A DNA stretch of 64,000 nucleotides from Acidimicrobiia bacterium (GTDB taxonomy: Bacteria; Actinomycetota; Acidimicrobiia; Spongiisociales; Spongiisociaceae): the NCBI GenBank assembly GCA_003229305.1, contig QIDH01000093.1, positions 9,756-73,755 on the forward strand, written 5' to 3'. Made by a program: the position numbers and the translations under genes. The notes below the pieces were generated by a model that was not told the origin of the DNA, ran no database searches, and was given only the letters and a program-made list of their open reading frames with translations. Within the stretch, counting starts at the first letter, position 1. Every line of letters begins with the position of its first letter. Positions 1 through 64,000 of this stretch are shown piece after piece.

Positions 1-120
1 ATCGGTGCCCATCGATCACCGTGGATCGACCGGGGCTCTTGCACCGTGGGAGGCATCCGTCTGGCTTCGATCACGAGGCAAGCGCCAACGGGGCATCGTG
101 GTCACCGTTATGGCGATCAA

Positions 121-663
121 ATGAGCCCCGACCGTGCCGATCCTCGTGATGGTCGACCCAGCATCGTCACAATGCCGGAGGATTTCGAGGCGTTCTACCA
201 ACGCGAGTTTCGCCAAGTAGTCGCTCTCGCATACTCGCTGTCCGGTAGTCGGGTTGCCGCAGAGGACCTGGCCCAGGAGGCGTTCATCGCCGCTCACCAG
301 CAGTGGGAGAAGGTGGGCCGGTACGAGGCGCCGGGCGCATGGGTGCGCAGGGTGGTCTCGAACAAGTCGATCTCGTTGTTCAGAAGGCGCACATCTGAGG
401 TGAAGGCGGTCACCCGACTGGCGATGAGAAGACAAACCCCGCTGCCAGAGATCGCTGCCGCAGACGACGAATTCTGGAAGGTTGTGAGAGATCTGCCCAA
501 GCGCCAGGCCCAAGCTGTTGCTCTCTTCTATCTGGAGGATCGTCCGGTGGTCGAGGTTGCAGAGATCCTCGGCTGTACGGAATCAACCGCCAAGGTCCAT
601 TTGCACAAGGCTCGAAAAACTTTGGCCAAACGACTGAGGCTCGACGAAGGGGAGTTGGAATGA
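121..663 (+). CDS. ECF-type RNA polymerase sigma factor (sigma-70 region 2 and region 4)
   Basis: Translation has the region-2 motifs (FEAFYQREF...VALAYSLSGS...AEDLAQEAF) and a region-4 HTH (AQAVALFYLEDRPVVEVAEILGCTESTAKVHLHKARK). The ATG at 121 is chosen inside a longer ORF (46..663). The stop overlaps the next gene in an ATGA. Confidence 0.8.
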   Translation: MSPDRADPRDGRPSIVTMPEDFEAFYQREFRQVVALAYSLSGSRVAAEDLAQEAFIAAHQQWEKVGRYEAPGAWVRRVVSNKSISLFRRRTSEVKAVTRLAMRRQTPLPEIAAADDEFWKVVRDLPKRQAQAVALFYLEDRPVVEVAEILGCTESTAKVHLHKARKTLAKRLRLDEGELE

Positions 664-1649
664 CTCTCGATGATCGAGCTCGTCACGCCGCCGCGGCAAT
701 AAGAGAATCGGTCGGATCTGCCGAACTGATGTTGTTCGAGGCGGGTGTTCCTGGAGCGCGCAAATCGCAGAAACCGACGGTTCGGGTCAGAGCCCTGGCG
801 TTTGGGGGCGCATTCGCAGTTGTTGTATTGGTGGTCGGCCTCTCGCTGCTGCCGGGCAGACTCTTCGCCCCCGACGACTCGAACGTGGCTGGACAAGGCC
901 CTCAATCAACCGGCCAGGATGTCGTGCCTGTCCCGCCAGAAGACTCGGTTCCCTCCAACACCGTACCGTCCGACGCGGTCGCTACCCAGACTCCCAGGGG
1001 AGCTGTGGATGGCCAATTCGACCAAGCTCTGAGGCTCACGATCCTTTCGCCAGTCGACGGGGAGGAAGTCCCTGACGAATCTGTGACATTCAGCGGGACC
1101 GTCGCGCCGGGTTCGAGGGTCTATGCCAGAACTGCCGACCTCGCCGAGGCCGACGTCGACGCCAATGGCAACTGGTCGATCAGATTGCTCGTTCAAGCAC
1201 CGGCGACAACCGCCCGTTTCTTCGCCGAGGACAGAGCAGGCAACCAGTCCAGCGATGTGTTGGTGACCGTGATTTACACGCCACCTTCGCCAGACGCAAC
1301 CATTGTTCCAGATCCGCCGGAGGATGACCCGTCGGAGGGCAACGCTTCAGACGACGATCAGTCGACGTCTGAAGGGAGCCCTCCGACGGTCGCCTTCACC
1401 GCGTCGCAAGAGTTCGGGTCCGGATCGGGCGAGGCCGCATTCGACGTCTACTCAGGCACCGCTACTCCGAATGACCGTATCCGGGTCGGCTCGGAATATG
1501 GACAGGGCGGCGTGCGGGCAGACGATGAGGGGCAATGGTCGATTCGTGTGATGTTTGGCCAAGCGCCGCTCGACGAACCTTTCACCGTCACCGTCACGAA
1601 CTTGGGGACCGGCGAGTCGTTCGAGTTCGAATTCACGCTTACGTCTTGA
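660..1649 (+). CDS. Putative anti-sigma factor / membrane-anchored protein with repeated Ig-like extracytoplasmic domains
   Basis: Coupled to the sigma gene by an ATGA overlap at 660. It has a short cytoplasmic N-terminus and one TM helix (ALAFGGAFAVVVLVVGLSLL). The ectodomain repeats a motif twice (GTVAPGSRVYARTADL...GNWSIRLL and GTATPNDRIRVGSEYG...GQWSIRVMF), separated by a Pro/Asp-rich linker. Confidence 0.55.
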   Translation: MTLDDRARHAAAAIRESVGSAELMLFEAGVPGARKSQKPTVRVRALAFGGAFAVVVLVVGLSLLPGRLFAPDDSNVAGQGPQSTGQDVVPVPPEDSVPSNTVPSDAVATQTPRGAVDGQFDQALRLTILSPVDGEEVPDESVTFSGTVAPGSRVYARTADLAEADVDANGNWSIRLLVQAPATTARFFAEDRAGNQSSDVLVTVIYTPPSPDATIVPDPPEDDPSEGNASDDDQSTSEGSPPTVAFTASQEFGSGSGEAAFDVYSGTATPNDRIRVGSEYGQGGVRADDEGQWSIRVMFGQAPLDEPFTVTVTNLGTGESFEFEFTLTS

Positions 1650-1914
1650 CCTCGTTCCTGGCTCCTGTCCCTGACGCATGCCGATGATCTGGTGCACCCA
1701 CCACTAGCGCAAAAAACCTGCGCGGCCGATCTATCCTGTTGACCGAAATCCAGGGCACTTCGAACACGGAAGTCGGGGATTCTTGGCTGACGGTGTTCTG
1801 CCCCGATCCGGTCTCTGAGAGTGCGATTTGCCGGCTACTGAAATGCTGTCACGCCCTGTGGCGGCTACGACCGGGAACCCTTCGGGGTTTGGGTACGTCT
1901 CTTTTGGTATAGGC

Positions 1915-2772
1915 ATGAACTTTGGCGGGATGAGGCCAGTGAAACGGACATTATGGGGGCTGGTGGCGGTAGTCGGCTTGTTCGGCGCAGCATGCAGCCA
2001 AACTTCGCTGGACACGGCCGGCGACAGATCCACCGGATGGATTGGTCGCGCCCCGATTACCGAGGCCACCGCAGTGACCGTCTTCGGCATTTCTACGCTG
2101 CCGTCGGTTGAAGCCTTCGATCTGACGTCGGCGGGCGGGCTGAATTGGTCTAACGATGAGCTCGATTCGGTGGTGGCAGACGGAGGAGGCGAAAGCCCGT
2201 CGCAGATTCTCGCCACGATCTGGGCGCACAGCTCTGGGGTTGATGAGTTCGTCCAGGCTCCAAGGGTGGATATCTCTAGCGGGATCCCCGGAATCAAGTT
2301 TCCGGGTGCGGTGCCGAGCGGGGTCAATTACGTGACCAGTCAGGTCGTTTTCCGACTTTCTGGTGGGACGCTAGGCGATCCTTGGTTTGTCGCGTTTGGT
2401 CTCTGGGATGTGCCCCCGTATTCGGAGCGCCGCGAGGAATCTCAGTCCGCAGTCCTGCTGGTCGGCCCAAACCCGGATACGTCGGCCGAGGCGAGCAGAC
2501 GACTTTGCCCAGTGACGCAGATCGAAGACGCTCTCTCCTGCGAGGAAGTCGAGCTCGTGAGTGGCAGGGCGGCTCTCGTCCAGGTCGAGGATGGGGTTCG
2601 ACTGCAGTGGGCCGAGGGCTCGTTCCGCTATCAACTCTTCTACCGAGAGCCTTCCGATCCGAGCCTGCCTGCTCTTGTCGCGGAGAGTTTGGTTGAATTG
2701 GCGAGTCTTGATGACCAGGCTTTCGAGGCGTACAGGCGGGTTGCTGATCTAGCCGACAGCGCCACTGGCTGA
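1915..2772 (+). CDS. Secreted protein or lipoprotein, hypothetical
   Basis: Signal peptide MNFGGMRPVKRTLWGLVAVVGLFGAACSQ with a lipobox-like GAAC. An ATG was chosen inside ORF 1828..2772. No recognisable catalytic motif. Confidence 0.5.
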   Translation: MNFGGMRPVKRTLWGLVAVVGLFGAACSQTSLDTAGDRSTGWIGRAPITEATAVTVFGISTLPSVEAFDLTSAGGLNWSNDELDSVVADGGGESPSQILATIWAHSSGVDEFVQAPRVDISSGIPGIKFPGAVPSGVNYVTSQVVFRLSGGTLGDPWFVAFGLWDVPPYSERREESQSAVLLVGPNPDTSAEASRRLCPVTQIEDALSCEEVELVSGRAALVQVEDGVRLQWAEGSFRYQLFYREPSDPSLPALVAESLVELASLDDQAFEAYRRVADLADSATG

Positions 2773-2999
2773 TTGAGCCGGACAAGACGGACCGTGAGTG
2801 CCCACGTTACAGACCGGTCCAGGTCCAGCTGAACTCCCCGTAAGCTGTTGGTTCGCGATCCAGGGGGATCCACATCTTTCATAGCGGTTGGTGGTCGTAC
2901 CTTCAGTACGACGAAGACCAAAAGAAGCCAGACATCGACCGCGCTCTGCTGCGGAGGGTTTTCGCTTATGGTCGGCCCTACCGGGGCCTGCTGTGGGGC

Positions 3000-4781
3000 G
3001 TGCTCGGCACGATCCTGATTATCTCGAGCTTGAGCGTGGTCCCAGCCTTGCTGATCAGGAGGTTGCTCGATGAGGCCCTCCCGGCCAAAGATCTCGGACT
3101 GCTGACCTGGCTGGGGATCGGGATGGTCTCTGTTCCCCTCATCAACGCCATCGTCGGGTCGGTGCAGCGGTGGATGTCGTCGAAGGCGGGCGAGGGCATC
3201 ATCTACGACCTGCGAAGGGCTCTGTACAGCCACGTGCAAGGCATGTCGCTGCGTTTCTTCACCGCAACCAAGACCGGCGAACTCGTTTCCAGAATCGACA
3301 ATGACGTGGTCGGGGCGCAGTCGGCGATCACCGGGACATTCGTGACGATCGTGTCGAACATCGTCTCGCTCACCGTGATCCTGGTCGTGATGTTAGGTGC
3401 CGATTGGCGGCTGACCCTGTTGGCAGTGGCTGCCCTTCCGCTGTTCGTGCTTCCTGCCCGTCGCGTCGGAAAGATATTGCGCAAGGTCACGCAGCAACAG
3501 ATGGAACACAACGCGTCGATGGGCGCCATTCTGCACGAGACCTTCAACGTCTCAGGGGCGTTGTTAGTGAAGTTGTTCAACCGGGGAGACACCGAAACCG
3601 AGAAGTTCTCGACCGAGGCGGCCGCGGTGCGGGACCTGGGAGTAAGACGCGCCACGATTGGGAGGTGGTTCTTCGCCGCCCTCGGCCTGGTGAGCGCCTT
3701 TGGCACGGCTGCGGTGTTCTGGGTGGGTGGCTACCTGGTGATAAGGGGCGGTCTAACCGTTGGCACGGTCGTCATGTTCTCGGCCCTGTTGCCCCAGCTC
3801 TACGGGCCTCTGGCGGCCATGTCGAACGCCAGAGTCGAATTTGCGACGTCACTTGTTTCGTTCGAACGTGTTTTCGATGTACTCGACTTGGAACACGACA
3901 TCAGAGAGGTGGAGGATCCGATCGACATTGATCGCCTGCAAGGCGCGGTCACCTTTGATCATGTGTTCTTTCGGTACCAGACCGACGGGCCGGTAGGGCT
4001 CGAAGCCGTCAAGAGGTATCACCCTGTTGCCGACAAGGACAAGTCGACGCCGCAAGGCTCCAGTCGAGAGTGGGCCTTGGAAGACGTCAGTTTTTCCATT
4101 GAGGCGGGCTCATTGACGGCTCTGGTTGGGCCGAGTGGCGCTGGAAAGACGACCATCAGCTACCTGGTTCCGCGACTCTACGACGTGCAACGTGGTCAGA
4201 TCTGCATCGACGGTCATGACCTGCGGAAGATGAAGCAGAGCGACGTTGCTGCCGGGATCGGGGTTGTGACTCAGGAGACGTATCTGTTCCACGACACGAT
4301 TGGTGCCAACCTGAGGTACGCCAAAACGGACGCGACGCTGGAAGAACTCGAGGCTGCCACTCGGGCGGCCAACATCTATTCGATGATCGAGTCTCTGCCC
4401 GAAGGATTCGATACGGTGGTCGGTGAACGTGGATATCGTCTTTCCGGAGGCGAAAAGCAGCGGCTTGCCATCGCAAGGGTCATTCTCAAGAACCCCCAAG
4501 TACTGATTTTGGACGAGGCAACGTCGCACCTCGATTCGCACTCCGAGGCGCTGATCCAAGAGGCGTTGGAGACCCTGCTCGTTGGCCGCACGGCCTTGGT
4601 GATCGCCCACCGTCTGTCGACGGTGCTGTCGGCGGACAACATTTTGGTGGTCGACAAAGGTCGATTGGTCGAACAGGGCTCTCATGGCCAGCTGCTCGCC
4701 GCCGATGGCCTATACGCGGACCTCTACAGAACGCAATTCCGCCACGAAATGGCCTCCGCTGAGGTAGGCGATCAGTCGTAG
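3000..4781 (+). CDS. ABC exporter, fused permease and ATPase (MsbA/MdlB-like)
   Basis: Six-TM exporter domain followed by Walker A (GPSGAGKTT), ABC signature (LSGGEKQRLAIAR) and Walker B (LILDEAT). The conserved N-terminal exporter block (DRALLRRVFAYGRPYRGLLWGV) lies upstream of the first available start codon (GTG at 3000). Confidence 0.85.
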   Translation: MLGTILIISSLSVVPALLIRRLLDEALPAKDLGLLTWLGIGMVSVPLINAIVGSVQRWMSSKAGEGIIYDLRRALYSHVQGMSLRFFTATKTGELVSRIDNDVVGAQSAITGTFVTIVSNIVSLTVILVVMLGADWRLTLLAVAALPLFVLPARRVGKILRKVTQQQMEHNASMGAILHETFNVSGALLVKLFNRGDTETEKFSTEAAAVRDLGVRRATIGRWFFAALGLVSAFGTAAVFWVGGYLVIRGGLTVGTVVMFSALLPQLYGPLAAMSNARVEFATSLVSFERVFDVLDLEHDIREVEDPIDIDRLQGAVTFDHVFFRYQTDGPVGLEAVKRYHPVADKDKSTPQGSSREWALEDVSFSIEAGSLTALVGPSGAGKTTISYLVPRLYDVQRGQICIDGHDLRKMKQSDVAAGIGVVTQETYLFHDTIGANLRYAKTDATLEELEAATRAANIYSMIESLPEGFDTVVGERGYRLSGGEKQRLAIARVILKNPQVLILDEATSHLDSHSEALIQEALETLLVGRTALVIAHRLSTVLSADNILVVDKGRLVEQGSHGQLLAADGLYADLYRTQFRHEMASAEVGDQS

Positions 4782-4806
4782 AAAGTTTGAGGATCTCCTG
4801 GGCTGT

Positions 4807-5220
4807 TCAGGCGCCGTCGAGGAGGTGCCGGGTGAGCCATGGTGAACCGTGCGCGAGCAATAGAAATTCGCCGTCGTGAGCCAGCCACAGTCCATCGGCG
4901 CCCTGGAGCCAAACTGCTTCAGGAATCCACCGGAAGATCCTCTTCGCCTTGGCGTTGGGTGGCCGATATGCGAGGACTTCTTTGGCCGGTGCACCGAGCG
5001 CACCGAGCGCCGAGACCAGGTCGAAGTCTCCAAATAGGCGAGCGAGGCCGACCCGACCTGTAACCGGACCATGCGAATCACGAAACAACAACTCACGACA
5101 ATTCCCGCAAGCGACGACTGCCAGTCCTTCGTACATTTCGGTTCTGTGCAGGCAAGGGCCAAACGGAGAAGCCAGCCTTTCTGGGCGCCTACCGGTTGAT
5201 GGGAAAGTCAATGTCTTCAT
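4807..5220 (-). CDS. Hypothetical protein
   Basis: Protein-like ORF convergent with the ABC gene (...ELLFRDSHGPVTGRVGLARLFGDFDLVSALGA...WLAHDGEFLLLAHGSPW). Start taken at the internal MKTL. No family recognised. Confidence 0.25.
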   Translation of the reverse strand: MKTLTFPSTGRRPERLASPFGPCLHRTEMYEGLAVVACGNCRELLFRDSHGPVTGRVGLARLFGDFDLVSALGALGAPAKEVLAYRPPNAKAKRIFRWIPEAVWLQGADGLWLAHDGEFLLLAHGSPWLTRHLLDGA

Positions 5221-5312
5221 GACCCCACATTGACATGCGCCTGTGACAGAAACCGTGTCTACCGGGTTCGTGTTGCGTTGACTGGATCGATCGGGGCGTC
5301 GAACATGGGGCC

Positions 5313-5795
5313 ATGCCCATACGATTCCGCACCAGACGTTTGGCGCTGGCAACGCTGCTACTGCTGGGCGCCTGTGGCACGCAGGTCACCAACTCCCAGA
5401 ACGGTGAGCCGTCGACCGTCGGTGCGATAGTGGATTCGAGCCTGTCGACCACCGTGGCCGCCGGGGGTGGTGGCGGCGCGCCCGTCGGCAAGTGTGCGGA
5501 CGTCGTGGGCGTAGAAATCGATGTAGAGGCTGAGGGGACGTTCAACTTTTCTGTGACAGTGAGCTCTGATGAGACCGGATGGGATAAATACGCAGACGCG
5601 TGGGAGGTGCGGACCACCGACGGCGAAGTTCTCGCCGAACGCATTCTGGCGCATCCGCACGAAAACGAACAACCGTTCACGAGAAGCCTCGGCGGCGTAA
5701 AAATGCCAGACGGGACGATTGAGGTCGTCGTAGTCGCCCGTGACTCGGTTCTGGGGTTCTGTGGCGCCGCCTACTCGGTTTCGATTCCCGGTTGA
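5313..5795 (+). CDS. Lipoprotein, hypothetical
   Basis: Signal peptide with lipobox (LLLLGAC), a Gly-rich linker and a beta-rich body. No known motif. Confidence 0.55.
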   Translation: MPIRFRTRRLALATLLLLGACGTQVTNSQNGEPSTVGAIVDSSLSTTVAAGGGGGAPVGKCADVVGVEIDVEAEGTFNFSVTVSSDETGWDKYADAWEVRTTDGEVLAERILAHPHENEQPFTRSLGGVKMPDGTIEVVVVARDSVLGFCGAAYSVSIPG

Positions 5796-6310
5796 TCTCC
5801 AGGACCCGAAGGGTATTCCGCGTCGATCGCCTCCCTGGTCGGGGCAGGAATCAGCAGCACCGGGAGCTTCGAGTCCGCAGTGACCTTCATAGACACGCTT
5901 GTCCACGCCGCTTCGGTGAAGAGCCGCCTCGTCGCCCCCATGATGATGAGGTCGGCTCCGACGTCCGAAGCGACGCCCACGATGGCGGTGGCCGGATCAG
6001 ACGCGTCGACAAAGACTGTTTCCACGACAAAGCCGCCATTGGACAATGCTGTAACCACGGGTTCGACCAGGCGTTTTCCTCGCTCGTCGACGTAGCGCTG
6101 GATCGCAGACTCGTCCCCTTCTGGAGTCACGTCAGGATCGAATGGGCGCCATGACTCGGTTTCGATGTCCTCGAGGAAGTCGCGCGGCACTTCGATAACG
6201 CTCATGACGGTTACCCCAGCGTCGTCTTGCCCGACCAACAGTTGGGCAAACTCGACGACGGGGCCAGGCGGCAAGACCCCTGCGGTGGTCACGAGTACGT
6301 GCACATACAC
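5771..6310 (-). CDS. Universal stress protein (UspA family)
   Basis: Has the Usp blocks (VYVHVLVTT...; VDASDPATAIVGVASDVGADLIIMGATRR; SKLPVLLIP). The longer ORF to 6391 adds an Arg-rich tail that looks non-native. Start set at the in-frame GTG at 6310; TTG at 6313 is also possible. Confidence 0.6.
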   Translation of the reverse strand: MYVHVLVTTAGVLPPGPVVEFAQLLVGQDDAGVTVMSVIEVPRDFLEDIETESWRPFDPDVTPEGDESAIQRYVDERGKRLVEPVVTALSNGGFVVETVFVDASDPATAIVGVASDVGADLIIMGATRRLFTEAAWTSVSMKVTADSKLPVLLIPAPTREAIDAEYPSGPGDQPGIETE

Positions 6311-6564
6311 CAATCTACGCGTTTGTCGCGTGTGTGTCGATCGCGTCCGACAGATCCTGCGCCGGCTCCGCCGCATAGGAGGCGAGGCCATCGAACCGGA
6401 CAGCTCAAAGCGGCCTGCGGGGGAGGCGAGAGGAGAGACGGTGCATCTGCGGTGGGCCTGGTTGAGCCCATCCGCCGTTTCCCTGAGGTTGCCAAGTCAT
6501 GAACATTGGCGAAACTGGGCTCGCAAGCTGGGTAGTTTGTGCGCAGACCAAATACGATGGGACC

Positions 6565-7269
6565 ATGATCATGTCGACCGAACCTCGCCAAAGAGTGCTG
6601 GTTGTAGACGACGAACCGATGGTCAGGGAAGTCGTTTCCAACTACCTGCAGCGAGATGGCTTCAGTGTGCAGTCCGTCGGCGACGGCGGCGCGGCGATAG
6701 AGGCCATCAACGATTCAGAACCCGACCTCGTGGTGTTGGATGTGATGCTGCCGACCGTCGATGGTCTAACCGTCCTGCGCCGGCTGCGTGAACACTCAGA
6801 TGTTCCGGTCATTCTGCTCACCGCCAGAGGAGGCGAGGCAGACAGGGTGCTCGGGCTGGAGCTCGGAGCGGATGACTACGTTCCGAAGCCTTTCTCGCCC
6901 CGCGAGCTCGCCGCCAGAGTCCGGTCGGTTCTGCGACGCACGGCCCCGACCTCGAACCAGGAAATGGGCGTCCGACAATTCGGAGACCTTGTAGTGGATC
7001 CGATCAAGCGGCTTGTGACGAGGGCGGGCGAAGAGGTCTCTCTGACCCGACGTGAATTCGAACTACTGGTGTTCATGACCGGCTCTCCCGGCCAAGTTTT
7101 TTCGCGCGCCCAGCTACTCGAAAACGTGTGGGATTCTTCGGTCGAGTGGCAAGATCCGGCCACGGTCACGGTTCACGTTCGACGACTCCGTCAAAAGCTC
7201 GAATCTGATCCGGAAGATCCCGAGCGGATTGTGACCGTGTGGGGCGTGGGTTACAGGTTCCAGCCATGA
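6565..7269 (+). CDS. Response regulator, OmpR/PhoB family
   Basis: Receiver domain (VLVVDDEPMVRE...DLVVLDVMLP...) followed by a winged-helix output (TRREFELLVFMTGSPGQVFSRAQLLENVW...TVWGVGYRF). Confidence 0.85.
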   Translation: MIMSTEPRQRVLVVDDEPMVREVVSNYLQRDGFSVQSVGDGGAAIEAINDSEPDLVVLDVMLPTVDGLTVLRRLREHSDVPVILLTARGGEADRVLGLELGADDYVPKPFSPRELAARVRSVLRRTAPTSNQEMGVRQFGDLVVDPIKRLVTRAGEEVSLTRREFELLVFMTGSPGQVFSRAQLLENVWDSSVEWQDPATVTVHVRRLRQKLESDPEDPERIVTVWGVGYRFQP

Positions 7270-8444
7270 AGATCGTTGGCGGACTTCTGGGAGCGCTGGC
7301 CGTTGTGGTCCTTGCGACCGAAATCACTATGCGGCCGTCGCCAGGCGACCGTCAGATGCTCATCGCCATCTACGTTGGTTCCGCGGTCGCGACTCTGGCC
7401 ACGATCATCATTCTGCGCTGGTTCATACCTAAGGCCAGGTCAATCCGTCTAACCGTGTTCGCGATTGCAGCGTCTGCGGTGGCAGTTGCGGCTGTCACCA
7501 TCGCATTGTCTTCAGGGCTGATGTTCTCTTCACCTCATGATCTTCGACTGCTTGTCGTGGCGATGGCGCTTGGCGCCCTGCTCGCAGTGGTGCTGTCGCT
7601 GTCGGTGGGCGGATCCTTGACGAGGGACCTGGAGCGTATGGCGCGGGTCGCCGAGCAGGTCGGCAGCGGAGATCGTGCTTCTCGTACCGGAGTTGCTCGG
7701 CGGGACGAGGTTGGAGTAGTGGCGGGAGCGCTGGACGGGATGGTGGCCAGTCTCGAAGAGGCCGACTCCCTGCGGCGCCAGACCGAAGAGGCGAGGGCCC
7801 ACTTCTTGGCTGCAATCTCCCATGATCTCCGGACACCCTTGGCGTCGCTCCAGGCTGCAGTCGAGGCACTGGAAGACAACCTCGTCGACGATATCCCTCG
7901 GTACCACAGGGCGATGAGACGCGACATTGAACTACTAGGTGGTCTGATCGACGATCTGTTCTTGCTGACCAGACTGGAAGCCGGCGACCTCGATCTCGTC
8001 AGGGAGTCTGTCGATCTGGCGGAACTTGCAGATGAGGCAGTCGAGGTCATGGTCCCGCTCGCAGGTCGCAGCGATGTGGAACTCAAACTCGAGGCCAGCG
8101 GCGTCGTAAGGACCATCGGAGCACCAGATGCGTTGACCAGGGTGATCCGCAATCTCATCGACAACGCGATCCGGTATGCGCCGCCGGACTCCGTCGTGCG
8201 GGTGAACGTTGCCAATGGAGGCTCGGCGCGGGTGGAAGTGACCGACGAAGGGACGGGGTTTGAGCCGGAGTTCGTCCACGAGGCTTTCGACACCTTTACC
8301 AAGGCCGACGCCGCCCGCACCAGGGAGGCGGGAGGCGCTGGATTGGGCCTAGCGATTGCCAGGGGCCTGATAGAAGCCCATGGTGGGACAATCTGGGCAG
8401 ATTCCGGTCCAGGCGGGCGGGTCACGTTTCAACTACCCGGTTGA
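7266..8444 (+). CDS. Sensor histidine kinase (HisKA and HATPase_c), intramembrane-sensing type
   Basis: Start ATG overlaps the regulator's stop in an ATGA at 7266. It has TM helices with very short loops, a HAMP-like segment, an H-box (AAISHDLRTPLASL), an N-box (IRNLIDNAIRYAP) and a G-box (GGAGLGLAIARGL). Confidence 0.85.
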   Translation: MKIVGGLLGALAVVVLATEITMRPSPGDRQMLIAIYVGSAVATLATIIILRWFIPKARSIRLTVFAIAASAVAVAAVTIALSSGLMFSSPHDLRLLVVAMALGALLAVVLSLSVGGSLTRDLERMARVAEQVGSGDRASRTGVARRDEVGVVAGALDGMVASLEEADSLRRQTEEARAHFLAAISHDLRTPLASLQAAVEALEDNLVDDIPRYHRAMRRDIELLGGLIDDLFLLTRLEAGDLDLVRESVDLAELADEAVEVMVPLAGRSDVELKLEASGVVRTIGAPDALTRVIRNLIDNAIRYAPPDSVVRVNVANGGSARVEVTDEGTGFEPEFVHEAFDTFTKADAARTREAGGAGLGLAIARGLIEAHGGTIWADSGPGGRVTFQLPG

Positions 8445-8452
8445 GGACCGTT

Positions 8453-8887
8453 TCAGAGTTTCTGGTTTGGGACGTGACGGACACGACCCCTGAATAGGCC
8501 AATCATTTCACCGTCCTGGTTGGCGACGGAAACGTCGTACACCCCGGTCCTGCCGGTTGTGACCTGTTCGCGGGCGGTGGCAGTGAGAAGGTCGCCTTTT
8601 CTCCCGGGCCGCACCCATGTCATGTCTGCGCTAACTGCGTATGCCGCGGTGTCGCGAGTGTTCGAGGCGAGGGCCATGGCCGTGTCGGCCAGGGTAAAAA
8701 TCAAGCCTCCGTGACAGACTTCGAGGCCGTTGAGCATGTCGTCCCTGACCGTCATCGTGACGATCGCCCCGCCGGGTGTTGTCGCGGACACGTTCATCCC
8801 GAGCGCTGTAGACGCCCGATCGTTCCACCATGTATGCGGGTCCATCTTGGCATGCGGGTCCGTCTTGCTGTCTCGTGAGTCTGGCAT
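8453..8887 (-). CDS. PaaI/YbgC-type hotdog-fold thioesterase
   Basis: Hotdog thioesterase motif CHGGLIFTLADTAMALASNT. N-terminus trimmed to an internal Met. Confidence 0.6.
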   Translation of the reverse strand: MPDSRDSKTDPHAKMDPHTWWNDRASTALGMNVSATTPGGAIVTMTVRDDMLNGLEVCHGGLIFTLADTAMALASNTRDTAAYAVSADMTWVRPGRKGDLLTATAREQVTTGRTGVYDVSVANQDGEMIGLFRGRVRHVPNQKL

Positions 8888-9136
8888 CGGACGATCATAG
8901 ATACTTGGCAAGAGAGTCTCCTTCATCGCGCCGTGCACGGTCCCGCTCCCTGACAGGCACGTCGACCCCATCGATGGTCTGCGCCACCCACCCGCGCCAT
9001 CTGGCACCCGTCGAGGTGCAATCAGAACGGCGGGCAACGGCCGGAGGCCCCTGAACCCGGCAGCGCAGGCGAAATCGTTGGTCGCCCTATCGCTCGAATC
9101 GCTCGCCTACAGTGCCGGTCGAGACTGGGAGGTTTT

Positions 9137-9907
9137 GTGGACGCGCGTGTTGATGACAAAGTCGTTTTGGTCACAGGAGCAAGTCGTGGCATCGGCGAGG
9201 CAGTGGCCTCCCAGTTCTTGGCATCTGGCGCAAGAGGGGTGGTCATCACCAGCCGCAAGGCCGACAATGTGGCAGCCGCCGCAGCACGGCTCGGCGAGAG
9301 CGATCGAATCCTGGCTCTTGTGGCCCGATCAGACTCTGTCGACGATGCGGATCGGGCTGTTGGCGCTGCGGTCGAGACGTTTGGGGCGTGCGACATCCTC
9401 GTCAACAACGCAGGCACCAACGCCGCCCCAGGCAACCTCGTGGAAGTCGATCTCGGGGCGGTCGACAAGACGTGGGAGGTCAATCAGCGAGGCCCGCTGG
9501 TCTACACGCAGGCCGTGTGGCGGGGGTGGATGGAGAAAAACGGAGGGGTGATCTGTAACGTGGCTTCGGTGGGGGGGATGCGCCCCAGCCCGATTCTTGG
9601 GGCCTACAACATTTCTAAAGCTGCATTGATATTCATGACTCGCCAACTGGCTTTCGAACTCGCCCCCCGCATACGTGTCAATGCAGTCGCGCCGGCCGTC
9701 GTCAAAACTCGCATGTCGGCCCTTCTGTGGGAGGCGGACGAATCGGCTGCCGCGGCGAGCCACCCTTTGGGGAGACTTGGGGAGCCGGATGACATCGCAA
9801 ATGCGGTCGTATTCCTTTGTTCCGAGCAGGCCTCATGGGTCACGGGCGTGGTCATGGAGGTGGACGGTGGAGCGGTGCATGCTTCGTCGATTGTGACCGC
9901 TCCTTGA
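9137..9907 (+). CDS. Short-chain dehydrogenase/reductase (SDR) family oxidoreductase
   Basis: GTG start. Has TGASRGIG (cofactor-binding Gly motif), NNAG, and the catalytic YxxxK context (YNISKAA). Confidence 0.85.
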   Translation: MDARVDDKVVLVTGASRGIGEAVASQFLASGARGVVITSRKADNVAAAAARLGESDRILALVARSDSVDDADRAVGAAVETFGACDILVNNAGTNAAPGNLVEVDLGAVDKTWEVNQRGPLVYTQAVWRGWMEKNGGVICNVASVGGMRPSPILGAYNISKAALIFMTRQLAFELAPRIRVNAVAPAVVKTRMSALLWEADESAAAASHPLGRLGEPDDIANAVVFLCSEQASWVTGVVMEVDGGAVHASSIVTAP

Positions 9908-9923
9908 GAAGGAGGGCGGCCGG

Positions 9924-10409
9924 TCAGATTGGGCTGGTTGTACTCCGGCGTCGAGATCGGTTGGTGACTGAGACCCCACCGATGATTGTGCGCGACCGAA
10001 CGCGAAGCACTGGAGCCGTGGGCCCGAGATCAGCCTGCCCGTCCAGCACCATCTGAGCTCCGCCGGCCAAAATCGAATTGGCCGCCTCCACCCGCCATTT
10101 GGGTGGGACGCGGACCTCGACCCCACCGATGACGGTGGTTATCTCGAGTTCTGCGTTCGGACCGAGGGCCGCGCCTGTGAGGTCAATGACCGCTCCGCCG
10201 AACAGGGTGAAGATCTTCGCCCTGCGCAAGGCGGTCGACCGACTCTTGAACTCGGTTCCGAACATCACGGTCGAATGGGTAAACACATCGGATGACTCGT
10301 CACCCTCTGAAGGGACCAGCCGTTTGGCTATCAAGGCCGTCAGCATCAATCCGATGTTCAGGGCAACCAGGGCCTTGACCAGGTTCTTGACAATGCGAGT
10401 GATGGACAT
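9924..10409 (-). CDS. LiaF-like / DUF2154-like membrane protein (putative cell-envelope stress module)
   Basis: N-terminal TM segment plus a C-terminal region with LiaF-like blocks (IFTLFGGAVIDLTGAALGPNAELEITTVIGGVEVRVPPKW). Confidence 0.4.
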   Translation of the reverse strand: MSITRIVKNLVKALVALNIGLMLTALIAKRLVPSEGDESSDVFTHSTVMFGTEFKSRSTALRRAKIFTLFGGAVIDLTGAALGPNAELEITTVIGGVEVRVPPKWRVEAANSILAGGAQMVLDGQADLGPTAPVLRVRSRTIIGGVSVTNRSRRRSTTSPI

Positions 10410-10495
10410 TTCGATTCAACGCTACCCGCATCCGGTACCGTGCGGGCAAAGGAGTTCGTATCAGCCTTTCCCACAACGAGGCCAAACGTCCAGAG

Positions 10496-11167
10496 GTGGT
10501 CGTTTTCGACGTCAACGAGACGTTGCTGGACCTCGGTGCACTCCGACCGGTCTTTGCAGAAGCCTTCGGTTCGACGGAGCCGATGGGGGAGTGGTTTGCC
10601 CGAATGCTGCACGGCTCACTCGTCGCCAACCACGTAGGCGAGTACCGCTCGTTCGCAATGATCGGTGTCGAGGCACTGCTGATGGTCGCGTCAAAAAGGG
10701 GCGTGGATCTGAGTGGCGAAGACGCGGCGGACATTGTCTCAGGCATGCGGCGGCTCCCTCCCCACAGTGATGTCGTCGAGGGCCTGACCATCCTTCGCGA
10801 CGCCGGTTTGCGGATGATCACGTTGACGAACGGTTCGACAGACGCCGTTGTCGATCAGATCGTCAATGCGGGGCTGTCCGAGTTCTTTGATCTGACGCTC
10901 TCGGTAGATGAGGTACGCCGGTTTAAGCCGGCGCCGGAGGTTTACTTGATGGCCGCAGCCCGAGTCGGAGTGGAGATCGACCAGATGATGATGGTTGCAG
11001 CCCATGATTGGGACATCGTCGGTGCCCGCTCGGTCGGCTGTCCAGGTGCGTACATCGCCAGGCCTGGGGCAATCTGGAGCCTGGCCAACCACCTCCCCGA
11101 AATCGTTGGCGCAACCCTCGTCGAGGTCGCCAAACAACTGACCGAGGGGGTAGGTTCGCAACCTTAG
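10496..11167 (+). CDS. HAD-superfamily hydrolase (haloacid dehalogenase type II-like)
   Basis: GTG start. Motif I VVFDVNETLLDL, motif III K (FKPAPEVY) and motif IV (AHDWDIVGA). Confidence 0.7.
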   Translation: MVVFDVNETLLDLGALRPVFAEAFGSTEPMGEWFARMLHGSLVANHVGEYRSFAMIGVEALLMVASKRGVDLSGEDAADIVSGMRRLPPHSDVVEGLTILRDAGLRMITLTNGSTDAVVDQIVNAGLSEFFDLTLSVDEVRRFKPAPEVYLMAAARVGVEIDQMMMVAAHDWDIVGARSVGCPGAYIARPGAIWSLANHLPEIVGATLVEVAKQLTEGVGSQP

Positions 11168-11358
11168 GGGCCGCGCGGATACCCCTGCTAGGGCCGAAAG
11201 TTCGTGCCTGGTCCGAACCCTGGGTTGTACCCAGGGTCCCAGGGGTCGCTATAGCGACGCGAACCGTCCCGAGTTCAGACGATCGGCTGCCTGGGTGTTG
11301 ATAGCACCAAAGCGAACTTTCGGCTATAGCGCGGGTATACCCGCGCTAGAGCCTAAGG
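11162..11358. repeat. MITE/REP-like intergenic element with ~45-bp terminal inverted repeats and internal hairpins
   Basis: The ends are inverted repeats (CCTTAGG...GCCGAAAGTTCG and CGAACTTTCGGC...CCTAAGG). Internal palindromes are CCCTGGGTtgtACCCAGGG, GTCGCTATAGCGAC and TAGCGCGGGTATACCCGCGCTA. It fills the whole space between the convergent HAD and Lhr genes, and the left TIR includes the HAD stop codon. Confidence 0.6.
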
Positions 11359-11364
11359 AACGCC

Positions 11365-14300
11365 TCAACGCCCGCGGTAGGCGAGGCCGCGCAGGGATGG
11401 GGCGAAACCGTGGTTCTGGAGGATGCGACCGATCGGGTGGCGGGCGATTGGCTCGCCGTTGATGGTCTCGATCGTCAGACGTCTGGTCCGTGTCCCAATG
11501 TCGGCCAATGCTCCTGCGGCCGGGACCAGGACTTCGGGGTCCGGATTGAGTAGGAGGGCCTTCTTCCCCCCCCGCTCCAGGAACAACACTGGTTCGCCGT
11601 CGTGCAGGATCACATAGGCTCCGGCCGACCGAGTCGGTCTGCCGCCGGCCACCTCCGGCCAATCGAGGATGGATCCGTACGGATTGGCTGGGTCAGCCGC
11701 GGCCAGGATGGCGATCCCGTCAACACGCTCGGCGGTTCGCAGGCGGTCGATTGCCCCTGACATGGCGAACTGCATTCCGCCCATGCCTTCCACGAAGTAT
11801 CCACGGCGAATCCGCCCGATCTCCTCCATGTGGTTGAGGACCGGATACAACGACGTCAAACCTCCCGGTACATCATCTGATAGGGCAGCCGATCTGGTCA
11901 GAATGCCGTGGCGGTCGAGTAGGAGCTCCACCGTTGCGGTCGCCCAGGCCGCGTCGCTACTTGGGGCGGCGATCAGATCGGACACCATTGACCACCGTCC
12001 GGCCGAGGCCGGCGGCATGGATGAGGGAACGTAGCCCCTGCGACCAGAAGGTCGCCTGACCTTGCGGAGATGGAACGCCCGAAGCGGAGCCAGCGTGTCG
12101 TTGGTGATCTCGCCGGCCCATACGAGATCCCAGATGGCCTCGAGGAGCGATTGCGGGTCGCCGCCGCCCGCATTGTCGTACAAATCACGAAAGAAGGACG
12201 CGCCCCGATCCGTGAGATGCGATCTGATCGCTTCGTGCTGGCTCGAGGATGGGGCCTCGGTGCCGGGTACAGGGCGATGGAGAGTTGCAAGTTGGTCTCG
12301 GAAGAACAACGCGATGCGGCCATCGCGTGGCCCGAGGGGACCCCTTCCCACCCACACGACCTCGCCTGACACCATTAGTTGATCGAGCAGCTCAGGCCCA
12401 TAGTCGAGCCGGGCCGACAGCACGTCTCGTTCGAGGATCGATGACGGCATGGCACTGCCTTGAAGCTGGCGCAGAACCTCATGGAGGGCGGTCGCGTCTC
12501 GCCGAGAGGTGCGGCCGACCCCCTGCCAGGCTGGGAGGAAACGACCTAGAGTGGCGGTGTCGACGGCTTCGATCTCTTTGCGGAGCGCGGCCAGGCTGCG
12601 TCGTTTCAGGCGACGCAGGACATCGTTGTCGATCCACTCCTGATTGTTGCCGCCGGGACTGAAGGCACCCCTGATGATTCGGCCGGACGCTTCCAGCGCG
12701 GCGAGCCCAGTGCTGGCGACCCCTGAAGGCAGGCCATAGACGACTGCCACGGCGTCGGCCGTGAAAGGACCGTGGGTGCGGGCAAACCGACTCAGCAGGT
12801 CTCCCAGTGGGTCGTCAACCGTTTCGAGGAATACCTGGGGAGTACCGGGCGGGGGTTGGGTCCCGAGAGCATCCCTCAGCCTGCCGACGTCTTCGATTGC
12901 CGCCCAGACGTCGCGTCCTGCCATCCTGGTTGGTACCGCCCGCCTGGTTTGTTCGAGTTCGCCGAGCAACGAAGCCGCATCTCCTTCGTTCAGGCGAAGG
13001 TCCACATCCGCGATCGACAGCGGGCCGAGGGCGCGCAGCAGGTCATGTACGCCGTCCAGACCTTTCGCTTTGCGATCGTCTGCCAGTCGTTGCAGTTCGA
13101 GCTCCACCGATTCGATGACGTCTGGTGCCAGGAGCTCGCGGAGTTCAACTTCTCCTAGCAGTTCCCTGAGTAGCTCCCGATCGAGGGTAAGGGCTGCCGC
13201 CCGCCGCTCGGCCAGCGGGCTGTCCCCTTCATAGAGGTACGAGGCTACGAACTCGAACAGGAGTGAGGAGGCGAACGGGCTGGCCGAGGTCGTCTCCGCC
13301 TCCACCACCCTGATCTTGCGGGCCCTGACGTCGGTGAGGACTTCGATCAGGGCCGGCAGGTCGAACTTGTCCTGGAGGATCTCGCGATAGACCTCGAGCA
13401 CGATCGGGAACGATCCGAACTCCTTGGCGACCTCCATCAGGTCGCCCGCCCGCCGGCGTTGCAGCCACAGGGGAGTTCTGCCACCCGGCCGGCGGCGCGG
13501 GAGGAGTAGCGCTCTGGCCGCCGCTTCACGGAAATGGGCGGCGAACATGGCAGTGTCGATCAATTCCTCCATGAGGATGGCCTCGACGGTCTCTGGATCT
13601 GGGATGAGCTCATCGATCGCGGGCACTTCGTCCGCGTCGACGAAGCGCAACGCTATGCCGTCGTCACCCCAGATGACGTCTGTGGCCCGTCCGAAGCGCT
13701 CTCGCAAAGTCCGACCAAGGGCCATCGCCCACGGCGCGTGGACCCTGGCCCCGAGCGGCGAGAGGATTGCGATACGCCAATCCCCGATCTCGTCGCGGAA
13801 GCGCTGTACAACGATCGTCTGGTCGGTTGGCAAAGTCCCGGTTGCGTCTCGTTCCTCTTCGAAGAAATTGATCAGGTTCTTGGCGGCCAGTGAGTCGAGG
13901 TTGTAGTTCTCCGAAAGCGTGACGAGGGCGTCGTCAGGATCGGCTGCGGAAAGCTCTCTCACGAACTTGCCGATGGCCCGACCCGTCTCGATAGGCCGTC
14001 CGGCTTGATCACCTCTCCAGAACGGCATGCGAGCGGCCGGTTCGCCGGGGGCGGGGACTACCTCGACCCGGTCGGCAGTGATGTCGGTGATCCGCCAGGC
14101 GGTCGTGCCGAGCACGAACACGTCTCCTGGCCGCGATTCGTAGACCATCTCCTCGTCGAGTTCTCCGACCCTCGCGCCATCCGGCAGGTTGACGCTGTAC
14201 AGACCCCGATCCGGGATCGTTCCTGGGTTGGTCACGGCCAGACGTTGGGCGCTGCTCCTTGCGGTCAGTCGCTGATCCACCCTGTCCCAGACGATGCGCG

Positions 14301-15795
14301 GGCGGAGCTCGCCGAACAACTCGGACGGGTATCGGCCTGACAGCATGTCGAGCACTGCCTCGAATGGCCCTCGAGCCAGATCCGAGTATGGGGCGGCCCT
14401 GCGAACCAGGCCGAAGAGCTCGTCGACCCCCCAATCGTCCATCGCGACCATCGCCACGATCTGCTGCGCCAGGACGTCGAGCGGGTTGGAGGGGATGTGA
14501 GTGGCCTCGACCGCGCCGGCCTGCATACGGTTGGCGACCACCGCTGACTCCAGCAGATCGCCTCGATATTTCGGAAAGAACTTGGCGACTGATGGGGCGC
14601 CCACCTGGTGGCCGGCTCGACCGACCCGCTGGAGTCCTGAGGCCACGCTCGTTGGTGATTCCACCTGGATGACCAGATCGACCGCTCCCATGTCGATGCC
14701 CAGCTCGAGGGACGAGGTGGCCACCACCGCAGGGATCTCGCCCTTCTTGAGCAGCTCTTCGATCTCGACCCGTTTGTCGCGAGAGACGGATCCGTGGTGG
14801 GCTCTGGCGACCTCTTCGCCCGCCAGACTATTCAGTTCGCTGCACAGCCTCTCGGTCAGGCGTCTCGAGTTGGCAAACACGATCGTGGACTGGTGGGAGC
14901 GGATCAGCTCGAGGATCTGCGGGTAGATCGACGGCCAGATCGATCGGTAGCCGACGTCTGTCTGATCGGTGCTCAACGGGTTGGGCGGGGCGGGGGCAGC
15001 CATGTCCTCAACTGGCACAATCAGCTCTATGTCCAAGACCTTGTCGGATTCGATGTCGACGATGGTGACCGGACGGGGCTCCCACTGATCATCTTGCAAG
15101 TTGTCTTCGGCGGACGCCTTCTGGCCGGCGTCAATGATCTGGCCACCCCCCATGAACTGGCCGATCCGCTCCAAGGGCCTTTGCGTCGCAGACAGCCCGA
15201 TTCGCTGGGGGGCGGACTCGGTTACCTCTTCCAATCGCTCAAGCGATAGCGCGAGGTGACTGCCCCGTTTGGTGCCTGCGACGGCATGTACCTCGTCGAG
15301 GATCACCCACCGAACGGAGCCAAGCATCGAACGGGCCTGGCTGGTCAAAATCAGATACAGAGACTCAGGCGTGGTGATCAGAATGTCAGGTGGCACCCGC
15401 TGCATGCGCCGCCGATCATCTTGGGGAGTGTCGCCCGTCCTGATCGCGGTGGTCACTTCCTGGAGCGGGCCGATCTCTAGACGGGCTGCGGCGTGATGGA
15501 TGCCAGTCAGGGGGGCCACCAGGTTGCGTTCTACGTCGTAGGCGAGCGCCTTCATCGGTGACACGTAGAGCACTCTGCACCGGTCGGCTCGCTCAGGCAT
15601 GGGCTCAGTCAGCAGTTTGTCGACCGTATATAGAAAGGCCGCCAACGTCTTGCCGGAACCGGTAGGGGCGTGAATGAGTGTGTGATCGCCACCCGCGATC
15701 GCTGGCCAGCCCTCCTGTTGGGCCTTGGTGGGCGCCTCGAAGGACGACTCGAACCATGCCGCGGTGGCAGGGGAGAAGAGGTCGGAGAGATCCAC
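11365..15795 (-). CDS. lhr: Lhr-family ATP-dependent DNA helicase (large helicase-related protein, DEAD/DEAH box)
   Basis: 1476 aa. Walker A (HAPTGSGKT), DEVH, a helicase C-terminal domain and the long Lhr-specific C-terminal extension. Confidence 0.9.
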   Translation of the reverse strand: MDLSDLFSPATAAWFESSFEAPTKAQQEGWPAIAGGDHTLIHAPTGSGKTLAAFLYTVDKLLTEPMPERADRCRVLYVSPMKALAYDVERNLVAPLTGIHHAAARLEIGPLQEVTTAIRTGDTPQDDRRRMQRVPPDILITTPESLYLILTSQARSMLGSVRWVILDEVHAVAGTKRGSHLALSLERLEEVTESAPQRIGLSATQRPLERIGQFMGGGQIIDAGQKASAEDNLQDDQWEPRPVTIVDIESDKVLDIELIVPVEDMAAPAPPNPLSTDQTDVGYRSIWPSIYPQILELIRSHQSTIVFANSRRLTERLCSELNSLAGEEVARAHHGSVSRDKRVEIEELLKKGEIPAVVATSSLELGIDMGAVDLVIQVESPTSVASGLQRVGRAGHQVGAPSVAKFFPKYRGDLLESAVVANRMQAGAVEATHIPSNPLDVLAQQIVAMVAMDDWGVDELFGLVRRAAPYSDLARGPFEAVLDMLSGRYPSELFGELRPRIVWDRVDQRLTARSSAQRLAVTNPGTIPDRGLYSVNLPDGARVGELDEEMVYESRPGDVFVLGTTAWRITDITADRVEVVPAPGEPAARMPFWRGDQAGRPIETGRAIGKFVRELSAADPDDALVTLSENYNLDSLAAKNLINFFEEERDATGTLPTDQTIVVQRFRDEIGDWRIAILSPLGARVHAPWAMALGRTLRERFGRATDVIWGDDGIALRFVDADEVPAIDELIPDPETVEAILMEELIDTAMFAAHFREAAARALLLPRRRPGGRTPLWLQRRRAGDLMEVAKEFGSFPIVLEVYREILQDKFDLPALIEVLTDVRARKIRVVEAETTSASPFASSLLFEFVASYLYEGDSPLAERRAAALTLDRELLRELLGEVELRELLAPDVIESVELELQRLADDRKAKGLDGVHDLLRALGPLSIADVDLRLNEGDAASLLGELEQTRRAVPTRMAGRDVWAAIEDVGRLRDALGTQPPPGTPQVFLETVDDPLGDLLSRFARTHGPFTADAVAVVYGLPSGVASTGLAALEASGRIIRGAFSPGGNNQEWIDNDVLRRLKRRSLAALRKEIEAVDTATLGRFLPAWQGVGRTSRRDATALHEVLRQLQGSAMPSSILERDVLSARLDYGPELLDQLMVSGEVVWVGRGPLGPRDGRIALFFRDQLATLHRPVPGTEAPSSSQHEAIRSHLTDRGASFFRDLYDNAGGGDPQSLLEAIWDLVWAGEITNDTLAPLRAFHLRKVRRPSGRRGYVPSSMPPASAGRWSMVSDLIAAPSSDAAWATATVELLLDRHGILTRSAALSDDVPGGLTSLYPVLNHMEEIGRIRRGYFVEGMGGMQFAMSGAIDRLRTAERVDGIAILAAADPANPYGSILDWPEVAGGRPTRSAGAYVILHDGEPVLFLERGGKKALLLNPDPEVLVPAAGALADIGTRTRRLTIETINGEPIARHPIGRILQNHGFAPSLRGLAYRGR

Positions 15796-15883
15796 CCGCT
15801 GAGGCTAACGCCGGCGAGAGACATCCGAGCTACCGAGCGATGGCTTGGGTACTCCCGCCGGGTCAGGGGGCCAGAAGCACAAG

Positions 15884-15928
15884 AAAAACGAACGCCGCCC
15901 CTGGCGATGGGCGGCGTTCGTATTGTTT
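15884..15928. terminator. Bidirectional intrinsic terminator (12-bp perfect GC stem with A/T-rich flanks)
   Basis: AAAAA-CGAACGCCGCCC-ctggcgat-GGGCGGCGTTCG-TATTGTTT. On the minus strand the hairpin is followed by UUUUUCUU, directly after the HD-GYP stop. This separates that gene transcriptionally from lhr. Confidence 0.7.
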
Positions 15929-15951
15929 CCCTGGGAGGAGGTTCGGGAAAA

Positions 15952-16524
15952 TCAGGCTACGGCGGAGGTCAACTCTCTTGCGCTGAACCCGACGATCGAA
16001 GCAATGTTTTCGAGGGTGTCGACGACTTCCGGGTCGAACTGGGTGGCGGCGTGGAGGCCGATTTCTTCGAGGGCGTATTCCACGGGGAGGGCGGGCTGGT
16101 AGCAGCGGTCTGAGGTGATTGCGTCAAAGGCGTCTGCGACTGTGAGGATGCGGGCCAGAAGCGGGATCTCGGTTCCGGAGCGGCCGTATGGGTAGCCGAG
16201 TCCATCGAAGCGTTCGTGGTGGGCGAGGACGGTGTCTGCGATCTCGGGGTGTACAAGGCCCCTGACCATGTCGAATCCGAGTTCGGGGTGGCGGCGGATC
16301 TCGACCCACTCTTCACTTTCGAGTGGTCCAGGCTTGAAGAGGACGGCTTGGTCGACGTCGATCTTTCCAATGTCGTGAAGAGTGCAGGCCACCTTGAGGC
16401 GACGGAGTCGTTCTTGACTCAAGTCCATGCGGCGTCCGATCGCCCCCGCCAGGTCTGCGACACGGCTGCCGTGGGCGGCGAGCCCCGGGTCCGTGTGAAG
16501 CCGTCTTACCAATCCGTCCAACAT
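15952..16524 (-). CDS. Standalone HD-GYP domain phosphohydrolase
   Basis: HD motif (LHDIGK) and HHERFDGLGYPYG (the HHExxDGxGYP signature). 190 aa with no sensor or REC domain. Confidence 0.75.
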   Translation of the reverse strand: MLDGLVRRLHTDPGLAAHGSRVADLAGAIGRRMDLSQERLRRLKVACTLHDIGKIDVDQAVLFKPGPLESEEWVEIRRHPELGFDMVRGLVHPEIADTVLAHHERFDGLGYPYGRSGTEIPLLARILTVADAFDAITSDRCYQPALPVEYALEEIGLHAATQFDPEVVDTLENIASIVGFSARELTSAVA

Positions 16525-16735
16525 TCTTGTTCCTCCCCCACGAGGTCTGTCCCTAGCTGACAGAAGTCATGTTGGTCGAGTTGTCCACAGAGGTCTATGG
16601 GACGTGCGACCCATTTCGGAACCGAATTCTGATAGGTCGCCCGACCTATGGACTGCCGAGCGAAAAGCCTGGTCCTGGGCTTGTGTGGGCGAGGGTTGAA
16701 AGGGCTCAGCGAACCTCAGACCAGGGTCTTGGCCG

Positions 16736-17386
16736 CTAGCTCTTGCGTGTCTTTTCCACACTGAATCCGGTCTTGGCCAGGAGGTGTAGAAAGCCAGGTG
16801 CCGGCTCTTTGAATTGCGCACCCCTGAAGATGTCGTCGAAATCCTCGAGGTACGCCATCGAGGTGTTGATCATGTGAGTCAGAGAGATGGTGTTGATGTT
16901 CAACTCCTCGCTGCGACCGAACGCGACGAGCCTGGTGCGGATGTCTCCGCCCTGGCACGACTTACCTCGGTGGATACCCGTCTCCTGCAATTCGGGAATC
17001 ACCGTGTCGAGGTCATCGGAGTACAGCCATTTGAAACGCTGCAACACTGTGTGGAGGACGCCATGTGATGTGAGGCCGGCATTGAAGACCGCCTCACCCT
17101 GTTTCACCTCGCCAACGATCACGTCAACGGTGCCAGGCTCGAGCATGAGGCCCTTGTCCTCGATCACGAGCTGACGGCCTTGGCCTCCGTCGTGGACCTC
17201 GGTGAGTACGAACTCGCCTGGGAATCGGATGGCCACCATGTCCACATCGGTGACCGTCTCCCAGTTGCCCTTTCGGGTCCGTTCTTGGATCTCGTATTCC
17301 GAGAGGGTTAGGTAGCCGTTCAGTCGTAAATAGTGCTCGACGAGGTTGACTGCAATATCCATTTGCACAGTCTGGCGCATTTGCAC
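16736..17386 (-). CDS. Hypothetical protein with PD-(D/E)xK nuclease-like motifs, on a low-GC island
   Basis: Candidate catalytic D (TDVDMVAIRF) and ExK (VDVIVGEVKQGEA) in the usual order after an N-terminal helix. Local GC is ~50-55% against ~65-70% in flanking genes. No confident family assignment. Confidence 0.45.
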   Translation of the reverse strand: MQMRQTVQMDIAVNLVEHYLRLNGYLTLSEYEIQERTRKGNWETVTDVDMVAIRFPGEFVLTEVHDGGQGRQLVIEDKGLMLEPGTVDVIVGEVKQGEAVFNAGLTSHGVLHTVLQRFKWLYSDDLDTVIPELQETGIHRGKSCQGGDIRTRLVAFGRSEELNINTISLTHMINTSMAYLEDFDDIFRGAQFKEPAPGFLHLLAKTGFSVEKTRKS

Positions 17387-17476
17387 GAATGTTCCGCGAC
17401 CATCGCGCCGGTCTCAGCACGAACCAAGCCGCAGGTTCTAGTGGGCTCTGGTCATAACGCCGGCTCGGATCGCTAA

Positions 17477-18130
17477 GGCCCCCGTGAAGGTCAGCTCACG
17501 CACCGGAGCCGACAGGTCGCCCCGAAGAAGCCGATGACCTTTCAACCATCGGACTTTGCGGACCCTGCGAAGCCAACGCTGTTGTTCGTCCGCAGTGGCC
17601 GCTCGTCTAGACCGGCGGTTCCCATCAAACGCAGAGCAGGCGCCCAGCGAATCAGGTTCGAAAACAGAGCAACGGCAGATTTCGATCTTCTTGCCCATGT
17701 GCCTCCTCACCGTGCGCCTCTGGTCGTTCTTGAGTCTGGTCTGGTCGACGATTCCGGTTGGGTACCGGTGACCGCAATACGCTGAACAGGCGGTTCCCGG
17801 ACGGGTACGCGGTTGGGGAAGTGACCAGGATTCCGCTCAAGATGGGCAAAAACCGTTGCCCATGGCAGGTGTCTTCGTCGAACGCCAGGCCAAGGTGGTG
17901 GCAGACAACATCGTGACGAAGATCAACCGAGCTGGTGAGCCGGCCTCCTACAACGGGCACGGCGAGTGCTTCATCGAGAACGGCAGGGGGGCAAGGCAGG
18001 ATTCGGGAAAAGTGATCTCTACACGAAGCCGACCCCCGAGATCAAGTTCTACAAAGTCGGACACCACGCGCACATGAGCAAAGTGCTTTTCGAAAGACTT
18101 GTTTCCGTCGATGGGTCTAGCTCCGTTGCG
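17477..18130 (+). pseudogene. Sulfide:quinone oxidoreductase-like flavoprotein (FAD-dependent pyridine nucleotide-disulfide oxidoreductase), 3' remnant with frameshifts
   Basis: Only the C-terminal half is present, split over at least four frame segments: DLLAHVPPHRAPLVVLESGLVDDSGWVPV; YAVGEVTRIPL; PMAGVFVERQAKVVADNIVTKINRAGEPASYNGHGECFIENGRG; GKAGFGKSDLYTKPTPEIKFYKVGHHAHMSKVLFERL. From recollection, this matches the SQR C-terminal blocks (capping loop and C-terminal amphipathic helices). One frame change sits at a G6 homopolymer (17986..17991). The N-terminal ~220 codons are missing. Confidence 0.65.
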
Positions 18131-18133
18131 TTC

Positions 18134-19141
18134 CTATCCTCCCTCGTCCAGGAACCGGTAGATCTTCTCGATGTCGGCTTCTGTCAGCGTTGCTTCCCCG
18201 TAGGCCGGCATGTCCCTCGGACCCTCGCGGATGTCATCGATGAACTGAGCCAGAGATCCGATCTCGTCTTCGAGGGTTGGCCCTACGACGGCTCCCTGCC
18301 CCAGAACCCCGTGGCAGGCAGCACAGCCGTATCCAAAGTAAACCTTGCCGCCGTCGAACGCTGGATCGCCGGACTGGGCAGACGGCTCCTCGTCGAGGCC
18401 GAAACCTTGATACGGGTAGGTGGCACCGATATAGGCGATCTGTGTGCGGTCATAAACCTCAGGGTCGGTCAAATCGGTGTTCAATACCGGAACTCTCACG
18501 AAGACGATCACCATTCCGATCGCCGTTATCACCGCGACAATCGCCAGCAGAACACTGATCCAGACCGAGCCATCGTCTGCGCTGAGGACCTCTTCCAACC
18601 GGCCCTCTCTTCCTACTCGGACGAGGTACACCGCGGCGAGAGCAATGAGGGACCAGACCCCGGTGATCAAGAGGATCACCAACGTTCCGTTGACGAACGG
18701 GATCTCGACGCCGCTCTCGGATCGGTACAGTTGCTCTCCTCCGGGTTCCACTGCGATCGTGAACACGTAGGGGGAGACCGGGTTGGTGCCAGGGCCGAGG
18801 TAGGTGACCTGCATTTCGCCGTTGTCGTCCGCCCGCTGCTCGTAGAACATCACTGCGGTTCCTGTTTCGTCGGTGGTTCCCGTTGCGATCTCGACTCTCG
18901 TCGACTCTCCGCCCAGCGATGCTTGGTATGTCAGCGCCACCTCAGCGCCTTCTATAGGAACGCCGTCCTCAGACAACACGGCCTTTACTTCGACATCTTG
19001 GCCGACCAAGACTTTGTCTGGAGCCCCGACGGCGATATCGACAGTGGCTGCGAGGGCTGGAGCAGCCATCACCAGGATCGTCGCCACGGCAAGGATTGAG
19101 ATAGAGACACGGGCACTGAGCAGGCGATGACGATAGGTCAA
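18134..19141 (-). CDS. Membrane-anchored monoheme c-type cytochrome with an Ig-like periplasmic domain
   Basis: C-terminal CAACH haem-binding site within a class-I cytochrome c domain (YFGYGCAACHGV...RDMPAYG), two TM helices and an N-terminal signal peptide. The likely start is the TTG at 19141, in a TTGA overlap with the upstream gene's stop. The longer ORF to 19366 has no ATG near the signal peptide. Confidence 0.75.
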   Translation of the reverse strand: MTYRHRLLSARVSISILAVATILVMAAPALAATVDIAVGAPDKVLVGQDVEVKAVLSEDGVPIEGAEVALTYQASLGGESTRVEIATGTTDETGTAVMFYEQRADDNGEMQVTYLGPGTNPVSPYVFTIAVEPGGEQLYRSESGVEIPFVNGTLVILLITGVWSLIALAAVYLVRVGREGRLEEVLSADDGSVWISVLLAIVAVITAIGMVIVFVRVPVLNTDLTDPEVYDRTQIAYIGATYPYQGFGLDEEPSAQSGDPAFDGGKVYFGYGCAACHGVLGQGAVVGPTLEDEIGSLAQFIDDIREGPRDMPAYGEATLTEADIEKIYRFLDEGG

Positions 19142-20550
19142 GACGCACCTCCTTCCGCGGGTCGGCCAGAGTCGGGGGAGACCTCCGTCGATAGTCGGGG
19201 TCCGGCGATCGCTGCTTCGTGCATGAGTGTCTCCTCGGCCTGGGTGAGCGCCATGGCAGCGTCGTGTTCTTCGGTCATCTCCCATACAGCGAACATCGGG
19301 AAGATTTTGACAGTCACCGTCAGGAGGAGACAGAACATGGCCACACCTGAAGCCGCGATGGACCACTCCACGAAGTTCGGGCTATAACTGGCCGGCTCAT
19401 AGGGCATCAGAGGAACACGGAGTCCTGTGACGACGAGGAAGTAGCGCTCGATGAACATTGCGAGATTCACGAGAACCGCCGCGACCACGATGCCTCCAAT
19501 GGTGCGGGTCTTCGGGATCAGGACGATCGCGACCGGTACGACGAGCCCGAAAATGATGTAGAAGCTGAACATGCCGGAGAACTCTTCCAAGAACAGCTGA
19601 CGGAAGGCGAACTCCGATCCCTCCTCGAACTTGAACCCTGCGGTGAGGTACTCGCTGACATTGATATAGATCATGAAGAGGGCTAGCGACGCGAGCATGT
19701 AGCCGAGGTACTTGAACTGACGTTCGGTGATGTACTCCTCCCAGTGGTAGGTCTTTCTGAGGACCGCCATGATGATGATGAGCGTGGCCAATCCGGAGAA
19801 GACCGCCCCTGCAACGAACAGGATTCCGAAGATCGCGGTGTTCCATCCAACGCGAAGCGTCATGCCGAAGATCCACGAGACGACGGAGTGAACCGACACG
19901 GCGATCGGGATGATGATCAACGTCATGATCGTGATGGCCTTACCGAGGAGCTTGAACTGAGTCGGTGAGCCCTTCCAATCCAGGGCGAGTGTCCGGTAGA
20001 TGAAACTGCGTACGGCTCCGACCTTGCCGGCGAGTCGATCCCTGTACAGCGCCAAATCAGGGATCATCGGTGCGTACAGATAGATGAGGCTCGCTGTCAA
20101 GTACGTCGTGATCGCCATGACGTCCCACATGATCGGGGATTGCCAACGCCCATGGATGTACACGTTGAAGATCCGTTCGGGGCGGCCCATGTCGACGATG
20201 ATGAACCCCGCCCCGATCATCAGAGCGAACGCGGTGATGAACTCGGCGACTCGGGTGATCGAGGCTCGCCACTGTGCATTCGCCGCACGCAACATCGCCG
20301 ATATTACGGTGCCGGCCATGCTGACGCCGGTGAAGAAGATGAACATCGAAATGTACAGACCCCACGAGATGCGGTCCCTCATGTCGGTGACGTAGAGGCC
20401 GTCCTGCCACTGCTTCCAGTACTGGAATGCGCCGTTGCCAGTGATCAGGATCAGGAATCCCAGCCACAACCAGTACTTGTACGTGGTGACCCGTGTCGGC
20501 CTCGTTGTCTTGCTGATGAGCCGTTCACGCCAGTTGGTCACCGTGTCCAT
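19138..20550 (-). CDS. NrfD/PsrC-family polytopic membrane subunit (quinone/quinol-interacting)
   Basis: About 10 predicted TM helices, typical NrfD/PsrC/ActC size, directly downstream of an NrfC-type FeS protein. Start trimmed to the internal ATG at 20550; the ORF extends to 20586. Confidence 0.8.
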   Translation of the reverse strand: MDTVTNWRERLISKTTRPTRVTTYKYWLWLGFLILITGNGAFQYWKQWQDGLYVTDMRDRISWGLYISMFIFFTGVSMAGTVISAMLRAANAQWRASITRVAEFITAFALMIGAGFIIVDMGRPERIFNVYIHGRWQSPIMWDVMAITTYLTASLIYLYAPMIPDLALYRDRLAGKVGAVRSFIYRTLALDWKGSPTQFKLLGKAITIMTLIIIPIAVSVHSVVSWIFGMTLRVGWNTAIFGILFVAGAVFSGLATLIIIMAVLRKTYHWEEYITERQFKYLGYMLASLALFMIYINVSEYLTAGFKFEEGSEFAFRQLFLEEFSGMFSFYIIFGLVVPVAIVLIPKTRTIGGIVVAAVLVNLAMFIERYFLVVTGLRVPLMPYEPASYSPNFVEWSIAASGVAMFCLLLTVTVKIFPMFAVWEMTEEHDAAMALTQAEETLMHEAAIAGPRLSTEVSPDSGRPAEGGAS

Positions 20551-21551
20551 GACACTGCGCCCTCGGCACGTTCGATCCACGGCCAATCTGTGGGCATTCG
20601 ACCCTCTACTCCAGGGTCACGTCCGACGTCCTCGCCGTGGCCTGGCAGGTAGTGCACCCTCGGCTGGGTGCCAAGGTGTTCCTTCAACCGGTAGCCATTG
20701 TTCTCCGAGATCAATCGGGAAGCCTTGACGATGGTGCGACCGTTCGTCGCGATGTCCTCCTCGAGGTCTCCATACCAAATGGCGTCGTTTGGGCAGGCTT
20801 GTACACAGAAGGGAAGCGTCCCGTCCCTAACCATCTCAGGGCAGAAATCACACTTCATGACTGTTCCCCTGGTTGCGGGGACCTGCTGTTCCACCTGGTA
20901 GTCAGCGAGGGCTGCCTCCGGGGGTATTGGCGGGTCGCCCCAGTTGAAGAACCTACGGTCGTAAGGGCAGGCGGCCATGCAGATACGACATCCGATGCAC
21001 CGTTCTTGATCGATCAGAACGACTCCCTCCGGGGTGGAGAACGTCGCCCCGACGGGGCACACCTTCACACAAGGAGGATTCTCGCACTGCTGGCATGGAG
21101 TAGGGATAAATTGGGTGCCGCCGCCGCCAAAGTCCGCCTCATAGACCTCGATCCATTCCATGGGCTGTGGAGCGAAATGCCCCTCGATGCAGGCCGTCGT
21201 GCACTGGGGAGGGGTGCCCTGACTCTGGCAGCCGTCACACTTGGCGAGGTCGATGATCATCGACCATTGGCGGATTCGACCCGACTTGGTGGTTGCCGGC
21301 GCGGTGACGCTGATCTGATCGGTGGCGTCCGGTCCCCTGACGACATCGGCCACCAAACCGTCCATGACTCCACCGGGGGCCATCAGCGGAACTGCACCAA
21401 TGGCACCCATGGTGATGTATTTGAGTGCCTCTCTTCGGCTCACAGGCCTGATGGAGACAGGCGTCTCGGCCTGTCCTCTTGCCCGTGGTTTGGCTTGGTG
21501 GCGTCTCTTCGTCACATCTGCTCCCGATGTCGTGGAGGCTGGTCCTGGCAT
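20538..21551 (-). CDS. NrfC/PsrB/DmsB-type 4Fe-4S ferredoxin subunit with Tat signal
   Basis: Twin-arginine motif (SRREALKYITMGAIGA). Cys clusters: CDGCQSQG...C, CQQCENPPCVKVCP, CIGCRICMAACP and CDFCPEM...CVQACP. Confidence 0.8.
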   Translation of the reverse strand: MPGPASTTSGADVTKRRHQAKPRARGQAETPVSIRPVSRREALKYITMGAIGAVPLMAPGGVMDGLVADVVRGPDATDQISVTAPATTKSGRIRQWSMIIDLAKCDGCQSQGTPPQCTTACIEGHFAPQPMEWIEVYEADFGGGGTQFIPTPCQQCENPPCVKVCPVGATFSTPEGVVLIDQERCIGCRICMAACPYDRRFFNWGDPPIPPEAALADYQVEQQVPATRGTVMKCDFCPEMVRDGTLPFCVQACPNDAIWYGDLEEDIATNGRTIVKASRLISENNGYRLKEHLGTQPRVHYLPGHGEDVGRDPGVEGRMPTDWPWIERAEGAVSWTR

Positions 21552-21619
21552 GGACTCCCCTTCTGTCCGTGGAAGTCAGCGCACGTTTCCACGGACAGGT
21601 GAGGGTTGTGGCACGAGCG

Positions 21620-22576
21620 TTAGCGGAGGTTGACCTGGATCCATCCTTGGTTGGATGACTGGACGTGGGTCGAGTCGTCCCAGCCGTCTGGTCCAAAGTC
21701 CGAGTCCCAATATGCGAGCGCGAGGAGTGTCGACTCGCCGGCCGCGAACCGAGCGTCTTGCTCATCACCGGTCTGGAGCGGTCGCGACATCTCGAAGTAC
21801 CAGAGCCCGGGTGAGTCCGCGGTCGGGTTCGAGTGGTTCCACACGCCAAGCAGGTTGTTCTCGGCTCCTGCTCCGTTGTCGTCTCCACGAGTCAGCGCGT
21901 CTGATGCCCATTCGTCGTCGAAGTTACATACGGAGTCGTTGCCCAGGTCCTTGCCCTCACCTGGCGGGTTGACTGCGCCGCCGGACTCGATGCCGGCTGC
22001 GCATTCGAGTTCCCAATGCCAAACGTCTACGAGCCCGGTCGAGTTGGCGCCCTGCTCATCGTCTGCGCCCATATGTGGGCCGCCCGAGTCGACGGGGAAG
22101 AGCAGCGCGGCGGCCGAAGAAAGCTTGGCATCTTCGGCATTCCAGTTGTAGTCGTCGTCGACGGTGAACAGCGCGTAAATGTTCTCATCGTCGTGCGCCA
22201 TCTTGATGGTGACGTCGCGGTTCTCAATCGGCTTGTCTGCGTCGGCGACGATCGGCTCGAGCGTCATTGCCAGCCCGACAACGTCGGCCCAGTCCGATGG
22301 GTCACCATCGACCGTGATTGCCGCAACCGGAGCATCCAACGAACGCTCCGCTGGCTCCTCGACGGGGGCCGCCGGCGCCTCGGTTGAGGGTGCCACCTCG
22401 GTGGTTTGTGGTATCTCTGTGGTGGATGGAGCCTCGGTCGTCGTGGTTCCGAGGGATGTTGATGTCGTTGCTGGGCCCCGGGTAGTGGTGGCGGCGCCTG
22501 TGTCCGAACTGCCGCACGCCGCGGCTACCAGGGCCAGGACGGATACGACTATGAGTATCTTGCCCTTGATCCGCAT
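21620..22576 (-). CDS. Lipoprotein with Thr/Pro-rich linker and a DOMON / EB_dh (ethylbenzene dehydrogenase gamma-like) / CBM9-clan beta-sandwich domain
   Basis: Signal and lipobox (LVAAAC), then a low-complexity TTTRGPATTSTSLGTTTTEAPSTTE linker, then blocks typical of the clan (ITVDGDPSDWADV; IKMAHDDENIYALFTV; VDVWHWE; LLGVWNHS; LALAYWDSD). The fold assignment is from motif recollection only. Confidence 0.5.
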   Translation of the reverse strand: MRIKGKILIVVSVLALVAAACGSSDTGAATTTRGPATTSTSLGTTTTEAPSTTEIPQTTEVAPSTEAPAAPVEEPAERSLDAPVAAITVDGDPSDWADVVGLAMTLEPIVADADKPIENRDVTIKMAHDDENIYALFTVDDDYNWNAEDAKLSSAAALLFPVDSGGPHMGADDEQGANSTGLVDVWHWELECAAGIESGGAVNPPGEGKDLGNDSVCNFDDEWASDALTRGDDNGAGAENNLLGVWNHSNPTADSPGLWYFEMSRPLQTGDEQDARFAAGESTLLALAYWDSDFGPDGWDDSTHVQSSNQGWIQVNLR

Positions 22577-22790
22577 ATGACTGATCTCCTACGTCGTTCG
22601 CCACTGTTTTGGTGGCGGGGTGTTCCTCGTAAACAAGCTACGGTCGAAGATGGGTGCCCGGTCAGGAGCGAAAGGACTGATCGGCGTATCGTTGGATAGC
22701 TCCTCTCGATCCTTTTGGTGGCCGAAAAGGGGACCTTCTGCCAGGAACTATTGGAGAGGCGCGGCTCAACCGCGTCGCCGAAAACGCCCT

Positions 22791-23423
22791 CTAGGAAATG
22801 AGGCCGAGGCGCATCGCCACGGCCACCGCCTCAGAGCGGCGCTGCACGCCGAGAGATGCGTAGATCGCTCTCAGCTTGGCCTTGGTGGTGGCGCTACTCA
22901 TCGACAAGGAAGTTGCGATCTCCGAGTTGTCTGCCCCGTCGGCGAGGAGTTGGAGAATCTTCATCTGCTCGACGGTCATCTCGCCGACCGGTCCCTGAGC
23001 ATCTGTCCCGATCATGCGGGCGAAAAGGGGACCGCTCACCTCCGGCTGAAAATAGGTTTTTCCCTCCGCGACCTTGCGGATGGCGCGAACCAGTTCATCC
23101 TGCCCCACGTTCTTGAGGAGGTAGCCGGATGCTCCCAGTTCGATGGATCTGCTCACGTACACCGGGTCGCCGTACATGCTCAGCATCACAACGGCTACAT
23201 CCAGGCCCAGCCTACCGATCTGCTCGAGTACGTCGAAACCCGACATCCGGGGCATACGGACGTCGAGGAGGACCACATCGACCTCTGTCTCGCTGAGAAT
23301 ATCGATCAGCTCTGCGCCGTCTGAGGCATGTGCCACTATCTCGATCTGGTCCGTTCCCTCGACAAGCAGGCTCAGCCCTTCTCGAATGATCCGATGATCG
23401 TCTGCGATCGCCACCCTGATCAT
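22791..23423 (-). CDS. Response regulator, NarL/LuxR family
   Basis: Receiver domain (IRVAIADDHRIIREGL...DVVLLDVRMP) and a LuxR-type HTH (LSMSSATTKAKLRAIYASLGV). Confidence 0.85.
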   Translation of the reverse strand: MIRVAIADDHRIIREGLSLLVEGTDQIEIVAHASDGAELIDILSETEVDVVLLDVRMPRMSGFDVLEQIGRLGLDVAVVMLSMYGDPVYVSRSIELGASGYLLKNVGQDELVRAIRKVAEGKTYFQPEVSGPLFARMIGTDAQGPVGEMTVEQMKILQLLADGADNSEIATSLSMSSATTKAKLRAIYASLGVQRRSEAVAVAMRLGLIS

Positions 23424-24757
23424 CGTTGTCCTGCGGGCCGAAGCGGCACCCAGGCGGCGAAGCGGGTGCCTGCACCTTTGGCGTCGGTGACCTCGATGCC
23501 GCCACCGATCGCTTCCAGCCGGTCCCTGGTCGTGGTCAGGCCGAGTCCGGGTGGGGCGGTGATGCCTGCTCCGTCGTCTATCACCTCGATCATGGTCGAG
23601 TCTCTTCCTTCTACCAATCGCATGGTGGCGTGGTCGGCGTGCGCGTGCCGATCGACGTTCGTCAATGCCTCTTTGGCAGCTCGAAAAAGCGTCGCCCGAT
23701 GGGGCAGTGGGAGTTCGGTCTCGACATCAGCTTCGAAGTCGATGTCGAGTCCGGTTTCGGCCTCGACGACCTCCGCCAGCTCGGCCAAGGCGGATTCCAG
23801 GTCGATCTCAACACCGGGCTCGTCGCGCAATCCTTTGAGCTCGGATCGCAGGATCGAATCCATCTCCCTCGCGAGCGTTTCGAGGCTCTCCAGTTCGTCG
23901 TCGACGGCTGATCCCTTCCCGACCGTCCTGCGACTTGCTTGAAGCCCGAACAGGATTCGATAGAGAGGTTGCCCAATGTCGTCGTGGAGGGCTCCGATGA
24001 TTCTCATCCGTTCGTGCTCCTGGATACCGAGGAGTTGGCTTATCAACCGCTCAGACCGTGATTTTGATCTGCGCTCGGCTCGAACGTTCGTGATGGTTGC
24101 AGCGGTGAGTGCCGTCATGAGGACAATTGAGCCCAATCCGAGAGCGGTCCACACTGCTGATCTTATCCGGGTCACGGCATTGTCCACGTGGCTCGCCAAC
24201 TCGTACACTTCGAAGACGATCTCGACGCCCTGGGTACCGCTGTCTACCGGTATGTAATATTCGCGCAGGTCGCCGAAACCACGTTCATATTCGTTCTCCG
24301 GTCGGCTGAGATCTGGCTTCTCGTACGTGACCTGACCACTGAAGGCGGCAGGGAGACTGTCAGGTGCCTCGTATCTGTTGCCGATGAGGCGCGCCTCATC
24401 GGAGAACACGATCGTGCCGGTGGCGTCCCAGATCTTTACGCGCACGATTTCGTGTCCGAGCAACGACCGTTCAACCTGGGTTTGGAGCAGCGCCAACGCG
24501 TCGTCAGTGAACCCCTCCCCAGAGTCGTGGGCAATGGCGATCTCGTCGATGATGCTCTTGATGGAGGTGGCCTCTGCCTCGAGCAGGTCTTGTTCGACGA
24601 TGTCGGGAATGGTCAGTGCCAGGACGAGGGCGACGGTGAGAGCAACGGCTCCGCCGACAACGGCAGTGGCGCCGACTGGTCCGAGATTGAATCCACCACG
24701 TTTCCCCACCCCGAGCGGGGCTCTCGGCTTCTGCTCCGGCTCTGTTGCAGGGCTCAT
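23420..24757 (-). CDS. Sensor histidine kinase, NarX/HisKA_3 type
   Basis: Coupled to the regulator by an ATGA overlap at 23420. HisKA_3 H-box (IGALHDDIGQPLY), HATPase_c (DDGAGI...GLGL), one TM helix and a periplasmic-like N-domain. Start trimmed to Met (MSPATEPEQ). Confidence 0.75.
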   Translation of the reverse strand: MSPATEPEQKPRAPLGVGKRGGFNLGPVGATAVVGGAVALTVALVLALTIPDIVEQDLLEAEATSIKSIIDEIAIAHDSGEGFTDDALALLQTQVERSLLGHEIVRVKIWDATGTIVFSDEARLIGNRYEAPDSLPAAFSGQVTYEKPDLSRPENEYERGFGDLREYYIPVDSGTQGVEIVFEVYELASHVDNAVTRIRSAVWTALGLGSIVLMTALTAATITNVRAERRSKSRSERLISQLLGIQEHERMRIIGALHDDIGQPLYRILFGLQASRRTVGKGSAVDDELESLETLAREMDSILRSELKGLRDEPGVEIDLESALAELAEVVEAETGLDIDFEADVETELPLPHRATLFRAAKEALTNVDRHAHADHATMRLVEGRDSTMIEVIDDGAGITAPPGLGLTTTRDRLEAIGGGIEVTDAKGAGTRFAAWVPLRPAGQR

Positions 24758-24873
24758 ATACCAGAGCTTCGCACCATCTACGGAACCTACCAACCGGCCT
24801 GGGCCGCCGGTGGCACTTTGGTACGGGCCTTTGGTCCCTGTCGGGTCTGACGCAGAGCGAGAAGGATGTTGGC

Positions 24874-25191
24874 ATGGCTTTCGAAGCATTGGACGTCGGA
24901 TCCGACCATAAGGAACGGCGCCAGATCGATGTCGTACTGGTTACGGCTTCCCGCTGCCATTTGTGTGACGACGCCCGGACGTTGCTGGACGAACTCAGCG
25001 GTCGGTATCCCCTTGCGATCCGCGAGGTGGATCTGGAGAGCGATGAGGGAAGGTCCATCGCCAACCGGTTGCGGGTGCCGTTTCCGCCCATGTTGTTGCT
25101 GAACGGCACCTATTTCGCACATGGACGGCTCTCGCGCGGCAAGCTTGCCAAGGCGCTCGCCGAGGGGGTTGGGCTGGAGGAGGCGCTATGA
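24874..25191 (+). CDS. Glutaredoxin-like thiol-disulfide protein (CxxC = CHLC, DUF836-like)
   Basis: About 105 aa with the thioredoxin-fold motif VVLVTASRCHLCDDARTLL. Internal ATG chosen. Confidence 0.65.
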   Translation: MAFEALDVGSDHKERRQIDVVLVTASRCHLCDDARTLLDELSGRYPLAIREVDLESDEGRSIANRLRVPFPPMLLLNGTYFAHGRLSRGKLAKALAEGVGLEEAL

Positions 25192-25224
25192 CCCGGATCG
25201 GTCCCAGGCGGACGGCGGGCTGAA

Positions 25225-26172
25225 ATGGAAGGTCTCTTCCTGGGTGGATCTCTGATCGCAGCATTCCTCGCCGGGGCAGTCGCGCTGTTCGCGCCATGCT
25301 GCGTGACGGTGTTGTTTCCTGCCTACCTTTCGGCAGCGGTTCGCAACAGCCGATGGCGGCTGCTGCCGCTGACTCTGGTTTTTGCTACGGGGATCGCCGT
25401 GGTGCTCGTCCCGGTTACCCTCGGCCTCGGGATCCTCACCCGTACTCTGCTCCGATACCATGGTGCGTTCTATGTTGCCGGTGGGGTTCTCATGCTGATC
25501 CTCGCCTGGCTGGCTTTGTCCGGCAGAGGATGGGCCTTGCCGATCATGCGGGGATCGCCAGACGTGGCGCGCACCGACTCCGGCGGGGTTTTCGTCCTAG
25601 GCGTCTTCTCGGGCGCCGCATCCGCCTGCTGTGCCCCGGTTCTCGCCGGCGTCCTGACTCTGTCTGCGGTGGCCCCAAGTCTCATCCAGGGCGTCGGGAT
25701 CGGGCTGGCGTACGTATTCGGGATGGTCTTTCCCCTGGTTGTGCTCGCCCTGGCCTGGGACCGATTCGGGTCGGGCGCCCGAGACCGACTCCGAGGTCGG
25801 GAGCGGCAACTCCGCCTGGCAGGCCGGGAGCTCAAGGTCACGACGCTCGACCTCGTCGGCGGGGCGATGTTCACTCTGATGGGCATTGCCATGATCGCCA
25901 TCGGGGTAACAGGAGCGACGCTCGTCCCCACGGCTCAGGCCAGTATCGGGATCTGGCTCCAGGATCGCCTGACGCCGTTTGTGCAGTGGCTCGAGCCGGT
26001 ACCTGATCTCGTGATCGGCCTGGTCCTGGTTGCCCTGGGTGTCGCGGCGGTGGCCATTTCGGGCCGACGTCGGAATTCAACTGATATCGAACCCTCACAA
26101 GATGGGAATTATCATGAAGAACAGTCACAAACCGCCGAGACGGTCGCCCGGGCAGGCAAAGACCGCGGGTAG
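25225..26172 (+). CDS. Cytochrome c-type biogenesis protein CcdA / DsbD-family transmembrane electron transporter
   Basis: Polytopic membrane protein with conserved Cys in TM1 (FAPCC) and TM4 (SACCAPVLAG), the DsbD/CcdA pattern. Confidence 0.75.
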   Translation: MEGLFLGGSLIAAFLAGAVALFAPCCVTVLFPAYLSAAVRNSRWRLLPLTLVFATGIAVVLVPVTLGLGILTRTLLRYHGAFYVAGGVLMLILAWLALSGRGWALPIMRGSPDVARTDSGGVFVLGVFSGAASACCAPVLAGVLTLSAVAPSLIQGVGIGLAYVFGMVFPLVVLALAWDRFGSGARDRLRGRERQLRLAGRELKVTTLDLVGGAMFTLMGIAMIAIGVTGATLVPTAQASIGIWLQDRLTPFVQWLEPVPDLVIGLVLVALGVAAVAISGRRRNSTDIEPSQDGNYHEEQSQTAETVARAGKDRG

Positions 26173-26725
26173 TAGGAAGCGCAAGGCGTCGTGGTGGAGC
26201 TGGGCGGCCGTTGTCCTGCCGCTCGCCGCGGTGGTCGCACTAGTCGTGCTCGGAGGAGATGGCGACTCGATAGCCGACTCAGATGTGGGGTCCCCGGCCC
26301 CGGACTTCGACCTCCCGGCCACCGATGGCGGCCGCCAAACACTCGACAGCGTTCTTGCCGAGGGTGATGCCCTGCTCTACTTCTCGATGGGTCCTGGATG
26401 TGATGGTTGTTTCGCCCAGATTCCCGAGGTCGAAGACGCCCTTGCCGAAAGGGGGATCAACCTCGTTCCTGTCATGGTCCTGCCCGCGGCCCAGGTCGCC
26501 GCCGAGGCGGAGCGTTTCGGGATCACCACCCCGATCCTCATCGACGCCGACCGTTCCGTGTCGGAGGCGTATGGGATGATCGGCGTGTACGGACACCAGG
26601 ACCGTCCGAGTCACAGCTTCGCTCTTGTCGACCAGCAGGCTCAGATCAAGTGGGTTCACCACTACGCAGAGATGTTCGTGCCCACTGATCAGCTACTCAG
26701 TGACCTTCGCCTCATGGAGGCGTAG
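26114..26725 (+). CDS. TlpA/ResA-like membrane-anchored thiol:disulfide oxidoreductase (redoxin)
   Basis: N-terminal TM anchor followed by a thioredoxin fold with CxxC (GPGCDGC). Overlaps the 3' end of ccdA. Confidence 0.75.
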   Translation: MKNSHKPPRRSPGQAKTAGSRKRKASWWSWAAVVLPLAAVVALVVLGGDGDSIADSDVGSPAPDFDLPATDGGRQTLDSVLAEGDALLYFSMGPGCDGCFAQIPEVEDALAERGINLVPVMVLPAAQVAAEAERFGITTPILIDADRSVSEAYGMIGVYGHQDRPSHSFALVDQQAQIKWVHHYAEMFVPTDQLLSDLRLMEA

Positions 26726-26934
26726 AGCAAGCGCGAATATGCGCCCGCCCCCTTGGCTGTCATTCACGGCTCGACGAGCAAGATTCGACCGGCTATCCGG
26801 TCGCTACGCGCTGAGCCAGCAGAAATGTGGAAGGACGCTTCGAACGCGGCGTTCGTGGATGCCTTGACCGGAGGGTTCATCTCCAGCGCCGTCGTGCTGC
26901 TTGGCGCGTGTTGGCCTTGACACGGATGCCGTGA

Positions 26935-27684
26935 TCAGAGGTAGGTGCGAACCAGGCGCAGGGCCTTTTCGGCGATTTCGCCGTGGGCGTGTAGGTTTTC
27001 GGCCTCGGCCAGGTCCATCCTCTGAACGGCGACCCTACAGAACTCTGCGGCCGAACCCTTGATGCACTGGTCTGTATCGGCCGGGCCAGCCACCCACTTG
27101 GCATACATGACGCCAATCCCCTCGACTCTCACGGGAGTGCTGTAATCCTCGCCGACGGCTTCAAAGGCGAATGGCAGCATCGCTTGGGCGGCCAACACGA
27201 TGTGGCGGAGCCGGTCGGTGTCCTCGACCTCGACGTCAGCAATCTGAACTGTTGCATGTATGTCCAGCCCATGGGCCCACGTCTCAGCAAGGCGGGACGC
27301 TGCGAACGTCTTCGCTGCCATGGTTCCGTGAAACCATGGCACCTGGTCAGACGCGTTGGAGACACTCAGCCCTTCGATTACCTTGGCTCTGCTGAGCCTC
27401 CACCATTCGATGACATCTTGGGGGCGCATGTCCCTGCCCCTGAGCACGCCCACTTGGTTGAAATCTTCGACCGTATCGAAGTCGTCTAGTTCAGACAGAC
27501 GACTTCCGCCGTCGGCAAGCGCGTTGTGGGCGTACTCTTCGAGTGCGGCGAGGTGCGAAACATGATCGCGTATGTCCCAGCCTTTGGCGGGTGTCCGCTT
27601 GGACCAGTCGCGGATATTCACTTTCTGAAGAAACTGGTCTAGGTTCTGCTGTTCCGCAACCAGGTCTGAGAGTATTTCGCGCAC
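26935..27684 (-). CDS. Mycothiol-dependent maleylpyruvate isomerase N-terminal domain family protein (DinB_2/TIGR03083-like)
   Basis: N-terminal block (VNIRDWSKRTPAKGWDIRDHVSHLAA) typical of the actinobacterial MDMPI_N family. Confidence 0.65.
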   Translation of the reverse strand: MREILSDLVAEQQNLDQFLQKVNIRDWSKRTPAKGWDIRDHVSHLAALEEYAHNALADGGSRLSELDDFDTVEDFNQVGVLRGRDMRPQDVIEWWRLSRAKVIEGLSVSNASDQVPWFHGTMAAKTFAASRLAETWAHGLDIHATVQIADVEVEDTDRLRHIVLAAQAMLPFAFEAVGEDYSTPVRVEGIGVMYAKWVAGPADTDQCIKGSAAEFCRVAVQRMDLAEAENLHAHGEIAEKALRLVRTYL

Positions 27685-27757
27685 GAACTGGAGTCTAGTA
27701 GTTCGGCAGCGTCACCAGAACGGAGCAGGGTCGAAAAAGGGAGGCGGCGGTCAGCAG

Positions 27758-28651
27758 TCAGCGTTGTGCGAGGCCCAATACGACGCCGTCCAGAAGGTCG
27801 CGCTCTGAAACGTTGATGGCATTGGTATCGATGTGCGTCATCGCGGCAAGGGCGACGATTGCGCCACCCAGGATCACCGGCGCTCTTGCGCTGTCCAACG
27901 ACGCTATCAACTCGATGGATTCGAGGCTCATTGCGGCCAAGTCGTGGATCATCCTTTCGAGCTGAGTGCGGAAGAGAGTAGATCCGTGGACCCGGCTTCT
28001 GTCGTATCTGGGCAGGTCAAGGGCGATGGCCGACAAACTGGTCCAAGTACCGGCGACGCCGATCATGCCATCACACTCGGAGCAGGTTGGCACGCCCGCG
28101 AACAGATCAGTGGCCAGCTGCCTGGCCCCTGCCACCTGGTGAGCGAGGGAAGGCCGGTCAGGAAGCGCCAAGTCGGTGAGCCTCACCGATCCGATGTCGA
28201 TGGAGACGGCGGAGTCATCCGTTACGAACTCTGTGCTGCCACCGCCGATGTCGATGACCAGGGGTTTTCTCAGATTCGGGAACCCGCCGGCGGCTCCCGT
28301 GAAGGCCAATCTCGCTTCCTCGACGCCAGAAATCAACTCTGGAACGATCCCACCGATGGTGGACGTTACCGAGTCGAGGAAGGCAGGGCCGTTGCTGGCA
28401 TCTCGACTCGCAGACGTGGCAACGATCCGAACTTTGTCGACTCGGTGCATTTCCAGCCGCTCGCGGAATTCTGCCAACGTGGCGAGGGTCTTGCGCCGGC
28501 CCTTGGGTGAGAGTCTGCCTGTGTGTTCGAGACCCTGGCCGAGCGCTGTGACCGTGGTGTGTCGTTCGATCTCGTCCACGACCCCAGCAACGACATCGGC
28601 GATCAACAGTCGAACCGTGTTCGTCCCGATGTCTACCGCCGCCACTGGCAT
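27758..28651 (-). CDS. Ppx/GppA family exopolyphosphatase / guanosine pentaphosphate phosphohydrolase
   Basis: ASKHA-fold motifs (AAVDIGTNTVRLLIA; VIDIGGGSTE). Confidence 0.85.
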   Translation of the reverse strand: MPVAAVDIGTNTVRLLIADVVAGVVDEIERHTTVTALGQGLEHTGRLSPKGRRKTLATLAEFRERLEMHRVDKVRIVATSASRDASNGPAFLDSVTSTIGGIVPELISGVEEARLAFTGAAGGFPNLRKPLVIDIGGGSTEFVTDDSAVSIDIGSVRLTDLALPDRPSLAHQVAGARQLATDLFAGVPTCSECDGMIGVAGTWTSLSAIALDLPRYDRSRVHGSTLFRTQLERMIHDLAAMSLESIELIASLDSARAPVILGGAIVALAAMTHIDTNAINVSERDLLDGVVLGLAQR

Positions 28652-28724
28652 CCGGCATCGTACCCCGCGGACGAGATTCGGCGCGCTCGGTTCGGATGCG
28701 CCTACCGGGCGCTAAGACGCACCG

Positions 28725-29921
28725 CTAAGCAGGCGTTATCTCCGTCAAATTCTCTGCCCTTCCCAAGAACGAAGCCATCTGAGCTCGCGTCACGACCCCG
28801 AACGGATCGTAGAGGTTGTTGCCGATTCCCAGTGAGATGTCGGCGGCTGCGACCCGATTGATGTTGTCTTCGTGGATGTTGCCGGTGTCGTCCGTGAAGA
28901 AGTCGACGGTGGTGGCGTCCAAGGCATAGGCCCTCGCAAGGAACGATGCCATCTGTGCGCGGGTCACGACTCCGAACGGGTCGTAGAGGTTGTTGCCGAT
29001 TCCTAGTGAGATGTCGGCGGCTGCGACCCGATTGATGTTGTCCTCGTGGACATTTCCGTTGTCGTCTGTGAAAAAGTCCGTCGTGGTTGACGGAAGCCCT
29101 AGTGCCCTGGCGAGGAACGTCGCCATCTGTCCCCGGCTGACCGAATCGTTCGGACAGTAGAGGGTCGGGTCTGACGTCGAGCACCCTGCTGTGATGCCGG
29201 CGGCCGCGATTGCCTCGATCATGCCCTCATGCACATTGCCGTCGTCGTCTGAGAACGTTCCCTTGAACGTGCCATCTGGCAGGTCACCGTTGAAAAAGAA
29301 ATCTGCAATCTGCTGCCCGAAGGCCGCGCGGCCGGCCGTGTTCGGATGGCAGTTGTCCGCCTCGACCATGCTCGGCGTCAGGTCGACGGGGTCGAATGCG
29401 CGCTGTGCCCAGCCCTGGTCGACGGCCCAATCGGCCAGTTTGGAAGAGACAATGTCGGCGCTCGGTCCGGAAAGAGAGCAGTTCTCGGGGGCGTAGCCAT
29501 TGATCGGTGAGATCCACAACCGGACTGTCGGCATCCTCTTTCGGATCTCGCCGTATACGTACGTCATTCTGTCGTAGTCATCGGAAGTCGGGTCCGGGTC
29601 GGTCCCGGATCGAGAGCGGAGGCAAATGTTCCACCACACGTCGGTGGTGCCGGGGTTGGCGGCGATCATGGAGTCCCATTTGCTCCAGAGGTTGTTGGCG
29701 TTGGTTGCCCAATCGACCAGGGCTCCTCCGCCAAGTCCTGTGGTGTCTGTCCAGGCGTCCGAGCCGCCGATCTCGGCGTAGCCGACCATTGCACCGTTCG
29801 TCTGAGAGCAACCCCACGCACCTAGTAGGTCGACTTCGGCGCCAACCGCGGGGCCGATCGGGGCCCAGGCCAGCGTTGACATGACGGCGAAGACCACCGT
29901 CAAACTCCAATTGCGCCGCAT
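28725..29921 (-). CDS. Cell-surface protein: SGNH/GDSL-like hydrolase domain followed by three C-terminal SLH (S-layer homology) domains
   Basis: Signal peptide. C-terminal DxxH block (DNCHPNTAGRAAF) of the SGNH fold. Three ~58-aa SLH repeats (FTDDNGNVHEDNINRVAAADISLGIGNNLYDPFGVVTRAQMASFLARA...). Start set at the internal Met before the signal peptide. Confidence 0.7.
   Translation of the reverse strand: MRRNWSLTVVFAVMSTLAWAPIGPAVGAEVDLLGAWGCSQTNGAMVGYAEIGGSDAWTDTTGLGGGALVDWATNANNLWSKWDSMIAANPGTTDVWWNICLRSRSGTDPDPTSDDYDRMTYVYGEIRKRMPTVRLWISPINGYAPENCSLSGPSADIVSSKLADWAVDQGWAQRAFDPVDLTPSMVEADNCHPNTAGRAAFGQQIADFFFNGDLPDGTFKGTFSDDDGNVHEGMIEAIAAAGITAGCSTSDPTLYCPNDSVSRGQMATFLARALGLPSTTTDFFTDDNGNVHEDNINRVAAADISLGIGNNLYDPFGVVTRAQMASFLARAYALDATTVDFFTDDTGNIHEDNINRVAAADISLGIGNNLYDPFGVVTRAQMASFLGRAENLTEITPA
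28760..29107. repeat. 174-bp tandem direct repeat (two near-identical copies) encoding SLH domains
   Basis: The GCCATCTG anchor recurs at 28774 and 28948. The copies are >85% identical by eye. A third, degenerate copy follows at ~29108-29280. Confidence 0.6.
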
Positions 29922-30035
29922 GAAACCCTCCCGAGAAAATTGGTGCGCTGTCACGGACGTGTTGGCGTCCGCTCAGCCGGCCCTGCCCGGCCTACACCCC
30001 ACTCTCGCACCAGCCATGGTCTGACGTTTACTTCC

Positions 30036-31031
30036 TCAACCGTTGAACGGCTTGTTTTTTGGCCCTTTGCGAACGCAGGCGTTCCAAACGGTCTCGTAAT
30101 GGTCGACGTCATAAGCATCCACATGCGGTAGGACCATGGTCTCCCAGGCTCGGCGCAAGGGGTCTTCAGATGCGCTGAACATGCGGAGCCCGGCCGGTAC
30201 GCGATCGAGCACAGTCCTCAGACTCATCGGAGTTTCCACCCGTGAACCCGATTCGGAAGCCAAGAAGGATTCGTTCACCTCGGTGGCGAGTCTGCTCATG
30301 GCATCGACATACTCGTGCTCCAGGTGAGGGTAACGGGTGGTCAGCATCGCCGTTACCTGGTCCCCATCGGGGAAATCCTTCTCCCAGATGACCCATCTGT
30401 CGGCAAAGGCCTTGTTGAGGTTCTGAGTGCCCGCGTAGTCCCGTAGATCGGTCGGATTCATGGTGCCAAAGAGCCGGATGTCATCCCGGAGGGGGACGTG
30501 TTCGCCGGTGGGCAGATCGATGGCCTGATATCTGTCCATCAGACCGTGCAAAGCGAAGAGGGTCTCCGCTCCTGCCGCGTTGAGTTCAGACAGGTTCACC
30601 AGCGCAGGCCCCCGGAGGGCCCTTGTGATGTCGCCGTCTTCCCATCGGCTCTCCGTGCCTCCCATTCCGTCCCCGTAAAGTTTGACCGAACCGAGCAAGG
30701 TGATGTCTCTGACTTCGCCGGTCAGGGGGATCCGGTAGTACGGAAGTCGCATCAGAGCGGCGAATTGTTCTATGTCGTGATCTTTGCCGGTCCCCATGTG
30801 GCCCCTCACCGCCAGGTGTAGAACGACCTTGTCCGAGGGGTTGTCTCTTCTGACCTTTTCGACCTGGGCGAAGCGGTACAACATCCCCATGTCCAAGTAG
30901 TAGGGGTCTGGGCTTGGGATCTTTTTCTTGCGCGTTTTGTGGTCAGCGATTCCGGTGCCGACCTTGAACGTCGCGAGCGTGATCGGCTGTCCCTCGCCTG
31001 ACGGATCTTCGAATGTCACCTTGTCAGGCAT
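30036..31031 (-). CDS. AAA_5-family ATPase, CobS-like (cobaltochelatase subunit CobS homolog)
   Basis: Conserved CobS blocks (PDPYYL; VRGHMGTGKDHDIEQFAA as Walker A; LFGTMNP as sensor-1; GTQNLNKAFADRWVIW). The Walker A is atypical: GTGKD rather than GTGKS/T. Confidence 0.8.
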   Translation of the reverse strand: MPDKVTFEDPSGEGQPITLATFKVGTGIADHKTRKKKIPSPDPYYLDMGMLYRFAQVEKVRRDNPSDKVVLHLAVRGHMGTGKDHDIEQFAALMRLPYYRIPLTGEVRDITLLGSVKLYGDGMGGTESRWEDGDITRALRGPALVNLSELNAAGAETLFALHGLMDRYQAIDLPTGEHVPLRDDIRLFGTMNPTDLRDYAGTQNLNKAFADRWVIWEKDFPDGDQVTAMLTTRYPHLEHEYVDAMSRLATEVNESFLASESGSRVETPMSLRTVLDRVPAGLRMFSASEDPLRRAWETMVLPHVDAYDVDHYETVWNACVRKGPKNKPFNG

Positions 31032-33162
31032 TGCTGTGCTCCTTGATAGATGGTGTCCATGCTTGATTTTGGCGATGGCGGCCTGCTCTCATCCACCACG
31101 TGTCGTGGCCGAACATCGCCAGGCCGCGTCTGAGCGACATGCGCACGCCGTCGACCATCGCTTCGGTTAGTTCCTCTGGTCTGGCCACGACCCTGTTCCT
31201 TCCATAGGTTGCCTGGACGGTGTCGTCTCCGATACCGATCCCCAGGACGGTTGTGCCGGAGTGTTCGACCGCTTCCACGGCCCCGGCCAGCGATTCGACC
31301 GAGCCTCGCGTCATCCCGTCTGCCAGGACCACCAACACCCTGACCTCGGCCCTCGAGGCCGCCAGACGCTGCGCCGCATATGTGATGTTGAACTCGTCGA
31401 CGTTGGCTGCTTTTTCGAACATCGAAACCGGAGGGGTTTGGCGCGCTTGGCGTCTGGCGGCCTTGGTTGCCTCGGCCGGGCTCGCCGCAGCCCAAAACAA
31501 GCCGGCCATGACGTCTTGGCAGCGCCGCCAGGGTTCGTCGAATGTCGAAAGGAGGTAGTGGTTGACCGTGCTTGTCAACCGATCTGCCGCCGAACCCTGA
31601 GACTGGCGAAGCTCGGCGGTTGCCGAGTTCTTTCGTTTCCCGTATGACCATTCACTGTCATCGATCTGGGCGGCGAACGAGCGGTTGAACAAGGACACCT
31701 CGAATGACACCTGAAGCTGGTCACACATGGCCGCGAGGGTCCAGGCGCCGAGAATCGCCGCGGCGAGACCCCATGGCTGTCGATCGGTTGGGCCGGCCAG
31801 GCGCCTCGGTTGAAGCATTGACGCAGACGCGTCGACCAGGACGCTGACCGCGTATGAGCGTCTGGTCGAAGAAGTTCGACGCTCGAACATGCGCTCATAG
31901 AGCCCTGCCCCCAACAAGAGGGCGGCGTGGGGTGAAAGGTCACCTGCGTCGTAGCCGGATCGTAGGCCGCGCCTCTGATTGGCAATGAAAAGCGGGTGGA
32001 GCTCCCCAGCGATATGGCGGCTGTCGACCTTCCACTTCTTTGATGCTTTTTGGATAGCGGATCGTCCCTCGGGAGCGAACGTCCTGAAGGATATGGGGAT
32101 TCTCGCGACGAGAAGTTTGCCTCCCTGGCCAGATGGCAGGAAGATCGTCGGCGATTGGCTGACCCGCAGGATCTGGTCGGTGCCTTCGTTGGCCCCGACC
32201 TCCGCCTCGGCCTTCCGGCCTGTTTCGGCCGCCCTGGCCTCCGACGCCTTGCGGGTCTCGTCGTAGCTCTCCGCATCCTGCACGATCGGGCTGTGCAGGC
32301 GAATTCGGTCTACGCCTTCTGCAATCGCCTCTTGCTCGGCCTCCTCACGCAGCTTCTTGTTTGGTGCGGACTCCGGCGCGCTGGCCGAGGCGATGAGGTT
32401 GTGCATTCTGGCCACCACCAGGAGTTGCAGAGCCAGGCCGGCGACGTCCCACGGGTTGCTCGCCGTCGCCGCGGCCTCAATGAACGGCGTTGCATCGCCA
32501 AGGGCTGCCGCTGCCCTCGAATCCAGACGCTTTTCGAGTGTGTCGCGCTCGATGTAGTCGCCGGTGAGTAGAAACACTGCGAGGGCGAACTGCGACAACG
32601 CACCCGTGTTGGCGGCAGCTTCAGGGATCGCGGCTCGGTAGAGGTCAGCCAAAACCGAACGTGCTCCTGGATAAACGGACAAACCTTGCAATTCTTGACG
32701 GGCGTCTTCCAACGCAAAGAAGAGGGCCTCGGCTGGAGGGCCACCCGCCCGGTCCAGCGCCTCCAACAGCATCAGCTCCCGGTCCTCAGGCCCTTCCGAG
32801 TCCTTCGGTAACCACTCGGCCGGCAGGGGTCTGCGTTCCTCCAGATCGGTTGACACAAGATGAACGACCTCGTGAAGAGCTGAAGCGAGGGCGGTCTCTT
32901 CAGGAGTCACCGGCGCTCGTCGACCGTAGGCAGATTGAAACAGGCCAGGGTCGATGACGATTTCGTCATCGCTTGATTTGCTACCCGAGCCGAGGATGAC
33001 CCGCAAATTTTCTCGACCGGTCAACGATCTCGCGAAGCGTGCCACGGCTCCCGCCACCCGCTGATAGCGTCCGACGACCGACTCGATCGCGCGCTCTTCG
33101 GGGGCGAGAATCTCACTGAGAAACGAGCCGTTGCCTTGTGCCATAACCGTCCATTGTTGCAT
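31024..33162 (-). CDS. CobT-like protein with C-terminal von Willebrand factor A (vWA) domain
   Basis: Overlaps the cobS-like gene by 8 nt. The C-terminal vWA domain has a MIDAS (metal-ion-dependent adhesion site) DASAS motif (VSVLVDASASM...VLADGMT). The N-terminal region has an HExxH motif (ALHEVVHLV). Confidence 0.7.
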   Translation of the reverse strand: MQQWTVMAQGNGSFLSEILAPEERAIESVVGRYQRVAGAVARFARSLTGRENLRVILGSGSKSSDDEIVIDPGLFQSAYGRRAPVTPEETALASALHEVVHLVSTDLEERRPLPAEWLPKDSEGPEDRELMLLEALDRAGGPPAEALFFALEDARQELQGLSVYPGARSVLADLYRAAIPEAAANTGALSQFALAVFLLTGDYIERDTLEKRLDSRAAAALGDATPFIEAAATASNPWDVAGLALQLLVVARMHNLIASASAPESAPNKKLREEAEQEAIAEGVDRIRLHSPIVQDAESYDETRKASEARAAETGRKAEAEVGANEGTDQILRVSQSPTIFLPSGQGGKLLVARIPISFRTFAPEGRSAIQKASKKWKVDSRHIAGELHPLFIANQRRGLRSGYDAGDLSPHAALLLGAGLYERMFERRTSSTRRSYAVSVLVDASASMLQPRRLAGPTDRQPWGLAAAILGAWTLAAMCDQLQVSFEVSLFNRSFAAQIDDSEWSYGKRKNSATAELRQSQGSAADRLTSTVNHYLLSTFDEPWRRCQDVMAGLFWAAASPAEATKAARRQARQTPPVSMFEKAANVDEFNITYAAQRLAASRAEVRVLVVLADGMTRGSVESLAGAVEAVEHSGTTVLGIGIGDDTVQATYGRNRVVARPEELTEAMVDGVRMSLRRGLAMFGHDTWWMRAGRHRQNQAWTPSIKEHSNA

Positions 33163-33223
33163 GGTCAGGCATCCCTGGAGAAACGAAGGACCTATCTCGT
33201 TGGCCGCCCTTTGGTACGGTCAG

Positions 33224-34087
33224 ATGATGAGATCCACAACTTCTACGGTTCCCAACGCAGAGATCGACCTCCACGTAGTCGAGTGGGGAGATCCGAGCGC
33301 AGAGCTCGTAATTGCCCTGCACGGGTGGCCAGATTCATCAAGAGGCTGGAGCCATGTTGCGCCATTGCTGGCCGAACGCTTCAGGGTCATCACACCTGAC
33401 AACCGGGGATTCGGTTCGTCTTCAAAGCCGATCGGCACCGACCAGTATCGGATGGCCGAGCTGATCGGCGATGTTATGGCCATCGCAGACTGGGCGGAGG
33501 TGGAACGATTCCACCTGGTCGGGCACGATTTCGGGGCGGCGGTCACCTGGGCAGCGGCGAGTTTCGCACCTCAGCGGATCCGCAGGGCAGTCACCATGGC
33601 AGCCCCCCATGTACAGGTCATGCATCAGGCTGCTGGGAATCTGCGCCAGATCACCAAATCTACTTATACCTTCCTGATGAATATCGGCGAGGCAGGCGAA
33701 CGCCTCCTGATGGCCGAAGACTTCGGGCTGCTGGAGAGGTTTGTGTTCAGCGACGTCGCTGAGATCTCGATCGATGACCGGGAGGCCTACAAGGCCCAGT
33801 GGCGCCAACCTGGCGCATTCACGGCGATGGCAGAGTGGTATCGGGCTCACTTCACGCCTGACCTGCTCAATCCGGATATCGATATTCAACTGCCTACAGC
33901 GACAGTTCCCATCCGCTACTTGCACGGAGCCAAGGACTTCGCCTTCGTCCCATACCGCGAGATGGCGAACGCCGAATTCGTGGCTGCCGATTACGACGAG
34001 TTCGTGCTCGACACATCCCACTGGATGCTCTACGAGGCGCCAGAGCGTGTGGCGGAACTAGTGCTCGACTGGCTTGAGCGCGACTGA
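33224..34087 (+). CDS. Alpha/beta-fold hydrolase (epoxide hydrolase / haloalkane dehalogenase-like)
   Basis: HGWPDS oxyanion-hole block and nucleophile elbow (HLVGHDFGAAV). Start at an internal Met. Confidence 0.8.
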   Translation: MMRSTTSTVPNAEIDLHVVEWGDPSAELVIALHGWPDSSRGWSHVAPLLAERFRVITPDNRGFGSSSKPIGTDQYRMAELIGDVMAIADWAEVERFHLVGHDFGAAVTWAAASFAPQRIRRAVTMAAPHVQVMHQAAGNLRQITKSTYTFLMNIGEAGERLLMAEDFGLLERFVFSDVAEISIDDREAYKAQWRQPGAFTAMAEWYRAHFTPDLLNPDIDIQLPTATVPIRYLHGAKDFAFVPYREMANAEFVAADYDEFVLDTSHWMLYEAPERVAELVLDWLERD

Positions 34088-34099
34088 GCCTGACCCCCT

Positions 34100-34924
34100 T
34101 CAGGCGAGGACGCCAACCAACAGCGCCATCCCGGCGACGGCCAGAGCGACGCCGGTGCGGCGCAATTCGGCGTTGGGGCCGCGGGGTATTTTGAGCCAGA
34201 TGAACATAATGGCTGCACCGGCCAACAGACCCCCGAGGTGCGCCTGCCAGGCAATGCGCGGCACGATCAGGGGCAGCAACAGGTTGAGAGCCAGCAGTGA
34301 GACGATTCGTCTGAACTGGGCGTCGCCCGCCGCGGTGTGTCGGCTGCGGTACGAGGCGGCGACCAATGCGCCAAATAGACCGAAGATTGCTCCTGAAGCC
34401 CCGAGCGCCGCGCCAAACGCTCCGCCGAACAGGAGGAACGCGGCACCGCCGGCCAGGGCCGATGCAACATAAAGGGCGGCGAATGGGACGCTTCCGATCT
34501 GCCGTTCCAAAGATGGACCGAGTACCCACAGGACGTACATGTTGAAGCCGATGTGAATGAAGTTGGCGTGGAGAAACGCCGCAGTCAGCATCCGCCAGAT
34601 CTCACCATTGTGGATGTCTGGGTTGTACTGGATCAATGCCCGCTCGAACGCTGGACTGGTGCCCTGGGCCACGAAGGCGACAATCGTCAGCGCCAGGATG
34701 CCGGTTACGACCGGGGTGGAGGTGCGCATGTTGCGGGCGGTGATCACTCTGGCCCTTCCGACCGGACGAGAACATTCGGCGCACTTCTGGCCAACCGCCG
34801 CGTCGTGAGAGCACTCCGGGCATATCGGTTTGCCGCATTCAGTGCAAGAAAGCCCGGTTGGCCGATCGGGGTGCCTGTAACATACAGGGGTCGTCTCGAT
34901 CGGATCAATATGTTGGTCGTCCAC
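34100..34924 (-). CDS. Rhomboid-family intramembrane serine protease with N-terminal zinc-ribbon
   Basis: N-terminal CxxC...CxxC pairs. The rhomboid core has GASGAIFG (the GxSG catalytic Ser) and a downstream His-containing TM. Confidence 0.8.
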   Translation of the reverse strand: MDDQHIDPIETTPVCYRHPDRPTGLSCTECGKPICPECSHDAAVGQKCAECSRPVGRARVITARNMRTSTPVVTGILALTIVAFVAQGTSPAFERALIQYNPDIHNGEIWRMLTAAFLHANFIHIGFNMYVLWVLGPSLERQIGSVPFAALYVASALAGGAAFLLFGGAFGAALGASGAIFGLFGALVAASYRSRHTAAGDAQFRRIVSLLALNLLLPLIVPRIAWQAHLGGLLAGAAIMFIWLKIPRGPNAELRRTGVALAVAGMALLVGVLA

Positions 34925-35042
34925 GGGATGATTCTATGGCGTTTGGCGACTTCCACGTCAGCTCTTCGTCACAAGCGCCTCCTACGGGCCGTTTCCGCTC
35001 GCCGACGTTCGCAGATTCCCACCGCCGACCTAACATCGGTCG

Positions 35043-36296
35043 ATGCATGTTTCCACAACAACTCTCCCTTCAGGTCTGCGCGTCGTTTCCGAGCGGATCG
35101 CCGGTATTCGATCGGTGGCCGTCGGGTGCTGGGTTGACACCGGCACTCGAGATGAGAAAGGAAATGAGGCAGGCGCCTCCCACTTCCTCGAACACCTCTT
35201 GTTCAAGGGCTCCGAAAAGATGTCTGCTCGCTACATTTCAGAGACGTTCGATGCGATCGGTGCCCAATCGAACGCATTCACGTCCAAGGAGTACACCTGT
35301 TTTTGGGCCCGGCTGCTCGACACGGAACTCGACACGGGTTTGAACCTCCTGGCCGAGATGCTGCAACGTCCCGCGTTTCGGGTCGGCGAGATCGACTCCG
35401 AACGAAAGGTCGTCATCGAGGAGATCAACATGAACGAGGACGATCCCTCCGACGTGGCGGTCGAGGCGTTCTTCACTTCGCTGTTCGCCGGCCACGCTCT
35501 CGAACGCCCGGTGCTCGGCACCAAGGATTCGATCAACGAAATGACGCCGGAGGACATCTCCGGGTATTGGCAAAGACGTTACGGAACCGGCTCGACAGTT
35601 GTCGCGGTTGCCGGCAACGTGAGTCACGAACAGGCCGTCGAACTCGTCTCTACGCACTTCGGGGACTGGACTCGCGAGCCAGAGGCAGGACACGACCTGG
35701 AGTCGCCCTCCTTCGGCAGCACTGTAAACGTTGTTTCTCGTGAGACCGAACAGGCGCATCTGGTGATCGGAGGAGACTCGATTCACCGGACCGATGAGGG
35801 ACGGTACGCAGACGCGGTCATGCATCACATCCTGGGTGGCGGGATGTCATCTCGCCTTTTCCAGACGATCCGTGAAGAGAGGGGCCTTGCGTACGCGGTC
35901 CAGAGTTTTTCCATGCCTTTTGCCGAGACCGGAGCGTGGGCCGTGTACGTCGGGACCACGCCTGCCAGCGCCCACACGGTCCTCGATCTCGTCATCGCCG
36001 AAGTCGAACAGATGGCGGCCGATGGGGTCACGGATGAGGAATTGGAGCGGGCCAAAGGCCACATGCGTGGCTCGCTGGCGCTGTCCATGGAAGACACCAA
36101 CACTCGCATGACGCGGCTCGGTCGCGCCGAAATAATCGGCTTGCCTCATCTGAGCCTGGATGAGCGGCTGGCCAAAGTCGAGGCGATCACCGCAGAGGAC
36201 GTGAGGGGGATCGCGGCAGCGGTTCTCGAAGGGCCCAAGGCGCTGGGCGCGGTTGGACCCTTCGAAGCGCCAGATCTCGAACGGCACGTAGCATGA
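35043..36296 (+). CDS. M16-family zinc metallopeptidase (pitrilysin/insulinase-like)
   Basis: Inverted zinc-binding motif HFLEHLLFKG followed by a downstream Glu. Confidence 0.8.
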   Translation: MHVSTTTLPSGLRVVSERIAGIRSVAVGCWVDTGTRDEKGNEAGASHFLEHLLFKGSEKMSARYISETFDAIGAQSNAFTSKEYTCFWARLLDTELDTGLNLLAEMLQRPAFRVGEIDSERKVVIEEINMNEDDPSDVAVEAFFTSLFAGHALERPVLGTKDSINEMTPEDISGYWQRRYGTGSTVVAVAGNVSHEQAVELVSTHFGDWTREPEAGHDLESPSFGSTVNVVSRETEQAHLVIGGDSIHRTDEGRYADAVMHHILGGGMSSRLFQTIREERGLAYAVQSFSMPFAETGAWAVYVGTTPASAHTVLDLVIAEVEQMAADGVTDEELERAKGHMRGSLALSMEDTNTRMTRLGRAEIIGLPHLSLDERLAKVEAITAEDVRGIAAAVLEGPKALGAVGPFEAPDLERHVA

Positions 36297-37054
36297 TCAC
36301 AGTCGGTGTCTCTGGTGCGCCAGGCAAGATGGGTCGATTGACCGTAGCGGCTGTAGAGGAGGCGGACGGGCTGGAGATCGGCGGACTGTACGCTCCCGGC
36401 CATGGTGGAGAGTCGATCGGGACCTATGCCTGTTCGGACGATCCTGAGACTCTCAGCGGCTGTGAGGTGATCATCGAGTTCACCAACCCGGACGCAACCC
36501 AGGCCAACGTTGTGCAGTGGAGACAAAGCGGCGCGGACGTAATCGTCGGCACATCCGGATATACGAGCGAGCGCCTCGCTCAGCTCGCCGACGACTGGGT
36601 GGGTCTCGATTCTCGCTGTCTGGTTGTCCCCAATTTTGCGATTGGTGCGGTGCTGATGATGCGCTTCGCCGAACTTGCGGCTCCTCATTTTGAATCGGCC
36701 GAGATCATTGAGATGCACCACAAGTCCAAACCGGATGCGCCATCTGGGACTTCGCTACAGACGGCGGCGAGGATGGCGGCGGCCCGGTCAGGGTCAGCCC
36801 ACGACCGAGGGCTGGAGTTGGTGGCTGGTGCTTTAGGGGCAGATGTGGAAGGCGTGCCGATCCACTCGGTCCGTCTGCAAGGCTCGGTTGCTCACCAAGA
36901 GGTGATCTTGGGCACGACTGGCCAGTTCCTGACCATCCGCCACGACACCACCGACTACAAGGCCTTCGCCCCAGGCATAGTCCTTGCCATCAAGAACCGC
37001 ACCACGCTCCCCCAAGGCCTGACCATCGGCCTCGACTCCCTGCTGGGCGTTTAG
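36293..37054 (+). CDS. dapB: 4-hydroxy-tetrahydrodipicolinate reductase
   Basis: ATGA overlap with the M16 gene. Has GAPGKMGR (NAD(P)-binding motif) and EIIEMHHKSKPDAPSGT (the DapB catalytic His/Lys block). Confidence 0.9.
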   Translation: MITVGVSGAPGKMGRLTVAAVEEADGLEIGGLYAPGHGGESIGTYACSDDPETLSGCEVIIEFTNPDATQANVVQWRQSGADVIVGTSGYTSERLAQLADDWVGLDSRCLVVPNFAIGAVLMMRFAELAAPHFESAEIIEMHHKSKPDAPSGTSLQTAARMAAARSGSAHDRGLELVAGALGADVEGVPIHSVRLQGSVAHQEVILGTTGQFLTIRHDTTDYKAFAPGIVLAIKNRTTLPQGLTIGLDSLLGV

Positions 37055-37059
37055 TTTCC

Positions 37060-37135
37060 GAACCCTGGGTAGTACTCGGGGTTCCTGGTGTCGCTATAGC
37101 GACGTATTCTCTCCCGAGTTCGCCCGCTGCGACCC
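37060..37135. repeat. Partial copy of the GTCGCTATAGCGAC-containing repeat family, orientation H1-H2
   Basis: Has CCGAACCCTGGGTagtACtCgGGG...GGTGTCGCTATAGCGACG...TCCCGAGTTC. These blocks share order with the central part of the 11162..11358 element. Confidence 0.5.
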
Positions 37136-37172
37136 TCTTCCATCCCGGTTCGATAGGACGCACAATCCTCCT

Positions 37173-38099
37173 ATGGAACAGAGAGAAACCAACGCGCGCC
37201 ATCTGGCCAGCCAGAACAACGGATTGGTCTCGTTCGATGACCTGATTGAGATGGGCTACACAACATCGGCCATTCGCCACCGTGTGAACGCGGGTCGTTG
37301 GCGCAAGGTTGCTCAGCGTGTGTACGCCTTGAGCCCGCAGATAGACGGCATTGAGCCATGGTTGAGGGCGGCCGTGATGACGTTGCCAGGTGCGGTCGTC
37401 TCTCACGAGGCTGCGGCCGAGCTGTACGGCCTTGCGTCTGTGCCCCGGAAGGGCCCTGCGGTTACCGTCAATCGGTCTGGAACCCATTCATATTCGGTCG
37501 TGACCGTGCACCGAACGGAAGATCTCAGGACGAGTCATTGTGTGTACTTCAAGGGCTTTCCGACGACCACAGGCGCGAGAACAATTGTCGATCTCGCAGC
37601 GGTCATGCGGGCCGAACCATTCGAAAGAGCTCTCGATGCGGCCGTTTCGGCCCGGCTCGTGACGCTCCACGAAGTTCGCAACGTCATGGAGCAGATTGCA
37701 AGACGAGGAAAACCCGGCGTCGCGACTCTTCGCTATCTCCTGGACTTGCGTGAGTCGGAGCCGGAGGTGGGCCATTCGGAGCTCGAACGAAGGTTTGTGC
37801 GGTTGGTCCGAGATGCCGGCATCGCCTTGCCAGAAAGCCAAGCGACTGTCAGCTGGCTGGAACCATGGGAACGAGTGGATTTCGTCTACCGGGATTCACG
37901 GATAGCGATCGAACTCGATGGTCGTAGGTGGCATACCGACAGTGAGACCTGGGAGAGTGATCGGCGGCGTGACCAGAAGGCGGTTGCGGCTGGATGGACG
38001 CTGCTGCGTTTCACCTGGAAACAGGTCACAACCGAAGCTGAGATGGTCGATTCAACTCTGCGTTCAGTGCTCTCGAGGCAACGAACCCGGGTGTCATAG
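37173..38099 (+). CDS. AbiEi_4-like N-terminal domain plus DUF559 (Vsr-like endonuclease fold) protein
   Basis: N-terminal block (LVSFDDLIEMGYTTSAIRHRVNAGRWRKVAQRVYAL) and C-terminal DUF559 blocks (IAIELDGRRWH...DRRRDQ...GWTLLRF). Flanked by inverted copies of the palindromic repeat. Confidence 0.7.
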   Translation: MEQRETNARHLASQNNGLVSFDDLIEMGYTTSAIRHRVNAGRWRKVAQRVYALSPQIDGIEPWLRAAVMTLPGAVVSHEAAAELYGLASVPRKGPAVTVNRSGTHSYSVVTVHRTEDLRTSHCVYFKGFPTTTGARTIVDLAAVMRAEPFERALDAAVSARLVTLHEVRNVMEQIARRGKPGVATLRYLLDLRESEPEVGHSELERRFVRLVRDAGIALPESQATVSWLEPWERVDFVYRDSRIAIELDGRRWHTDSETWESDRRRDQKAVAAGWTLLRFTWKQVTTEAEMVDSTLRSVLSRQRTRVS

Positions 38100-38149
38100 C
38101 GCGCTACGAGGCGCGAATCTGGCTACCACTGCACTTTGGACTGTTCGTC

Positions 38150-38235
38150 GACCGATCCGTTATTGGGGCCCCCAGGGTCGCTATAGCGACTCAGGTAACC
38201 CTGGGTACAAGGCAACTCTTCGAGTTGCGTGGGTT
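38150..38235. repeat. Partial copy of the GTCGCTATAGCGAC-containing repeat family, orientation inverted relative to 37060..37135
   Basis: CCCAGGGTCGCTATAGCGACtcaggtaACCCTGGGTAC. The palindrome is followed by the CCCTGGGT arm, the reverse order of the upstream copy. Confidence 0.5.
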
Positions 38236-38242
38236 CGCCAGA

Positions 38243-38641
38243 TCAACGCACTCTGTCGACTCCGAGGGCGAGGATGGCGCCGAAAGCGAGGGCTGTTGTT
38301 ATGAAGATGATTGTTAGCCGGTTCCAACGTGGGGTCCACGGCTCCGCCTCTTGGCCCAGCCGAGCGTGAAACATGGCCGCGACGAGCCACAGCATGGCAT
38401 CAACCGGCCACGCAATCACCAGATCACCGCCGGGGATCACGGTGAAGACGGCCGAGACCGGGGTGCCGGCGAATATCAGCGTGAAGGAGAGCCATTCACA
38501 AACGCCGGTGCAGGAGTCCGGGCGCCCCAGGATGAAACCGGTGGCCCAGAGGATGGCTCCGATGCCGGCCAGGGCAATCGCGGTTGTGCCGACAACTCGA
38601 CAACCGATTCCTTCTTGTTGGCCTGGTGGCTGGTCGATCAA
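38243..38641 (-). CDS. Small integral membrane protein, hypothetical
   Basis: Four predicted TM segments. No motif recognised. Confidence 0.4.
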   Translation of the reverse strand: MIDQPPGQQEGIGCRVVGTTAIALAGIGAILWATGFILGRPDSCTGVCEWLSFTLIFAGTPVSAVFTVIPGGDLVIAWPVDAMLWLVAAMFHARLGQEAEPWTPRWNRLTIIFITTALAFGAILALGVDRVR

Positions 38642-38654
38642 ATTGCGACGAGCT

Positions 38655-39188
38655 TCAGGACTCGGTGATTTCCACCGACTCGATCACGCAGTCTTCGATC
38701 GGCTTTTCACCAGACCTGGGCTGAGCGGCGATGGCGTCGACTGCATCCAACCCGTCGGTGACGTTGCCGAAGATCGTATATGAGTGGGGCAGCCCGACAT
38801 CTTCCAGGCAAATGAAGAACTGGGATCCGTTGGTGTGTGGTCCTGCGTTGGCCATGGCGACGACGCCCCTGGAATATTCGCCTTCGCCCTCTACCTCGTC
38901 GCTGAATTGATATCCTGGACCCCCCCTGCCGGTCCCGGTCGGATCTCCGCCCTGGACAACGAAACCTGGAACAACCCGGTGGAAAATCACGCCGTCGTAG
39001 AAGCCATCGCGTGCGAGGAAGACGAAATTGTTGACCGCCATCGGTGAACGGGGGGTATCAAATTCGATCGTCACGTCGCCATGATTCGTGTGGAGAACGG
39101 CCGTGTATGTGGTGTCGAGGTCGACGCTCAGATCTGGAGCGGATGCGTATTCCTGGGCCATGTCAAGCCTTTCGCGGGTCGATGTCAA
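38655..39188 (-). CDS. Peptidyl-prolyl cis-trans isomerase, cyclophilin type
   Basis: Cyclophilin signature (FHRVVPGFVVQGGDPTGTGRGGPGYQF). Confidence 0.85.
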   Translation of the reverse strand: MTSTRERLDMAQEYASAPDLSVDLDTTYTAVLHTNHGDVTIEFDTPRSPMAVNNFVFLARDGFYDGVIFHRVVPGFVVQGGDPTGTGRGGPGYQFSDEVEGEGEYSRGVVAMANAGPHTNGSQFFICLEDVGLPHSYTIFGNVTDGLDAVDAIAAQPRSGEKPIEDCVIESVEITES

Positions 39189-39294
39189 TCGGCGAAGAGA
39201 TTAGGACCGCCCCGGGATAAACCCAATTGCCCGGCGGTGAGGGCGGAACCCTAGGTGGCGACTCGGCGATCGCCTGGTTCGATTCGCACCCGAG

Positions 39295-41532
39295 CTAGCG
39301 GCTCTGAGATTCGCGGAGACCGGCCAGGACCCGATCAGGGGTCAGAGGGAACTCGCTGAACCATACGCCGGTGGCGTCGTGAAGGGCGGCGACGATTGCC
39401 GGCGCATACGGGATCAGCGGCATTTCGGCCATCCCTCGTGCTCCCCAAGGGCCGAGGGGGTCTGCGATTTCGACGATGACGGTCTCGATTCGATCAGGCA
39501 CATCTTTGGTTCCGGGCACCAGATAGCCGGAGAAGGTCGGGTTGGTGATTCGGCCTTCCACCACGGACAGCCGTTCGGACAAGACGTAGCCGTGGGCTTG
39601 GACTATCGCCCCTTCAACCTGGCCGCGGACGAGGATTGGATTGATCGCCCTTCCGACGTCAATGGCGCACCAGACAGTGCCGACCCGCACATGGCCGGTT
39701 CCAACGTCGACTGCCACGTCGACGATCTCGGCGACATATCCGAACGCGAACACTGGCGAGCCGACGCCGGTTTCCGGATCGAGAGCTTCGGTCGGCGGTG
39801 GCACATATCGGAAGTCACCGACTGCAGGCCGTTCCCCCTCGTTCCAAGCCTTGGTCGCCACTTCGGCGGCACCTTGGATGGCATTGCCGGACATGAAGGT
39901 CAATCGTGAGGCAGACGCAGACCCTGAGTCGCCAGAAGTGGCCGTGTCCGAGAATGTGCCGGTCACTTTGTCAAGCGGCAGCCCGACCGCCTCAGCCGTC
40001 ATCTGGAGAAAGGCAGTGTGGGCGCCTTGTCCGACGTCCGCGCCGGCGTGGGCGAGATGTGCCGACTCGATGTCTTCGTCGCCGTCCAGGGTGACGGTCG
40101 CTTCGCAGCGTTCAGGAAAGCCCATTGCGAAGCCGACGTTCTTGAGGGCACAGGCGACCCCCCGACCAGAGCGGGTGGATGGCTGGTGGGCGCCGAGCGT
40201 GCGGATGGCGCTCACGGACGGCGGGTTGGCGATCGCCTCGCCCCATCCGGCCGCGCCAGAGCATGCATCGATCACCGCGTCGATGCTCACGCCATCAGGC
40301 ATCACCGTCTGGGTGATGAAGTCATCGCCGTCGTGGAGGATGTTGGCCATCCGGATCTCGACGGGGTCCATGCCGAGCGCATGGGCCATCTTGTTCATCT
40401 GTGTCTCGGAGACGAAAGAGCCCTGGGGGCCTCCGAAACCTCTGAAGGCGCCGCCAGGCACTGAGTGTGAATACACAGCCCTGGAATCGACTCTCGCGTT
40501 CGGAATGTTGTACGGCCCGGTCAGGGAGAGGTGCAGGTTGGCGAGCACTTTGTTCGAGGTGTAGTTGTATGCGCCGGAGTCCAATACGGCGTCTGCCTCG
40601 ACTGCAACGATCTTTCCATCTGAGGTGGCGCCCCACCTGGCTGTGACCTGTGCTCGGTGCCGCTTGTGGTGGCCGACGATGCTCTCTTCGCGGTTCCACA
40701 CCGTTCGAATCGGTCGGCTGATTCCCCGGTCCCGCATTTTCAGCGCAGCAGCGGCCATGACGATTTGCAGGCTCATGTCCTCTCTGCCGCCAAAGGCGCC
40801 GCCGATCGCAGGGTAGATCACCCTCACGACTTCGGGCGGGAGGTCGAGGGCGTGGGCGATCTGGCCCCGGTCCTCGTGAGCCCATTGTCCGGCAACCTCG
40901 ACTGTGACCCTGCCATGGTCGTCGATGTAGGAGACGGCGGCTTCCGGCTGCAGGTATGCGTGTTCCTGGTGGGGGAGGGTGTAGGTGCCTTCGATGATGT
41001 GGTCCGCCATGGCCCAGCCGACTTCGATGTCCCCTTTTCGGATTTTCAGCTGGTAGTAGGTGTTGGTTTCGAGCCCGTTCTCGGGGTGGACCAACGCTCC
41101 GTTTGTTTCTGTTTCTGAGAAGTCCGGAGCCATCTGGAGCTGCTCCCAGGTGATGTCCAATGCCTTCGCTCCTGCCAGGGCGGCCTCCGTTGTTTCAGCG
41201 ATCACGACTGCGACCTGATCCGCTTCCCATCTCGACACGTCGGAAGGCACCTTCGACCTGCCAGTTCCGTCGACTCCAACCAACACAGGTTGGTCGAACA
41301 TGGTGAGCCCGTATTCGTTCATCGGGATGTCCGCCGCGGTGACAACATCGACGACGCCGGCTATTGCCACTGCCCGGTCCGTGCTCATGGACAACATGAG
41401 GGCGTGTGGTTGGTCCGAGAAGACCACCTTGGCCGTGAGTGCGTCTTTGGCTTCCAGATCTCCTGGATACAGCGCTGCCCCAGTCACCTTGGCATGACTG
41501 TCACGCCTGACTGCGTCGGCTCCGATGGTCAT
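39295..41532 (-). CDS. Xanthine dehydrogenase family molybdopterin-binding large subunit
   Basis: N-terminal a/b-hammerhead start (SHAKVTGAALYPGD) and Mo-cofactor binding blocks (GGAFGGRED; AFRGFGGPQG). The start ATG at 41532 is in an ATGA overlap with the upstream FAD/FeS gene. Confidence 0.85.
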   Translation of the reverse strand: MTIGADAVRRDSHAKVTGAALYPGDLEAKDALTAKVVFSDQPHALMLSMSTDRAVAIAGVVDVVTAADIPMNEYGLTMFDQPVLVGVDGTGRSKVPSDVSRWEADQVAVVIAETTEAALAGAKALDITWEQLQMAPDFSETETNGALVHPENGLETNTYYQLKIRKGDIEVGWAMADHIIEGTYTLPHQEHAYLQPEAAVSYIDDHGRVTVEVAGQWAHEDRGQIAHALDLPPEVVRVIYPAIGGAFGGREDMSLQIVMAAAALKMRDRGISRPIRTVWNREESIVGHHKRHRAQVTARWGATSDGKIVAVEADAVLDSGAYNYTSNKVLANLHLSLTGPYNIPNARVDSRAVYSHSVPGGAFRGFGGPQGSFVSETQMNKMAHALGMDPVEIRMANILHDGDDFITQTVMPDGVSIDAVIDACSGAAGWGEAIANPPSVSAIRTLGAHQPSTRSGRGVACALKNVGFAMGFPERCEATVTLDGDEDIESAHLAHAGADVGQGAHTAFLQMTAEAVGLPLDKVTGTFSDTATSGDSGSASASRLTFMSGNAIQGAAEVATKAWNEGERPAVGDFRYVPPPTEALDPETGVGSPVFAFGYVAEIVDVAVDVGTGHVRVGTVWCAIDVGRAINPILVRGQVEGAIVQAHGYVLSERLSVVEGRITNPTFSGYLVPGTKDVPDRIETVIVEIADPLGPWGARGMAEMPLIPYAPAIVAALHDATGVWFSEFPLTPDRVLAGLRESQSR

Positions 41533-42971
41533 GACCCAGCCTGCCCGTCGGTCATCGCAAGTGCCTCGATGATCGATTCGTATCCGGTGCATCTGCAGAT
41601 ATTTCCGCCAAGGCCTTCACGGAACTCCGAGGAAGTCAGGCCGGCGTGTTCGGAGAGGAGCGAGGAAGCACACATGACAAAACCAGGGGTGCAGAATCCG
41701 CATTGCACGGCCCCGAGTCTGACCAAATTGTCCTGAAGTCGGCGGTCCCGATCGGTGTTCAGTCCTTCGATGGTCGTGACCGAGTGTCCATCTGCAGCTG
41801 CGGCGGGTACGAGACAGGCGAGCACCGCTTGGCCGTCCATGTGAACTGTGCATGCGCCGCATTCGCCCTCTGCACAGCCTTCCTTGGTTCCGGTCAGGAG
41901 GGTGTCGGTTCCGTTGCGGGCGTTGGTCCTTATCCAATCGAGAAGCGTCTCGTGAGTGCCGTCGAGGCCGGCGACTTCGCTTCCGTTGACCTCAATGGAG
42001 ATGGAGTCCGTCGCTCCGATCGAAGTGGGACCGGACGAGTGGGAACTCTGGCCATTGTTCAGGGTGATGACCCGATCTGGCCACTGGTCTGCTTCCGAAC
42101 CGTCCGAGAGAGCTTTGAGCATCCGGGAAACTGCCAAGCGCACCATCTGGGTCCGGTACTCGGCCGTGGCCCTTCCATCGGATATGGGATTGACCTCGTC
42201 GGCGGCTGCCTGTGCGCAAGTTTCGATCGCCTCGTCTGTCAGCGCACCGCCCAACAAGAGATCGGCTGCGTTGGCCAGAACGACCACAGGGGCGACGCTG
42301 CCGAGCGCGATTCTTGCACCTTCGACCACCCCATCCGATTGTGAGATCACAATCGCGGCGTGCACAACTGAGATCGCCTGGGCCGACCGCAGGCCGACTT
42401 TGGCGAAGATTCCCGCCTGGTCGTGTCCGAGGCTGGGAAACGAGATCAGTGTGAGCATTTCGTTGGGCTTCATGACCGTCTTGCGCACGCCAATGTAGAA
42501 ATCGGACATGGCAACGGTTCGCACTCCCTCTCTCGAGGTGAGTTCTACGGTGGCGTCCATAGCCAGGAGCGCCGAGATGGTGTCGTTGGCCGGGCTGGCG
42601 GTGATCAGATTGCCTGCGACAGTGGCCTGGTTTCGTAGCTGAGCCGAGCCAACCTCGAGCGAGGCCTGGCCAAGGGGGAGTCCTTTGCGTCTGATGGTCT
42701 CGGATGCAACGACCTGGCGGTGAGTGGTGGAGGGGCCGAGCGTTACTGAATCGCCAACCTCCGAAATCCGGTCGAGTCCTTCGATTGCCGACAGGTCGAT
42801 CATGACCTCGACATCCCTGACCTTCCGCTGCATTTCGAGGAGCAGGTCCGTGGCTCCCGCGACGATGCGAGCCCGACCCTCATACTGATCCAGCAGTCGG
42901 ACGACTTCTTCGATGCTGGCAGGACGCAGGTACCTGTCGACCGCCCATGTGCGGTCCTGTACCTGGTGCAT
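41529..42971 (-). CDS. XDH-family electron-transfer subunit: N-terminal FAD-binding (CoxM-like) domain fused to C-terminal 2x[2Fe-2S] (CoxS-like) domain
   Basis: FAD domain (YLRPASIEEVVRLL...RIVAGATDLL). C-terminal plant-type and second 2Fe-2S motifs (CAEGECGACTV...; CGFCTPGFV...CRCTGY). The FAD-then-FeS order is the reverse of the common FeS-FAD arrangement. Confidence 0.8.
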   Translation of the reverse strand: MHQVQDRTWAVDRYLRPASIEEVVRLLDQYEGRARIVAGATDLLLEMQRKVRDVEVMIDLSAIEGLDRISEVGDSVTLGPSTTHRQVVASETIRRKGLPLGQASLEVGSAQLRNQATVAGNLITASPANDTISALLAMDATVELTSREGVRTVAMSDFYIGVRKTVMKPNEMLTLISFPSLGHDQAGIFAKVGLRSAQAISVVHAAIVISQSDGVVEGARIALGSVAPVVVLANAADLLLGGALTDEAIETCAQAAADEVNPISDGRATAEYRTQMVRLAVSRMLKALSDGSEADQWPDRVITLNNGQSSHSSGPTSIGATDSISIEVNGSEVAGLDGTHETLLDWIRTNARNGTDTLLTGTKEGCAEGECGACTVHMDGQAVLACLVPAAAADGHSVTTIEGLNTDRDRRLQDNLVRLGAVQCGFCTPGFVMCASSLLSEHAGLTSSEFREGLGGNICRCTGYESIIEALAMTDGQAGS

Positions 42972-43585
42972 CAGCCGGTCGTCCCTGTCGAGGCTCTTGA
43001 ACTGTTGTAGATCACGCTTCCGGCCTCCTGGTACATGACGAGGACCTCGGTCGCTTCGGAGCGCATCACGTCCCTGACCACCTCCACACCCCGCGACTCG
43101 AGCGATTCGATCCAGTTCGCCGGCTTGTCTCCCTCATCGAACCCAACGGCCCGAGCGTCCGAATCCCTGGCGCCGATGATCACTTGGGACACTCCGCTCC
43201 AAGGTGTTGCTCCAAGGCACATAGCGCACGGTTCGACGCTCGTGACCAGCACGGCCGGCCGGTTGCCTTGGTCGCCAAGGTCGAATCGACCGAGTCTGGC
43301 ACCGGCAATCGATATCGCGACAATTTCGGCGTGGGCGGTCGGGTTGGATTCCGGGACGACCAGATTGACGCCTGGAGCGATGAGGCGGTCCGTGGATCTG
43401 TCAAACACCGCTGCACCGAATGGCCCGCCAGTGTCCCGTTCGACGTTGTGTCTGGCAAGCATGGTTACCAGCGCCATCTTGTCGAGGGCGCTGGGATGGC
43501 CCTTGTCGAAATCGACGGCCTCATCCACCCAGTCTGGGAGCCGGCATTCGTATCCCATCGGTCCTTCGACCACGTCAGCCCCCAT
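42971..43585 (-). CDS. CDA-fold (cytidine/deoxycytidylate deaminase family) zinc deaminase, likely guanine deaminase-type
   Basis: Zinc-binding HAEIVAI...PCAMC motifs. The protein is longer than a tRNA adenosine deaminase and sits inside a purine-oxidation operon. Confidence 0.7.
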   Translation of the reverse strand: MGADVVEGPMGYECRLPDWVDEAVDFDKGHPSALDKMALVTMLARHNVERDTGGPFGAAVFDRSTDRLIAPGVNLVVPESNPTAHAEIVAISIAGARLGRFDLGDQGNRPAVLVTSVEPCAMCLGATPWSGVSQVIIGARDSDARAVGFDEGDKPANWIESLESRGVEVVRDVMRSEATEVLVMYQEAGSVIYNSSRASTGTTG

Positions 43586-43940
43586 TCTTGAGCGCGCTCA
43601 AGTAGTTGTAGATGGTGATGCGGCTCACGCCCATCGCCTCGCCAATATCTTCGATCGATTTACGGAGCCGGAACGCGCCCCTTTCGTCGAGGAGCAGCAC
43701 GGCGCGTTGTTTGGTTGCTCGATCCAGCTCGGCGAGGGGCGCGCCAAGTTGATGTTCGACCGTCGCTACGAGACGGTCGAGCGAAACCATGTCGGCCAAT
43801 CGCACTCCGACGGCCGGTTCGCCTTCCCAGTCGAGGGTGATGTCGCCTTGTTCGATCTCGTCCAACGGGATCACGGCCCCCCCGATCGCATCGATCAGCG
43901 GCTTCAATGTCAGAGCGAGCGGGTGGGGACGTGCACTCAC
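43575..43940 (-). CDS. PucR-like C-terminal HTH DNA-binding protein (putative regulator of the nucleobase operons)
   Basis: C-terminal HTH (IEDIGEAMGVSRITIYNYLSALK). Start set to the GTG at 43940, in a GTGA overlap with the upstream small gene. The longer ORF adds an Arg-rich N-terminus that looks non-native. Confidence 0.45.
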   Translation of the reverse strand: MSARPHPLALTLKPLIDAIGGAVIPLDEIEQGDITLDWEGEPAVGVRLADMVSLDRLVATVEHQLGAPLAELDRATKQRAVLLLDERGAFRLRKSIEDIGEAMGVSRITIYNYLSALKNGG

Positions 43941-44179
43941 GAGTCCTCCATCACGACCTCGACGAGAACCCGGTGTGCGCCGTCGCTGACCGCTGACACC
44001 ACCATGGCCGCGATCGCGTCGGAAACTTCCGCCACGTTTCCAGTCACCGATGAACCGAAAGGACCCATCGACACTGCGAGACCCTTGGTCTCCATTGCCT
44101 CGATTCCGGACAGGACGTGGGGCCCTGGTGAGTCTGCGGAGAACGGTTCGATCACGAACTCGACGGTACAATCGCTCAT
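43937..44179 (-). CDS. Small protein, MTH1187/YkoF (DUF77)-like
   Basis: 80 aa, beginning VEFVIEPF...SGIEAMETKGLAV, like the YkoF/MTH1187 family. It is the first gene of the minus-strand nucleobase operon. Confidence 0.4.
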   Translation of the reverse strand: MSDCTVEFVIEPFSADSPGPHVLSGIEAMETKGLAVSMGPFGSSVTGNVAEVSDAIAAMVVSAVSDGAHRVLVEVVMEDS

Positions 44180-44309
44180 GTGATCCGGCTCGCGGGGGTG
44201 CCATGTCCGCCCGATTGGTTGAGATTTCGACAGGCCGCTGGGAAGAGACCGGAGCGGGTTGCTCCCGACATGAAGCTTCCTCTCGTCTAATGCTGAGGAC
44301 GCTACCGGC

Positions 44310-44365
44310 GATTTTACAAAATGTCAAAAAACACTTGACAAAATGTTAAGCGATCGACACAATCG
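44310..44365 (+). promoter_or_regulatory. AT-rich divergent promoter/operator region: sigma70-like TTGACA-17-CACAAT plus two direct copies of ACAAAATGT
   Basis: ACAAAATGT sits at 44315..44323 and 44337..44345, 22 bp apart. TTGACA at 44334..44339 and CACAAT at 44357..44362 are oriented toward the + operon that starts at 44442. This is the only strongly AT-rich stretch in a ~65% GC context. Confidence 0.4.
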
Positions 44366-44441
44366 CGTTCACATCAGTTCGGATCGGCAGCCCATGATTC
44401 CTGGCTGTTTTCCATAGGGCAAGTATCGAGGAGGGTGACTC

Positions 44442-45374
44442 TTGGCGAGGAAGATCACGGTTGGCGCGGCGCAGATGGGGGAGATTGCGCGTACCGAGAC
44501 CCGAGTCGAAGTGGTCAAACGGTTGATCACCTTGCTAGACGAGGGCGCCGAGCGTGGTTGTGACTTGGTCGTATTTCCGGAGCTGACCCTTACAACCTTC
44601 TTCCCGAGATGGTTCATCGAAGACAAGCAAGAGATCGAGGCCTGGTTCGAAGCCGAGATGCCGGGGCCGGACACCAAACCGCTGTTCGATCGAGCGTCGG
44701 AACTGGGGGTGGGATTCTGTCTCGGGTACGCCGAACTGTTCACAGACGCCGATGGGACCAAACATCGATACAACACCCAGATCCTCGTCGAGAAGGACGG
44801 CTCGGTGGTCGCAAAGTACCGCAAGGTGCATGTGCCGGGTCACGAGGAGCACGAACCGGACCGCCCCTTTCAACATGCGGAGCGGTACTACTTTGAACCG
44901 GGTCCAGATGGCTTCGATGTGTGGGACGCCTTTGGGGGGACCGTCGGAATGGCAATCTGCAATGATCGTCGTTGGCCCGAGACGTATCGGGTGATGGGGC
45001 TCAAGGGCGTCGAACTCATCCTGATCGGGTACAACACTCCGCTCCACTACGAGCCGGACCCCCAGCAGAACGCGTTGGCCGGTTTCCACAACCACCTCGT
45101 GATGCAATCAGGCGCCTATCAGAACGGCACCTTTGTGGTCGGCGTCGCCAAGGGCGGAATCGAGGAGGGCGTTGACTCTTTGGCGCAGTCCGCCATCTAT
45201 GCCCCCTCCGGCCAGATCGTCGCGCAGTGCATCACAACCGGGGATGAGATCGCAGTTGCCACTCTTGATCTCGATTTCTGCGGGTACTACAAAAACACAC
45301 TCTTCGACTTCGATCGATACCGACAACCTCAGCATTACGGGATCATCACCGAGATCAACGGAGGCCAGGAATGA
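44442..45374 (+). CDS. Nitrilase-superfamily C-N hydrolase, N-carbamoyl-amino-acid amidohydrolase / beta-ureidopropionase-like
   Basis: Has the CN_hydrolase catalytic Glu (VVFPEL) and Cys (MAICND) contexts (VGAAQMGEI...DLVVFPEL...; AICNDRRWPE). Confidence 0.8.
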   Translation: MARKITVGAAQMGEIARTETRVEVVKRLITLLDEGAERGCDLVVFPELTLTTFFPRWFIEDKQEIEAWFEAEMPGPDTKPLFDRASELGVGFCLGYAELFTDADGTKHRYNTQILVEKDGSVVAKYRKVHVPGHEEHEPDRPFQHAERYYFEPGPDGFDVWDAFGGTVGMAICNDRRWPETYRVMGLKGVELILIGYNTPLHYEPDPQQNALAGFHNHLVMQSGAYQNGTFVVGVAKGGIEEGVDSLAQSAIYAPSGQIVAQCITTGDEIAVATLDLDFCGYYKNTLFDFDRYRQPQHYGIITEINGGQE

Positions 45375-47944
45375 CGACGTTGTTCGAGCTGAACGGAAAC
45401 CAAGTCGAGGTATACGAACAGCACCCCCATCTACTCGCGGCTCTCCGCAACGAGCTCGGAGTCACCTCCCCCAAGGACGGATGTTCTCCTTCCGGCCAAT
45501 GCGGAGCGTGCACTGTCCTGGTCGATGGCAGGGCGAAGATCAGTTGCTCGATTTCGCTGGACAAGGCAGAAGGCAAATCGATCACCACCCTCGAAGGGTT
45601 CGACCAAACCGAGCGAGACCGATATGCCAACGCATTTGCGGCCACAGGAGCGCTGCAATGTGGTTTCTGCACACCAGGCATAGTTGTGCGAGCCAAAGCG
45701 CTGATCGATCAGAAGGGTCCAGATCTCGACCGGGCGACGATTGAAGGTCGACTTGGCGCGCACCTGTGTCGGTGCACTGGCTACACCAAGATCATCGAGG
45801 CTGTTGAGCTGCTCGCCTCCGGAGAGTCGATCCCCATTCGTGGGCGTTCGGCCAAGATCGGCGGCGACGGCATCAAGTATGAGGCGAACGAGCTGTCGCT
45901 AGGCGATCGTGGATTCGTCGACGACATCGCCATCGACGGGATGTTGCACGCCGTCCTTCGGTTCACCGATCACGCCCGTGCAGATGTCCTCGCCATCGAC
46001 ACATCCGCGGCACTCGCGGCCGACGGCGTTGTTGCCGTCTACACCGCGGCCGACATTCCTGGTGATCTTCGGGTTGGGATTCTCTACAAGGACTGGCCGG
46101 TGATGATCCCGGAGGGAGGCAGGACCTCTTATCGAGGCGATGTCCTCGCCATCGTGCTCGCAAATGATGTCGTGAGAGCCAGGGCTGCGGTCGAGCTGGT
46201 CGAGGTCGCCTACGAAGTTCACACGCCGTTTTCTGACGTCAACGTTGCCCTCGCCTCCGACGAAGACGTGGTGTGGGAATTGGACGGCAACGTACTGTCG
46301 ACCTCCGAATATGCCAGAGGAGACGTAGATCTTGCCCTGGCAGAAGCGGCCCATGTCGTTCACGAGGTGTTCACGACTCAGAGAGTCGAGCATGCGTTCT
46401 TGGAGCCCGAATCGACTGTCGCTGTGCCAGGTGAACACGGGACACTGCATGTCTATTCGGGCGGGCAAGGGATTTGGGACGACCGGGATCAGATCGCCGC
46501 GATCCTCGCCGTGGACACGTCGAAGGTCACCGTTGAGCTGATTTCGAACGGGGGAGCGTTCGGCGGCAAGGAGGACATGTCCAACCAGGGCCATACGGCT
46601 CTCGCCGCACACCTGTCGGGTCTGCCCGTCAAGAGCACGCTCACCAGGCCAGAATCCTTCCTCATGCATCCGAAGCGCCACCCGATCACGACGGAGATCT
46701 GGATGGGTTGCGACACCGAGGGCAGGGTCAACGCGGTCAAGGCCAGGATGATCGGGGATTCCGGTCCGTATGCCTCAGTCGGGATGAAGGTCCTCGAACG
46801 AGCGGCCGGTCACGCCTGCGGGCCGTATGCGGTGGAAAACGTCGACGTGAGGGCCGTTGCTGTTCGAACGAACAACCCGGTTTGTGGAGCCTTCAGGGGA
46901 TTCGGCGCCAACCAGGCCCAGTTCGCCACCGAGGGGGCGATCGATCGCCTCGCCGAGAAAGTGGGCATCTCAGGCTGGGAGATCAGGGAGCGCAACGTCG
47001 CCCGTCCGGGCTCGGTGTGGGGGCCTGGCCAGATCATGGATGACGGAGTGCTGGGCATCGTCGAGTGCCTGGACGCGGTCCGTCCTCATTACGAGGCAGC
47101 CATCGAAGCGGGCAAGGCCGTTGGTATCGGGGCCGGCATCAAGAACTCCGGCCTCGGCAACGGATTCAAGGAGGTCGCGAAGGCGGTTGTCAGGTTCAAC
47201 GAGGAGGGCACGATCGACGTGCGCCACGCCTGGACAGAGATGGGCCAGGGGGTGCACACCGTCGCCCTCCAGGTCGCGGCCGACCTGCTCAGCGCTGACC
47301 CGGACAAGATTCGAGTGCTCGCCGATACCAGCCGCGACCTCTCCGCCGGTCAAACGACCGGTTCGAGAGGAACGCTGATGGCAGCCGGATCGATTGAGGA
47401 CGCGTGTCGAAATGCCATCGCAGACGGCTGCCAGATAGACATCGACTATCACGGTTCTTACACGGTGGACTGGACGAACTCGATCAACGACGGTGTCGAC
47501 AACCCGATCATCCATTCGGCTTTCGGCTATGCGTGCCAGGTAGTCATCGCCGACCCTGACACCGGCAAGATCGAGCGAGTGGTGGCTGCTCACGACGTAG
47601 GAAGAGCGATCAATCCTGTACTGGCGGCCGGTCAGGTCGAAGGGGCCGTTCACATGGGTCTCGGCTACGCGCTCACCGAAGAATTTCCAACAGACGAAGA
47701 CGCCATGCCGACCAAGTCGACCCTCAGGCAACTCGACATAATCCGACCTAAGGACATGCCAGAAATCGAAGTGATACTCATAGAGGTGCCCCAGCCGAGG
47801 TCGCCATTTGGGATCAAAGGTGTCGGGGAAATCGGACTCGTGCCGACCGCAGGAGCGGTGGCCGCCGCCTATCACGCGCTCGACGGCAAGTGGAGAACTC
47901 GCCTCCCGCTGAACGTGCACGAACCCCTCGAAATCGGAGACTGA
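45371..47944 (+). CDS. FAD-less molybdenum hydroxylase: N-terminal 2x[2Fe-2S] domain fused to molybdopterin-binding domain (XdhD / aldehyde oxidoreductase-like)
   Basis: ATGA overlap with the upstream gene. 2Fe-2S motifs (GCSPSGQCGACTV; CGFCTPGIV; CRCTGY), then the a/b-hammerhead and MoCo-binding domains (GGAFGGKED; AFRGFGANQA). No FAD domain. 857 aa. Confidence 0.85.
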   Translation: MTTLFELNGNQVEVYEQHPHLLAALRNELGVTSPKDGCSPSGQCGACTVLVDGRAKISCSISLDKAEGKSITTLEGFDQTERDRYANAFAATGALQCGFCTPGIVVRAKALIDQKGPDLDRATIEGRLGAHLCRCTGYTKIIEAVELLASGESIPIRGRSAKIGGDGIKYEANELSLGDRGFVDDIAIDGMLHAVLRFTDHARADVLAIDTSAALAADGVVAVYTAADIPGDLRVGILYKDWPVMIPEGGRTSYRGDVLAIVLANDVVRARAAVELVEVAYEVHTPFSDVNVALASDEDVVWELDGNVLSTSEYARGDVDLALAEAAHVVHEVFTTQRVEHAFLEPESTVAVPGEHGTLHVYSGGQGIWDDRDQIAAILAVDTSKVTVELISNGGAFGGKEDMSNQGHTALAAHLSGLPVKSTLTRPESFLMHPKRHPITTEIWMGCDTEGRVNAVKARMIGDSGPYASVGMKVLERAAGHACGPYAVENVDVRAVAVRTNNPVCGAFRGFGANQAQFATEGAIDRLAEKVGISGWEIRERNVARPGSVWGPGQIMDDGVLGIVECLDAVRPHYEAAIEAGKAVGIGAGIKNSGLGNGFKEVAKAVVRFNEEGTIDVRHAWTEMGQGVHTVALQVAADLLSADPDKIRVLADTSRDLSAGQTTGSRGTLMAAGSIEDACRNAIADGCQIDIDYHGSYTVDWTNSINDGVDNPIIHSAFGYACQVVIADPDTGKIERVVAAHDVGRAINPVLAAGQVEGAVHMGLGYALTEEFPTDEDAMPTKSTLRQLDIIRPKDMPEIEVILIEVPQPRSPFGIKGVGEIGLVPTAGAVAAAYHALDGKWRTRLPLNVHEPLEIGD

Positions 47945-47945
47945 C

Positions 47946-48962
47946 GTGACCGCCTCGACTCAGGGACTGGTCTGTTCGCACCATCACCTCTATTCGGCTC
48001 TGGCCAGAGGAATGCCAACACCTCCGAAGATGGCAACGAACTTTCGCGAGATCCTCGAACAGGTCTGGTGGAGGCTGGACATGGCGCTCGACCTCGAAAT
48101 GGTGCGCTGGTCCGCGAAGCTGGGCGCGCTCGAGGCGCTGGAAAGCGGCACGACCGCAATCATCGATCACCACGCCTCTCCGAACGCGATCGAGGGTTCG
48201 TTGTCGGTCATCGCGGACGCTTGTGCCGAGGTGGGGGTGCGGGTCGCCTGCGCCTACGAAGTGACCGACCGCCACGGCGCAGATGGGGCACGTCGAGGGC
48301 TCGAAGAGAATCGGCGCTTTCTCGCAGAGGGCGGTAGGGGATGGGTCGGAGCCCATGCCTGTTTCACGCTCTCAGACGACACGCTCGATCGTGTGGTTGG
48401 CTTGGGCCAGGACACAGGTGCAGGCGTACATATTCACGTCCACGAAGGGCCAGATGATTCCGAGGCGGGCGCCCGTCTCTCCGGAAGGACAGACGACCGT
48501 TGGCTGCTGGCCCACTGTGTGTCTCTCGAAACCGAGCTGGCTGGCACGATTCTGCACAATCCCGAATCGAACATGAACAACGCGGTCGGTTACGCGAACC
48601 CCGTCAGATTCAACAACGCGGTGGCGCTTGGAACGGATGGGATAGGTGCCGACATGCTCGGCTCGTTCAGAGCCGCCTATCTCAAACATCGTGAATCGGA
48701 TGTCACTGCGACTCCAGATGCTGCCTGGTCTTGGTTGGAGACCGGTTGGGATCTCTTTCCGGAGGCCAGGACGGATGCCGTGTCCTGGTCATACGAGCCG
48801 ATCGATCCCTGGCACCTCGCCTTCACTCCTGGAGTGCGTCCAATCGAGATAGCCATCGATGACCAGCTGGTGTTCGCAGATGGATCGCCCACGTTGGTCG
48901 ATGGGGACGAGATCAGGGCCAAGGCCGCCGAACAGGCGACCAGATTGCATGCCAGATTGTGA
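47946..48962 (+). CDS. Amidohydrolase-superfamily metallo-hydrolase (SsnA / chlorohydrolase / cyclic amidase-like), N-terminally short
   Basis: GTG start one nucleotide after the upstream stop. HxH metal motif near the N-terminus (CSHHHLYSALARGMP) and downstream His/Asp ligands (HIHVHEGPDD; GTDGIGADM). Confidence 0.7.
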   Translation: MTASTQGLVCSHHHLYSALARGMPTPPKMATNFREILEQVWWRLDMALDLEMVRWSAKLGALEALESGTTAIIDHHASPNAIEGSLSVIADACAEVGVRVACAYEVTDRHGADGARRGLEENRRFLAEGGRGWVGAHACFTLSDDTLDRVVGLGQDTGAGVHIHVHEGPDDSEAGARLSGRTDDRWLLAHCVSLETELAGTILHNPESNMNNAVGYANPVRFNNAVALGTDGIGADMLGSFRAAYLKHRESDVTATPDAAWSWLETGWDLFPEARTDAVSWSYEPIDPWHLAFTPGVRPIEIAIDDQLVFADGSPTLVDGDEIRAKAAEQATRLHARL

Positions 48963-50746
48963 CGGAAGAGATGAAACAGCCGCCGCTTACGCCGATGAGC
49001 TTGACCACGATGCTCGGCCGGATTGCCCACGAGTGGGAGACCAGGACCCGGATATTCGACCTGCCTTCTGCCCGGATCTGGAAGCCGGATCCCGAGGTCG
49101 ACCTTGGCATCGAGTTCCTTGGCAGGCCGGCCGCGACCCCGCTCGGTCCGGCCGCCGGTCCCCATACCCAGATGGCCCAGAACATCGTTCTCGCCTGGCT
49201 GGGCGGGTCGAGAGTGTTCGAGCTCAAGACGGTGCAGGTCATCGACGATTTGGATATCGCCAGACCCTGCATCGACATGCAGACAATCGGGTACAACATC
49301 GAATGGAGCCAGGAACTGAGTGTTCCGGCCTCGATCGATGAATACGTCAAGGCCTGGATGATCATCGAGATCCTCAAACGTTGGGAGCCCCTCTCGGATC
49401 ACGTCGGTCCGGAAACCGGCGCCTTGGTGTTTGACATGTCCGTTGGGTATGACCTCGCAGGGATCTCTTCTCCGAAGATCACGAACTTCATCAACACCCT
49501 TCAAGACGCTTCCGAGAGGATCGATGCCCTGCGGGCCGAGATTCCTGCACCCTTCGAAGAGTTCAGAGATTTCGAATTCCCGACGAAGATCGCTGACACT
49601 CTCACCTTGTCCACGTTCCACGGATGCCCTCCTGACGAGATCGAGAGCATCGTGCGATACCTGATGGACACTCACGGTCTCGATGCAATCGTCAAGCTAA
49701 ATCCGACCTTGCTGGGGTTCGAGAGAGTGGACGCTCTTCTGCACGAAACGCTCGGCTACGACGATGTGACCATTTCGAGGGACGCCTTTGACGCCGACCT
49801 TCAGTTCGATCGGGCTCTCGAACTCATTGGGGGTCTGCGAGCCCACGCTGACGCCGGGGGCCGGCGGTTCGGTATCAAGCTCAGCAACACCCTCGTCGTG
49901 GTGAACGAGAAGGGTTGGATGCCAGATGATCCGATGTATCTGTCAGGCCCTCCGCTTCATGTGATCGCTTCGTCGATCCTCAATCGCCTGGTCGAGGCCC
50001 TCCCAGGCGTATTCGACCTCCCGGGTCAGGAAGGGTCCTCGCCGGTCACGTTCTCCGCTGGAGTGACCAAAACGAACGTTGCGGACACGATCGCCATGGG
50101 AGTGGCTCCGGCCACGATCTGTTCCGATCTACTCAAACCCGGCGGGTACGGCAGGCTCAAGCCGATGCTCAATGCACTAGTGGCGGAGATCGGCAAGGCC
50201 GGCATGACTTCGTTGCGAGATTGGCGGCAGGCCAGGCACGCAGAAGCGGTCGCAGCCGGGCACCGAGACTGGGTGGCAGCACACGTGTCCTCGATCACCG
50301 GCGAAGGGGTCGGCCTCTACGACAAGATCGGCAATTCGAAAATGCCTCGGCGGGTCGAATCCGAACTTCAGATGTGGGGTTGTGTCGCTTGCAATCTGTG
50401 CGTAACGGTCTGTCCGAACGGAGCGTTCATGAAGTTGCCATCGCCCGCCGAGTTGGCAGAGCAAATCGGTGGCAGGTGGCAATACATAGTACTGGCCGAG
50501 TTGTGCAACGACTGCGGAAACTGCCTTACCTTCTGCCCTGAGGATGGAGATCCCGCTCAGGTCAAGCCTCGGCTCTATCTCGACGAATCCCGATTTGCCG
50601 GAGCGGACGGCCAAGCCTTCCAGCTCACTGCCAACGGGCTGAATCTTGGTGCGCTGGCTTCGGTTGGATGGGAATCTGAGCTGGAGAGACTCGCAGCGGT
50701 GATTGCCGGAGATCAAGGAGTGCCGATTCGTGCCGCCGACCTCTGA
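48959..50746 (+). CDS. Dihydroorotate/dihydropyrimidine dehydrogenase-like TIM-barrel flavoprotein with C-terminal 2x[4Fe-4S] ferredoxin domain (PreA / YgfK-like)
   Basis: ATGA overlap. C-terminal CVACNLCVTVCP and CNDCGNCLTFCP clusters in PreA-like spacing. The upstream TIM-barrel has a GIKLS-type block. No NAD(P)H or FAD-binding PreT-like module is encoded nearby. Confidence 0.6.
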   Translation: MTEEMKQPPLTPMSLTTMLGRIAHEWETRTRIFDLPSARIWKPDPEVDLGIEFLGRPAATPLGPAAGPHTQMAQNIVLAWLGGSRVFELKTVQVIDDLDIARPCIDMQTIGYNIEWSQELSVPASIDEYVKAWMIIEILKRWEPLSDHVGPETGALVFDMSVGYDLAGISSPKITNFINTLQDASERIDALRAEIPAPFEEFRDFEFPTKIADTLTLSTFHGCPPDEIESIVRYLMDTHGLDAIVKLNPTLLGFERVDALLHETLGYDDVTISRDAFDADLQFDRALELIGGLRAHADAGGRRFGIKLSNTLVVVNEKGWMPDDPMYLSGPPLHVIASSILNRLVEALPGVFDLPGQEGSSPVTFSAGVTKTNVADTIAMGVAPATICSDLLKPGGYGRLKPMLNALVAEIGKAGMTSLRDWRQARHAEAVAAGHRDWVAAHVSSITGEGVGLYDKIGNSKMPRRVESELQMWGCVACNLCVTVCPNGAFMKLPSPAELAEQIGGRWQYIVLAELCNDCGNCLTFCPEDGDPAQVKPRLYLDESRFAGADGQAFQLTANGLNLGALASVGWESELERLAAVIAGDQGVPIRAADL

Positions 50747-50824
50747 TCCCAAGGTGCGGCTCCTCGGAACACGTGCAGCATTTGACGTTCCAAATTCCCG
50801 CGAACAGCGCTGCGGCCCTACTGG

Positions 50825-51661
50825 TTAGAAGATCGCGGTGGCCAGGCGGCGGCGATAGTCGCCGACCATGGGTGTTTCGCTGCCGAGAACTTCGAAGATG
50901 TCGAGCATCGCGATGCGGGCATCGTCTGAGCGTTCACCCCTCGCTTCGACCAGTGCCAAAAGACCATTCAGCGCGGCCTCGTAGTCACCGGCGGCGCCCT
51001 TTGCTCTTGCCAGATCGAATGCCGCGGATTCGTCCTCCGGGTCGGCGGCAACGGCGGCCTCCAGTTGGCCGATGTCCAGGTCGGTTGCACTACTCATCCT
51101 GGCGGCGGCCAGCATCGCTTTTACTTCTTGGGTCTCCGAAACGGGCTCAAGGATGTTGATCGCTTCTTCGTTGTCACCTCGATCGAGCAGCAGGCCTGCC
51201 AAGGTGACCGCCGCATCGTGGTGGGTGCTGTCCACCTCGAGAACTCCACGTAACAAACGTTCGGCGCCCGGTTCGTCGCCTGCCTCGTACAGACGATCCG
51301 CATCCGCAACGGCCTGGTCGAGATCGGATGGAAGGAGGGCTTCGATGAACTCTCGGACTTGTGATTCTGGCAGTGCGCCGGTAAACCGACTGACCGGCTG
51401 GCCGTCCTTGAAGGCGATCACGGTCGGGATGCCCTGAATGCCGAACTCGCTTGCCAACTGTTGGTTCCGGTCGGAATCAATCTTGGCAAGCCTGATCCGG
51501 CCACCTGCCTCGCCGACCACCTTTTCGATTATGGGTGAGAGGACCTTGCACGGACCGCACCAGTCCGCCCAAAAGTCCACCAGCACAGGAACTTCGTGGG
51601 ACCGATCCAGGACTTCTCTTTGGAAATCTGTCGTTTCGACGTCGCTGACATATGTGGTCAT
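50825..51661 (-). CDS. Thioredoxin domain fused to TPR-like C-terminal domain (YbbN/CnoX-like co-chaperone)
   Basis: WCGPC active site followed by an Ala/Leu-rich helical repeat region. Confidence 0.75.
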   Translation of the reverse strand: MTTYVSDVETTDFQREVLDRSHEVPVLVDFWADWCGPCKVLSPIIEKVVGEAGGRIRLAKIDSDRNQQLASEFGIQGIPTVIAFKDGQPVSRFTGALPESQVREFIEALLPSDLDQAVADADRLYEAGDEPGAERLLRGVLEVDSTHHDAAVTLAGLLLDRGDNEEAINILEPVSETQEVKAMLAAARMSSATDLDIGQLEAAVAADPEDESAAFDLARAKGAAGDYEAALNGLLALVEARGERSDDARIAMLDIFEVLGSETPMVGDYRRRLATAIF

Positions 51662-51727
51662 GATTGGGCCACGATACCCGGGTCCGGCCCCCTAACCTGA
51701 CAGCGTCGAGAGAGGAAGTTCGCAACG

Positions 51728-52609
51728 ATGGCACCATTCGGGTCCCTGCTCACTGCAATGATCACGCCGTTCCGTGAGGACGGCATGGTCGATTTCGAAC
51801 GGACTGCCCGGCTCGCGAACTACCTGGTGGACACCGGCTCGGAAGGGTTGGTCGTGACGGGGACGACCGGGGAGTCCCCAACCTTGAGCGACGTGGAGAT
51901 GATTGCCATGTACAGGGCGGTTCTGGATGCGGTAGGAGACCGCTGTCACGTCATCGCCGGAACCGGGACCAACGACACCGCGCACTCCGTCGAGCTGAGT
52001 CGCAAAGCCGCCGAGGTCGGGGTGCATGGATTGATGGCGGTGACTCCTTATTACTCGAGGCCGAGCCAAGAAGGCATACGGGCCCATTTCGAGGCGATCG
52101 CCAGTTCCACGGATCTTCCACTCATCATCTACAACATCCCATCGCGCACTGGGCGGCTGGTCGAGGTCGAGACCTTGGCTCGCCTGGCCGAGCACGAGAA
52201 TATCGTTGCCACCAAGGATGCCGTGGAGGACATTGGGTTCACTTCTGCGTGTCGCCAGTGGCTGCCGCTCGACTTCCCGATCTATTCGGGAGCCGACGCC
52301 TACACGCTCCCGATAATGGCGGTAGGTGGGGTCGGCTGCATCTCGGTGTTGTCTCACTTCGCAGGACTCAACATCAAAAGGATGATCGAGGCTTTCACTG
52401 CCGGTGATGTCCGTGAAGCCGAGCGGCTCCACCGTGGCCTGATGCCTCTGTTCGCAGCTGGATTCATGGAACCGAACCCGTCGCCAACCAAGGCAGGACT
52501 CACCGAGCTGTGGGAGCCGGTTGGCAATCCGCGGCTGCCGCTGCTGGCCGCGGCAGGAGAAACGACGAAGGCGATTGTTGAAGCCGTCGGAATTTCGGAG
52601 GCGCTGTGA
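51728..52609 (+). CDS. dapA: 4-hydroxy-tetrahydrodipicolinate synthase
   Basis: Typical DapA N-terminus (SLLTAMITPF...GLVVTGTTGES) and size (293 aa). Confidence 0.9.
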   Translation: MAPFGSLLTAMITPFREDGMVDFERTARLANYLVDTGSEGLVVTGTTGESPTLSDVEMIAMYRAVLDAVGDRCHVIAGTGTNDTAHSVELSRKAAEVGVHGLMAVTPYYSRPSQEGIRAHFEAIASSTDLPLIIYNIPSRTGRLVEVETLARLAEHENIVATKDAVEDIGFTSACRQWLPLDFPIYSGADAYTLPIMAVGGVGCISVLSHFAGLNIKRMIEAFTAGDVREAERLHRGLMPLFAAGFMEPNPSPTKAGLTELWEPVGNPRLPLLAAAGETTKAIVEAVGISEAL

Positions 52610-54237
52610 GCGTCAAGGTCACATTTCTGGGGGGTCTCGGCGAGATCGGCCGTAATTGTGCGGCAATCGAAATTGACGGCCAGATCGCAGTGATCGACTG
52701 TGGCCTGATGTTCCCTGAGGAGGACATGTTCGGCGTGGATCTTGTCTTTCCCGACTGGAGTTGGCTCGTCGAGCGGGCCGAAGATGTGCGCTGCGTCATC
52801 CTCACCCATGGGCACGAGGACCACATTGGCGCCCTCAGCTATTTTCTTCGGGAACTGAGCGTCCCGGTCTACGGGACGAGACTCACCCTGGAGTTGGCCG
52901 CACCCAGAGTCGAGGAGCTCAGGGTCGAAGCAGTGTTCCGCCCAGTTGCAGACACGAGGTGGGTTACGGATGGGCCGTTCAAGTTCCAGTTGGTCCCCGT
53001 CTCACACTCTGTCCCGGACGGCGCCGCGGTGGCTTTCGACACCCCTGAAGGCATCATCCTGCACACCGGAGATTTCAAGCTCGATCCGACGCCGATCGAT
53101 TCTCGTCCCACCGACCTTCCTACCTTTGCCGAGCTGGGACGCAAGGGCGTCCGCCTATTGCTTTCGGACTCGACCAACGCTGAGCGGGTTGGGATCATCC
53201 CTTCGGAGCGGTCCTTGAAACAGACCATCCACAACATCGTCAAAGAAGCGGACGGCCGGGTCATTGCGGCGTGCTTTTCGAGCCACATCCATAGGGTTCA
53301 GCAGATAGCAGATGCGGGTCTGGCTGCGGGTCGTTACATCGCCTTCCTCGGTCGATCGATGGAACGCAACGTCGTTCTCGGTCAGCGAGTTGGCGTGCTC
53401 AATCTCCCTCAAGATCGGATCCTGCCCATTGAGGAGCTGTTGTCGAGACCCGCAGCCCAGACGATGATCATCACAACCGGGTCACAGGGAGAGCCATTCG
53501 CAGCACTTTCACTGATGGCGGCCCGTCGCCACAGGTGGGTGACTCTGGAAGAGGGAGACACCGTGCTCATCTCGGCCACCCCGATCCCAGGGAACGAGAC
53601 TGCGGTCTCCAAGGTGATCTCGGGTCTCAACAAGGCGGGGGCAAGAGTGATGCACGGTCGCAACGCCAACGTGCATGTTTCAGGCCATGCGGCCCAGGAG
53701 GAACTCAAGACGTTCCTCAACGTGGTGAGACCGACCGCCTTCGTACCGATCCACGGTGAGTATCGCCACCTTTTTGCCCACGCGGATCTCGCGGCAGAGA
53801 TGAACGTACCCCAGATCAACGTTCTCGAAGACGGCGACGCGATAGTGATCGATGGTGACAAGACGATCGTCGAACGCAACGCGGTGGAGGCGGGCTACGT
53901 CTACTTGGACGGATCCGGTGTCGGCGATGTACGAGATGCGGTCCTGCGTGATCGCTCACACCTCGGAGACGATGGGGTAGTCGTGGTGATGGTCGCCCTC
54001 AACGCAAAGACCCGCGAGATCATCGACGGTCCAGATCTCAATTCGCACGGATTCATCGACGATCCCGAACCGGTTCTCGCCAAGGCAGCAGAGGCGGTCG
54101 AGACGACCATCAAAGACTACGAGTTCGGCAACACAGAAGAGACATTGTCTGTGGCAATCCGCCGTACAGTGCGACGGGTCATCAAGAGCGAGACCAAACA
54201 GCGGCCAGTCGTCCTCCCGGTGGTCGTGGAACTCTGA
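52606..54237 (+). CDS. rnj: Ribonuclease J (metallo-beta-lactamase / beta-CASP family)
   Basis: GTGA overlap with dapA. Has HGHEDHIGAL, the beta-CASP motifs and the RNase J C-terminal domain. 543 aa. Confidence 0.9.
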   Translation: MSVKVTFLGGLGEIGRNCAAIEIDGQIAVIDCGLMFPEEDMFGVDLVFPDWSWLVERAEDVRCVILTHGHEDHIGALSYFLRELSVPVYGTRLTLELAAPRVEELRVEAVFRPVADTRWVTDGPFKFQLVPVSHSVPDGAAVAFDTPEGIILHTGDFKLDPTPIDSRPTDLPTFAELGRKGVRLLLSDSTNAERVGIIPSERSLKQTIHNIVKEADGRVIAACFSSHIHRVQQIADAGLAAGRYIAFLGRSMERNVVLGQRVGVLNLPQDRILPIEELLSRPAAQTMIITTGSQGEPFAALSLMAARRHRWVTLEEGDTVLISATPIPGNETAVSKVISGLNKAGARVMHGRNANVHVSGHAAQEELKTFLNVVRPTAFVPIHGEYRHLFAHADLAAEMNVPQINVLEDGDAIVIDGDKTIVERNAVEAGYVYLDGSGVGDVRDAVLRDRSHLGDDGVVVVMVALNAKTREIIDGPDLNSHGFIDDPEPVLAKAAEAVETTIKDYEFGNTEETLSVAIRRTVRRVIKSETKQRPVVLPVVVEL

Positions 54238-54399
54238 CGCCTAGAGCGTTGGTTCGGTTGGCAGATTGATTCAGGGTCCGGTGAGTGAGAACGATTGGCC
54301 TCCGAAATCGCTCTCACCTTCGTATTCGCGCGGATCGCGCGAACGATCGCGCGGAGAGTCGTTGGCCGAAGTGTTCCAGGGGTGTAGAGTCTCAAACAC

Positions 54400-56757
54400 A
54401 TGGCACATAGGACACCCACCCGCCAAAAGGGCAAGGGGCGGAAGCGGGTGTCATCGCCGCGAAATCGGCGTCCGAGTGGCTCTTCGACGAAGGCCAGAAG
54501 GGCGCCGGCGAACAAGACCAAGGTCACCAGGGCCAGACCCGCTGCTGGGCGGAAGGCCAAAACTCAATCCCGAGCTGCGGTTCGGCCAGGTCGGCTGAGC
54601 GCGTTTCGGGAATGGCTCCGCTACGGCATCGGCCGCCAAGCCGACGATGTATGGGGCCTGGTCTTGGCAGTTTCAGGTGCGATGGTCGCTCTGGCATTCC
54701 TCGGGGCGGCCGGTCCGCTCGGACGTTGGATTGCGTCCTCTTTGAAGCTATTGGCGGGCGTGTGGGCCTATTCGATCCCGATCGGTTTGGTCACGCTTGG
54801 TGCGATTCTCATCACTGGTCGGCATCGAAACGACTACGGGAAGATCGGTTGGGGCGCCCTTGTGGCATTTGTGGGCTCCCTCTCACTGTTCCATCTTCTC
54901 ACCGGAAGCGTCGCGTTGGCCGACAGCATCGAACTCGTCAAGACTCGAGGGGGAGCGCTTGGCTCCTTGGTCGCTTTCCCGCTCAGGAGAGTGATCGGTT
55001 TTTGGGGGGCCTTCCTGGTTCTATCTGCGATCACGTCGGTTGGAATCCTCCTGTCCACAAGAACCTCGATTCGTGAAGTAGCCCGGGCCATCCTGGAGTT
55101 GTTCAATCTGGCCAAGCTCAGGGTGATCCAATGGCGGGCCGAACCCGCGCCTGAACGGGTCCACAAGGCGCCGCCGCTGATCATCGAACAGCGGCGTCCC
55201 GTCGGTTCGAGGCCAAAGAAGGGCGGGCCTACCAAACCGGCTGATGAACCTGGCCCCAAGCCTGGCGCCGCACCTCGGGCGAAACCGGTGCCCAAGGTCG
55301 CCGCCGGGACCTATCAGCTGCCACCGCTCGATCTTCTGTCCGAAGGTGGAGGCGAGGGTCAGTCGCGGCGTCAACTGGAGGAGACAGCTCGCGAGCTCGA
55401 GGAGGCGCTCCGACAGCACAATGTCGACGCGAGGCTGACCAAGATCGTCCCCGGGCCGACCGTCACCCGCTACGAAATCGAGCTGGCACCAGGCGTCAAG
55501 GTATCAAGGGTCACCAACCTCGCCAACGATATCGCCTACGCGTTGGCCACCCCAGATGTGCGATTGCTCGCTCCTATACCGGGAAAATCGGCTATCGGCG
55601 TGGAAGTCCCCAACCGGCGTAGACAGATGGTCACTCTCCGAGACGTTCTTGGCTCGCCGGAGGCCAAATCGCAGACGCATCCACTGGCTGTGGCTCTCGG
55701 TCAAGACATCTCAGGGGCGCCGCAGATGCTCAATCTCGCCGAACTTCCCCACGTCCTCATCGCCGGTGCGACGGGGGCAGGCAAGTCCTCGTGTATCAAC
55801 GTCCTCGTCACTTCTTTGTTGATGCGGACCAGGCCAGAAGACGTGCGGCTGATCATGGTCGACCCCAAACGGGTGGAACTCGGGCAGTACAACGGCGTTC
55901 CTCACCTGCTGACGAAGGTGATCACCAATCCCAAGAAGGCATCAGATGCGTTGCAATGGGCCGTTGGTGAGATGGACAGACGCTACGACCTGTTGGCGGA
56001 TTCCGGGGTTCGGGACATCGTCGGTTACCGCGAAAAATTCGATTCAGGCGGCCTCGATCCGGACGGATTCGATCGATTCCCCTACCTTGTCATAATCATC
56101 GACGAGTTGAACGACCTGATGATGGTCGCAGGCCGCGATGTCGAAAACGCCATCGTGAGGATCGCCCAGATGGCCAGGGCGGTCGGAATCCACCTGGTGA
56201 TCGCCACACAACGTCCTTCCGTCAATGTGATCACAGGTGTCATCAAGGCGAATGTGCCGAGTCGGTTGGCTTTTTCGGTTGCCTCGCAGACCGACTCCAG
56301 AGTCATCATCGACACTGTCGGCGCCGAGAAGCTGATCGGGATGGGCGACATGTTGGTCGTAACGGCCCGCGAACCGCGCCCGATCAGGGTGCAGGGAGCG
56401 TGGGTGGAAGAGTCTGAGGTTCACTCGGTAGTCGATTGGGTCAAGGCGCAGATGGCTGCCGAATACGAGCAGATAGCAGAGAAGGTTGCCGCGACTAGGC
56501 AGCAGACAGCGGAGGCAGACGAGGGCGAAGATCCGGAGTTGCTCCGTCAGGCGATCGAGCTGGTTGTTCGGTCCCAGCTCGGGTCGACCTCGATGCTGCA
56601 GCGAAAGCTGCGGGTTGGATTCGCCAGAGCAGGCCGGCTGATGGACATCCTCGAATACAAGGGAATCGTGGGTCCCTCAGAGGGCTCCAAGGCGCGGCAG
56701 GTGTTGATGACAATCGACGAGCTGCCTGCGCCACACGAAGAACGAGCGGGCGTCTGA
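54400..56757 (+). CDS. ftsK: FtsK/SpoIIIE-family DNA translocase
   Basis: Basic N-terminus, four TM helices, a Pro-rich linker, a motor domain (IAGATGAGKS; IIIDELNDLMM) and a C-terminal gamma (winged-helix) domain. Confidence 0.9.
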   Translation: MAHRTPTRQKGKGRKRVSSPRNRRPSGSSTKARRAPANKTKVTRARPAAGRKAKTQSRAAVRPGRLSAFREWLRYGIGRQADDVWGLVLAVSGAMVALAFLGAAGPLGRWIASSLKLLAGVWAYSIPIGLVTLGAILITGRHRNDYGKIGWGALVAFVGSLSLFHLLTGSVALADSIELVKTRGGALGSLVAFPLRRVIGFWGAFLVLSAITSVGILLSTRTSIREVARAILELFNLAKLRVIQWRAEPAPERVHKAPPLIIEQRRPVGSRPKKGGPTKPADEPGPKPGAAPRAKPVPKVAAGTYQLPPLDLLSEGGGEGQSRRQLEETARELEEALRQHNVDARLTKIVPGPTVTRYEIELAPGVKVSRVTNLANDIAYALATPDVRLLAPIPGKSAIGVEVPNRRRQMVTLRDVLGSPEAKSQTHPLAVALGQDISGAPQMLNLAELPHVLIAGATGAGKSSCINVLVTSLLMRTRPEDVRLIMVDPKRVELGQYNGVPHLLTKVITNPKKASDALQWAVGEMDRRYDLLADSGVRDIVGYREKFDSGGLDPDGFDRFPYLVIIIDELNDLMMVAGRDVENAIVRIAQMARAVGIHLVIATQRPSVNVITGVIKANVPSRLAFSVASQTDSRVIIDTVGAEKLIGMGDMLVVTAREPRPIRVQGAWVEESEVHSVVDWVKAQMAAEYEQIAEKVAATRQQTAEADEGEDPELLRQAIELVVRSQLGSTSMLQRKLRVGFARAGRLMDILEYKGIVGPSEGSKARQVLMTIDELPAPHEERAGV

Positions 56758-57053
56758 GGCCGGTTGAATCCCTGACCGTCCAGCCGTCGAGTAAACCTTT
56801 TGGACGAACCTGGCGATATGACTGGTGAATGTCCATTTTCCGGCCGTCGGCCCATGCAGAAGGCAGCGGCACCTCGTTAGTGATCTCGGAGGAGGACCCG
56901 TGGTGGGAACCGCCTTCACGCTCCGGTCCGCCCTCGCGCTCCGAGCCGACCTCTCTGTCAGAGTTGCCGCCTTCGCCTCGAATCTTCCCCCGCACGGAGA
57001 TCGACCTCGATCTCACCAGCGACTTCAGGCGAACCGGAACCCGGCGCGGGTGG

Positions 57054-57686
57054 GTGACAAGGGGACCAGTTGATGTAGCGACGTCGCATCTCCTGCTGCT
57101 GAGAGCATTCCTCGCGTTCGCATGGTTGAGGGCGGCGTTCGACAAGGTGGCCGATCCGTCGTGGTGGGATGGCACGGTAGTGACCTCTTTCCTCACCGGC
57201 GGGTCTGGCGCGGAGCCATTGGCCGGGTTTCAGGTGTTCGCGGAAGCAATCCTGCTCAAAGCACCGGCGTTGATCGCGGCGCTCGTACTGCTGGCTGAGT
57301 TGACCATCGGGATTGGACTCATGACCGGTTTTCGCTTCGATGCAGCACTCGGCGTTGGCATCGGGTTGTCCATGACGTTCTTGGCGGCCGGCCGGATCAA
57401 TCCCGCCGCGTTCTACTTGGTGATCCAGCTCGCCATGCTTGGGTCTCCGGCCGGCCGTGTGTATCGACTAGATCCCTGGTCCATGCCGAGAGTTGCCCAC
57501 TGGGCTCCGTGGGCGGTCATGTGGGCTGGGTCCGTCTTGGTCTGGTCTGTGGGTTCAGCCGGGCCGCTTTCGACCGGCTCCGTCGCGGAACCGGCTGCGG
57601 TCCTCGGATTCTCGTCGTTGTTTGCGCTCCTGACCATTGGCCTGCTCTGGCGTCGAGAACACCGAACCGTGACTGGCGGAGCGTAA
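57054..57686 (+). CDS. DoxX-like integral membrane protein, hypothetical
   Basis: TM-rich region starting LLLLRAFLAFAWLRAAFDKVADPSWW. ORF 56829..57686 has a Ser/Pro-rich N-terminal extension. Start set at the in-frame GTG at 57054; the true start is uncertain. Confidence 0.4.
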   Translation: MTRGPVDVATSHLLLLRAFLAFAWLRAAFDKVADPSWWDGTVVTSFLTGGSGAEPLAGFQVFAEAILLKAPALIAALVLLAELTIGIGLMTGFRFDAALGVGIGLSMTFLAAGRINPAAFYLVIQLAMLGSPAGRVYRLDPWSMPRVAHWAPWAVMWAGSVLVWSVGSAGPLSTGSVAEPAAVLGFSSLFALLTIGLLWRREHRTVTGGA

Positions 57687-57705
57687 GCCGACGCCCGCCA
57701 GCCGA

Positions 57706-58377
57706 ATGACGACCCGCGCTTGGGGCCGTGCACCTATCGTTCGTGACCTGATGCAGGCCCCAACTGTCGACTCCGAATTCATTCGAGTGAGAACCACGGA
57801 TGTGGTTCTCGATGGCGGAACGACGATCTGCGTTCGTCCGATCGTGCCGGACGACAGGCAAGGCATCGCCGAAGGTCTGGCGCGTTTGTCTGACGAAACC
57901 CGTTACTCCCGCTTCTTCAGGTCAGTCGACCGGTTGTCGGAACGTGAGCTGACGTACCTGACGGAGATCGACTATCGAGATCACTTTGCTTGGGTTGCGA
58001 CGAGTAAGGAGACCCCACCGAGCGGCCTGGGAGTAGCGAGGTACATTCGTTCCCAAGACGAGCCGACGATTGCCGAGGCCTCGGTAGTCGTCGTGGACGC
58101 CTACCAGGGCAAGGGGATCGCCAGGGTTCTCCTCGAATTGTTGTCAGGGACGGCGCTCGAACACGGCGTGACCGCGTTCCGCTCGTACGCGCTTCCATCG
58201 AATCGGGCCGTGATCGACAGCATGTACAAGGCAGGGACGTCTGTGACCCTCAACGACGAGGAGGGCTTCGTCCGGCTGGACGTGGAGCTGCCGGCCGTGA
58301 CCGGCCTCCGTGACTCTGCAATGTATGAGGTACTGAGAGCCGCAGCCACGGGAGCCATCTCGTTAGATCGGCAATAG
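57706..58377 (+). CDS. GNAT-family N-acetyltransferase
   Basis: Acetyl-CoA binding block (VVVDAYQGKGIARVLLELL). Confidence 0.65.
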   Translation: MTTRAWGRAPIVRDLMQAPTVDSEFIRVRTTDVVLDGGTTICVRPIVPDDRQGIAEGLARLSDETRYSRFFRSVDRLSERELTYLTEIDYRDHFAWVATSKETPPSGLGVARYIRSQDEPTIAEASVVVVDAYQGKGIARVLLELLSGTALEHGVTAFRSYALPSNRAVIDSMYKAGTSVTLNDEEGFVRLDVELPAVTGLRDSAMYEVLRAAATGAISLDRQ

Positions 58378-58389
58378 GCTGGTTCGCAG

Positions 58390-59424
58390 ATGGAACAGAT
58401 TCTTACGCCTGAAGGAACCCTCATTGCCGATTCGCCGCTCGGCGTAGACGATGTCCGTCGACTGTACCGGTCCATGGTTGCCGCTCGTCTATTCGACCGG
58501 AAGTCGGTAGCTCTACAAATGCAAGGGAGGCTGGCCACCTACGCCCCGTTCGAAGGTCAGGAGGCCGCTCAGGTTGGCTCGGCTGCCGCAATGCGCTCGG
58601 ACGACTGGATGGTGGCCACGTATCGGGACGCGGCGGCAATGTGGATGCAGGGATACCCGTGGGAGTCGTTGTTCCTGTGGCGGTCAGGAGATGAACGGGG
58701 CGGTCGACCGCCGGATGATGTTCCGGTGCTTCCTCCTTCGATCACTGTCGGCGCCCACATGCTCCATGCGGTGGGCCTTTCCTGGGCGGCCAAATTGCAA
58801 GGTCGTGACACGGCCTCGGTGACCTACTTCGGGGACGGGGCGACCTCGGAGGGCGACTTTCACGAAGCCATGAATTTCGCCTCCGTGTACAGCACTGGCA
58901 CGGTGTTCGTCTGCCAGAACAACGGTTACGCGATATCGATGCCGACCGACCGCCAGACCAGTTCAGACACGATTGCCCAAAAGGCCGACGCCTATGGGAT
59001 GCCTGGGGTGCTCGTCGATGGAAATGATCTGCTGGCGATGTATGACGCGACCTCTGTTGCCCTCGCACGGGCCAGGGCTGGCGATGGTCCAACCCTCATC
59101 GAAGCCCTGACCTACCGGATTGGCCCACACACAACTAATGATGACCCCGGCCGCTACCGCCAACGAAGGGAAGAAGACGAGTGGCGGCTCAAGGATCCGA
59201 TCGAAAGGGTGCGTCGGTATTTGGAGGCTATGGGCGTCTGGGATCCGGCCTGGCAGGCAGAAATCGAAAACGTCGAATCCGAGGTCATCGAGTCGGCAGT
59301 CGGCCAGGCCGAGGCAGTCGAATCTCAAGATCTCGAAATGATGTTCGGCGGAATGTTCGAGACTCCGACTCAGAACCTGATCGCCCAGCGCGAGCTCATG
59401 CGCCCCCACCTGGAGGGCGAGTGA
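58390..59424 (+). CDS. 2-oxoacid dehydrogenase E1 component alpha subunit (TPP-dependent; BkdA/PdhA/AcoA-like)
   Basis: TPP-binding motif (GDGATSEGDFHEAMNFA...VCQNNGYAIS). Confidence 0.85.
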   Translation: MEQILTPEGTLIADSPLGVDDVRRLYRSMVAARLFDRKSVALQMQGRLATYAPFEGQEAAQVGSAAAMRSDDWMVATYRDAAAMWMQGYPWESLFLWRSGDERGGRPPDDVPVLPPSITVGAHMLHAVGLSWAAKLQGRDTASVTYFGDGATSEGDFHEAMNFASVYSTGTVFVCQNNGYAISMPTDRQTSSDTIAQKADAYGMPGVLVDGNDLLAMYDATSVALARARAGDGPTLIEALTYRIGPHTTNDDPGRYRQRREEDEWRLKDPIERVRRYLEAMGVWDPAWQAEIENVESEVIESAVGQAEAVESQDLEMMFGGMFETPTQNLIAQRELMRPHLEGE

Positions 59425-60401
59425 TGGTCGTGATGAACCTGGCAGAAGCCATCGGCTCTGGCCTCGACGATGCTCTGTCAAACGATGATCGAGTCGTTCT
59501 GCTCGGCGAGGATGTCGGGCGCAACGGCGGTGTCTTCAGGGTGAGTAGTGGACTCCAGGAGCGCCACGGCGAGAACAGAGTGATCGACACCCCCGTGGCC
59601 GAATCGGGCATTGTCGGCACTGCAGTGGGATTGGCGATCGGCGGGATGCGCCCGATCGTCGAGATCCAGTTCATGGGTTTTTCGTACCCGGCCTTCGACC
59701 AGATCGCCTCTCATGTCGCCCGCATGCGGAACCGATCGAGGCACCGATTCACCGTCCCGATGGTCATCCGTCTGCCATACGGCGGAGGGATCGGCGCGGC
59801 GGAGCACCACAGCGAGTCGAATGAGGCGATCTATGTGAACACGCCCGGCCTCAAGGTGGTCGTGCCATCTACGCCTTACGACGCCAAAGGCCTGCTCACG
59901 AGCGCGGTCGCCGATCCGGATCCGGTGATCTTCTTGGAGCCGATCCGCTTGTACAGGGCAGTCAAAGAGGAGGTTCCCGGTGAACCTTTTGACGTACCGA
60001 TCGGTCAGGCGAGAATCATCCAAGCAGGTGAAGATGTAACGATCATCACCTACGGGGCGATGACCAAAGAATGCAGAGCGGCGGCCCAACAACTCGATAC
60101 CGAAGGGGTGTCCGCCGAGGTGATCGATGTCAGGACACTGGTACCCCTAGATGTGGAGACATTGGTGACTTCGGTGACCAAGACCGGCAGGGCGGTGGTC
60201 GTCAACGAAGCCGCCAGAACGGGCGGATACGCAGCGGAGATCGTCGCTCAACTTCAGCACGAGGTCCTCTTTTCCTTGGAGGCTCCGGTTGAACGGGTCA
60301 CCGGATGGGATACCGTGTTCCCGTTGAAGAAGACAGAGTCCTATTACCTGCCGAGCGTCGCCAGAATCGTGGCTGCCGCCCGAACAACCTTGGAGGCGTG
60401 A
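59424..60401 (+). CDS. 2-oxoacid dehydrogenase E1 component beta subunit
   Basis: TGATG one-nucleotide overlap with E1alpha. Transketolase-like pyrimidine-binding and C-terminal domains (MNLAEAIGSGLDDAL...LLGEDVG). Confidence 0.85.
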   Translation: MVVMNLAEAIGSGLDDALSNDDRVVLLGEDVGRNGGVFRVSSGLQERHGENRVIDTPVAESGIVGTAVGLAIGGMRPIVEIQFMGFSYPAFDQIASHVARMRNRSRHRFTVPMVIRLPYGGGIGAAEHHSESNEAIYVNTPGLKVVVPSTPYDAKGLLTSAVADPDPVIFLEPIRLYRAVKEEVPGEPFDVPIGQARIIQAGEDVTIITYGAMTKECRAAAQQLDTEGVSAEVIDVRTLVPLDVETLVTSVTKTGRAVVVNEAARTGGYAAEIVAQLQHEVLFSLEAPVERVTGWDTVFPLKKTESYYLPSVARIVAAARTTLEA

Positions 60402-60403
60402 AG

Positions 60404-61609
60404 ATGGCGTTGGAGTTCCTGCTCCCAGACATCGGTGAGGGGCTCACCGAAGCTCAGATCGTCAAGTGGTTGGTTGAGCCTGGCCAGCCGGTCGGCCTCG
60501 ACGAGCCGCTGGTCGAATTGGAAACCGACAAGGCGGTCGTTGAGATTCCCGCGCCCGTCGCCGGTCTGCTCCTTCATCAGGGCGCTAGCGCAGGCGAAAT
60601 GCTGGATGTTGGCAAGATTCTGGCGGTCATCGGCGAGCCTGGAGAGAAGTGGGGGAACGAAGATCCCGGCGGGTCTGGAGACGCGCCGCTGGTTGGGACG
60701 CTGAGCGACGACGCAGAGATTCTGGAGAGTCGCTCGTCGAATGCGGCTCCGAAATCCAGCGTGCCACAGGCGCTCCCACTTGTCCGCAAGCTTGCCCGTC
60801 AGCATGGTGTCGACCTCGCGTCCGTCTCCGGCAGCGGCCCAGATGGTCGCATTACCCGCGAAGACGTCATGGCGATGGTCGGACAACCCGAAATCAGCCC
60901 GCCGTCTTCGATCCGTGCAGTTGTCGCGACGGAAGACGAGAGAGTCAAGATGTCGATGTTGCGCCGGACCATCGCCAAACACATGACTGGCGCCTGGGCC
61001 GAGATACCTCACGTGACGACGTTCGACACCGTTGATGCTGGACGGCTGCTCGCAGCCCGCCGCGCCCTTGCCGAGCGGTCGGGTTTGCCCTTTCCAATGG
61101 AAGCACTGGTCATCAGGGCTCTGATTCCCGCGCTCAGAGCCTTCCGTGAGTTCAACGCAACCTTGGACCAGGACGAGCTCATCCTGCACTCTGCGATGGA
61201 TATCGGAATTGCCGTGGACACAAATGACGGACTCCTCGTGCCGGTTGTCCGTGGTTCGGACCGACTGGCCACCCTCGATCTGGCGGCCAGCATTGTCGAC
61301 CTCGGCGCGAGAGGAAAGGCGCGCACCCTCAAACCAGAAGAGTTCGTCGGTGCAACGTTCACCCTCTCCAACATCGGTGCGGTTGGCGGAGGTTTCGGCA
61401 CCCCCATCATCCCGCTTGGTACCACTGCCATCCTCTCGATCGGCAAGGCAGAAGAGGCGCCCGTCGTGAGGGACGGTCGACTGGGGGTCGCCACGATGAT
61501 GCCGATCTCCCTCAGCTACGACCACAGGGTCATCGACGGGGGCCTCGGCAGGCGTTTCACGAAGATGCTGATGGAAAACCTCGAAGAGCCTGCATTGTTC
61601 CTGGCCTGA
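60404..61609 (+). CDS. Dihydrolipoamide acyltransferase E2 component (single lipoyl domain)
   Basis: Lipoyl domain (LVELETDKAVVEIPAP), a peripheral subunit-binding domain and a catalytic domain (DHRVIDG). Starts 3 nt after the E1beta stop. Confidence 0.85.
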   Translation: MALEFLLPDIGEGLTEAQIVKWLVEPGQPVGLDEPLVELETDKAVVEIPAPVAGLLLHQGASAGEMLDVGKILAVIGEPGEKWGNEDPGGSGDAPLVGTLSDDAEILESRSSNAAPKSSVPQALPLVRKLARQHGVDLASVSGSGPDGRITREDVMAMVGQPEISPPSSIRAVVATEDERVKMSMLRRTIAKHMTGAWAEIPHVTTFDTVDAGRLLAARRALAERSGLPFPMEALVIRALIPALRAFREFNATLDQDELILHSAMDIGIAVDTNDGLLVPVVRGSDRLATLDLAASIVDLGARGKARTLKPEEFVGATFTLSNIGAVGGGFGTPIIPLGTTAILSIGKAEEAPVVRDGRLGVATMMPISLSYDHRVIDGGLGRRFTKMLMENLEEPALFLA

Positions 61610-61629
61610 CTAGGGAATATCAGTTCTTC

Positions 61630-61648
61630 CGTCGAGCGAAGCTCGACG
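61630..61648. terminator. Perfect 8-bp stem hairpin downstream of the E2 gene (terminator-like, no U-tract)
   Basis: CGTCGAGC-gaa-GCTCGACG is a perfect palindrome 21 nt after the E2 stop. Confidence 0.35.
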
Positions 61649-61879
61649 TCTGGAGGGGGGTGTCGGACCCTGGCAAGTATGTGGGTTGTGGGTTGGACTC
61701 GGGTCGTATTCTCATGGTGGGTGCCGCCCCCTCCTGATTCAGCAGCGAGCTGCTTCATCGTCCTCCCCCAACGCCTCGTCCTCTCGGAGCCTCGACTTCG
61801 TCGAGGTGGGGAGGAGATGTTCGGGCAAGATCTCGAAGTTGCGCACCGCCTACATCAGCACAATCGGCTGTGGCTGTGG

Positions 61880-63352
61880 CTAGACCGGACCTGGTTCCAG
61901 GCCCTCGTAGGGGCTCATCGTGATGGTTGCGGCAACCGCTTTGAGATTGACTGTCAGCTGACACCAGTCCCGATCATTCTCCCAACGCATCGTGAGCTCA
62001 TCTCCGGCCGATGCAGAGATCATCGAGTGTTTGGATTGGAAGGCCGGGTGCATGGACCGGATTTCCAGCAGGCGACGTTGCCGCTGGGTCACATCGGATT
62101 TGAGCGCCCGACGAGCCTCGTCCACGTCGTAGTTGGTCCGGTTGATAGATCGACCCTCGCCGGATTCGTCCACAGCTTCGTGGTCGTTTGTTCCGCCGAG
62201 TAGACCTTGGTAATAGACCTGGGGTCTGCCGGGGCCGAAAACTTGGACCGCCCTGGCGATGGCGAGCCCGTCCTCGCCTCCCGCCGCGTCGAGGTAGGCG
62301 ATGTTCACCTGATGGACGTCGAAGTCGATACCCCGTTGCTTCGCCCCGAGGATCCGGTTGAGATTGGCACCCCGTTCGCTCAGCACGTCGCAAAGGGCGA
62401 TCAGGTCTTCGTGCGGGGCAGCCCCAACCAGATCGGGCTGGATTGGGATGCCATCGTGTGTATCGAGGGTGGTTACCACCTTGGCCGGCAAGGTCGACAG
62501 GTGCTCGGCCAGGCGGCCGGACGACCCTCTCCTGAGAGCGTCGAGCATGATGCCGGGGAGGATGAAGTCGTACCGAGAGTACCCGCGAGCATCCAATGCT
62601 TTGATCTTGTCTGAGCCCGCGTGTATCTCAGGCAGGACCGCTAGGCCGTGCCGACCGGCGGTTTCTGAGAGGCTGCTCAAAATATCCCATATCTCGGGTT
62701 CGACCATGAATGAGGACGTACCGGCACGTTTCGACAGATAGCCGACGGCATCCAGCCGTATTTCAGCGGCGCCTGCCGAAGCAAGACTGTGGAACCACGA
62801 GTCGTACTTCTTGCGGGTAAGTGGGGACTCCCAGTCGAGATCGATCTGTTCGCTCTCGTTGCGGGTGGTTCCGAATGTCGCCCACACGACCTCCTTCGCT
62901 CCGGTTTGCTCGATTTCCAATTCGAGGAAGGGGTCGCCTGGCTTCCGCAGGAAGATCGCGTCCAGGTCCTCGTCTGGGATGGAGCCGTTTGGCCACAGCT
63001 TGTCTGGTCGCATGAACATGTCTGCGTGTTCCGAGGCGCGCCCGTAGATGGCGAAGTCGCGAAACTCGGCGGATTGGGCAGAGTGGTGGTTGACCATCAC
63101 GTCGAGCGTCAGCGGAGCAAGGGAGGCGAGCTCCTCCAGGTCCTCCCAACTGCCGAAGGCCGGGTCGATTTGGTCGTAGCGGGTCGGCGCGAACCCGCGG
63201 TCGGCCGAGGACGGAAACGGCGGTAGGAGGTGGGTGCCCCCGGTGAACCAGCCGTTCATCTCGGATCTCAGCAGCTCGTTGAGTCTGCCGATCGATCCAC
63301 CAAACGAATCGGGGTAAGTGATCAGCTGCGGGCGTCTGTCAAATTCTTGCAC
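61880..63352 (-). CDS. GH13_18 sucrose phosphorylase-like glucoside phosphorylase
   Basis: N-terminal block (LITYPDSFGG...LLPPFPSSADRGFAPTRYDQIDPAFGSWEDL) and GH13 catalytic regions. 490 aa. Confidence 0.8.
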   Translation of the reverse strand: MQEFDRRPQLITYPDSFGGSIGRLNELLRSEMNGWFTGGTHLLPPFPSSADRGFAPTRYDQIDPAFGSWEDLEELASLAPLTLDVMVNHHSAQSAEFRDFAIYGRASEHADMFMRPDKLWPNGSIPDEDLDAIFLRKPGDPFLELEIEQTGAKEVVWATFGTTRNESEQIDLDWESPLTRKKYDSWFHSLASAGAAEIRLDAVGYLSKRAGTSSFMVEPEIWDILSSLSETAGRHGLAVLPEIHAGSDKIKALDARGYSRYDFILPGIMLDALRRGSSGRLAEHLSTLPAKVVTTLDTHDGIPIQPDLVGAAPHEDLIALCDVLSERGANLNRILGAKQRGIDFDVHQVNIAYLDAAGGEDGLAIARAVQVFGPGRPQVYYQGLLGGTNDHEAVDESGEGRSINRTNYDVDEARRALKSDVTQRQRRLLEIRSMHPAFQSKHSMISASAGDELTMRWENDRDWCQLTVNLKAVAATITMSPYEGLEPGPV

Positions 63353-63466
63353 CAGACCAAGTAAGCGCTTTCAACCCGGAAGGTCAAGCCTGGAGCAGCA
63401 TCCCAGGGCCAGGTCCTTGTAATCGCTTGCAACGCCAGTCGCCAGTTAAACTTTGAGCCGCTAGAG

Positions 63467-64000
63467 GTGAACGCATTGAGTAATGACAGGCGCAACAACA
63501 TCGAGGACGTGGCCAGGGAGGCCAGGGTTTCCACCGCGACGGTGAGTCGCGCTCTGCGCGGCATGCCCAACGTTGCGCCATCGACTCGGGAAAGAGTGCG
63601 CAAGGCCGCTCGGCTACTCGAGTATCGAGCCGACCCGACCGCATCGCGGTTGGCGAGCGGTCGCACAAATACAGTCGCCATGGTCGTGCCCATCCTTGAT
63701 GGCTGGTACTTCGCAACTGTGATGGCCGGTGCCGAGGGTGTCCTGACCGACAGGGGCTACGAACTCCTCGTCTTCGTAGCCGGTGACGAGGAGGCGAGGA
63801 GCCGGCTGATCATGAGCTCGAGGCTGAGGGGGGCTGACGGGATGATTCTCGTCGATGTTGCTCTCACCGAGGCCGAAGCCGGAACCCTGCTCCAATTGGG
63901 TGGGCCCATCGTGAGCGTTGGTATGGAGTTTGGCGGTTTCACGAGTGTGGTTGTGGACGATGTCGAGATCGGCAGGAGCGCGACCCAGCACTTGGTGGAT
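63467..64000 (+). CDS. LacI-family transcriptional regulator (partial, runs off the window end)
   Basis: GTG start. N-terminal HTH (IEDVAREARVSTATVSRALRG) and the start of a periplasmic-binding-like domain. Divergent from the GH13 gene. Confidence 0.7.
   Translation, partial: MNALSNDRRNNIEDVAREARVSTATVSRALRGMPNVAPSTRERVRKAARLLEYRADPTASRLASGRTNTVAMVVPILDGWYFATVMAGAEGVLTDRGYELLVFVAGDEEARSRLIMSSRLRGADGMILVDVALTEAEAGTLLQLGGPIVSVGMEFGGFTSVVVDDVEIGRSATQHLVD

Follow-up and report, generated by a model that had tools for sequence, protein, structure and literature searches.

A conserved four-gene operon of uncultured Acidimicrobiia, probably encoding a menaquinol:acceptor oxidoreductase with a tethered EB_dh-fold head

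What kind of complex is made by an operon in which a ferredoxin (FeS protein), an NrfD-family membrane protein and a cytochrome c stand next to an EB_dh-fold lipoprotein? We followed this question from a 64-kb window (the whole stretch of 64,000 nucleotides analyzed here), in which the four genes occupy 18134-22576 of the minus strand and all four ORFs have the limits given for them beforehand (Table 1). We consider it likely that their products form a four-protein membrane-bound menaquinol:acceptor oxidoreductase of monoderm Acidimicrobiia, which ends in a tethered EB_dh haem-b carrier. Its plan is most likely that of alternative complex III (ACIII), DsrOP and Qrc, cut to one NrfD and one ferredoxin. 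The joining of a quinol module to a lipid-tethered, probably haem-b protein outside the membrane is a combination without an earlier description. The operon itself is confirmed as real and conserved in uncultured Acidimicrobiia.

Table 1. Features of the operon and its upstream region (positions in the window)
Feature	Position	Strand	Remarks
Membrane-anchored monohaem cytochrome c	18134..19141	-	335 aa; TTG start; PF13442
ActC-like NrfD-family integral membrane subunit, ~10 TM	19138..20550	-	470 aa, counted from the ATG of the JGI gene call; PF03916
Tat-exported NrfC/DsrO-type ferredoxin	20538..21551	-	337 aa; Fer4_11
Intercistronic hairpin	21563..21598	-	EB_dh stop to FeS ribosome-binding site; core CCGUGG...CCACGG
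EB_dh-fold lipoprotein	21620..22576	-	318 aa; PF09459
Second upstream box CCAACGAT	22688..22695	-	~45 nt downstream of the first box
Degenerate palindrome copy GGCAGAAGGTCCCC	22729..22742	-	between RR stop and EB_dh start
NarL/LuxR-family response regulator (RR)	22791..23423	-	Response_reg + GerE (Pfam); overlaps HK stop
Sensor histidine kinase (HK)	23420..24889	-	HisKA_3 + HATPase_c (Pfam); upstream of operon, same strand

Operon architecture and the quinol module

Transcription runs from the EB_dh lipoprotein through the FeS protein and NrfD to the cytochrome c. The translational coupling that the sequence-only reading had claimed for all four genes holds for the FeS/NrfD pair (13-nt overlap) and the NrfD/cytochrome c pair (4-nt overlap, TTGA), both of which have a Shine-Dalgarno-like run, but not for the EB_dh and FeS genes, which are separated by a 68-nt gap that holds a conserved hairpin. 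The 81-nt EB_dh-FeS intergenic region folds with a dG of -31.6 kcal/mol (z -3.3; 0 of 200 shuffles fold equally well), and the hairpin, which has no match in Rfam, is seen in seven related loci with compensatory changes at 7 of its 17 pairs. The absence of molybdopterin and ActA subunits noted earlier is confirmed: neither a Mo-bisPGD subunit nor a multihaem ActA is encoded within the 64 kb of the window. Related operons show no recurrent Mo-bisPGD gene beside >50 of them and no conserved large ORF beside ~30. Genes for ActB1 and a second NrfD are likewise not present, and the sole Mo enzymes of the window are cytoplasmic XDH/CODH-family genes, 17-25 kb from the operon.

All four domain assignments made from the sequence, including that of a cytochrome c with an Ig-like domain, were borne out by Pfam, AF2 and Foldseek. 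NrfD matches PF03916 (E 1.4e-36), and its sole PDB sequence matches at E<=0.01 are ActC chains (8k9e_C, 6f0k_C, 6btm_C and 6lod_C; E 6e-45 to 4e-39), PsrC not being matched at this threshold. Its best NCBIfam match is DsrP (132 bits, below cut-off), with QrcD also matched. When its quinol-site residues are mapped onto R. marinus ActC, S164 and D169 are kept as the invariant S138 and D143, H139 is replaced by D120 (an Asp shared with DsrP, QrcD and PsrC) and D253 by I227; NrfD is predicted to provide the quinol/quinone site of the complex. In databases, the homologues go under the names ‘polysulfide reductase NrfD’ or ‘molybdoenzyme membrane anchor subunit’.

In the ferredoxin, four CxxC...CxxxC motifs hold 16 Cys, enough in number for four predicted cubane clusters. 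It carries its own Tat motif (SRREALK), a twin-Arg motif being found in 28 of 32 homologous ferredoxin ORFs; its export would therefore need no Mo partner. Such a signal on the ferredoxin itself is typical of Mo-less relatives (e.g., DsrO, NrfC and ActB). Among PDB sequences it matches PsrB (E 8e-28) and ArrB best, as well as the C-terminal part of ActB, and among NCBIfam models it matches DsrO best (168 bits, under the cut-off of 200), with QrcC also matched. The cytochrome c subunit begins with an N-terminal signal/anchor helix, which the AF2 model continues with a beta-sandwich (34-130; its Foldseek matches are Ig V-type domains), two TM helices (152-179 and 190-216) and a C-terminal class-I cytochrome c domain with the haem motif CAACH (C273xxC276H277) and a Met, M311, in MPAY; it has residues that are invariant across 40 homologues.

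The earlier label ‘ACIII-like’ stands as a resemblance without membership of ACIII: NrfD is nearest to ActC, not PsrC, among solved structures, whereas the best NCBIfam models of the pair are DsrO/DsrP, both below cut-off. Shared with ACIII (ActABCDEF) are the Tat-exported ferredoxin resembling part of ActB, a monohaem cytochrome c and the lack of catalytic Mo. Unlike ACIII, the operon has no pentahaem ActA, ActB1 molybdopterin-like domain, second NrfD (ActF) or ActD, its ferredoxin has all 16 Cys with no 3Fe-4S signature evident, its cytochrome c has two TM helices and an Ig-like domain rather than being an ActE-type lipoprotein, its NrfD has Asp and Ile for the quinol-site His139 and Asp253, and its presumed acceptor is an EB_dh-fold protein. 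DsrOP of DsrMKJOP and QrcCD of Qrc offer, beside the best NCBIfam matches, a ferredoxin with its own Tat signal, a 10-TM NrfD whose quinone position in TMH2 is an Asp and a cytochrome as periplasmic partner, but the scores fall below the equivalog cut-offs, genes for DsrM/K/J and QrcA/B are missing and the taxa are not known sulfate reducers.

The EB_dh-fold lipoprotein

The lipoprotein matches PF09459 over its gathering score (E 1.7e-13). Its signal peptide ends in ...LVAAAC with lipobox Cys21 and is followed by a Thr/Ser/Pro/Ala-rich tether of 56 residues (22-77) and an acidic beta-sandwich (78-318; pI 4.05, 47 D+E vs 10 K+R). In Foldseek searches, its AF2 model matches NXR-C (7b04_C, E 6e-12) and EbdC (2ivf_C, E 2e-9, TMt 0.76) better than it does CBM9 modules, which come next (E 2e-6 to 1e-4), and in the sequence search as in the fold search the lead of NXR-C/EbdC amounts to several orders of magnitude. 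This supports a domain nearer to these haem-b subunits than to CBM9 and agrees with the view of a redox protein taken earlier, as does the near invariance of a Met-Gly and a C-terminal His: M169-G170 is kept in 80/80 loci and H304 in 78/78, as is R265 (78/78), and among divergent cluster representatives M169 is kept in 93/98 and H304 in 94/95. H248 is a second nearly invariant His, and many Asp residues are invariant in the family.

In NXR-C, the ligands of haem b are Met155, within an RMG motif, and Lys305 (PMC8387239). The Met/Lys pair, known from EbdC as well as NXR-C and proposed as a check on the lipoprotein, is half present: the Met is kept (M169), but the Lys gives way to H304, which sits 14 residues from the C-terminus, with the Lys ligand of EbdC at 13 and that of NXR-C at 17. 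The lipoprotein probably binds haem b, with M169 and H304 as predicted ligands, M169 lying in a loop that AF2 models with low confidence (pLDDT 54-68). As a Sec-exported lipoprotein, it would need to acquire haem b outside the cell.

In type II DMSO-reductase enzymes, a high-potential haem b sits in the gamma subunit, beside the last FeS cluster. Their beta-gamma pairs (e.g., EbdBC, NxrBC and SerBC) likewise combine a four-cluster ferredoxin with an EB_dh-fold subunit that has the Met ligand motif, but the operon lacks their alpha (Mo) subunit, its ferredoxin is of the NrfC/DsrO rather than the NarH type, its EB_dh protein is a Sec-type tethered lipoprotein instead of a Tat hitch-hiker, His takes the place of Lys as the predicted distal ligand, and NrfD ties the complex to the membrane. 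DOMON-superfamily cytochromes b hold a Met/His-ligated haem b and shuttle electrons from membrane or flavin donors to external acceptors such as Fe(III). They resemble the lipoprotein in bearing a beta-sandwich haem b domain on a flexible linker (e.g., the cytochrome domain of cellobiose dehydrogenase and plant CYBDOM), but the homology is distant (Foldseek match to the fungal cytochrome b domain 6jt6, E 0.23), and donor modules and kingdom differ. By description, FoxC of the Sulfolobales fox cluster and an extracellular EBDH-gamma-like protein of a Methanoperedens Borg are also stand-alone EB_dh folds outside Mo enzymes, for which a role in oxidizing Fe(II) or in electron transfer outside the cell has been proposed (PMC10654088, PMC9605863); their partners, however, are the haem-copper oxidase-like FoxAB and cohesin domains, respectively, and neither is linked to NrfCD.

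Conservation and exchange of the head

Co-conservation of the four genes, named at the outset as a point to check, is confirmed: a search of 77 species-representative genomes gave 27 complete and three truncated loci, and the ~30 species-level genomes that share the set belong to Acidimicrobiia and Chloroflexota. By crude ORF calls and tblastn, 14 of the 22 informative metagenome loci have EB_dh, the rest a cupredoxin (4/22) or multiple cytochromes c (4/22), with no empty EB_dh slot (0/22). Because it recurs in this way in genomes and metagenomes, the gene set is far from a chance juxtaposition. Two outcomes had been named as speaking against the sequence-only reading, namely a non-redox CBM9 lipoprotein with a Mo partner for the FeS/NrfD pair, and four genes that are not co-conserved; we looked for both and found neither. 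All family members come from metagenome-assembled genomes (MAGs), among them MAGs of sediment, aquifer, vent and soil.

In operons that are otherwise identical, the TM-helix plus cytochrome c module occurs in four states: joined to the Ig-TM protein, joined to the N-terminus of EB_dh, free-standing or absent. In sister operons with NrfD 55-62% identical, the place of EB_dh is taken either by a two-domain type-1-copper lipoprotein that has a Pro-rich tether or by additional cytochromes c. EB_dh lipoproteins are also found, together with the same HK/RR, ahead of Rieske/cytochrome b/dihaem c operons, a context that includes a GltD-like NAD(P)-binding flavo-FeS protein. EB_dh sequences of the NrfCD and Rieske/cytochrome b contexts interleave in a neighbor-joining tree without support values. 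Since sister operons swap in copper or cytochrome c proteins and EB_dh also joins Rieske/cytochrome b operons, the lipoprotein, earlier called an ‘extra’ subunit, is rather an electron-carrier head that can be exchanged for others. It compares with auracyanin in ACIII in that a lipid-anchored, linker-bearing small redox protein is the presumed acceptor.

Electron path, alternatives and control

In the path that we infer, its cofactor content at the EB_dh domain, carrier order, direction and physiological partner included, menaquinol would be oxidized at an outer-face site of the ActC-like NrfD, which, as has been suggested for ActC, may in addition move protons. Electrons would then cross the four [4Fe-4S] clusters of the ferredoxin to the haem c of the Ig-like/2-TM cytochrome and pass to the b-type haem held by Met169 and His304. 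On its lipid anchor and flexible linker of ~56 residues, the EB_dh domain would serve as a tethered mobile carrier, likened to auracyanin for ACIII and membrane-bound cytochrome c for bc complexes, delivering electrons to a terminal oxidase, reductase or external acceptor encoded elsewhere. For ACIII itself, the role of a quinol oxidoreductase with auracyanin or cytochrome c as acceptor is established (PMC7439408, PMC10873879). The order from haem c to haem b is a guess, as one operon variant (L003) has no cytochrome c and the haem c step is thus dispensable.

The direction of flow is not readable from the sequence, and the relative Qrc reduces quinone. It is rather unlikely that the same complex works in reverse, with the acidic EB_dh haem taking electrons from an external or periplasmic donor (e.g., Fe(II) or a soluble dehydrogenase) and handing them on to menaquinone by way of haem c and the FeS chain, as in Qrc, possibly driven by PMF through NrfD. 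Qrc is a quinone reductase related to ACIII, and NrfD subunits are proposed to couple to ion translocation (PMC8076601); the DsrO/DsrP and QrcC/QrcD matches, the strongly acidic EB_dh domain, the EbdC fold and negative surface predicted for FoxC, from the archaeal gene cluster for Fe(II) oxidation (PMC10654088), and the GltD-like protein of the sister Rieske/cytochrome b context, expected for reverse or bifurcating flow, fit with this. However, the Met/His or Met/Lys haem b of this fold is typically high-potential (NXR-C, PMC8387239), which would make menaquinone reduction strongly uphill, the type-1 copper proteins and class-I cytochromes c that replace EB_dh as heads are classical quinol oxidoreductase acceptors, and no donor enzyme is encoded near the operon.

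Those same replacements look more like carriers for a membrane oxidase than the terminal site of extracellular electron transfer, which makes it unlikely that NrfCD-cytochrome c is a quinol-oxidizing feeder for a haem domain whose long, probably glycosylated tether spans the monoderm wall and which reduces insoluble or chelated Fe(III), Mn(IV) or humics through outer-sphere transfer. A single tethered haem is also a short wire against known multihaem conduits. Nevertheless, the Thr/Pro-rich tether with its lipid anchor, tandem two-haem-domain versions in close relatives and the habitats of the family point this way, as do NrfD-FeS-cytochrome clusters proposed elsewhere as quinol:cytochrome feeders for metal reduction (PMC7327174) and the proposed role of the extracellular Borg protein (PMC9605863).

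It is very improbable that the EB_dh-fold protein has no redox role and is a CBM9-like module for binding cell wall or glycan, or just a structural subunit, with the chain ending at cytochrome c: the CBM9 structural matches, weak PF06452 matches in some homologues and invariant Asp residues that could form Ca2+ sites as in CBM9 are outweighed by the far better NXR-C/EbdC matches, the essentially invariant ligand residues, cytochrome c fusions in several genomes, replacement by copper and haem c proteins, and L003, which would be left without an acceptor. That FeS and NrfD serve a Psr/Phs/Ttr/Arr-type molybdoenzyme, as electron-transfer/anchor subunits of a catalytic subunit encoded elsewhere in the genome, is scarcely credible, as the database names and the PsrB and ArrB matches stand against the ferredoxin's own twin-arginine signal, the lack of a Mo-bisPGD gene in the window or recurrent beside related operons, and an NrfD that matches ActC.

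Expression of the operon is probably controlled by the HisKA_3/NarL-type pair upstream, acting via a conserved palindromic box. A homologous HK adjoins EB_dh in ~38 related loci, in NrfCD and Rieske/cytochrome b contexts alike, and the RR gene is also conserved next to EB_dh. TM helices predicted at 76-94 and 245-263 of the HK flank an extracytoplasmic domain of ~150 aa with no Pfam match, and the best NCBIfam matches of the RR are MctR, MadR and NarP/NarL, all below cut-off. Of the 26 related loci with HK-RR-EB_dh adjacency, 20 have the imperfect palindrome TAGGGCCGAAAGTCCCTA on the coding strand (<=2 mismatches), a candidate operator for the adjacent regulator; the copy in the window is more degenerate than those in related loci. 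The second box was spotted by eye in the same upstream regions (e.g., L011, L012, L013, L014 and L025).

The operon and its probable exchangeable electron carriers

We found the four co-directional genes proposed in the sequence-only reading on the minus strand at exactly 18134-22576, in a window with a G+C content of about 61%. They encode an EB_dh-domain lipoprotein, an iron-sulfur (FeS) ferredoxin, an NrfD-family membrane protein and a cytochrome c (see table; the start of the NrfD gene, counted from ATG, is that of the JGI gene call). Translational coupling, suggested for the whole set, holds for its distal part, in which genes 2 and 3 overlap by 13 nt and genes 3 and 4 by TTGA, with a purine-rich Shine-Dalgarno-like run ahead of both overlaps, but genes 1 and 2 are 68 nt apart. 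The lipoprotein signal peptide ends in ...LVAAAC and is followed by a linker of 56 residues, mostly Thr, Ala, Pro, Glu and Ser. The ferredoxin has 16 cysteines and four CxxC...CxxxC(P) motifs and is predicted to be exported on a Tat signal of its own (SRREALK), a twin-arginine motif being present in 28 of 32 ORFs homologous to it. The product of gene 4 consists of an N-terminal hydrophobic helix, a beta-sandwich whose Foldseek matches are Ig V-type domains, two transmembrane (TM) helices and a class I c-type cytochrome domain (PF13442, E 3.9e-10), with C273, C276, H277 and M311-P312 invariant in 40 homologues.

Features of the operon and its surroundings in the window
Feature	Position	Strand	Description
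Gene 1, EB_dh lipoprotein	21620-22576	-	318 aa; PF09459 E 1.7e-13, above gathering score
Gene 2, Fer4_11 ferredoxin	20538-21551	-	337 aa
Gene 3, NrfD-family membrane protein	19138-20550	-	470 aa; PF03916 E 1.4e-36
Gene 4, cytochrome c	18134-19141	-	335 aa, TTG start; CAACH, MPAY
Intercistronic hairpin	21563-21598	-	between EB_dh stop codon and FeS ribosome-binding site
Second shared box CCAACGAT	22688-22695		downstream of TAGGGCCGAAAGTCCCTA palindrome
Degenerate TAGGGCCGAAAGTCCCTA copy	22729-22742		between regulator gene and EB_dh
Thiol-redox genes	24745-26725	+	three genes, divergent from kinase gene
712-aa ORF	31024-33162	-	no Pfam match at E<=1e-5
XDH/CODH-family gene set	39295-42971		MoCoBD, FAD_binding_5, Fer2_2
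XDH/CODH-family gene set	45371-47944		MoCoBD, FAD_binding_5, Fer2_2
595-aa protein	48959-50746		C-terminal 4Fe-4S motifs

The EB_dh lipoprotein family is small: of the database sequences scored, 471 are relatives at E<=1e-3, and among 1.84 billion representatives there are 416 clusters (50% identity), 69 of them at E<=1e-30. Scanning one genome per species yielded 77 loci (L-numbers below denote related loci in general, P-numbers homologous proteins), throughout from metagenome-assembled genomes (MAGs), mostly of Acidimicrobiia, but also of Chloroflexota (Limnocylindria, Dehalococcoidia and Anaerolineae) and, with one bin apiece, of Bipolaricaulia and an archaeon. FeS, NrfD and Ig-TM genes adjoin EB_dh in 27 of the 77, consistent with the co-conservation set earlier as a check, and three more loci reach a contig edge after FeS. 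Two gene orders occur, EB_dh-FeS-NrfD-Cyc, as in the window, and FeS-NrfD-Ig-(cyt c)-EB_dh. The cytochrome c module, made up of a TM helix, a conserved PE.YDRT..AY segment and the haem domain, takes four states: it is fused to the Ig-TM protein (window), fused to the EB_dh N-terminus, where it replaces the lipobox (L004, L048, L053-L055, L071; P0087, P0100, P0115), free-standing (L065, L073, L078, L079), or, by translation, absent (L003). Such domain fusion across loci is classical evidence and argues that EB_dh and cytochrome c work together. The FeS, NrfD, Ig-TM and EB_dh products of L003:5130-8906 (Candidatus Limnocylindrales, GCA_035717785.1) all lack a c-type haem motif; because this operon has no cytochrome c, EB_dh is the only candidate acceptor after its FeS chain. 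The closest relatives of the window lipoprotein are tandem EB_dh proteins of about 490-640 aa (L005:181-1977, L006:7719-9479, L010:6819-8753; P0001, P0006-P0008, P0019), and since each of their domains keeps the MG and GW...H motifs, two haem sites are predicted per tether.

We also searched from NrfD, taking its homologues of 55-76% identity one by one and adding a metagenome scan that covered the best 80 of 271 relatives. Among the 22 loci with enough flanking DNA, every operon displays a head, by which we mean an exchangeable, tethered candidate electron carrier: EB_dh in 14 (seven upstream, seven downstream), a cupredoxin lipoprotein in the EB_dh slot in four, and an additional multi-cytochrome c gene in four. 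In the cupredoxin head, a tether rich in Pro and Ala is joined to two cupredoxin domains in tandem, both of which show an H...C...H...M type-1 copper signature (e.g., L084:4747-5781; identical in L128 and 73-76% in L122, L123, L134 and L153). The L084 operon is otherwise homologous (HK-RR-head-FeS-NrfD-Ig-cyt c, HK and RR being a kinase and a response regulator) and is followed by ResB, CcsA and thioredoxin genes of system II cytochrome c maturation. That one slot is filled by blue copper proteins or c-type cytochromes is strong circumstantial evidence that the EB_dh protein is itself an electron carrier. Its description as an extra subunit is therefore not borne out: it is one interchangeable head, for which sister operons have a cupredoxin or multi-cytochrome c.

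A different gene set follows HK-RR-EB_dh in 14 of the 77 EB_dh loci (e.g., L016:5392-10555; also L014, L017, L025, L026, L029, L035, L043, L046, L057 and L058). The set codes for a GltD-like NAD(P)-binding flavo-FeS protein of 600-690 aa (Fer4_20, Pyr_redox_2 and two Fer4 domains), a split cytochrome b (PF00033 and PF00032), a Rieske protein and a dihaem cytochrome c; an HmuY-like protein is often encoded too. This pairing of a Rieske/cytochrome b complex and an NAD(P)-linked flavoprotein is reminiscent of the anammox bc complexes, which are proposed electron bifurcators. EB_dh directly adjoins the Rieske/cytochrome b genes in four or five Chloroflexota loci. As MAG BS2bin.34 holds both contexts (L007 and L016), and as EB_dh sequences of the two contexts interleave in a neighbour-joining tree (built without support values), we posit that HK-RR-EB_dh is a cassette that goes with either of two unrelated quinol-oxidising modules. 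This points to a plug-and-play design with three tethered carriers of different chemistry (predicted haem b, blue copper and haem c), two quinol-oxidising engines (NrfCD and Rieske/cytochrome b) and one regulator type.

Predicted electron path

The most likely product of the operon is a menaquinol:acceptor oxidoreductase. Electrons would enter at a quinol site in NrfD, travel over four cubane clusters carried by the ferredoxin and the haem c of the Ig-TM cytochrome, and reach a haem b in the tethered EB_dh head, which would act as a mobile carrier to a terminal enzyme or an external acceptor; in alternative complex III (ACIII), the carrier role is held by auracyanin or cytochrome c (PMC7439408, PMC10873879). 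We infer that haem b is present, that it follows haem c, and in which direction electrons flow; proton coupling and the identity of the partner are likewise inferred. A monoderm cell fits such a path, given that every extracytoplasmic component is lipid- or TM-anchored. The overall interpretation offered by the sequence-only reading, an ACIII-like quinol:cytochrome c module with an EB_dh-type lipoprotein, is supported with three corrections: predicted Met/His in place of Met/Lys ligands, the interchangeable head and the Rieske/cytochrome b link.

The direction of the path could be the opposite, with electrons arriving from an external donor in a Qrc-like or Fe(II)-driven manner; we hold such reverse flow to be unlikely. 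A role of the EB_dh protein as a terminal extracellular reductase is slightly less probable again. A bolder reading would make the lipoprotein a new class of cell-surface haem b redox site that exchanges electrons directly with extracellular metals in monoderm Acidimicrobiia and Chloroflexota, a proposal that we advance with considerable doubt. It would cover, no less speculatively, Fe(II) oxidation or Fe(III)/Mn(IV) reduction, in parallel to archaeal FoxC, and by an equally long shot the site would be plugged interchangeably into NrfCD or Rieske/cytochrome b modules under its own two-component switch. If true, uncultured bacteria of sediments and the subsurface would possess a new and widespread route of extracellular electron transfer. 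Sediments, aquifers and soils are rich in Acidimicrobiia and Chloroflexota; how the quinol pool of these bacteria is wired to the exterior matters for modelling their respiration and a possible part in metal cycling.

The putative haem-binding lipoprotein and the membrane core

The lipoprotein belongs to the EB_dh family by PF09459 (51.6 bits versus a cut-off of 33.3) and falls outside the gamma-subunit subfamily TIGR03477 (24 bits versus 169.85), the alpha subunit also being absent; from those gamma subunits it differs in export route, tether and probably distal ligand. The sole relevant solved protein matched by a 58-sequence EB_dh profile is NXR-C, the haem-b subunit of the Kuenenia nitrite oxidoreductase (7b04_C, E 2.3e-7). 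Foldseek with the AF2 model (mean pLDDT 77.6; core >90, loop 161-180 at 54-68) likewise places NXR-C first (7b04_C, E 6e-12) and EbdC second (2ivf_C, E 2e-9, TM 0.76 on target), followed by CBM9 modules and the putative carbohydrate-binding protein 4jpq (E 2e-6 to 1e-4). These lower matches could suggest a non-redox, CBM9-like role, which had been named among the findings that would count against the proposal; we rejected CBM9 membership because such structures rank under NXR-C and EbdC, the window protein has no PF06452 match, and the Met and His discussed below are invariant, and we regard the role itself as very improbable.

In NXR-C the haem b ligands are Met155 and Lys305, "as in EBDH" (PMC8387239). 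In the printed alignment Met155 lies within an R-M-G motif, the counterpart of which in the window lipoprotein family is P-H-M-G. M169-G170 is kept in 80/80 loci and M169 in 93/98 of the divergent 50%-cluster representatives; H304 is found in 78/78 loci and in 94/95 of the more divergent representatives, and the Met/His pair in 63 of the 64 sequences that span both positions. Of the Met/Lys pair, the Met is invariant, but the family has no conserved Lys; the invariant H304 stands at a matching distance from the C-terminus (14 residues, against 13 and 17 for the Lys ligands of EbdC and NXR-C). It comes after a conserved AYWD strand aligned with the MAVWN strand of NXR-C; as the HMMER alignments to NXR-C end at residue 299, six residues short of Lys305, the equivalence of H304 to the Lys rests on spacing and invariance. 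From these sequence patterns we infer that the lipoprotein holds a b-type haem with predicted Met169/His304 ligation, and Met/His ligation of haem b is the pattern of other DOMON-superfamily cytochromes. R265 is also invariant (78/78 and 107/107), H248 is almost so, with Phe or Tyr instead in some members, and the EB_dh domain is strongly acidic (pI 4.05; D+E 47 versus K+R 10).

Searched against all PDB sequences at E<=0.01, NrfD matches only four ActC chains, in alignments of about 375-400 residues (E 5.8e-45 to 4.3e-39), and does not match PsrC at that threshold, in agreement with the ACIII-like module first suggested. NCBIfam ranks DsrP and then QrcD for NrfD, and DsrO followed by NrfC, QrcC, TtrB and ArrB for the ferredoxin, all below their equivalog cut-offs (DsrP 132 versus 350; DsrO 168 versus 200). 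We mapped the quinol site of R. marinus ActC (PMC8076601) onto NrfD: Ser164 and Asp169 are retained as S138 and D143, both invariant in 20 homologues; the place of His139 is taken by D120, an Asp shared at this position with DsrP, QrcD and PsrC, and that of Asp253 by I227. On these matches and this mapping, the core is a 10-TM quinone-interacting subunit of the ActC/DsrP class with a four-cluster ferredoxin.

The absence of a Mo catalytic subunit and of pentahaem ActA, both stated previously, agrees with our ORF survey of the 64-kb window and our count of haem motifs. No ORF of at least 450 aa in the whole window is a Mo-bisPGD oxidoreductase, and with neither such a catalytic gene nor NrfA/NrfB in the 64 kb, the operon does not classify as a CISM molybdoenzyme. 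The 337-aa ferredoxin aligns only to about residues 775-1020 of the roughly 1030-aa ActB chains, which leaves out an ActB1-like molybdopterin domain; the cytochrome subunit, with its CAACH, has the only CxxCH in the set of four; and the operon, in the JGI gene calls too, has a single PF03916 gene, as do related loci, with no second NrfD-like subunit (ActF). A Mo partner encoded elsewhere is scarcely credible, with a ferredoxin that has its own Tat signal, no conserved large ORF adjoining related operons and no recurrent molybdopterin gene among the NrfD-centred loci of the individual look-ups and metagenome scan. The molybdoenzymes that the window does encode are two gene sets of the xanthine-dehydrogenase/CO-dehydrogenase (XDH/CODH) family, cytoplasmic types with no evident link to the operon; a separate 595-aa protein carries 4Fe-4S motifs.

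The complex would work like ACIII, Qrc and DsrOP-type modules, yet belongs to none of them: it differs from ACIII in having no ActA, ActB1 or ActF, from Qrc in having no QrcAB, and from DsrMKJOP in that no dsrMKJ-like genes occur at the locus and the DsrO and DsrP scores are under the cut-offs. An EB_dh subunit occurs in none of the thirteen named NrfD-containing complexes surveyed in 2021, nor in FqoABC, which that survey lists in addition (PMC8076601). Our full-text literature searches returned no description of an EB_dh and NrfD operon or complex, and those on PF09459/EB_dh, the CbsA-DOMON link and ACIII-like complexes in Actinobacteria did not turn up this system either. Closest among published ideas are the Methanoperedens NrfD-FeS-multihaem clusters as quinol:cytochrome oxidoreductases (PMC7327174), a Borg-encoded extracellular EBDH-gamma-like protein (PMC9605863) and the predicted EbdC-like fold of FoxC (PMC10654088). 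We considered those Methanoperedens clusters and the Rhodococcus FDH-NrfD complex as prior accounts, and neither describes this system; Sulfolobus CbsA was dropped as a homologue, no literature support having been found. The operon adds a type to the NrfD-based respiratory complexes, in which a minimal core of FeS, NrfD and cytochrome c can stand alone with no molybdopterin-like or multihaem subunit. Database names of homologues ('polysulfide reductase NrfD', 'molybdoenzyme membrane anchor', 'ethylbenzene dehydrogenase-related protein') are uninformative or misleading; the present reading corrects the 'molybdoenzyme membrane anchor' label of these NrfD genes and gives orphan 'ethylbenzene dehydrogenase-related' proteins a concrete role.

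Regulatory elements and neighbouring genes

A HisKA_3 kinase and a GerE-type regulator are kept upstream in about 38 loci. Besides two TM helices, the kinase has an extracytoplasmic domain that is unclassified, Pfam and NCBIfam giving no clue to the signal. Between the regulator stop and the EB_dh start, 20 of 26 related loci have TAGGGCCGAAAGTCCCTA-like imperfect palindromes with at most two mismatches (clearest in L011:5348-5365, L015:5313-5330 and L016:4153-4170). The palindrome and the CCAACGAT box are present in both NrfCD and Rieske/cytochrome b contexts, and the palindrome is a candidate operator of the adjacent NarL-family regulator; the half-site AGTCCC presumably resembles the mycobacterial DosR box, which we take as a lead. 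Scans for sigma-70 promoters and intrinsic terminators gave nothing above chance.

The 81-nt EB_dh/FeS intergenic region folds with a dG of -31.6 kcal/mol (z -3.3). Its hairpin, which has no Rfam match, recurs in seven related loci, where the CCGUGG/CCACGG core is invariant and compensatory changes affect 7 of the 17 pairs, the outer pairs covarying. It could set the EB_dh:core stoichiometry by transcript stabilisation or attenuation.

An HmuY-like gene family recurs by both operon types (L008:12363-13073, L010:5954-6754, L016:9848-10555), with no copy seen adjoining the window operon. The L016 member matches HmuY (PF14064, a haem-binding lipoprotein family), and those of L008 and L010 are assigned by BLAST clustering only; the protein could help to deliver haem to the Sec-exported EB_dh protein. 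Of the three thiol-redox genes of the window, one codes for a glutaredoxin-like protein (DUF836), another for a polytopic membrane protein of 315 aa that has a CC motif, lacks a Pfam match and is possibly CcdA/DsbD-like, and the last for a ResA/TlpA-like thioredoxin anchored in the membrane. Cytochrome c maturation may draw its reductant from these three, which are not found beside the operon elsewhere (e.g., L002). Farther along the window, the 712-aa ORF is immediately followed downstream by a 331-aa gene annotated by JGI as AAA_5 (MoxR-like ATPase).

Follow-up and report, generated by a model that had tools for sequence, protein, structure and literature searches.

The four-gene operon analysed here, located in a 64 kb window (the whole stretch of Acidimicrobiia DNA under study, 64,000 nucleotides), quite probably encodes the upper part of reductive uric acid degradation, the '2,8-dioxopurine' or 'yanthine' pathway, in a pared-down version that is typical of Acidimicrobiia. 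What is new is that YgfK lacks its NADPH/FAD module, that SsnA is trimmed, that a D-carbamoylase takes the place of YgeW/UacY and that no hydantoinase is found; this Acidimicrobiia form of the urate operon was previously unannotated. All four open reading frames lie on the plus strand at exactly the coordinates given in the initial annotation (Table 1), and profile searches bore out its calls of a carbamoylase (CN_hydrolase), an FAD-less molybdenum hydroxylase, an amidohydrolase (Amidohydro_1/SsnA) and two [4Fe-4S] clusters. Its description of all junctions as 4-nt or 1-nt overlaps applies at 45371 (ATGA) and 48959 (GTGA), both 4-nt overlaps, but genes 2 and 3 are separated at 47944/47946 by a 1-nt spacer (TGAcGTG). 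A ribosome binding site (GAGGAGG) precedes the TTG start of gene 1 at 44442. Gene 4 may instead start at ATG 48971, giving 591 aa as in most homologues, and the tight gene packing holds with either start.

Table 1 Features of the operon and of the divergently encoded region
Feature	Coordinates	Strand	Basis
Gene 1, N-carbamoyl-D-amino-acid hydrolase, DCase-type CN hydrolase, 310 aa	44442-45374	+	Pfam, PDB
Gene 2, XdhAC-type molybdenum hydroxylase, 857 aa	45371-47944	+	Pfam, TIGR03311
Gene 3, trimmed SsnA amidohydrolase, 338 aa	47946-48962	+	NF005540, Amidohydro_1
Gene 4, short YgfK, 595 aa	48959-50746	+	TIGR03315, AF2/Foldseek
HTH_22 (YheO-type) transcriptional regulator, divergent	43575-44327	-	Pfam PF13309 at residues 183-243
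CDA-fold guanine deaminase, NE0047 type	42971-43585	-	PF00383, PDB matches
Conventional xanthine dehydrogenase, FAD + 2x[2Fe-2S] subunit, 480 aa	41529-42971	-	PF00941, PF03450, PF01799
Conventional xanthine dehydrogenase, molybdenum subunit, 765 aa as ORF	39295-41592	-	TIGR03196 pucD (475.8 bits), NF043082
Divergent control region	44313-44363	.	Repeat search, promoter scan

In the pathway characterised in 2025, a molybdenum enzyme reduces urate to 2,8-dioxopurine, YgfK reduces the dioxopurine ring, SsnA opens it, and ureido cleavage then yields 2,3-diaminopropionate, both redox steps being electron sinks that need an outside donor (PMC12507026; bioRxiv 10.1101/2025.04.24.650524). These reports supersede the earlier remark that no substrate is established for the E. 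coli cluster, and the suggested logic of reduction, ring opening and decarbamoylation has been shown experimentally for E. coli and Clostridium enzymes (PMC12507026). A redox-neutral hydration driven by hydroxylation, as originally envisaged, finds no support, since each of the characterised redox steps uses up electrons: the molybdenum enzyme runs reductively and YgfK takes up two more.

In the flow proposed here, the CDA-fold deaminase on the opposite strand would turn guanine into xanthine, and the FAD-containing xanthine dehydrogenase would oxidise xanthine or hypoxanthine to urate. The XdhAC-type enzyme would then strip the C6 oxygen from urate in a two-electron reduction to 2,8-dioxopurine, a removal shown for C. 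sporogenes XdhAC (bioRxiv 10.1101/2025.04.24.650524) and for E. coli XdhD-YgfM, a more remote relative (PMC12507026). Two electrons would then reach a flavin in the DPD-like barrel of short YgfK by way of its pair of [4Fe-4S] clusters and serve to reduce the dioxopurine ring, as shown for full-length YgfK, and the trimmed SsnA would hydrolyse the ring, pulling the unfavourable reduction forward, as shown for E. coli SsnA. A second ring opening would fall to an enzyme encoded outside the operon, after which the D-carbamoylase would remove the 2-ureido group, replacing YgeW/UacY; in relatives, an M20 carbamoylase and diaminopropionate ammonia-lyase would complete the route to pyruvate and ammonia. 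This dioxopurine reading is supported by the family matches, by identities of 42% (gene 2, to E. faecalis) and of 38 and 33% (genes 4 and 3, to E. coli), by the experimental assignments of the homologues, by co-conservation, by the pathway genes of relatives, by the purine genes in the window, by the DCase identity of gene 1 and by the DPD/DHOD fold of the YgfK barrel. It is weakened by scores below cut-off, by the lack of a hydantoinase, by a window devoid of ammonia-lyase and M20 amidase, by the lack of a nearby donor, by the xanthine-oxidising residues of gene 2 and by two relatives that have both a short and a full-length YgfK. The Acidimicrobiia hosts are presumably aerobic, in keeping with the pyruvate dehydrogenase complex encoded in the window, and this also counts against it, as the known pathway was characterised in anaerobes and its enzymes are oxygen-sensitive.

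Pfam domains of gene 2 comprise Fer2, Fer2_2, hammerhead and MoCoBD_1/2, with 2Fe-2S cysteines at 38/44/47/59 and 97/100/133/135; neither FAD_binding_5 nor CO_deh_flav_C was found by Pfam, in agreement with the earlier picture of a molybdenum enzyme that has 2Fe-2S clusters and no FAD domain. The protein aligns over residues 7-848 with positions 5-842 of the 848 in TIGR03311, a selenium-dependent xanthine dehydrogenase family, and scores 821.7 bits, marginally under the cut-off of 830.45; XdhAC, SsnA and short YgfK each fall under their curated NCBIfam cut-offs. It is 42% identical end to end to the sole molybdenum enzyme of the E. faecalis uricolytic cluster, also of 857 aa and with identical active-site residues, and only 24% identical to E. 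coli XdhD. In the alignment with rat xanthine oxidoreductase, the motifs GGKE, ERA, AFRGFG and VGE are matched by E401, R477, R509, F511 and E820, at positions that we take to be Glu802, Arg880, Arg912, Phe914 and Glu1261. These are the classical xanthine-oxidising residues, whereas E. coli XdhD differs (Q/N/Q/Y and the E606 insertion), and for this reason both regiochemistry and direction can only be inferred; we propose, from sequence, that gene 2 encodes a DOPDH-like urate/2,8-dioxopurine oxidoreductase.

The genes on the opposite strand could supply its substrate. The guanine deaminase homologue matches B. subtilis guanine deaminase (1wkq, E 2.8e-17) and, more closely, PDB 2g84 (E 2.9e-41), which was deposited as 'cytidine and deoxycytidylate deaminase zinc-binding region' and which we take to be the NE0047 guanine deaminase; it is syntenic with the xanthine dehydrogenase genes in about 10 relatives. 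The FAD/FeS subunit has its FAD domain before the FeS domain and also matches TIGR02963, NF043083 and NF043084, while the molybdenum subunit carries hammerhead and MoCoBD_1/2 domains (Pfam), has E271, N352, R384 and F386 at the aligned positions, and probably starts about 20 codons inside the open reading frame. The proposed role of this enzyme is the oxidation of xanthine or hypoxanthine to urate. The roles of the two molybdenum enzymes might be the reverse, with XdhAC making urate from xanthine or hypoxanthine and the divergent FAD enzyme acting, in the manner of E. coli XdhD-YgfM, as an NAD(P)H-dependent 6-dehydroxylase of urate; electrons from XdhAC could then feed short YgfK, so that the pathway would be partly self-financing. 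Consistent with this are the alignment of XdhAC with the rat GGKE and ERA motifs, the name of TIGR03311 (xanthine dehydrogenase), the use of an FAD subunit and NADH by E. coli XdhD (PMC12507026), and N352 of the FAD-type molybdenum subunit, which occupies an Arg-aligned position as does N525 of E. coli XdhD. We nevertheless regard such an exchange as unlikely, since XdhAC is embedded in the operon in >50 loci and the FAD-type enzyme adjoins it in only about 10, the XdhAC type, with the same residues, is the only one in the uricolytic cluster of E. faecalis, and the best families of the FAD-type enzyme are PucD/XdhA xanthine dehydrogenases. C. sporogenes XdhAC is, moreover, a dehydroxylase, likened to gene 2 by name and by its described FAD-less FeS and Mo domains, not by sequence.

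Homology to the ygfK-ssnA-xdhD module, as first recognised, is sustained by genes 3 and 4. Gene 3 is assigned to Amidohydro_1/SsnA by profile search, scoring 259.7 bits against NF005540 (cut-off 444), over profile positions 60-341 only, and 245.9 bits against a second SsnA profile (cut-off 455.5; SsnA being TIGR03314/NF005540/IPR017700, ~440 aa). It is 33% identical to residues 57-438 of E. coli SsnA and starts with the HxH metal motif (H12-H14), the N-terminal beta-sandwich segment of ~56 residues being missing, while the metal motifs HxH, HIH and GTDG are retained. The short form is common to 46/46 Acidimicrobiia homologues. Hydrolytic opening of the reduced dioxopurine ring is its proposed role.

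Gene 4 matches only positions 5-395 of the 1012 in TIGR03315 YgfK (425 bits, cut-off 835.3). Residues 10-407 and 475-554 align with 5-405 and 898-976 of E. coli YgfK, the former at 38% identity, and the intervening GltD-like FAD/NADPH module (~490 residues, 406-897) has no counterpart; gene 4 is consequently not a full-length YgfK (TIGR03315/IPR017701, ~1000 aa, with barrel, GltD-like module and FeS domain). Two CxxCxxCxxxCP motifs (C475-C485 and C516-C526) mark a C-terminal 2x[4Fe-4S] ferredoxin domain, and the barrel motifs ELK90, RPC104ID, K246-L-N-P and N310-T fall in columns invariant across homologues, from which flavin binding would be expected. The original PreA/DPD-like designation stands at the level of the fold and not by sequence profile: no Pfam DHO_dh (PF01180) match was obtained for gene 4, its PDB sequence search returned the ferredoxin part only, and NF006183 PreA matched only the FeS part (E 0.0017). 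The AF2 model (pLDDT 84.8, pTM 0.90) has pig dihydropyrimidine dehydrogenase and dihydroorotate dehydrogenases as its best Foldseek matches (probability 1.00, E about 1e-8, 14-16% identity); as modelled, gene 4 is a DPD/DHOD-like TIM barrel followed by 2x[4Fe-4S], the layout of PreA and of DPD domains IV-V. We propose that it reduces 2,8-dioxopurine with electrons from an external donor, either FeS or flavin.

As XdhAC and short YgfK have no NAD(P)H/FAD entry module, their electrons would come from a separately encoded donor, for example a ferredoxin or flavodoxin, as earlier proposed for the Clostridial enzymes. In line with the reported lack of a PreT-like partner, a search for a GltD/PreT-like gene found none in the 64 kb window, and no electron donor gene is encoded near the operon. 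SelD, YqeB and YqeC, on which a selenium-dependent molybdenum hydroxylase would depend, are not encoded in the 64 kb window. The same lack of entry modules and of a nearby donor would suit a closed circuit, in which the molybdenum enzyme hydroxylates a free C-H position of an N-heterocycle (e.g. 2- or 8-oxopurine to 2,8-dioxopurine) and its electrons pass from the 2Fe-2S clusters to the 4Fe-4S clusters and flavin of short YgfK, giving a net redox-neutral hydration followed by ring opening and decarbamoylation. The tight packing and co-conservation of the genes would fit such a circuit, as would two related loci (L075 and L078) in which a short YgfK adjoins XdhAC and a separate full-length YgfK adjoins SsnA, an arrangement suggesting that the two forms may not be equivalent. 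No abundant source of 2- or 8-oxopurine is known, and the neighbouring guanine deaminase and FAD-containing xanthine dehydrogenase supply xanthine and urate, not a 6-deoxypurine. C. sporogenes XdhAC, described with FeS and MoCo domains and no use of NAD(P)H, is reversible in vitro (bioRxiv 10.1101/2025.04.24.650524), which would permit the circuit, but from urate both characterised steps consume electrons. Furthermore, SsnA-YgfK is the most constant adjacency, kept in most related loci, and some relatives have this pair with no XdhAC nearby (e.g. L002, L009, L010 and L015), while no fusion of the YgfK barrel with a molybdenum enzyme was found among 150 diverse representatives. We therefore hold the closed circuit to be very unlikely.

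The dioxopurine reading assigns the final step in the operon to gene 1. This protein matches Pfam PF00795 (CN_hydrolase) and, over its full length, the N-carbamoyl-D-amino-acid hydrolases 8i99, 6lcg and 1fo6 (E 3.7e-118 to 1e-108), the alignment with 8i99 covering residues 1-307 (E 3.7e-118). The protein has the E47/K128/C173 catalytic triad, with N174, R176 and R177 at the sites that bind the carboxylate. With its nitrilase-superfamily fold, Glu-Lys-Cys triad, Asn/Arg/Arg set and similarity to solved DCases, gene 1 is by sequence a DCase (EC 3.5.1.77), and we infer that it is functionally equivalent to YgeW/UacY. A tblastn search with E. coli HyuA found no significant hydantoinase/dihydropyrimidinase match in the window or in 80 related loci, which leaves no enzyme to account for the step making the free carboxylate for the D-carbamoylase; neither diaminopropionate ammonia-lyase (YgeX) nor an M20 amidase is encoded in the 64 kb window either. 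The classical setting of D-carbamoylases is hydantoin and D-amino-acid metabolism, and the module might degrade a pyrimidine, a 5-substituted hydantoin, nicotinate or a pterin, merely resembling the urate pathway, as the three below-cut-off core proteins and the missing hydantoinase and ammonia-lyase would allow. This appears very unlikely. The molybdenum enzyme keeps residues that align with the positions at which xanthine oxidoreductase binds the purine, guanine deaminase and xanthine dehydrogenase adjoin the operon, and the clusters of relatives hold companions specific to the dioxopurine pathway, namely diaminopropionate ammonia-lyase, YgeW/YqeA and YqeB/YqeC.

These companions are distributed as follows. 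In 13 related loci diaminopropionate ammonia-lyase is the immediate neighbour of short YgfK, and among them are the closest relatives (L001, L002 and L004-L008), where it follows directly; it scores 321.8 bits against NF006058 (cut-off 276). Its position requires a substrate carbon at the CH level, that is, the 2,8-dioxopurine route, and so speaks against the redox-neutral hydration. An M20 hydantoinase/carbamoylase-family amidase is present in 14 related loci and a BMP-type ABC transporter in 26. YgeW and YqeA occur together in L072, with YqeA also in L014; YqeB and YqeC occur in L002 and YqeC in L064, the only two such related Acidimicrobiia loci. Short YgfK itself was found in at least 590 Acidimicrobiia species genomes, and the recurrence of the whole gene set in dozens of genomes takes it beyond chance. 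Co-conservation had been named beforehand as a test, and all four genes are present in 24/33 fully flanked related loci, in at least six gene orders. Synteny with the nearest relative stops just past the YgfK stop codon.

Compared with the E. coli xdhD-ygfM/ygfK/ssnA cluster, the operon shares the YgfK barrel with C-terminal FeS domain, SsnA, an accompanying molybdenum hydroxylase with 2x[2Fe-2S], and the expected order of dehydroxylation, reduction, ring opening and ureido cleavage. In E. coli, however, YgfK includes the GltD-like module, SsnA has the 56 N-terminal residues missing here, XdhD has the FAD partner YgfM and carries Q449, N525, Q557, Y559 and the E606 insertion, and HyuA, YgeW/YqeA, YgeY and YgeX are used where the present operon has a DCase-type CN hydrolase and no HyuA was found. 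The Firmicute XdhAC (DOPDH) clusters share the molybdenum enzyme architecture, through the E. faecalis EF_2563-2582 type (L082; ssnA-ygfK-hydA-dpaL-ygeY-ygeW with one, XdhAC-type, molybdenum enzyme) and, by name and described make-up, C. sporogenes. They differ in having a full-length NADPH-dependent YgfK, a full-length SsnA, a hydantoinase, YgeY, YgeW with carbamate kinase, selD/yqeB/yqeC, and flavodoxin and PFOR nearby, none of which occurs in this window. [quoted passage not shown] Yet UacX belongs to the PF01180 PydA family, its FAD domain absent, whereas the reductase here is of the YgfK family, and UacY is a D-aminoacylase-type amidohydrolase whereas the operon has as its ureido hydrolase a DCase of the nitrilase superfamily. 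Reductive pyrimidine catabolism (PreT/PreA or DPD, dihydropyrimidinase, beta-ureidopropionase) offers a parallel in its PreA architecture, where a DPD-like flavin barrel is followed by two [4Fe-4S] clusters at the C terminus, and in its sequence of reduction, opening by a cyclic amidohydrolase and decarbamoylation, as does the hydantoinase/D-carbamoylase route, the D-carbamoylase here being a close homologue of industrial DCases. In contrast to pyrimidine catabolism, the operon has no PreT-like partner, its PreA/DPD homology is confined to the fold, its ring opener is SsnA-type (TRZ/ATZ-like) instead of a dihydropyrimidinase, and the module includes a molybdenum hydroxylase.

Control of the operon probably lies with the divergent HTH_22 regulator, acting at a conserved palindromic putative operator. 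In the control region a 15-nt palindromic operator-like motif occurs twice, 22 nt apart, as TTTACAAAATGTCAA and TTGACAAAATGTTAA, and these copies overlap a sigma-70-like promoter of the plus-strand operon (TTGACA, 17 nt, CACAAT) detected by promoter scan. Orthologues of the first gene are preceded by the motif in L002-L004, L006, L008 and L012 (two copies) and in L017, L025, L036 and L038. The HTH_22 regulator is likely to bind this candidate operator, and homologous regulators of its family are encoded in 19 of the 80 related loci.

The four plus-strand genes form an operon that is real and conserved. Most likely it encodes, in a new and stripped-down form, the upper part of the reductive urate (2,8-dioxopurine) pathway, which was solved only recently; it is not a new kind of system. 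The open reading frames coincide exactly with those of the initial annotation, and profile searches agree with its domain calls. That annotation had described all gene junctions as overlaps, which holds for the 4-nt overlaps at the first (ATGA) and third (GTGA) junctions, but the second (TGAcGTG) has a 1-nt spacer. A ribosome-binding site (GAGGAGG) precedes the TTG start of gene 1, and gene 4 may begin at ATG 48971, giving a protein of 591 aa, the length of most homologues. Unrelated housekeeping genes lie downstream (thioredoxin-TPR protein, dapA, RNase J and FtsK).

Features of the operon, its surroundings and the related loci (L numbers; plain positions refer to the window)
Feature	Position or loci	Strand	Remarks
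Lhr-type ATP-dependent helicase	11365-15795	-	1476 aa; NF007284, 1413 bits
DsrO/DsrP-like pair	19138-21551	-	4Fe-4S and integral membrane subunits
XDH Mo subunit	39295-41592	-	Part of conventional xanthine dehydrogenase
XDH FAD + 2Fe-2S subunit	41529-42971	-	Single 480-aa protein
Paired 15-nt motif	44313-44349		Two copies, 22 nt apart
Gene 1, D-carbamoylase	44442-45374	+	CN_hydrolase (profile search)
Gene 2, XdhAC	45371-47944	+	Fer2, Fer2_2, hammerhead, MoCoBD_1/2; no FAD domain (profile search)
Gene 3, short SsnA	47946-48962	+	Amidohydro_1 (profile search)
Gene 4, short YgfK	48959-50746	+	4Fe-4S dicluster domain (profile search)
Diaminopropionate ammonia-lyase	14 loci (e.g. L001:6315-7233, L006:11780-12944)		NF006058, 321.8 bits (cut-off 276); adjoins short YgfK in 13, including L001, L002, L004-L008
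M20 hydantoinase/carbamoylase-family amidase	14 loci		
BMP-type ABC transporter	26 loci		
HTH_22 regulator	19 loci		
YgeW + carbamate kinase	L072		Carbamate kinase without YgeW in L014
YqeB + YqeC	L002:16169-19993		YqeC alone in L064
TRZ/ATZ-type amidohydrolase	L043:6826-8211, L030:2196-3578, L058:870-2330, L080:2774-4177		Full-length, ~460 aa
Short YgfK beside XdhAC, with full-length YgfK	L075:3966-11478, L078:374-7889		Acidimicrobiia MAG loci

The reductive urate pathway was reported in 2025, from anaerobic gut bacteria, and the earlier statement that the homologous E. coli cluster has no established substrate is thus outdated (PMC12507026; bioRxiv 10.1101/2025.04.24.650524). Li et al. showed that XdhD-YgfM with NADH converts urate to 2,8-dioxopurine, that YgfK and SsnA with NAD(P)H convert this to ureidomethylhydantoin and 5-ureidodihydrouracil, YgfK on its own giving no product, and that HyuA, YgeW or UacY, YgeY and YgeX complete the route to pyruvate (PMC12507026). 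Liu et al. described the same pathway in C. sporogenes, where a FAD-less, SelD-dependent XdhAC converts urate to 2,8-dioxopurine and back with methyl viologen, not NAD(P)H (bioRxiv 10.1101/2025.04.24.650524). A C. difficile variant pairs the PydA-like reductase UacX with a Mo enzyme, both without a FAD module and thought to use ferredoxin (PMC12507026). A literature search returned no description of an Acidimicrobiia form. The published survey used IPR017700 and IPR017701 as markers (PMC12507026); if these share the cut-offs of TIGR03314 and TIGR03315, the Acidimicrobiia form would have escaped it, as its SsnA and YgfK fall below them.

For the Mo hydroxylase (gene 2), a full-length match to TIGR03311 ('selenium-dependent xanthine dehydrogenase') scores 821.7 bits, slightly below the 830.45 cut-off, and the FAD-less Desulfovibrio aldehyde oxidoreductase is its closest solved relative. 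The protein shows 42% end-to-end identity to the sole Mo hydroxylase of the E. faecalis uricolytic cluster (ssnA-ygfK-hydA-dpaL-ygeY-ygeW-arcC...selD-yqeC-yqeB), both proteins having 857 aa, whereas identity to E. coli XdhD is only 24%. In an alignment with rat xanthine oxidoreductase, residues E401, R477, R509, F511 and E820 fall on its GGKE, ERA, AFRGFG and VGE motifs, and presumably correspond to Glu802, Arg880, Arg912, Phe914 and Glu1261 in bovine numbering. All five residues are shared by the E. faecalis enzyme; in E. coli XdhD, by contrast, the first four positions are Q, N, Q and Y, the last Glu is kept and there is an insertion with E606.

In gene 4, the match to TIGR03315 (YgfK) is confined to profile positions 5-395 of 1012. 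E. coli YgfK aligns through its residues 5-405 with residues 10-407 (38% identity) and through 898-976 with the FeS domain at 475-554, while the intervening GltD-like FAD/NADPH module (406-897) is replaced by ~67 residues. A PDB sequence search with the short YgfK as query gave only ferredoxin-domain matches and no solved relative of the barrel, which was therefore judged from a predicted structure. In a Foldseek search, the AF2 model (pLDDT 84.8, pTM 0.90) was nearest to pig dihydropyrimidine dehydrogenase and dihydroorotate dehydrogenases (E about 1e-8, probability 1.00). The term 'PreA-like' is accordingly appropriate for the architecture, but not for membership of the PreA/DHO_dh sequence family.

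Short YgfK homologues number in the thousands, and a scan of one genome per species detected them in at least 590 genomes. The best 120 are mostly 580-620 aa long, with a few fragments or proteins of up to 638 aa; where a source name is given, it is mostly that of an Actinomycetota/Acidimicrobiia MAG, with Ilumatobacter and sponge-associated lineages among them, and the only annotations are '4Fe-4S dicluster domain-containing protein' and 'putative selenate reductase'. Among the best 150 YgfK representatives at 50% identity, the GltD-like module is absent in 85 and clearly present in 55. A rough tree of representatives places all full-length forms in one half, intermixed with some short ones, indicating that the module-less architecture is diverse and extends beyond one tip. 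A third length class of 690-790 aa (P0122-P0170) also combines the barrel with 2x[4Fe-4S] and lacks the module, the additional length being a longer linker or a C-terminal tail. None of the 150 representatives joins the YgfK barrel to SsnA or a Mo enzyme in one chain.

Gene 3 encodes an SsnA homologue (NF005540, 259.7 bits; 33% identity to E. coli SsnA residues 57-438) that starts at the HxH motif and lacks the ~56-residue N-terminal segment of the E. coli protein. The same short form is kept in 46 homologues clustered from related loci, so it is not a truncation artefact. A pseudogene reading of the short SsnA and short YgfK was rejected, the length and motifs of both being kept across dozens of genomes. 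The gene 1 product is a close homologue of solved N-carbamoyl-D-amino-acid hydrolases (8i99, E 3.7e-118 over residues 1-307), with the triad E47/K128/C173 and the carboxylate-binding residues N174, R176 and R177 present. Its presumed D-stereochemistry fits the pathway, as in the known route the 2-ureido group is handled by a D-specific hydantoinase and the D-aminoacylase-like UacY (PMC12507026).

We examined 80 related loci from MAGs, most of them labelled Acidimicrobiia. Co-conservation of the four genes, as previously proposed, was borne out: all four are present in 24 of the 33 loci that are flanked by 9 kb or more on each side. Abbreviating the carbamoylase, XdhAC, SsnA and YgfK genes as C, X, S and K, the orders included C-X-S-K (36 loci), K-C-X-S, K-C-X, S-K-C-X, and C-X-K where S is encoded on the opposite strand; a shared gene set in several orders points to functional linkage rather than frozen synteny. 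In the closest relatives of the window locus (L001, L002, L004-L008), the ammonia-lyase follows short YgfK as a fifth operon gene. Homology between the window and its nearest relative ends ~10 nt past the YgfK stop (50747-50830), followed by the convergent thioredoxin-TPR gene, and the ammonia-lyase is absent from the whole 64 kb. No hydantoinase was found in any of the 80 loci or the window, nor were selD, yqeB, yqeC, HyuA, YgeX or YgeY in the window.

Locus L002, whose short YgfK is 80% identical to gene 4 and whose operon has no XdhAC inside, carries YqeC and YqeB homologues beside a different Mo hydroxylase ~6-10 kb downstream; in L064, YqeC directly follows short YgfK. As these are selenium-cofactor accessory proteins, some Acidimicrobiia may use a labile-selenium Mo cofactor. 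The TRZ/ATZ-type amidohydrolase near the operon in some relatives, a second enzyme of this kind that resembles guanine or 8-oxoguanine deaminase, may act as a guanine deaminase or supply the missing second ring opening.

Divergent from the operon are four genes encoding an HTH_22 regulator, a CDA-fold deaminase and a two-subunit conventional xanthine dehydrogenase. The best solved match of the deaminase is 2g84 (E 2.9e-41), which we take to be the NE0047 guanine deaminase, and the next is B. subtilis guanine deaminase 1wkq. Within the 115 nt between the divergent genes there is a promoter-like TTGACA-17-CACAAT, and the paired palindrome-like motif (TTGACAAAATGTCAA type) lies over the -35 element of the operon promoter. 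The motif recurs upstream of the orthologous operon in at least 10 related genomes and is thus probably an operator at which the divergent regulator acts. An Rfam scan of 38-52 kb gave no riboswitch or other RNA. Because the XDH Mo subunit ORF shares 64 nt with the upstream FAD/FeS gene, it probably starts ~20 codons further downstream. Its N352 aligns with the Arg of the ERA motif (presumably Arg880 of mammalian xanthine oxidoreductase), a position also occupied by Asn in E. coli XdhD (N525). In the electron-transfer subunit the FAD domain comes first and the two 2Fe-2S domains last, the reverse of the TIGR02963 xanthine_xdhA profile, in which the FAD-domain match falls in the second half (193-463).

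Based on these assignments, the most likely mechanism begins with the deaminase, which would convert guanine to xanthine, and the FAD-XDH, which would oxidise xanthine to urate. XdhAC would then take up two electrons to reduce urate to 2,8-dioxopurine, and short YgfK would reduce this to the dihydro compound, with two electrons from an external donor passing via 2x[4Fe-4S] to a predicted flavin. SsnA would open the ring, an enzyme other than the four would perform the second ring opening, and the D-carbamoylase would take off the 2-ureido group; 3-ureido removal and deamination to pyruvate would rely on enzymes found in the operons of relatives, not in the window. Of this scheme, the family relationships, fold, conserved residues, co-conservation and neighbouring genes are observations, and the substrates, the direction of the Mo enzyme, flavin binding, the external donor and the role of the carbamoylase are inferred.

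Consistent with the previously noted lack of a PreT-like partner, a PreT/GltD-like gene was not found within the 64-kb window. tblastn searches for an electron donor with the E. coli YgfK middle module, YgfT, YgfS and YgfM recovered in the window only a DsrO-like FeS protein 24 kb away, and in the related loci the full-length YgfK paralogues of L075 and L078. Clustering of all ORFs in the 80 loci, in which many small clusters were arginine-rich shadow ORFs, yielded no recurrent ferredoxin, flavodoxin or reductase. The full-length YgfK of L075 and L078, with its GltD-like FAD/NADPH module, lies on the opposite strand directly beside short SsnA, and short YgfK adjoins XdhAC; the two forms may thus have different roles or electron donors.

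The initial annotation proposed a closed circuit in which hydroxylation by the Mo enzyme pays for ring reduction by short YgfK. In its favour, neither enzyme has a pyridine-nucleotide entry, no donor gene was found nearby, the XdhAC active site resembles that of an oxidising xanthine dehydrogenase, and it is short YgfK that adjoins XdhAC where a full-length form co-occurs. From urate, however, both redox enzymes are electron sinks, and the circuit would need a 6-deoxy-oxopurine substrate, for which nothing in the locus suggests a source; we consider it very improbable. In a weaker version, which is possible, electrons of xanthine or hypoxanthine oxidation would be recycled into the reductive steps. 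An elaboration that we regard as unlikely is that XdhAC and short YgfK form a self-contained FeS-wired unit, possibly with FAD-XDH, in which electrons from hypoxanthine/xanthine oxidation to urate would fund both reductions (urate to 2,8-dioxopurine to dihydro-dioxopurine) while the trimmed SsnA opens both rings. Such a scheme would keep purine ring opening in redox balance with no need of free NAD(P)H or ferredoxin, and would account for the missing hydantoinase.

The dioxopurine pathway is known from anaerobes, and Acidimicrobiia are a clade regarded as aerobic. The reductive urate reading indicates that a large environmental clade also carries the pathway, in a form that curated family models, and probably the published surveys, would miss. 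Confirmation would bring the pathway into nitrogen and purine cycling in the sea and in soil and offer mechanistic studies a minimal YgfK. It would also sharpen two questions, namely the electron donor of FAD-less dioxopurine-pathway enzymes and the second ring opening without a hydantoinase. No new class of biochemistry is opened.

Elsewhere in the window, the DsrO/DsrP-like (Qrc or alternative-complex-III-like) pair, the sole weak match to E. coli YgfS/YgfT, is probably unrelated to the operon; the Lhr-type helicase is unrelated. In L001, the start of the public MAG contig (CALCCX010000002.1, positions 1-150) contains Illumina adapter sequence (AATGATACGGCGACCACCGAGATCTACACTCTTTCCCTACACGACGCTCTTCCGATCT) directly 5' of the carbamoylase gene.
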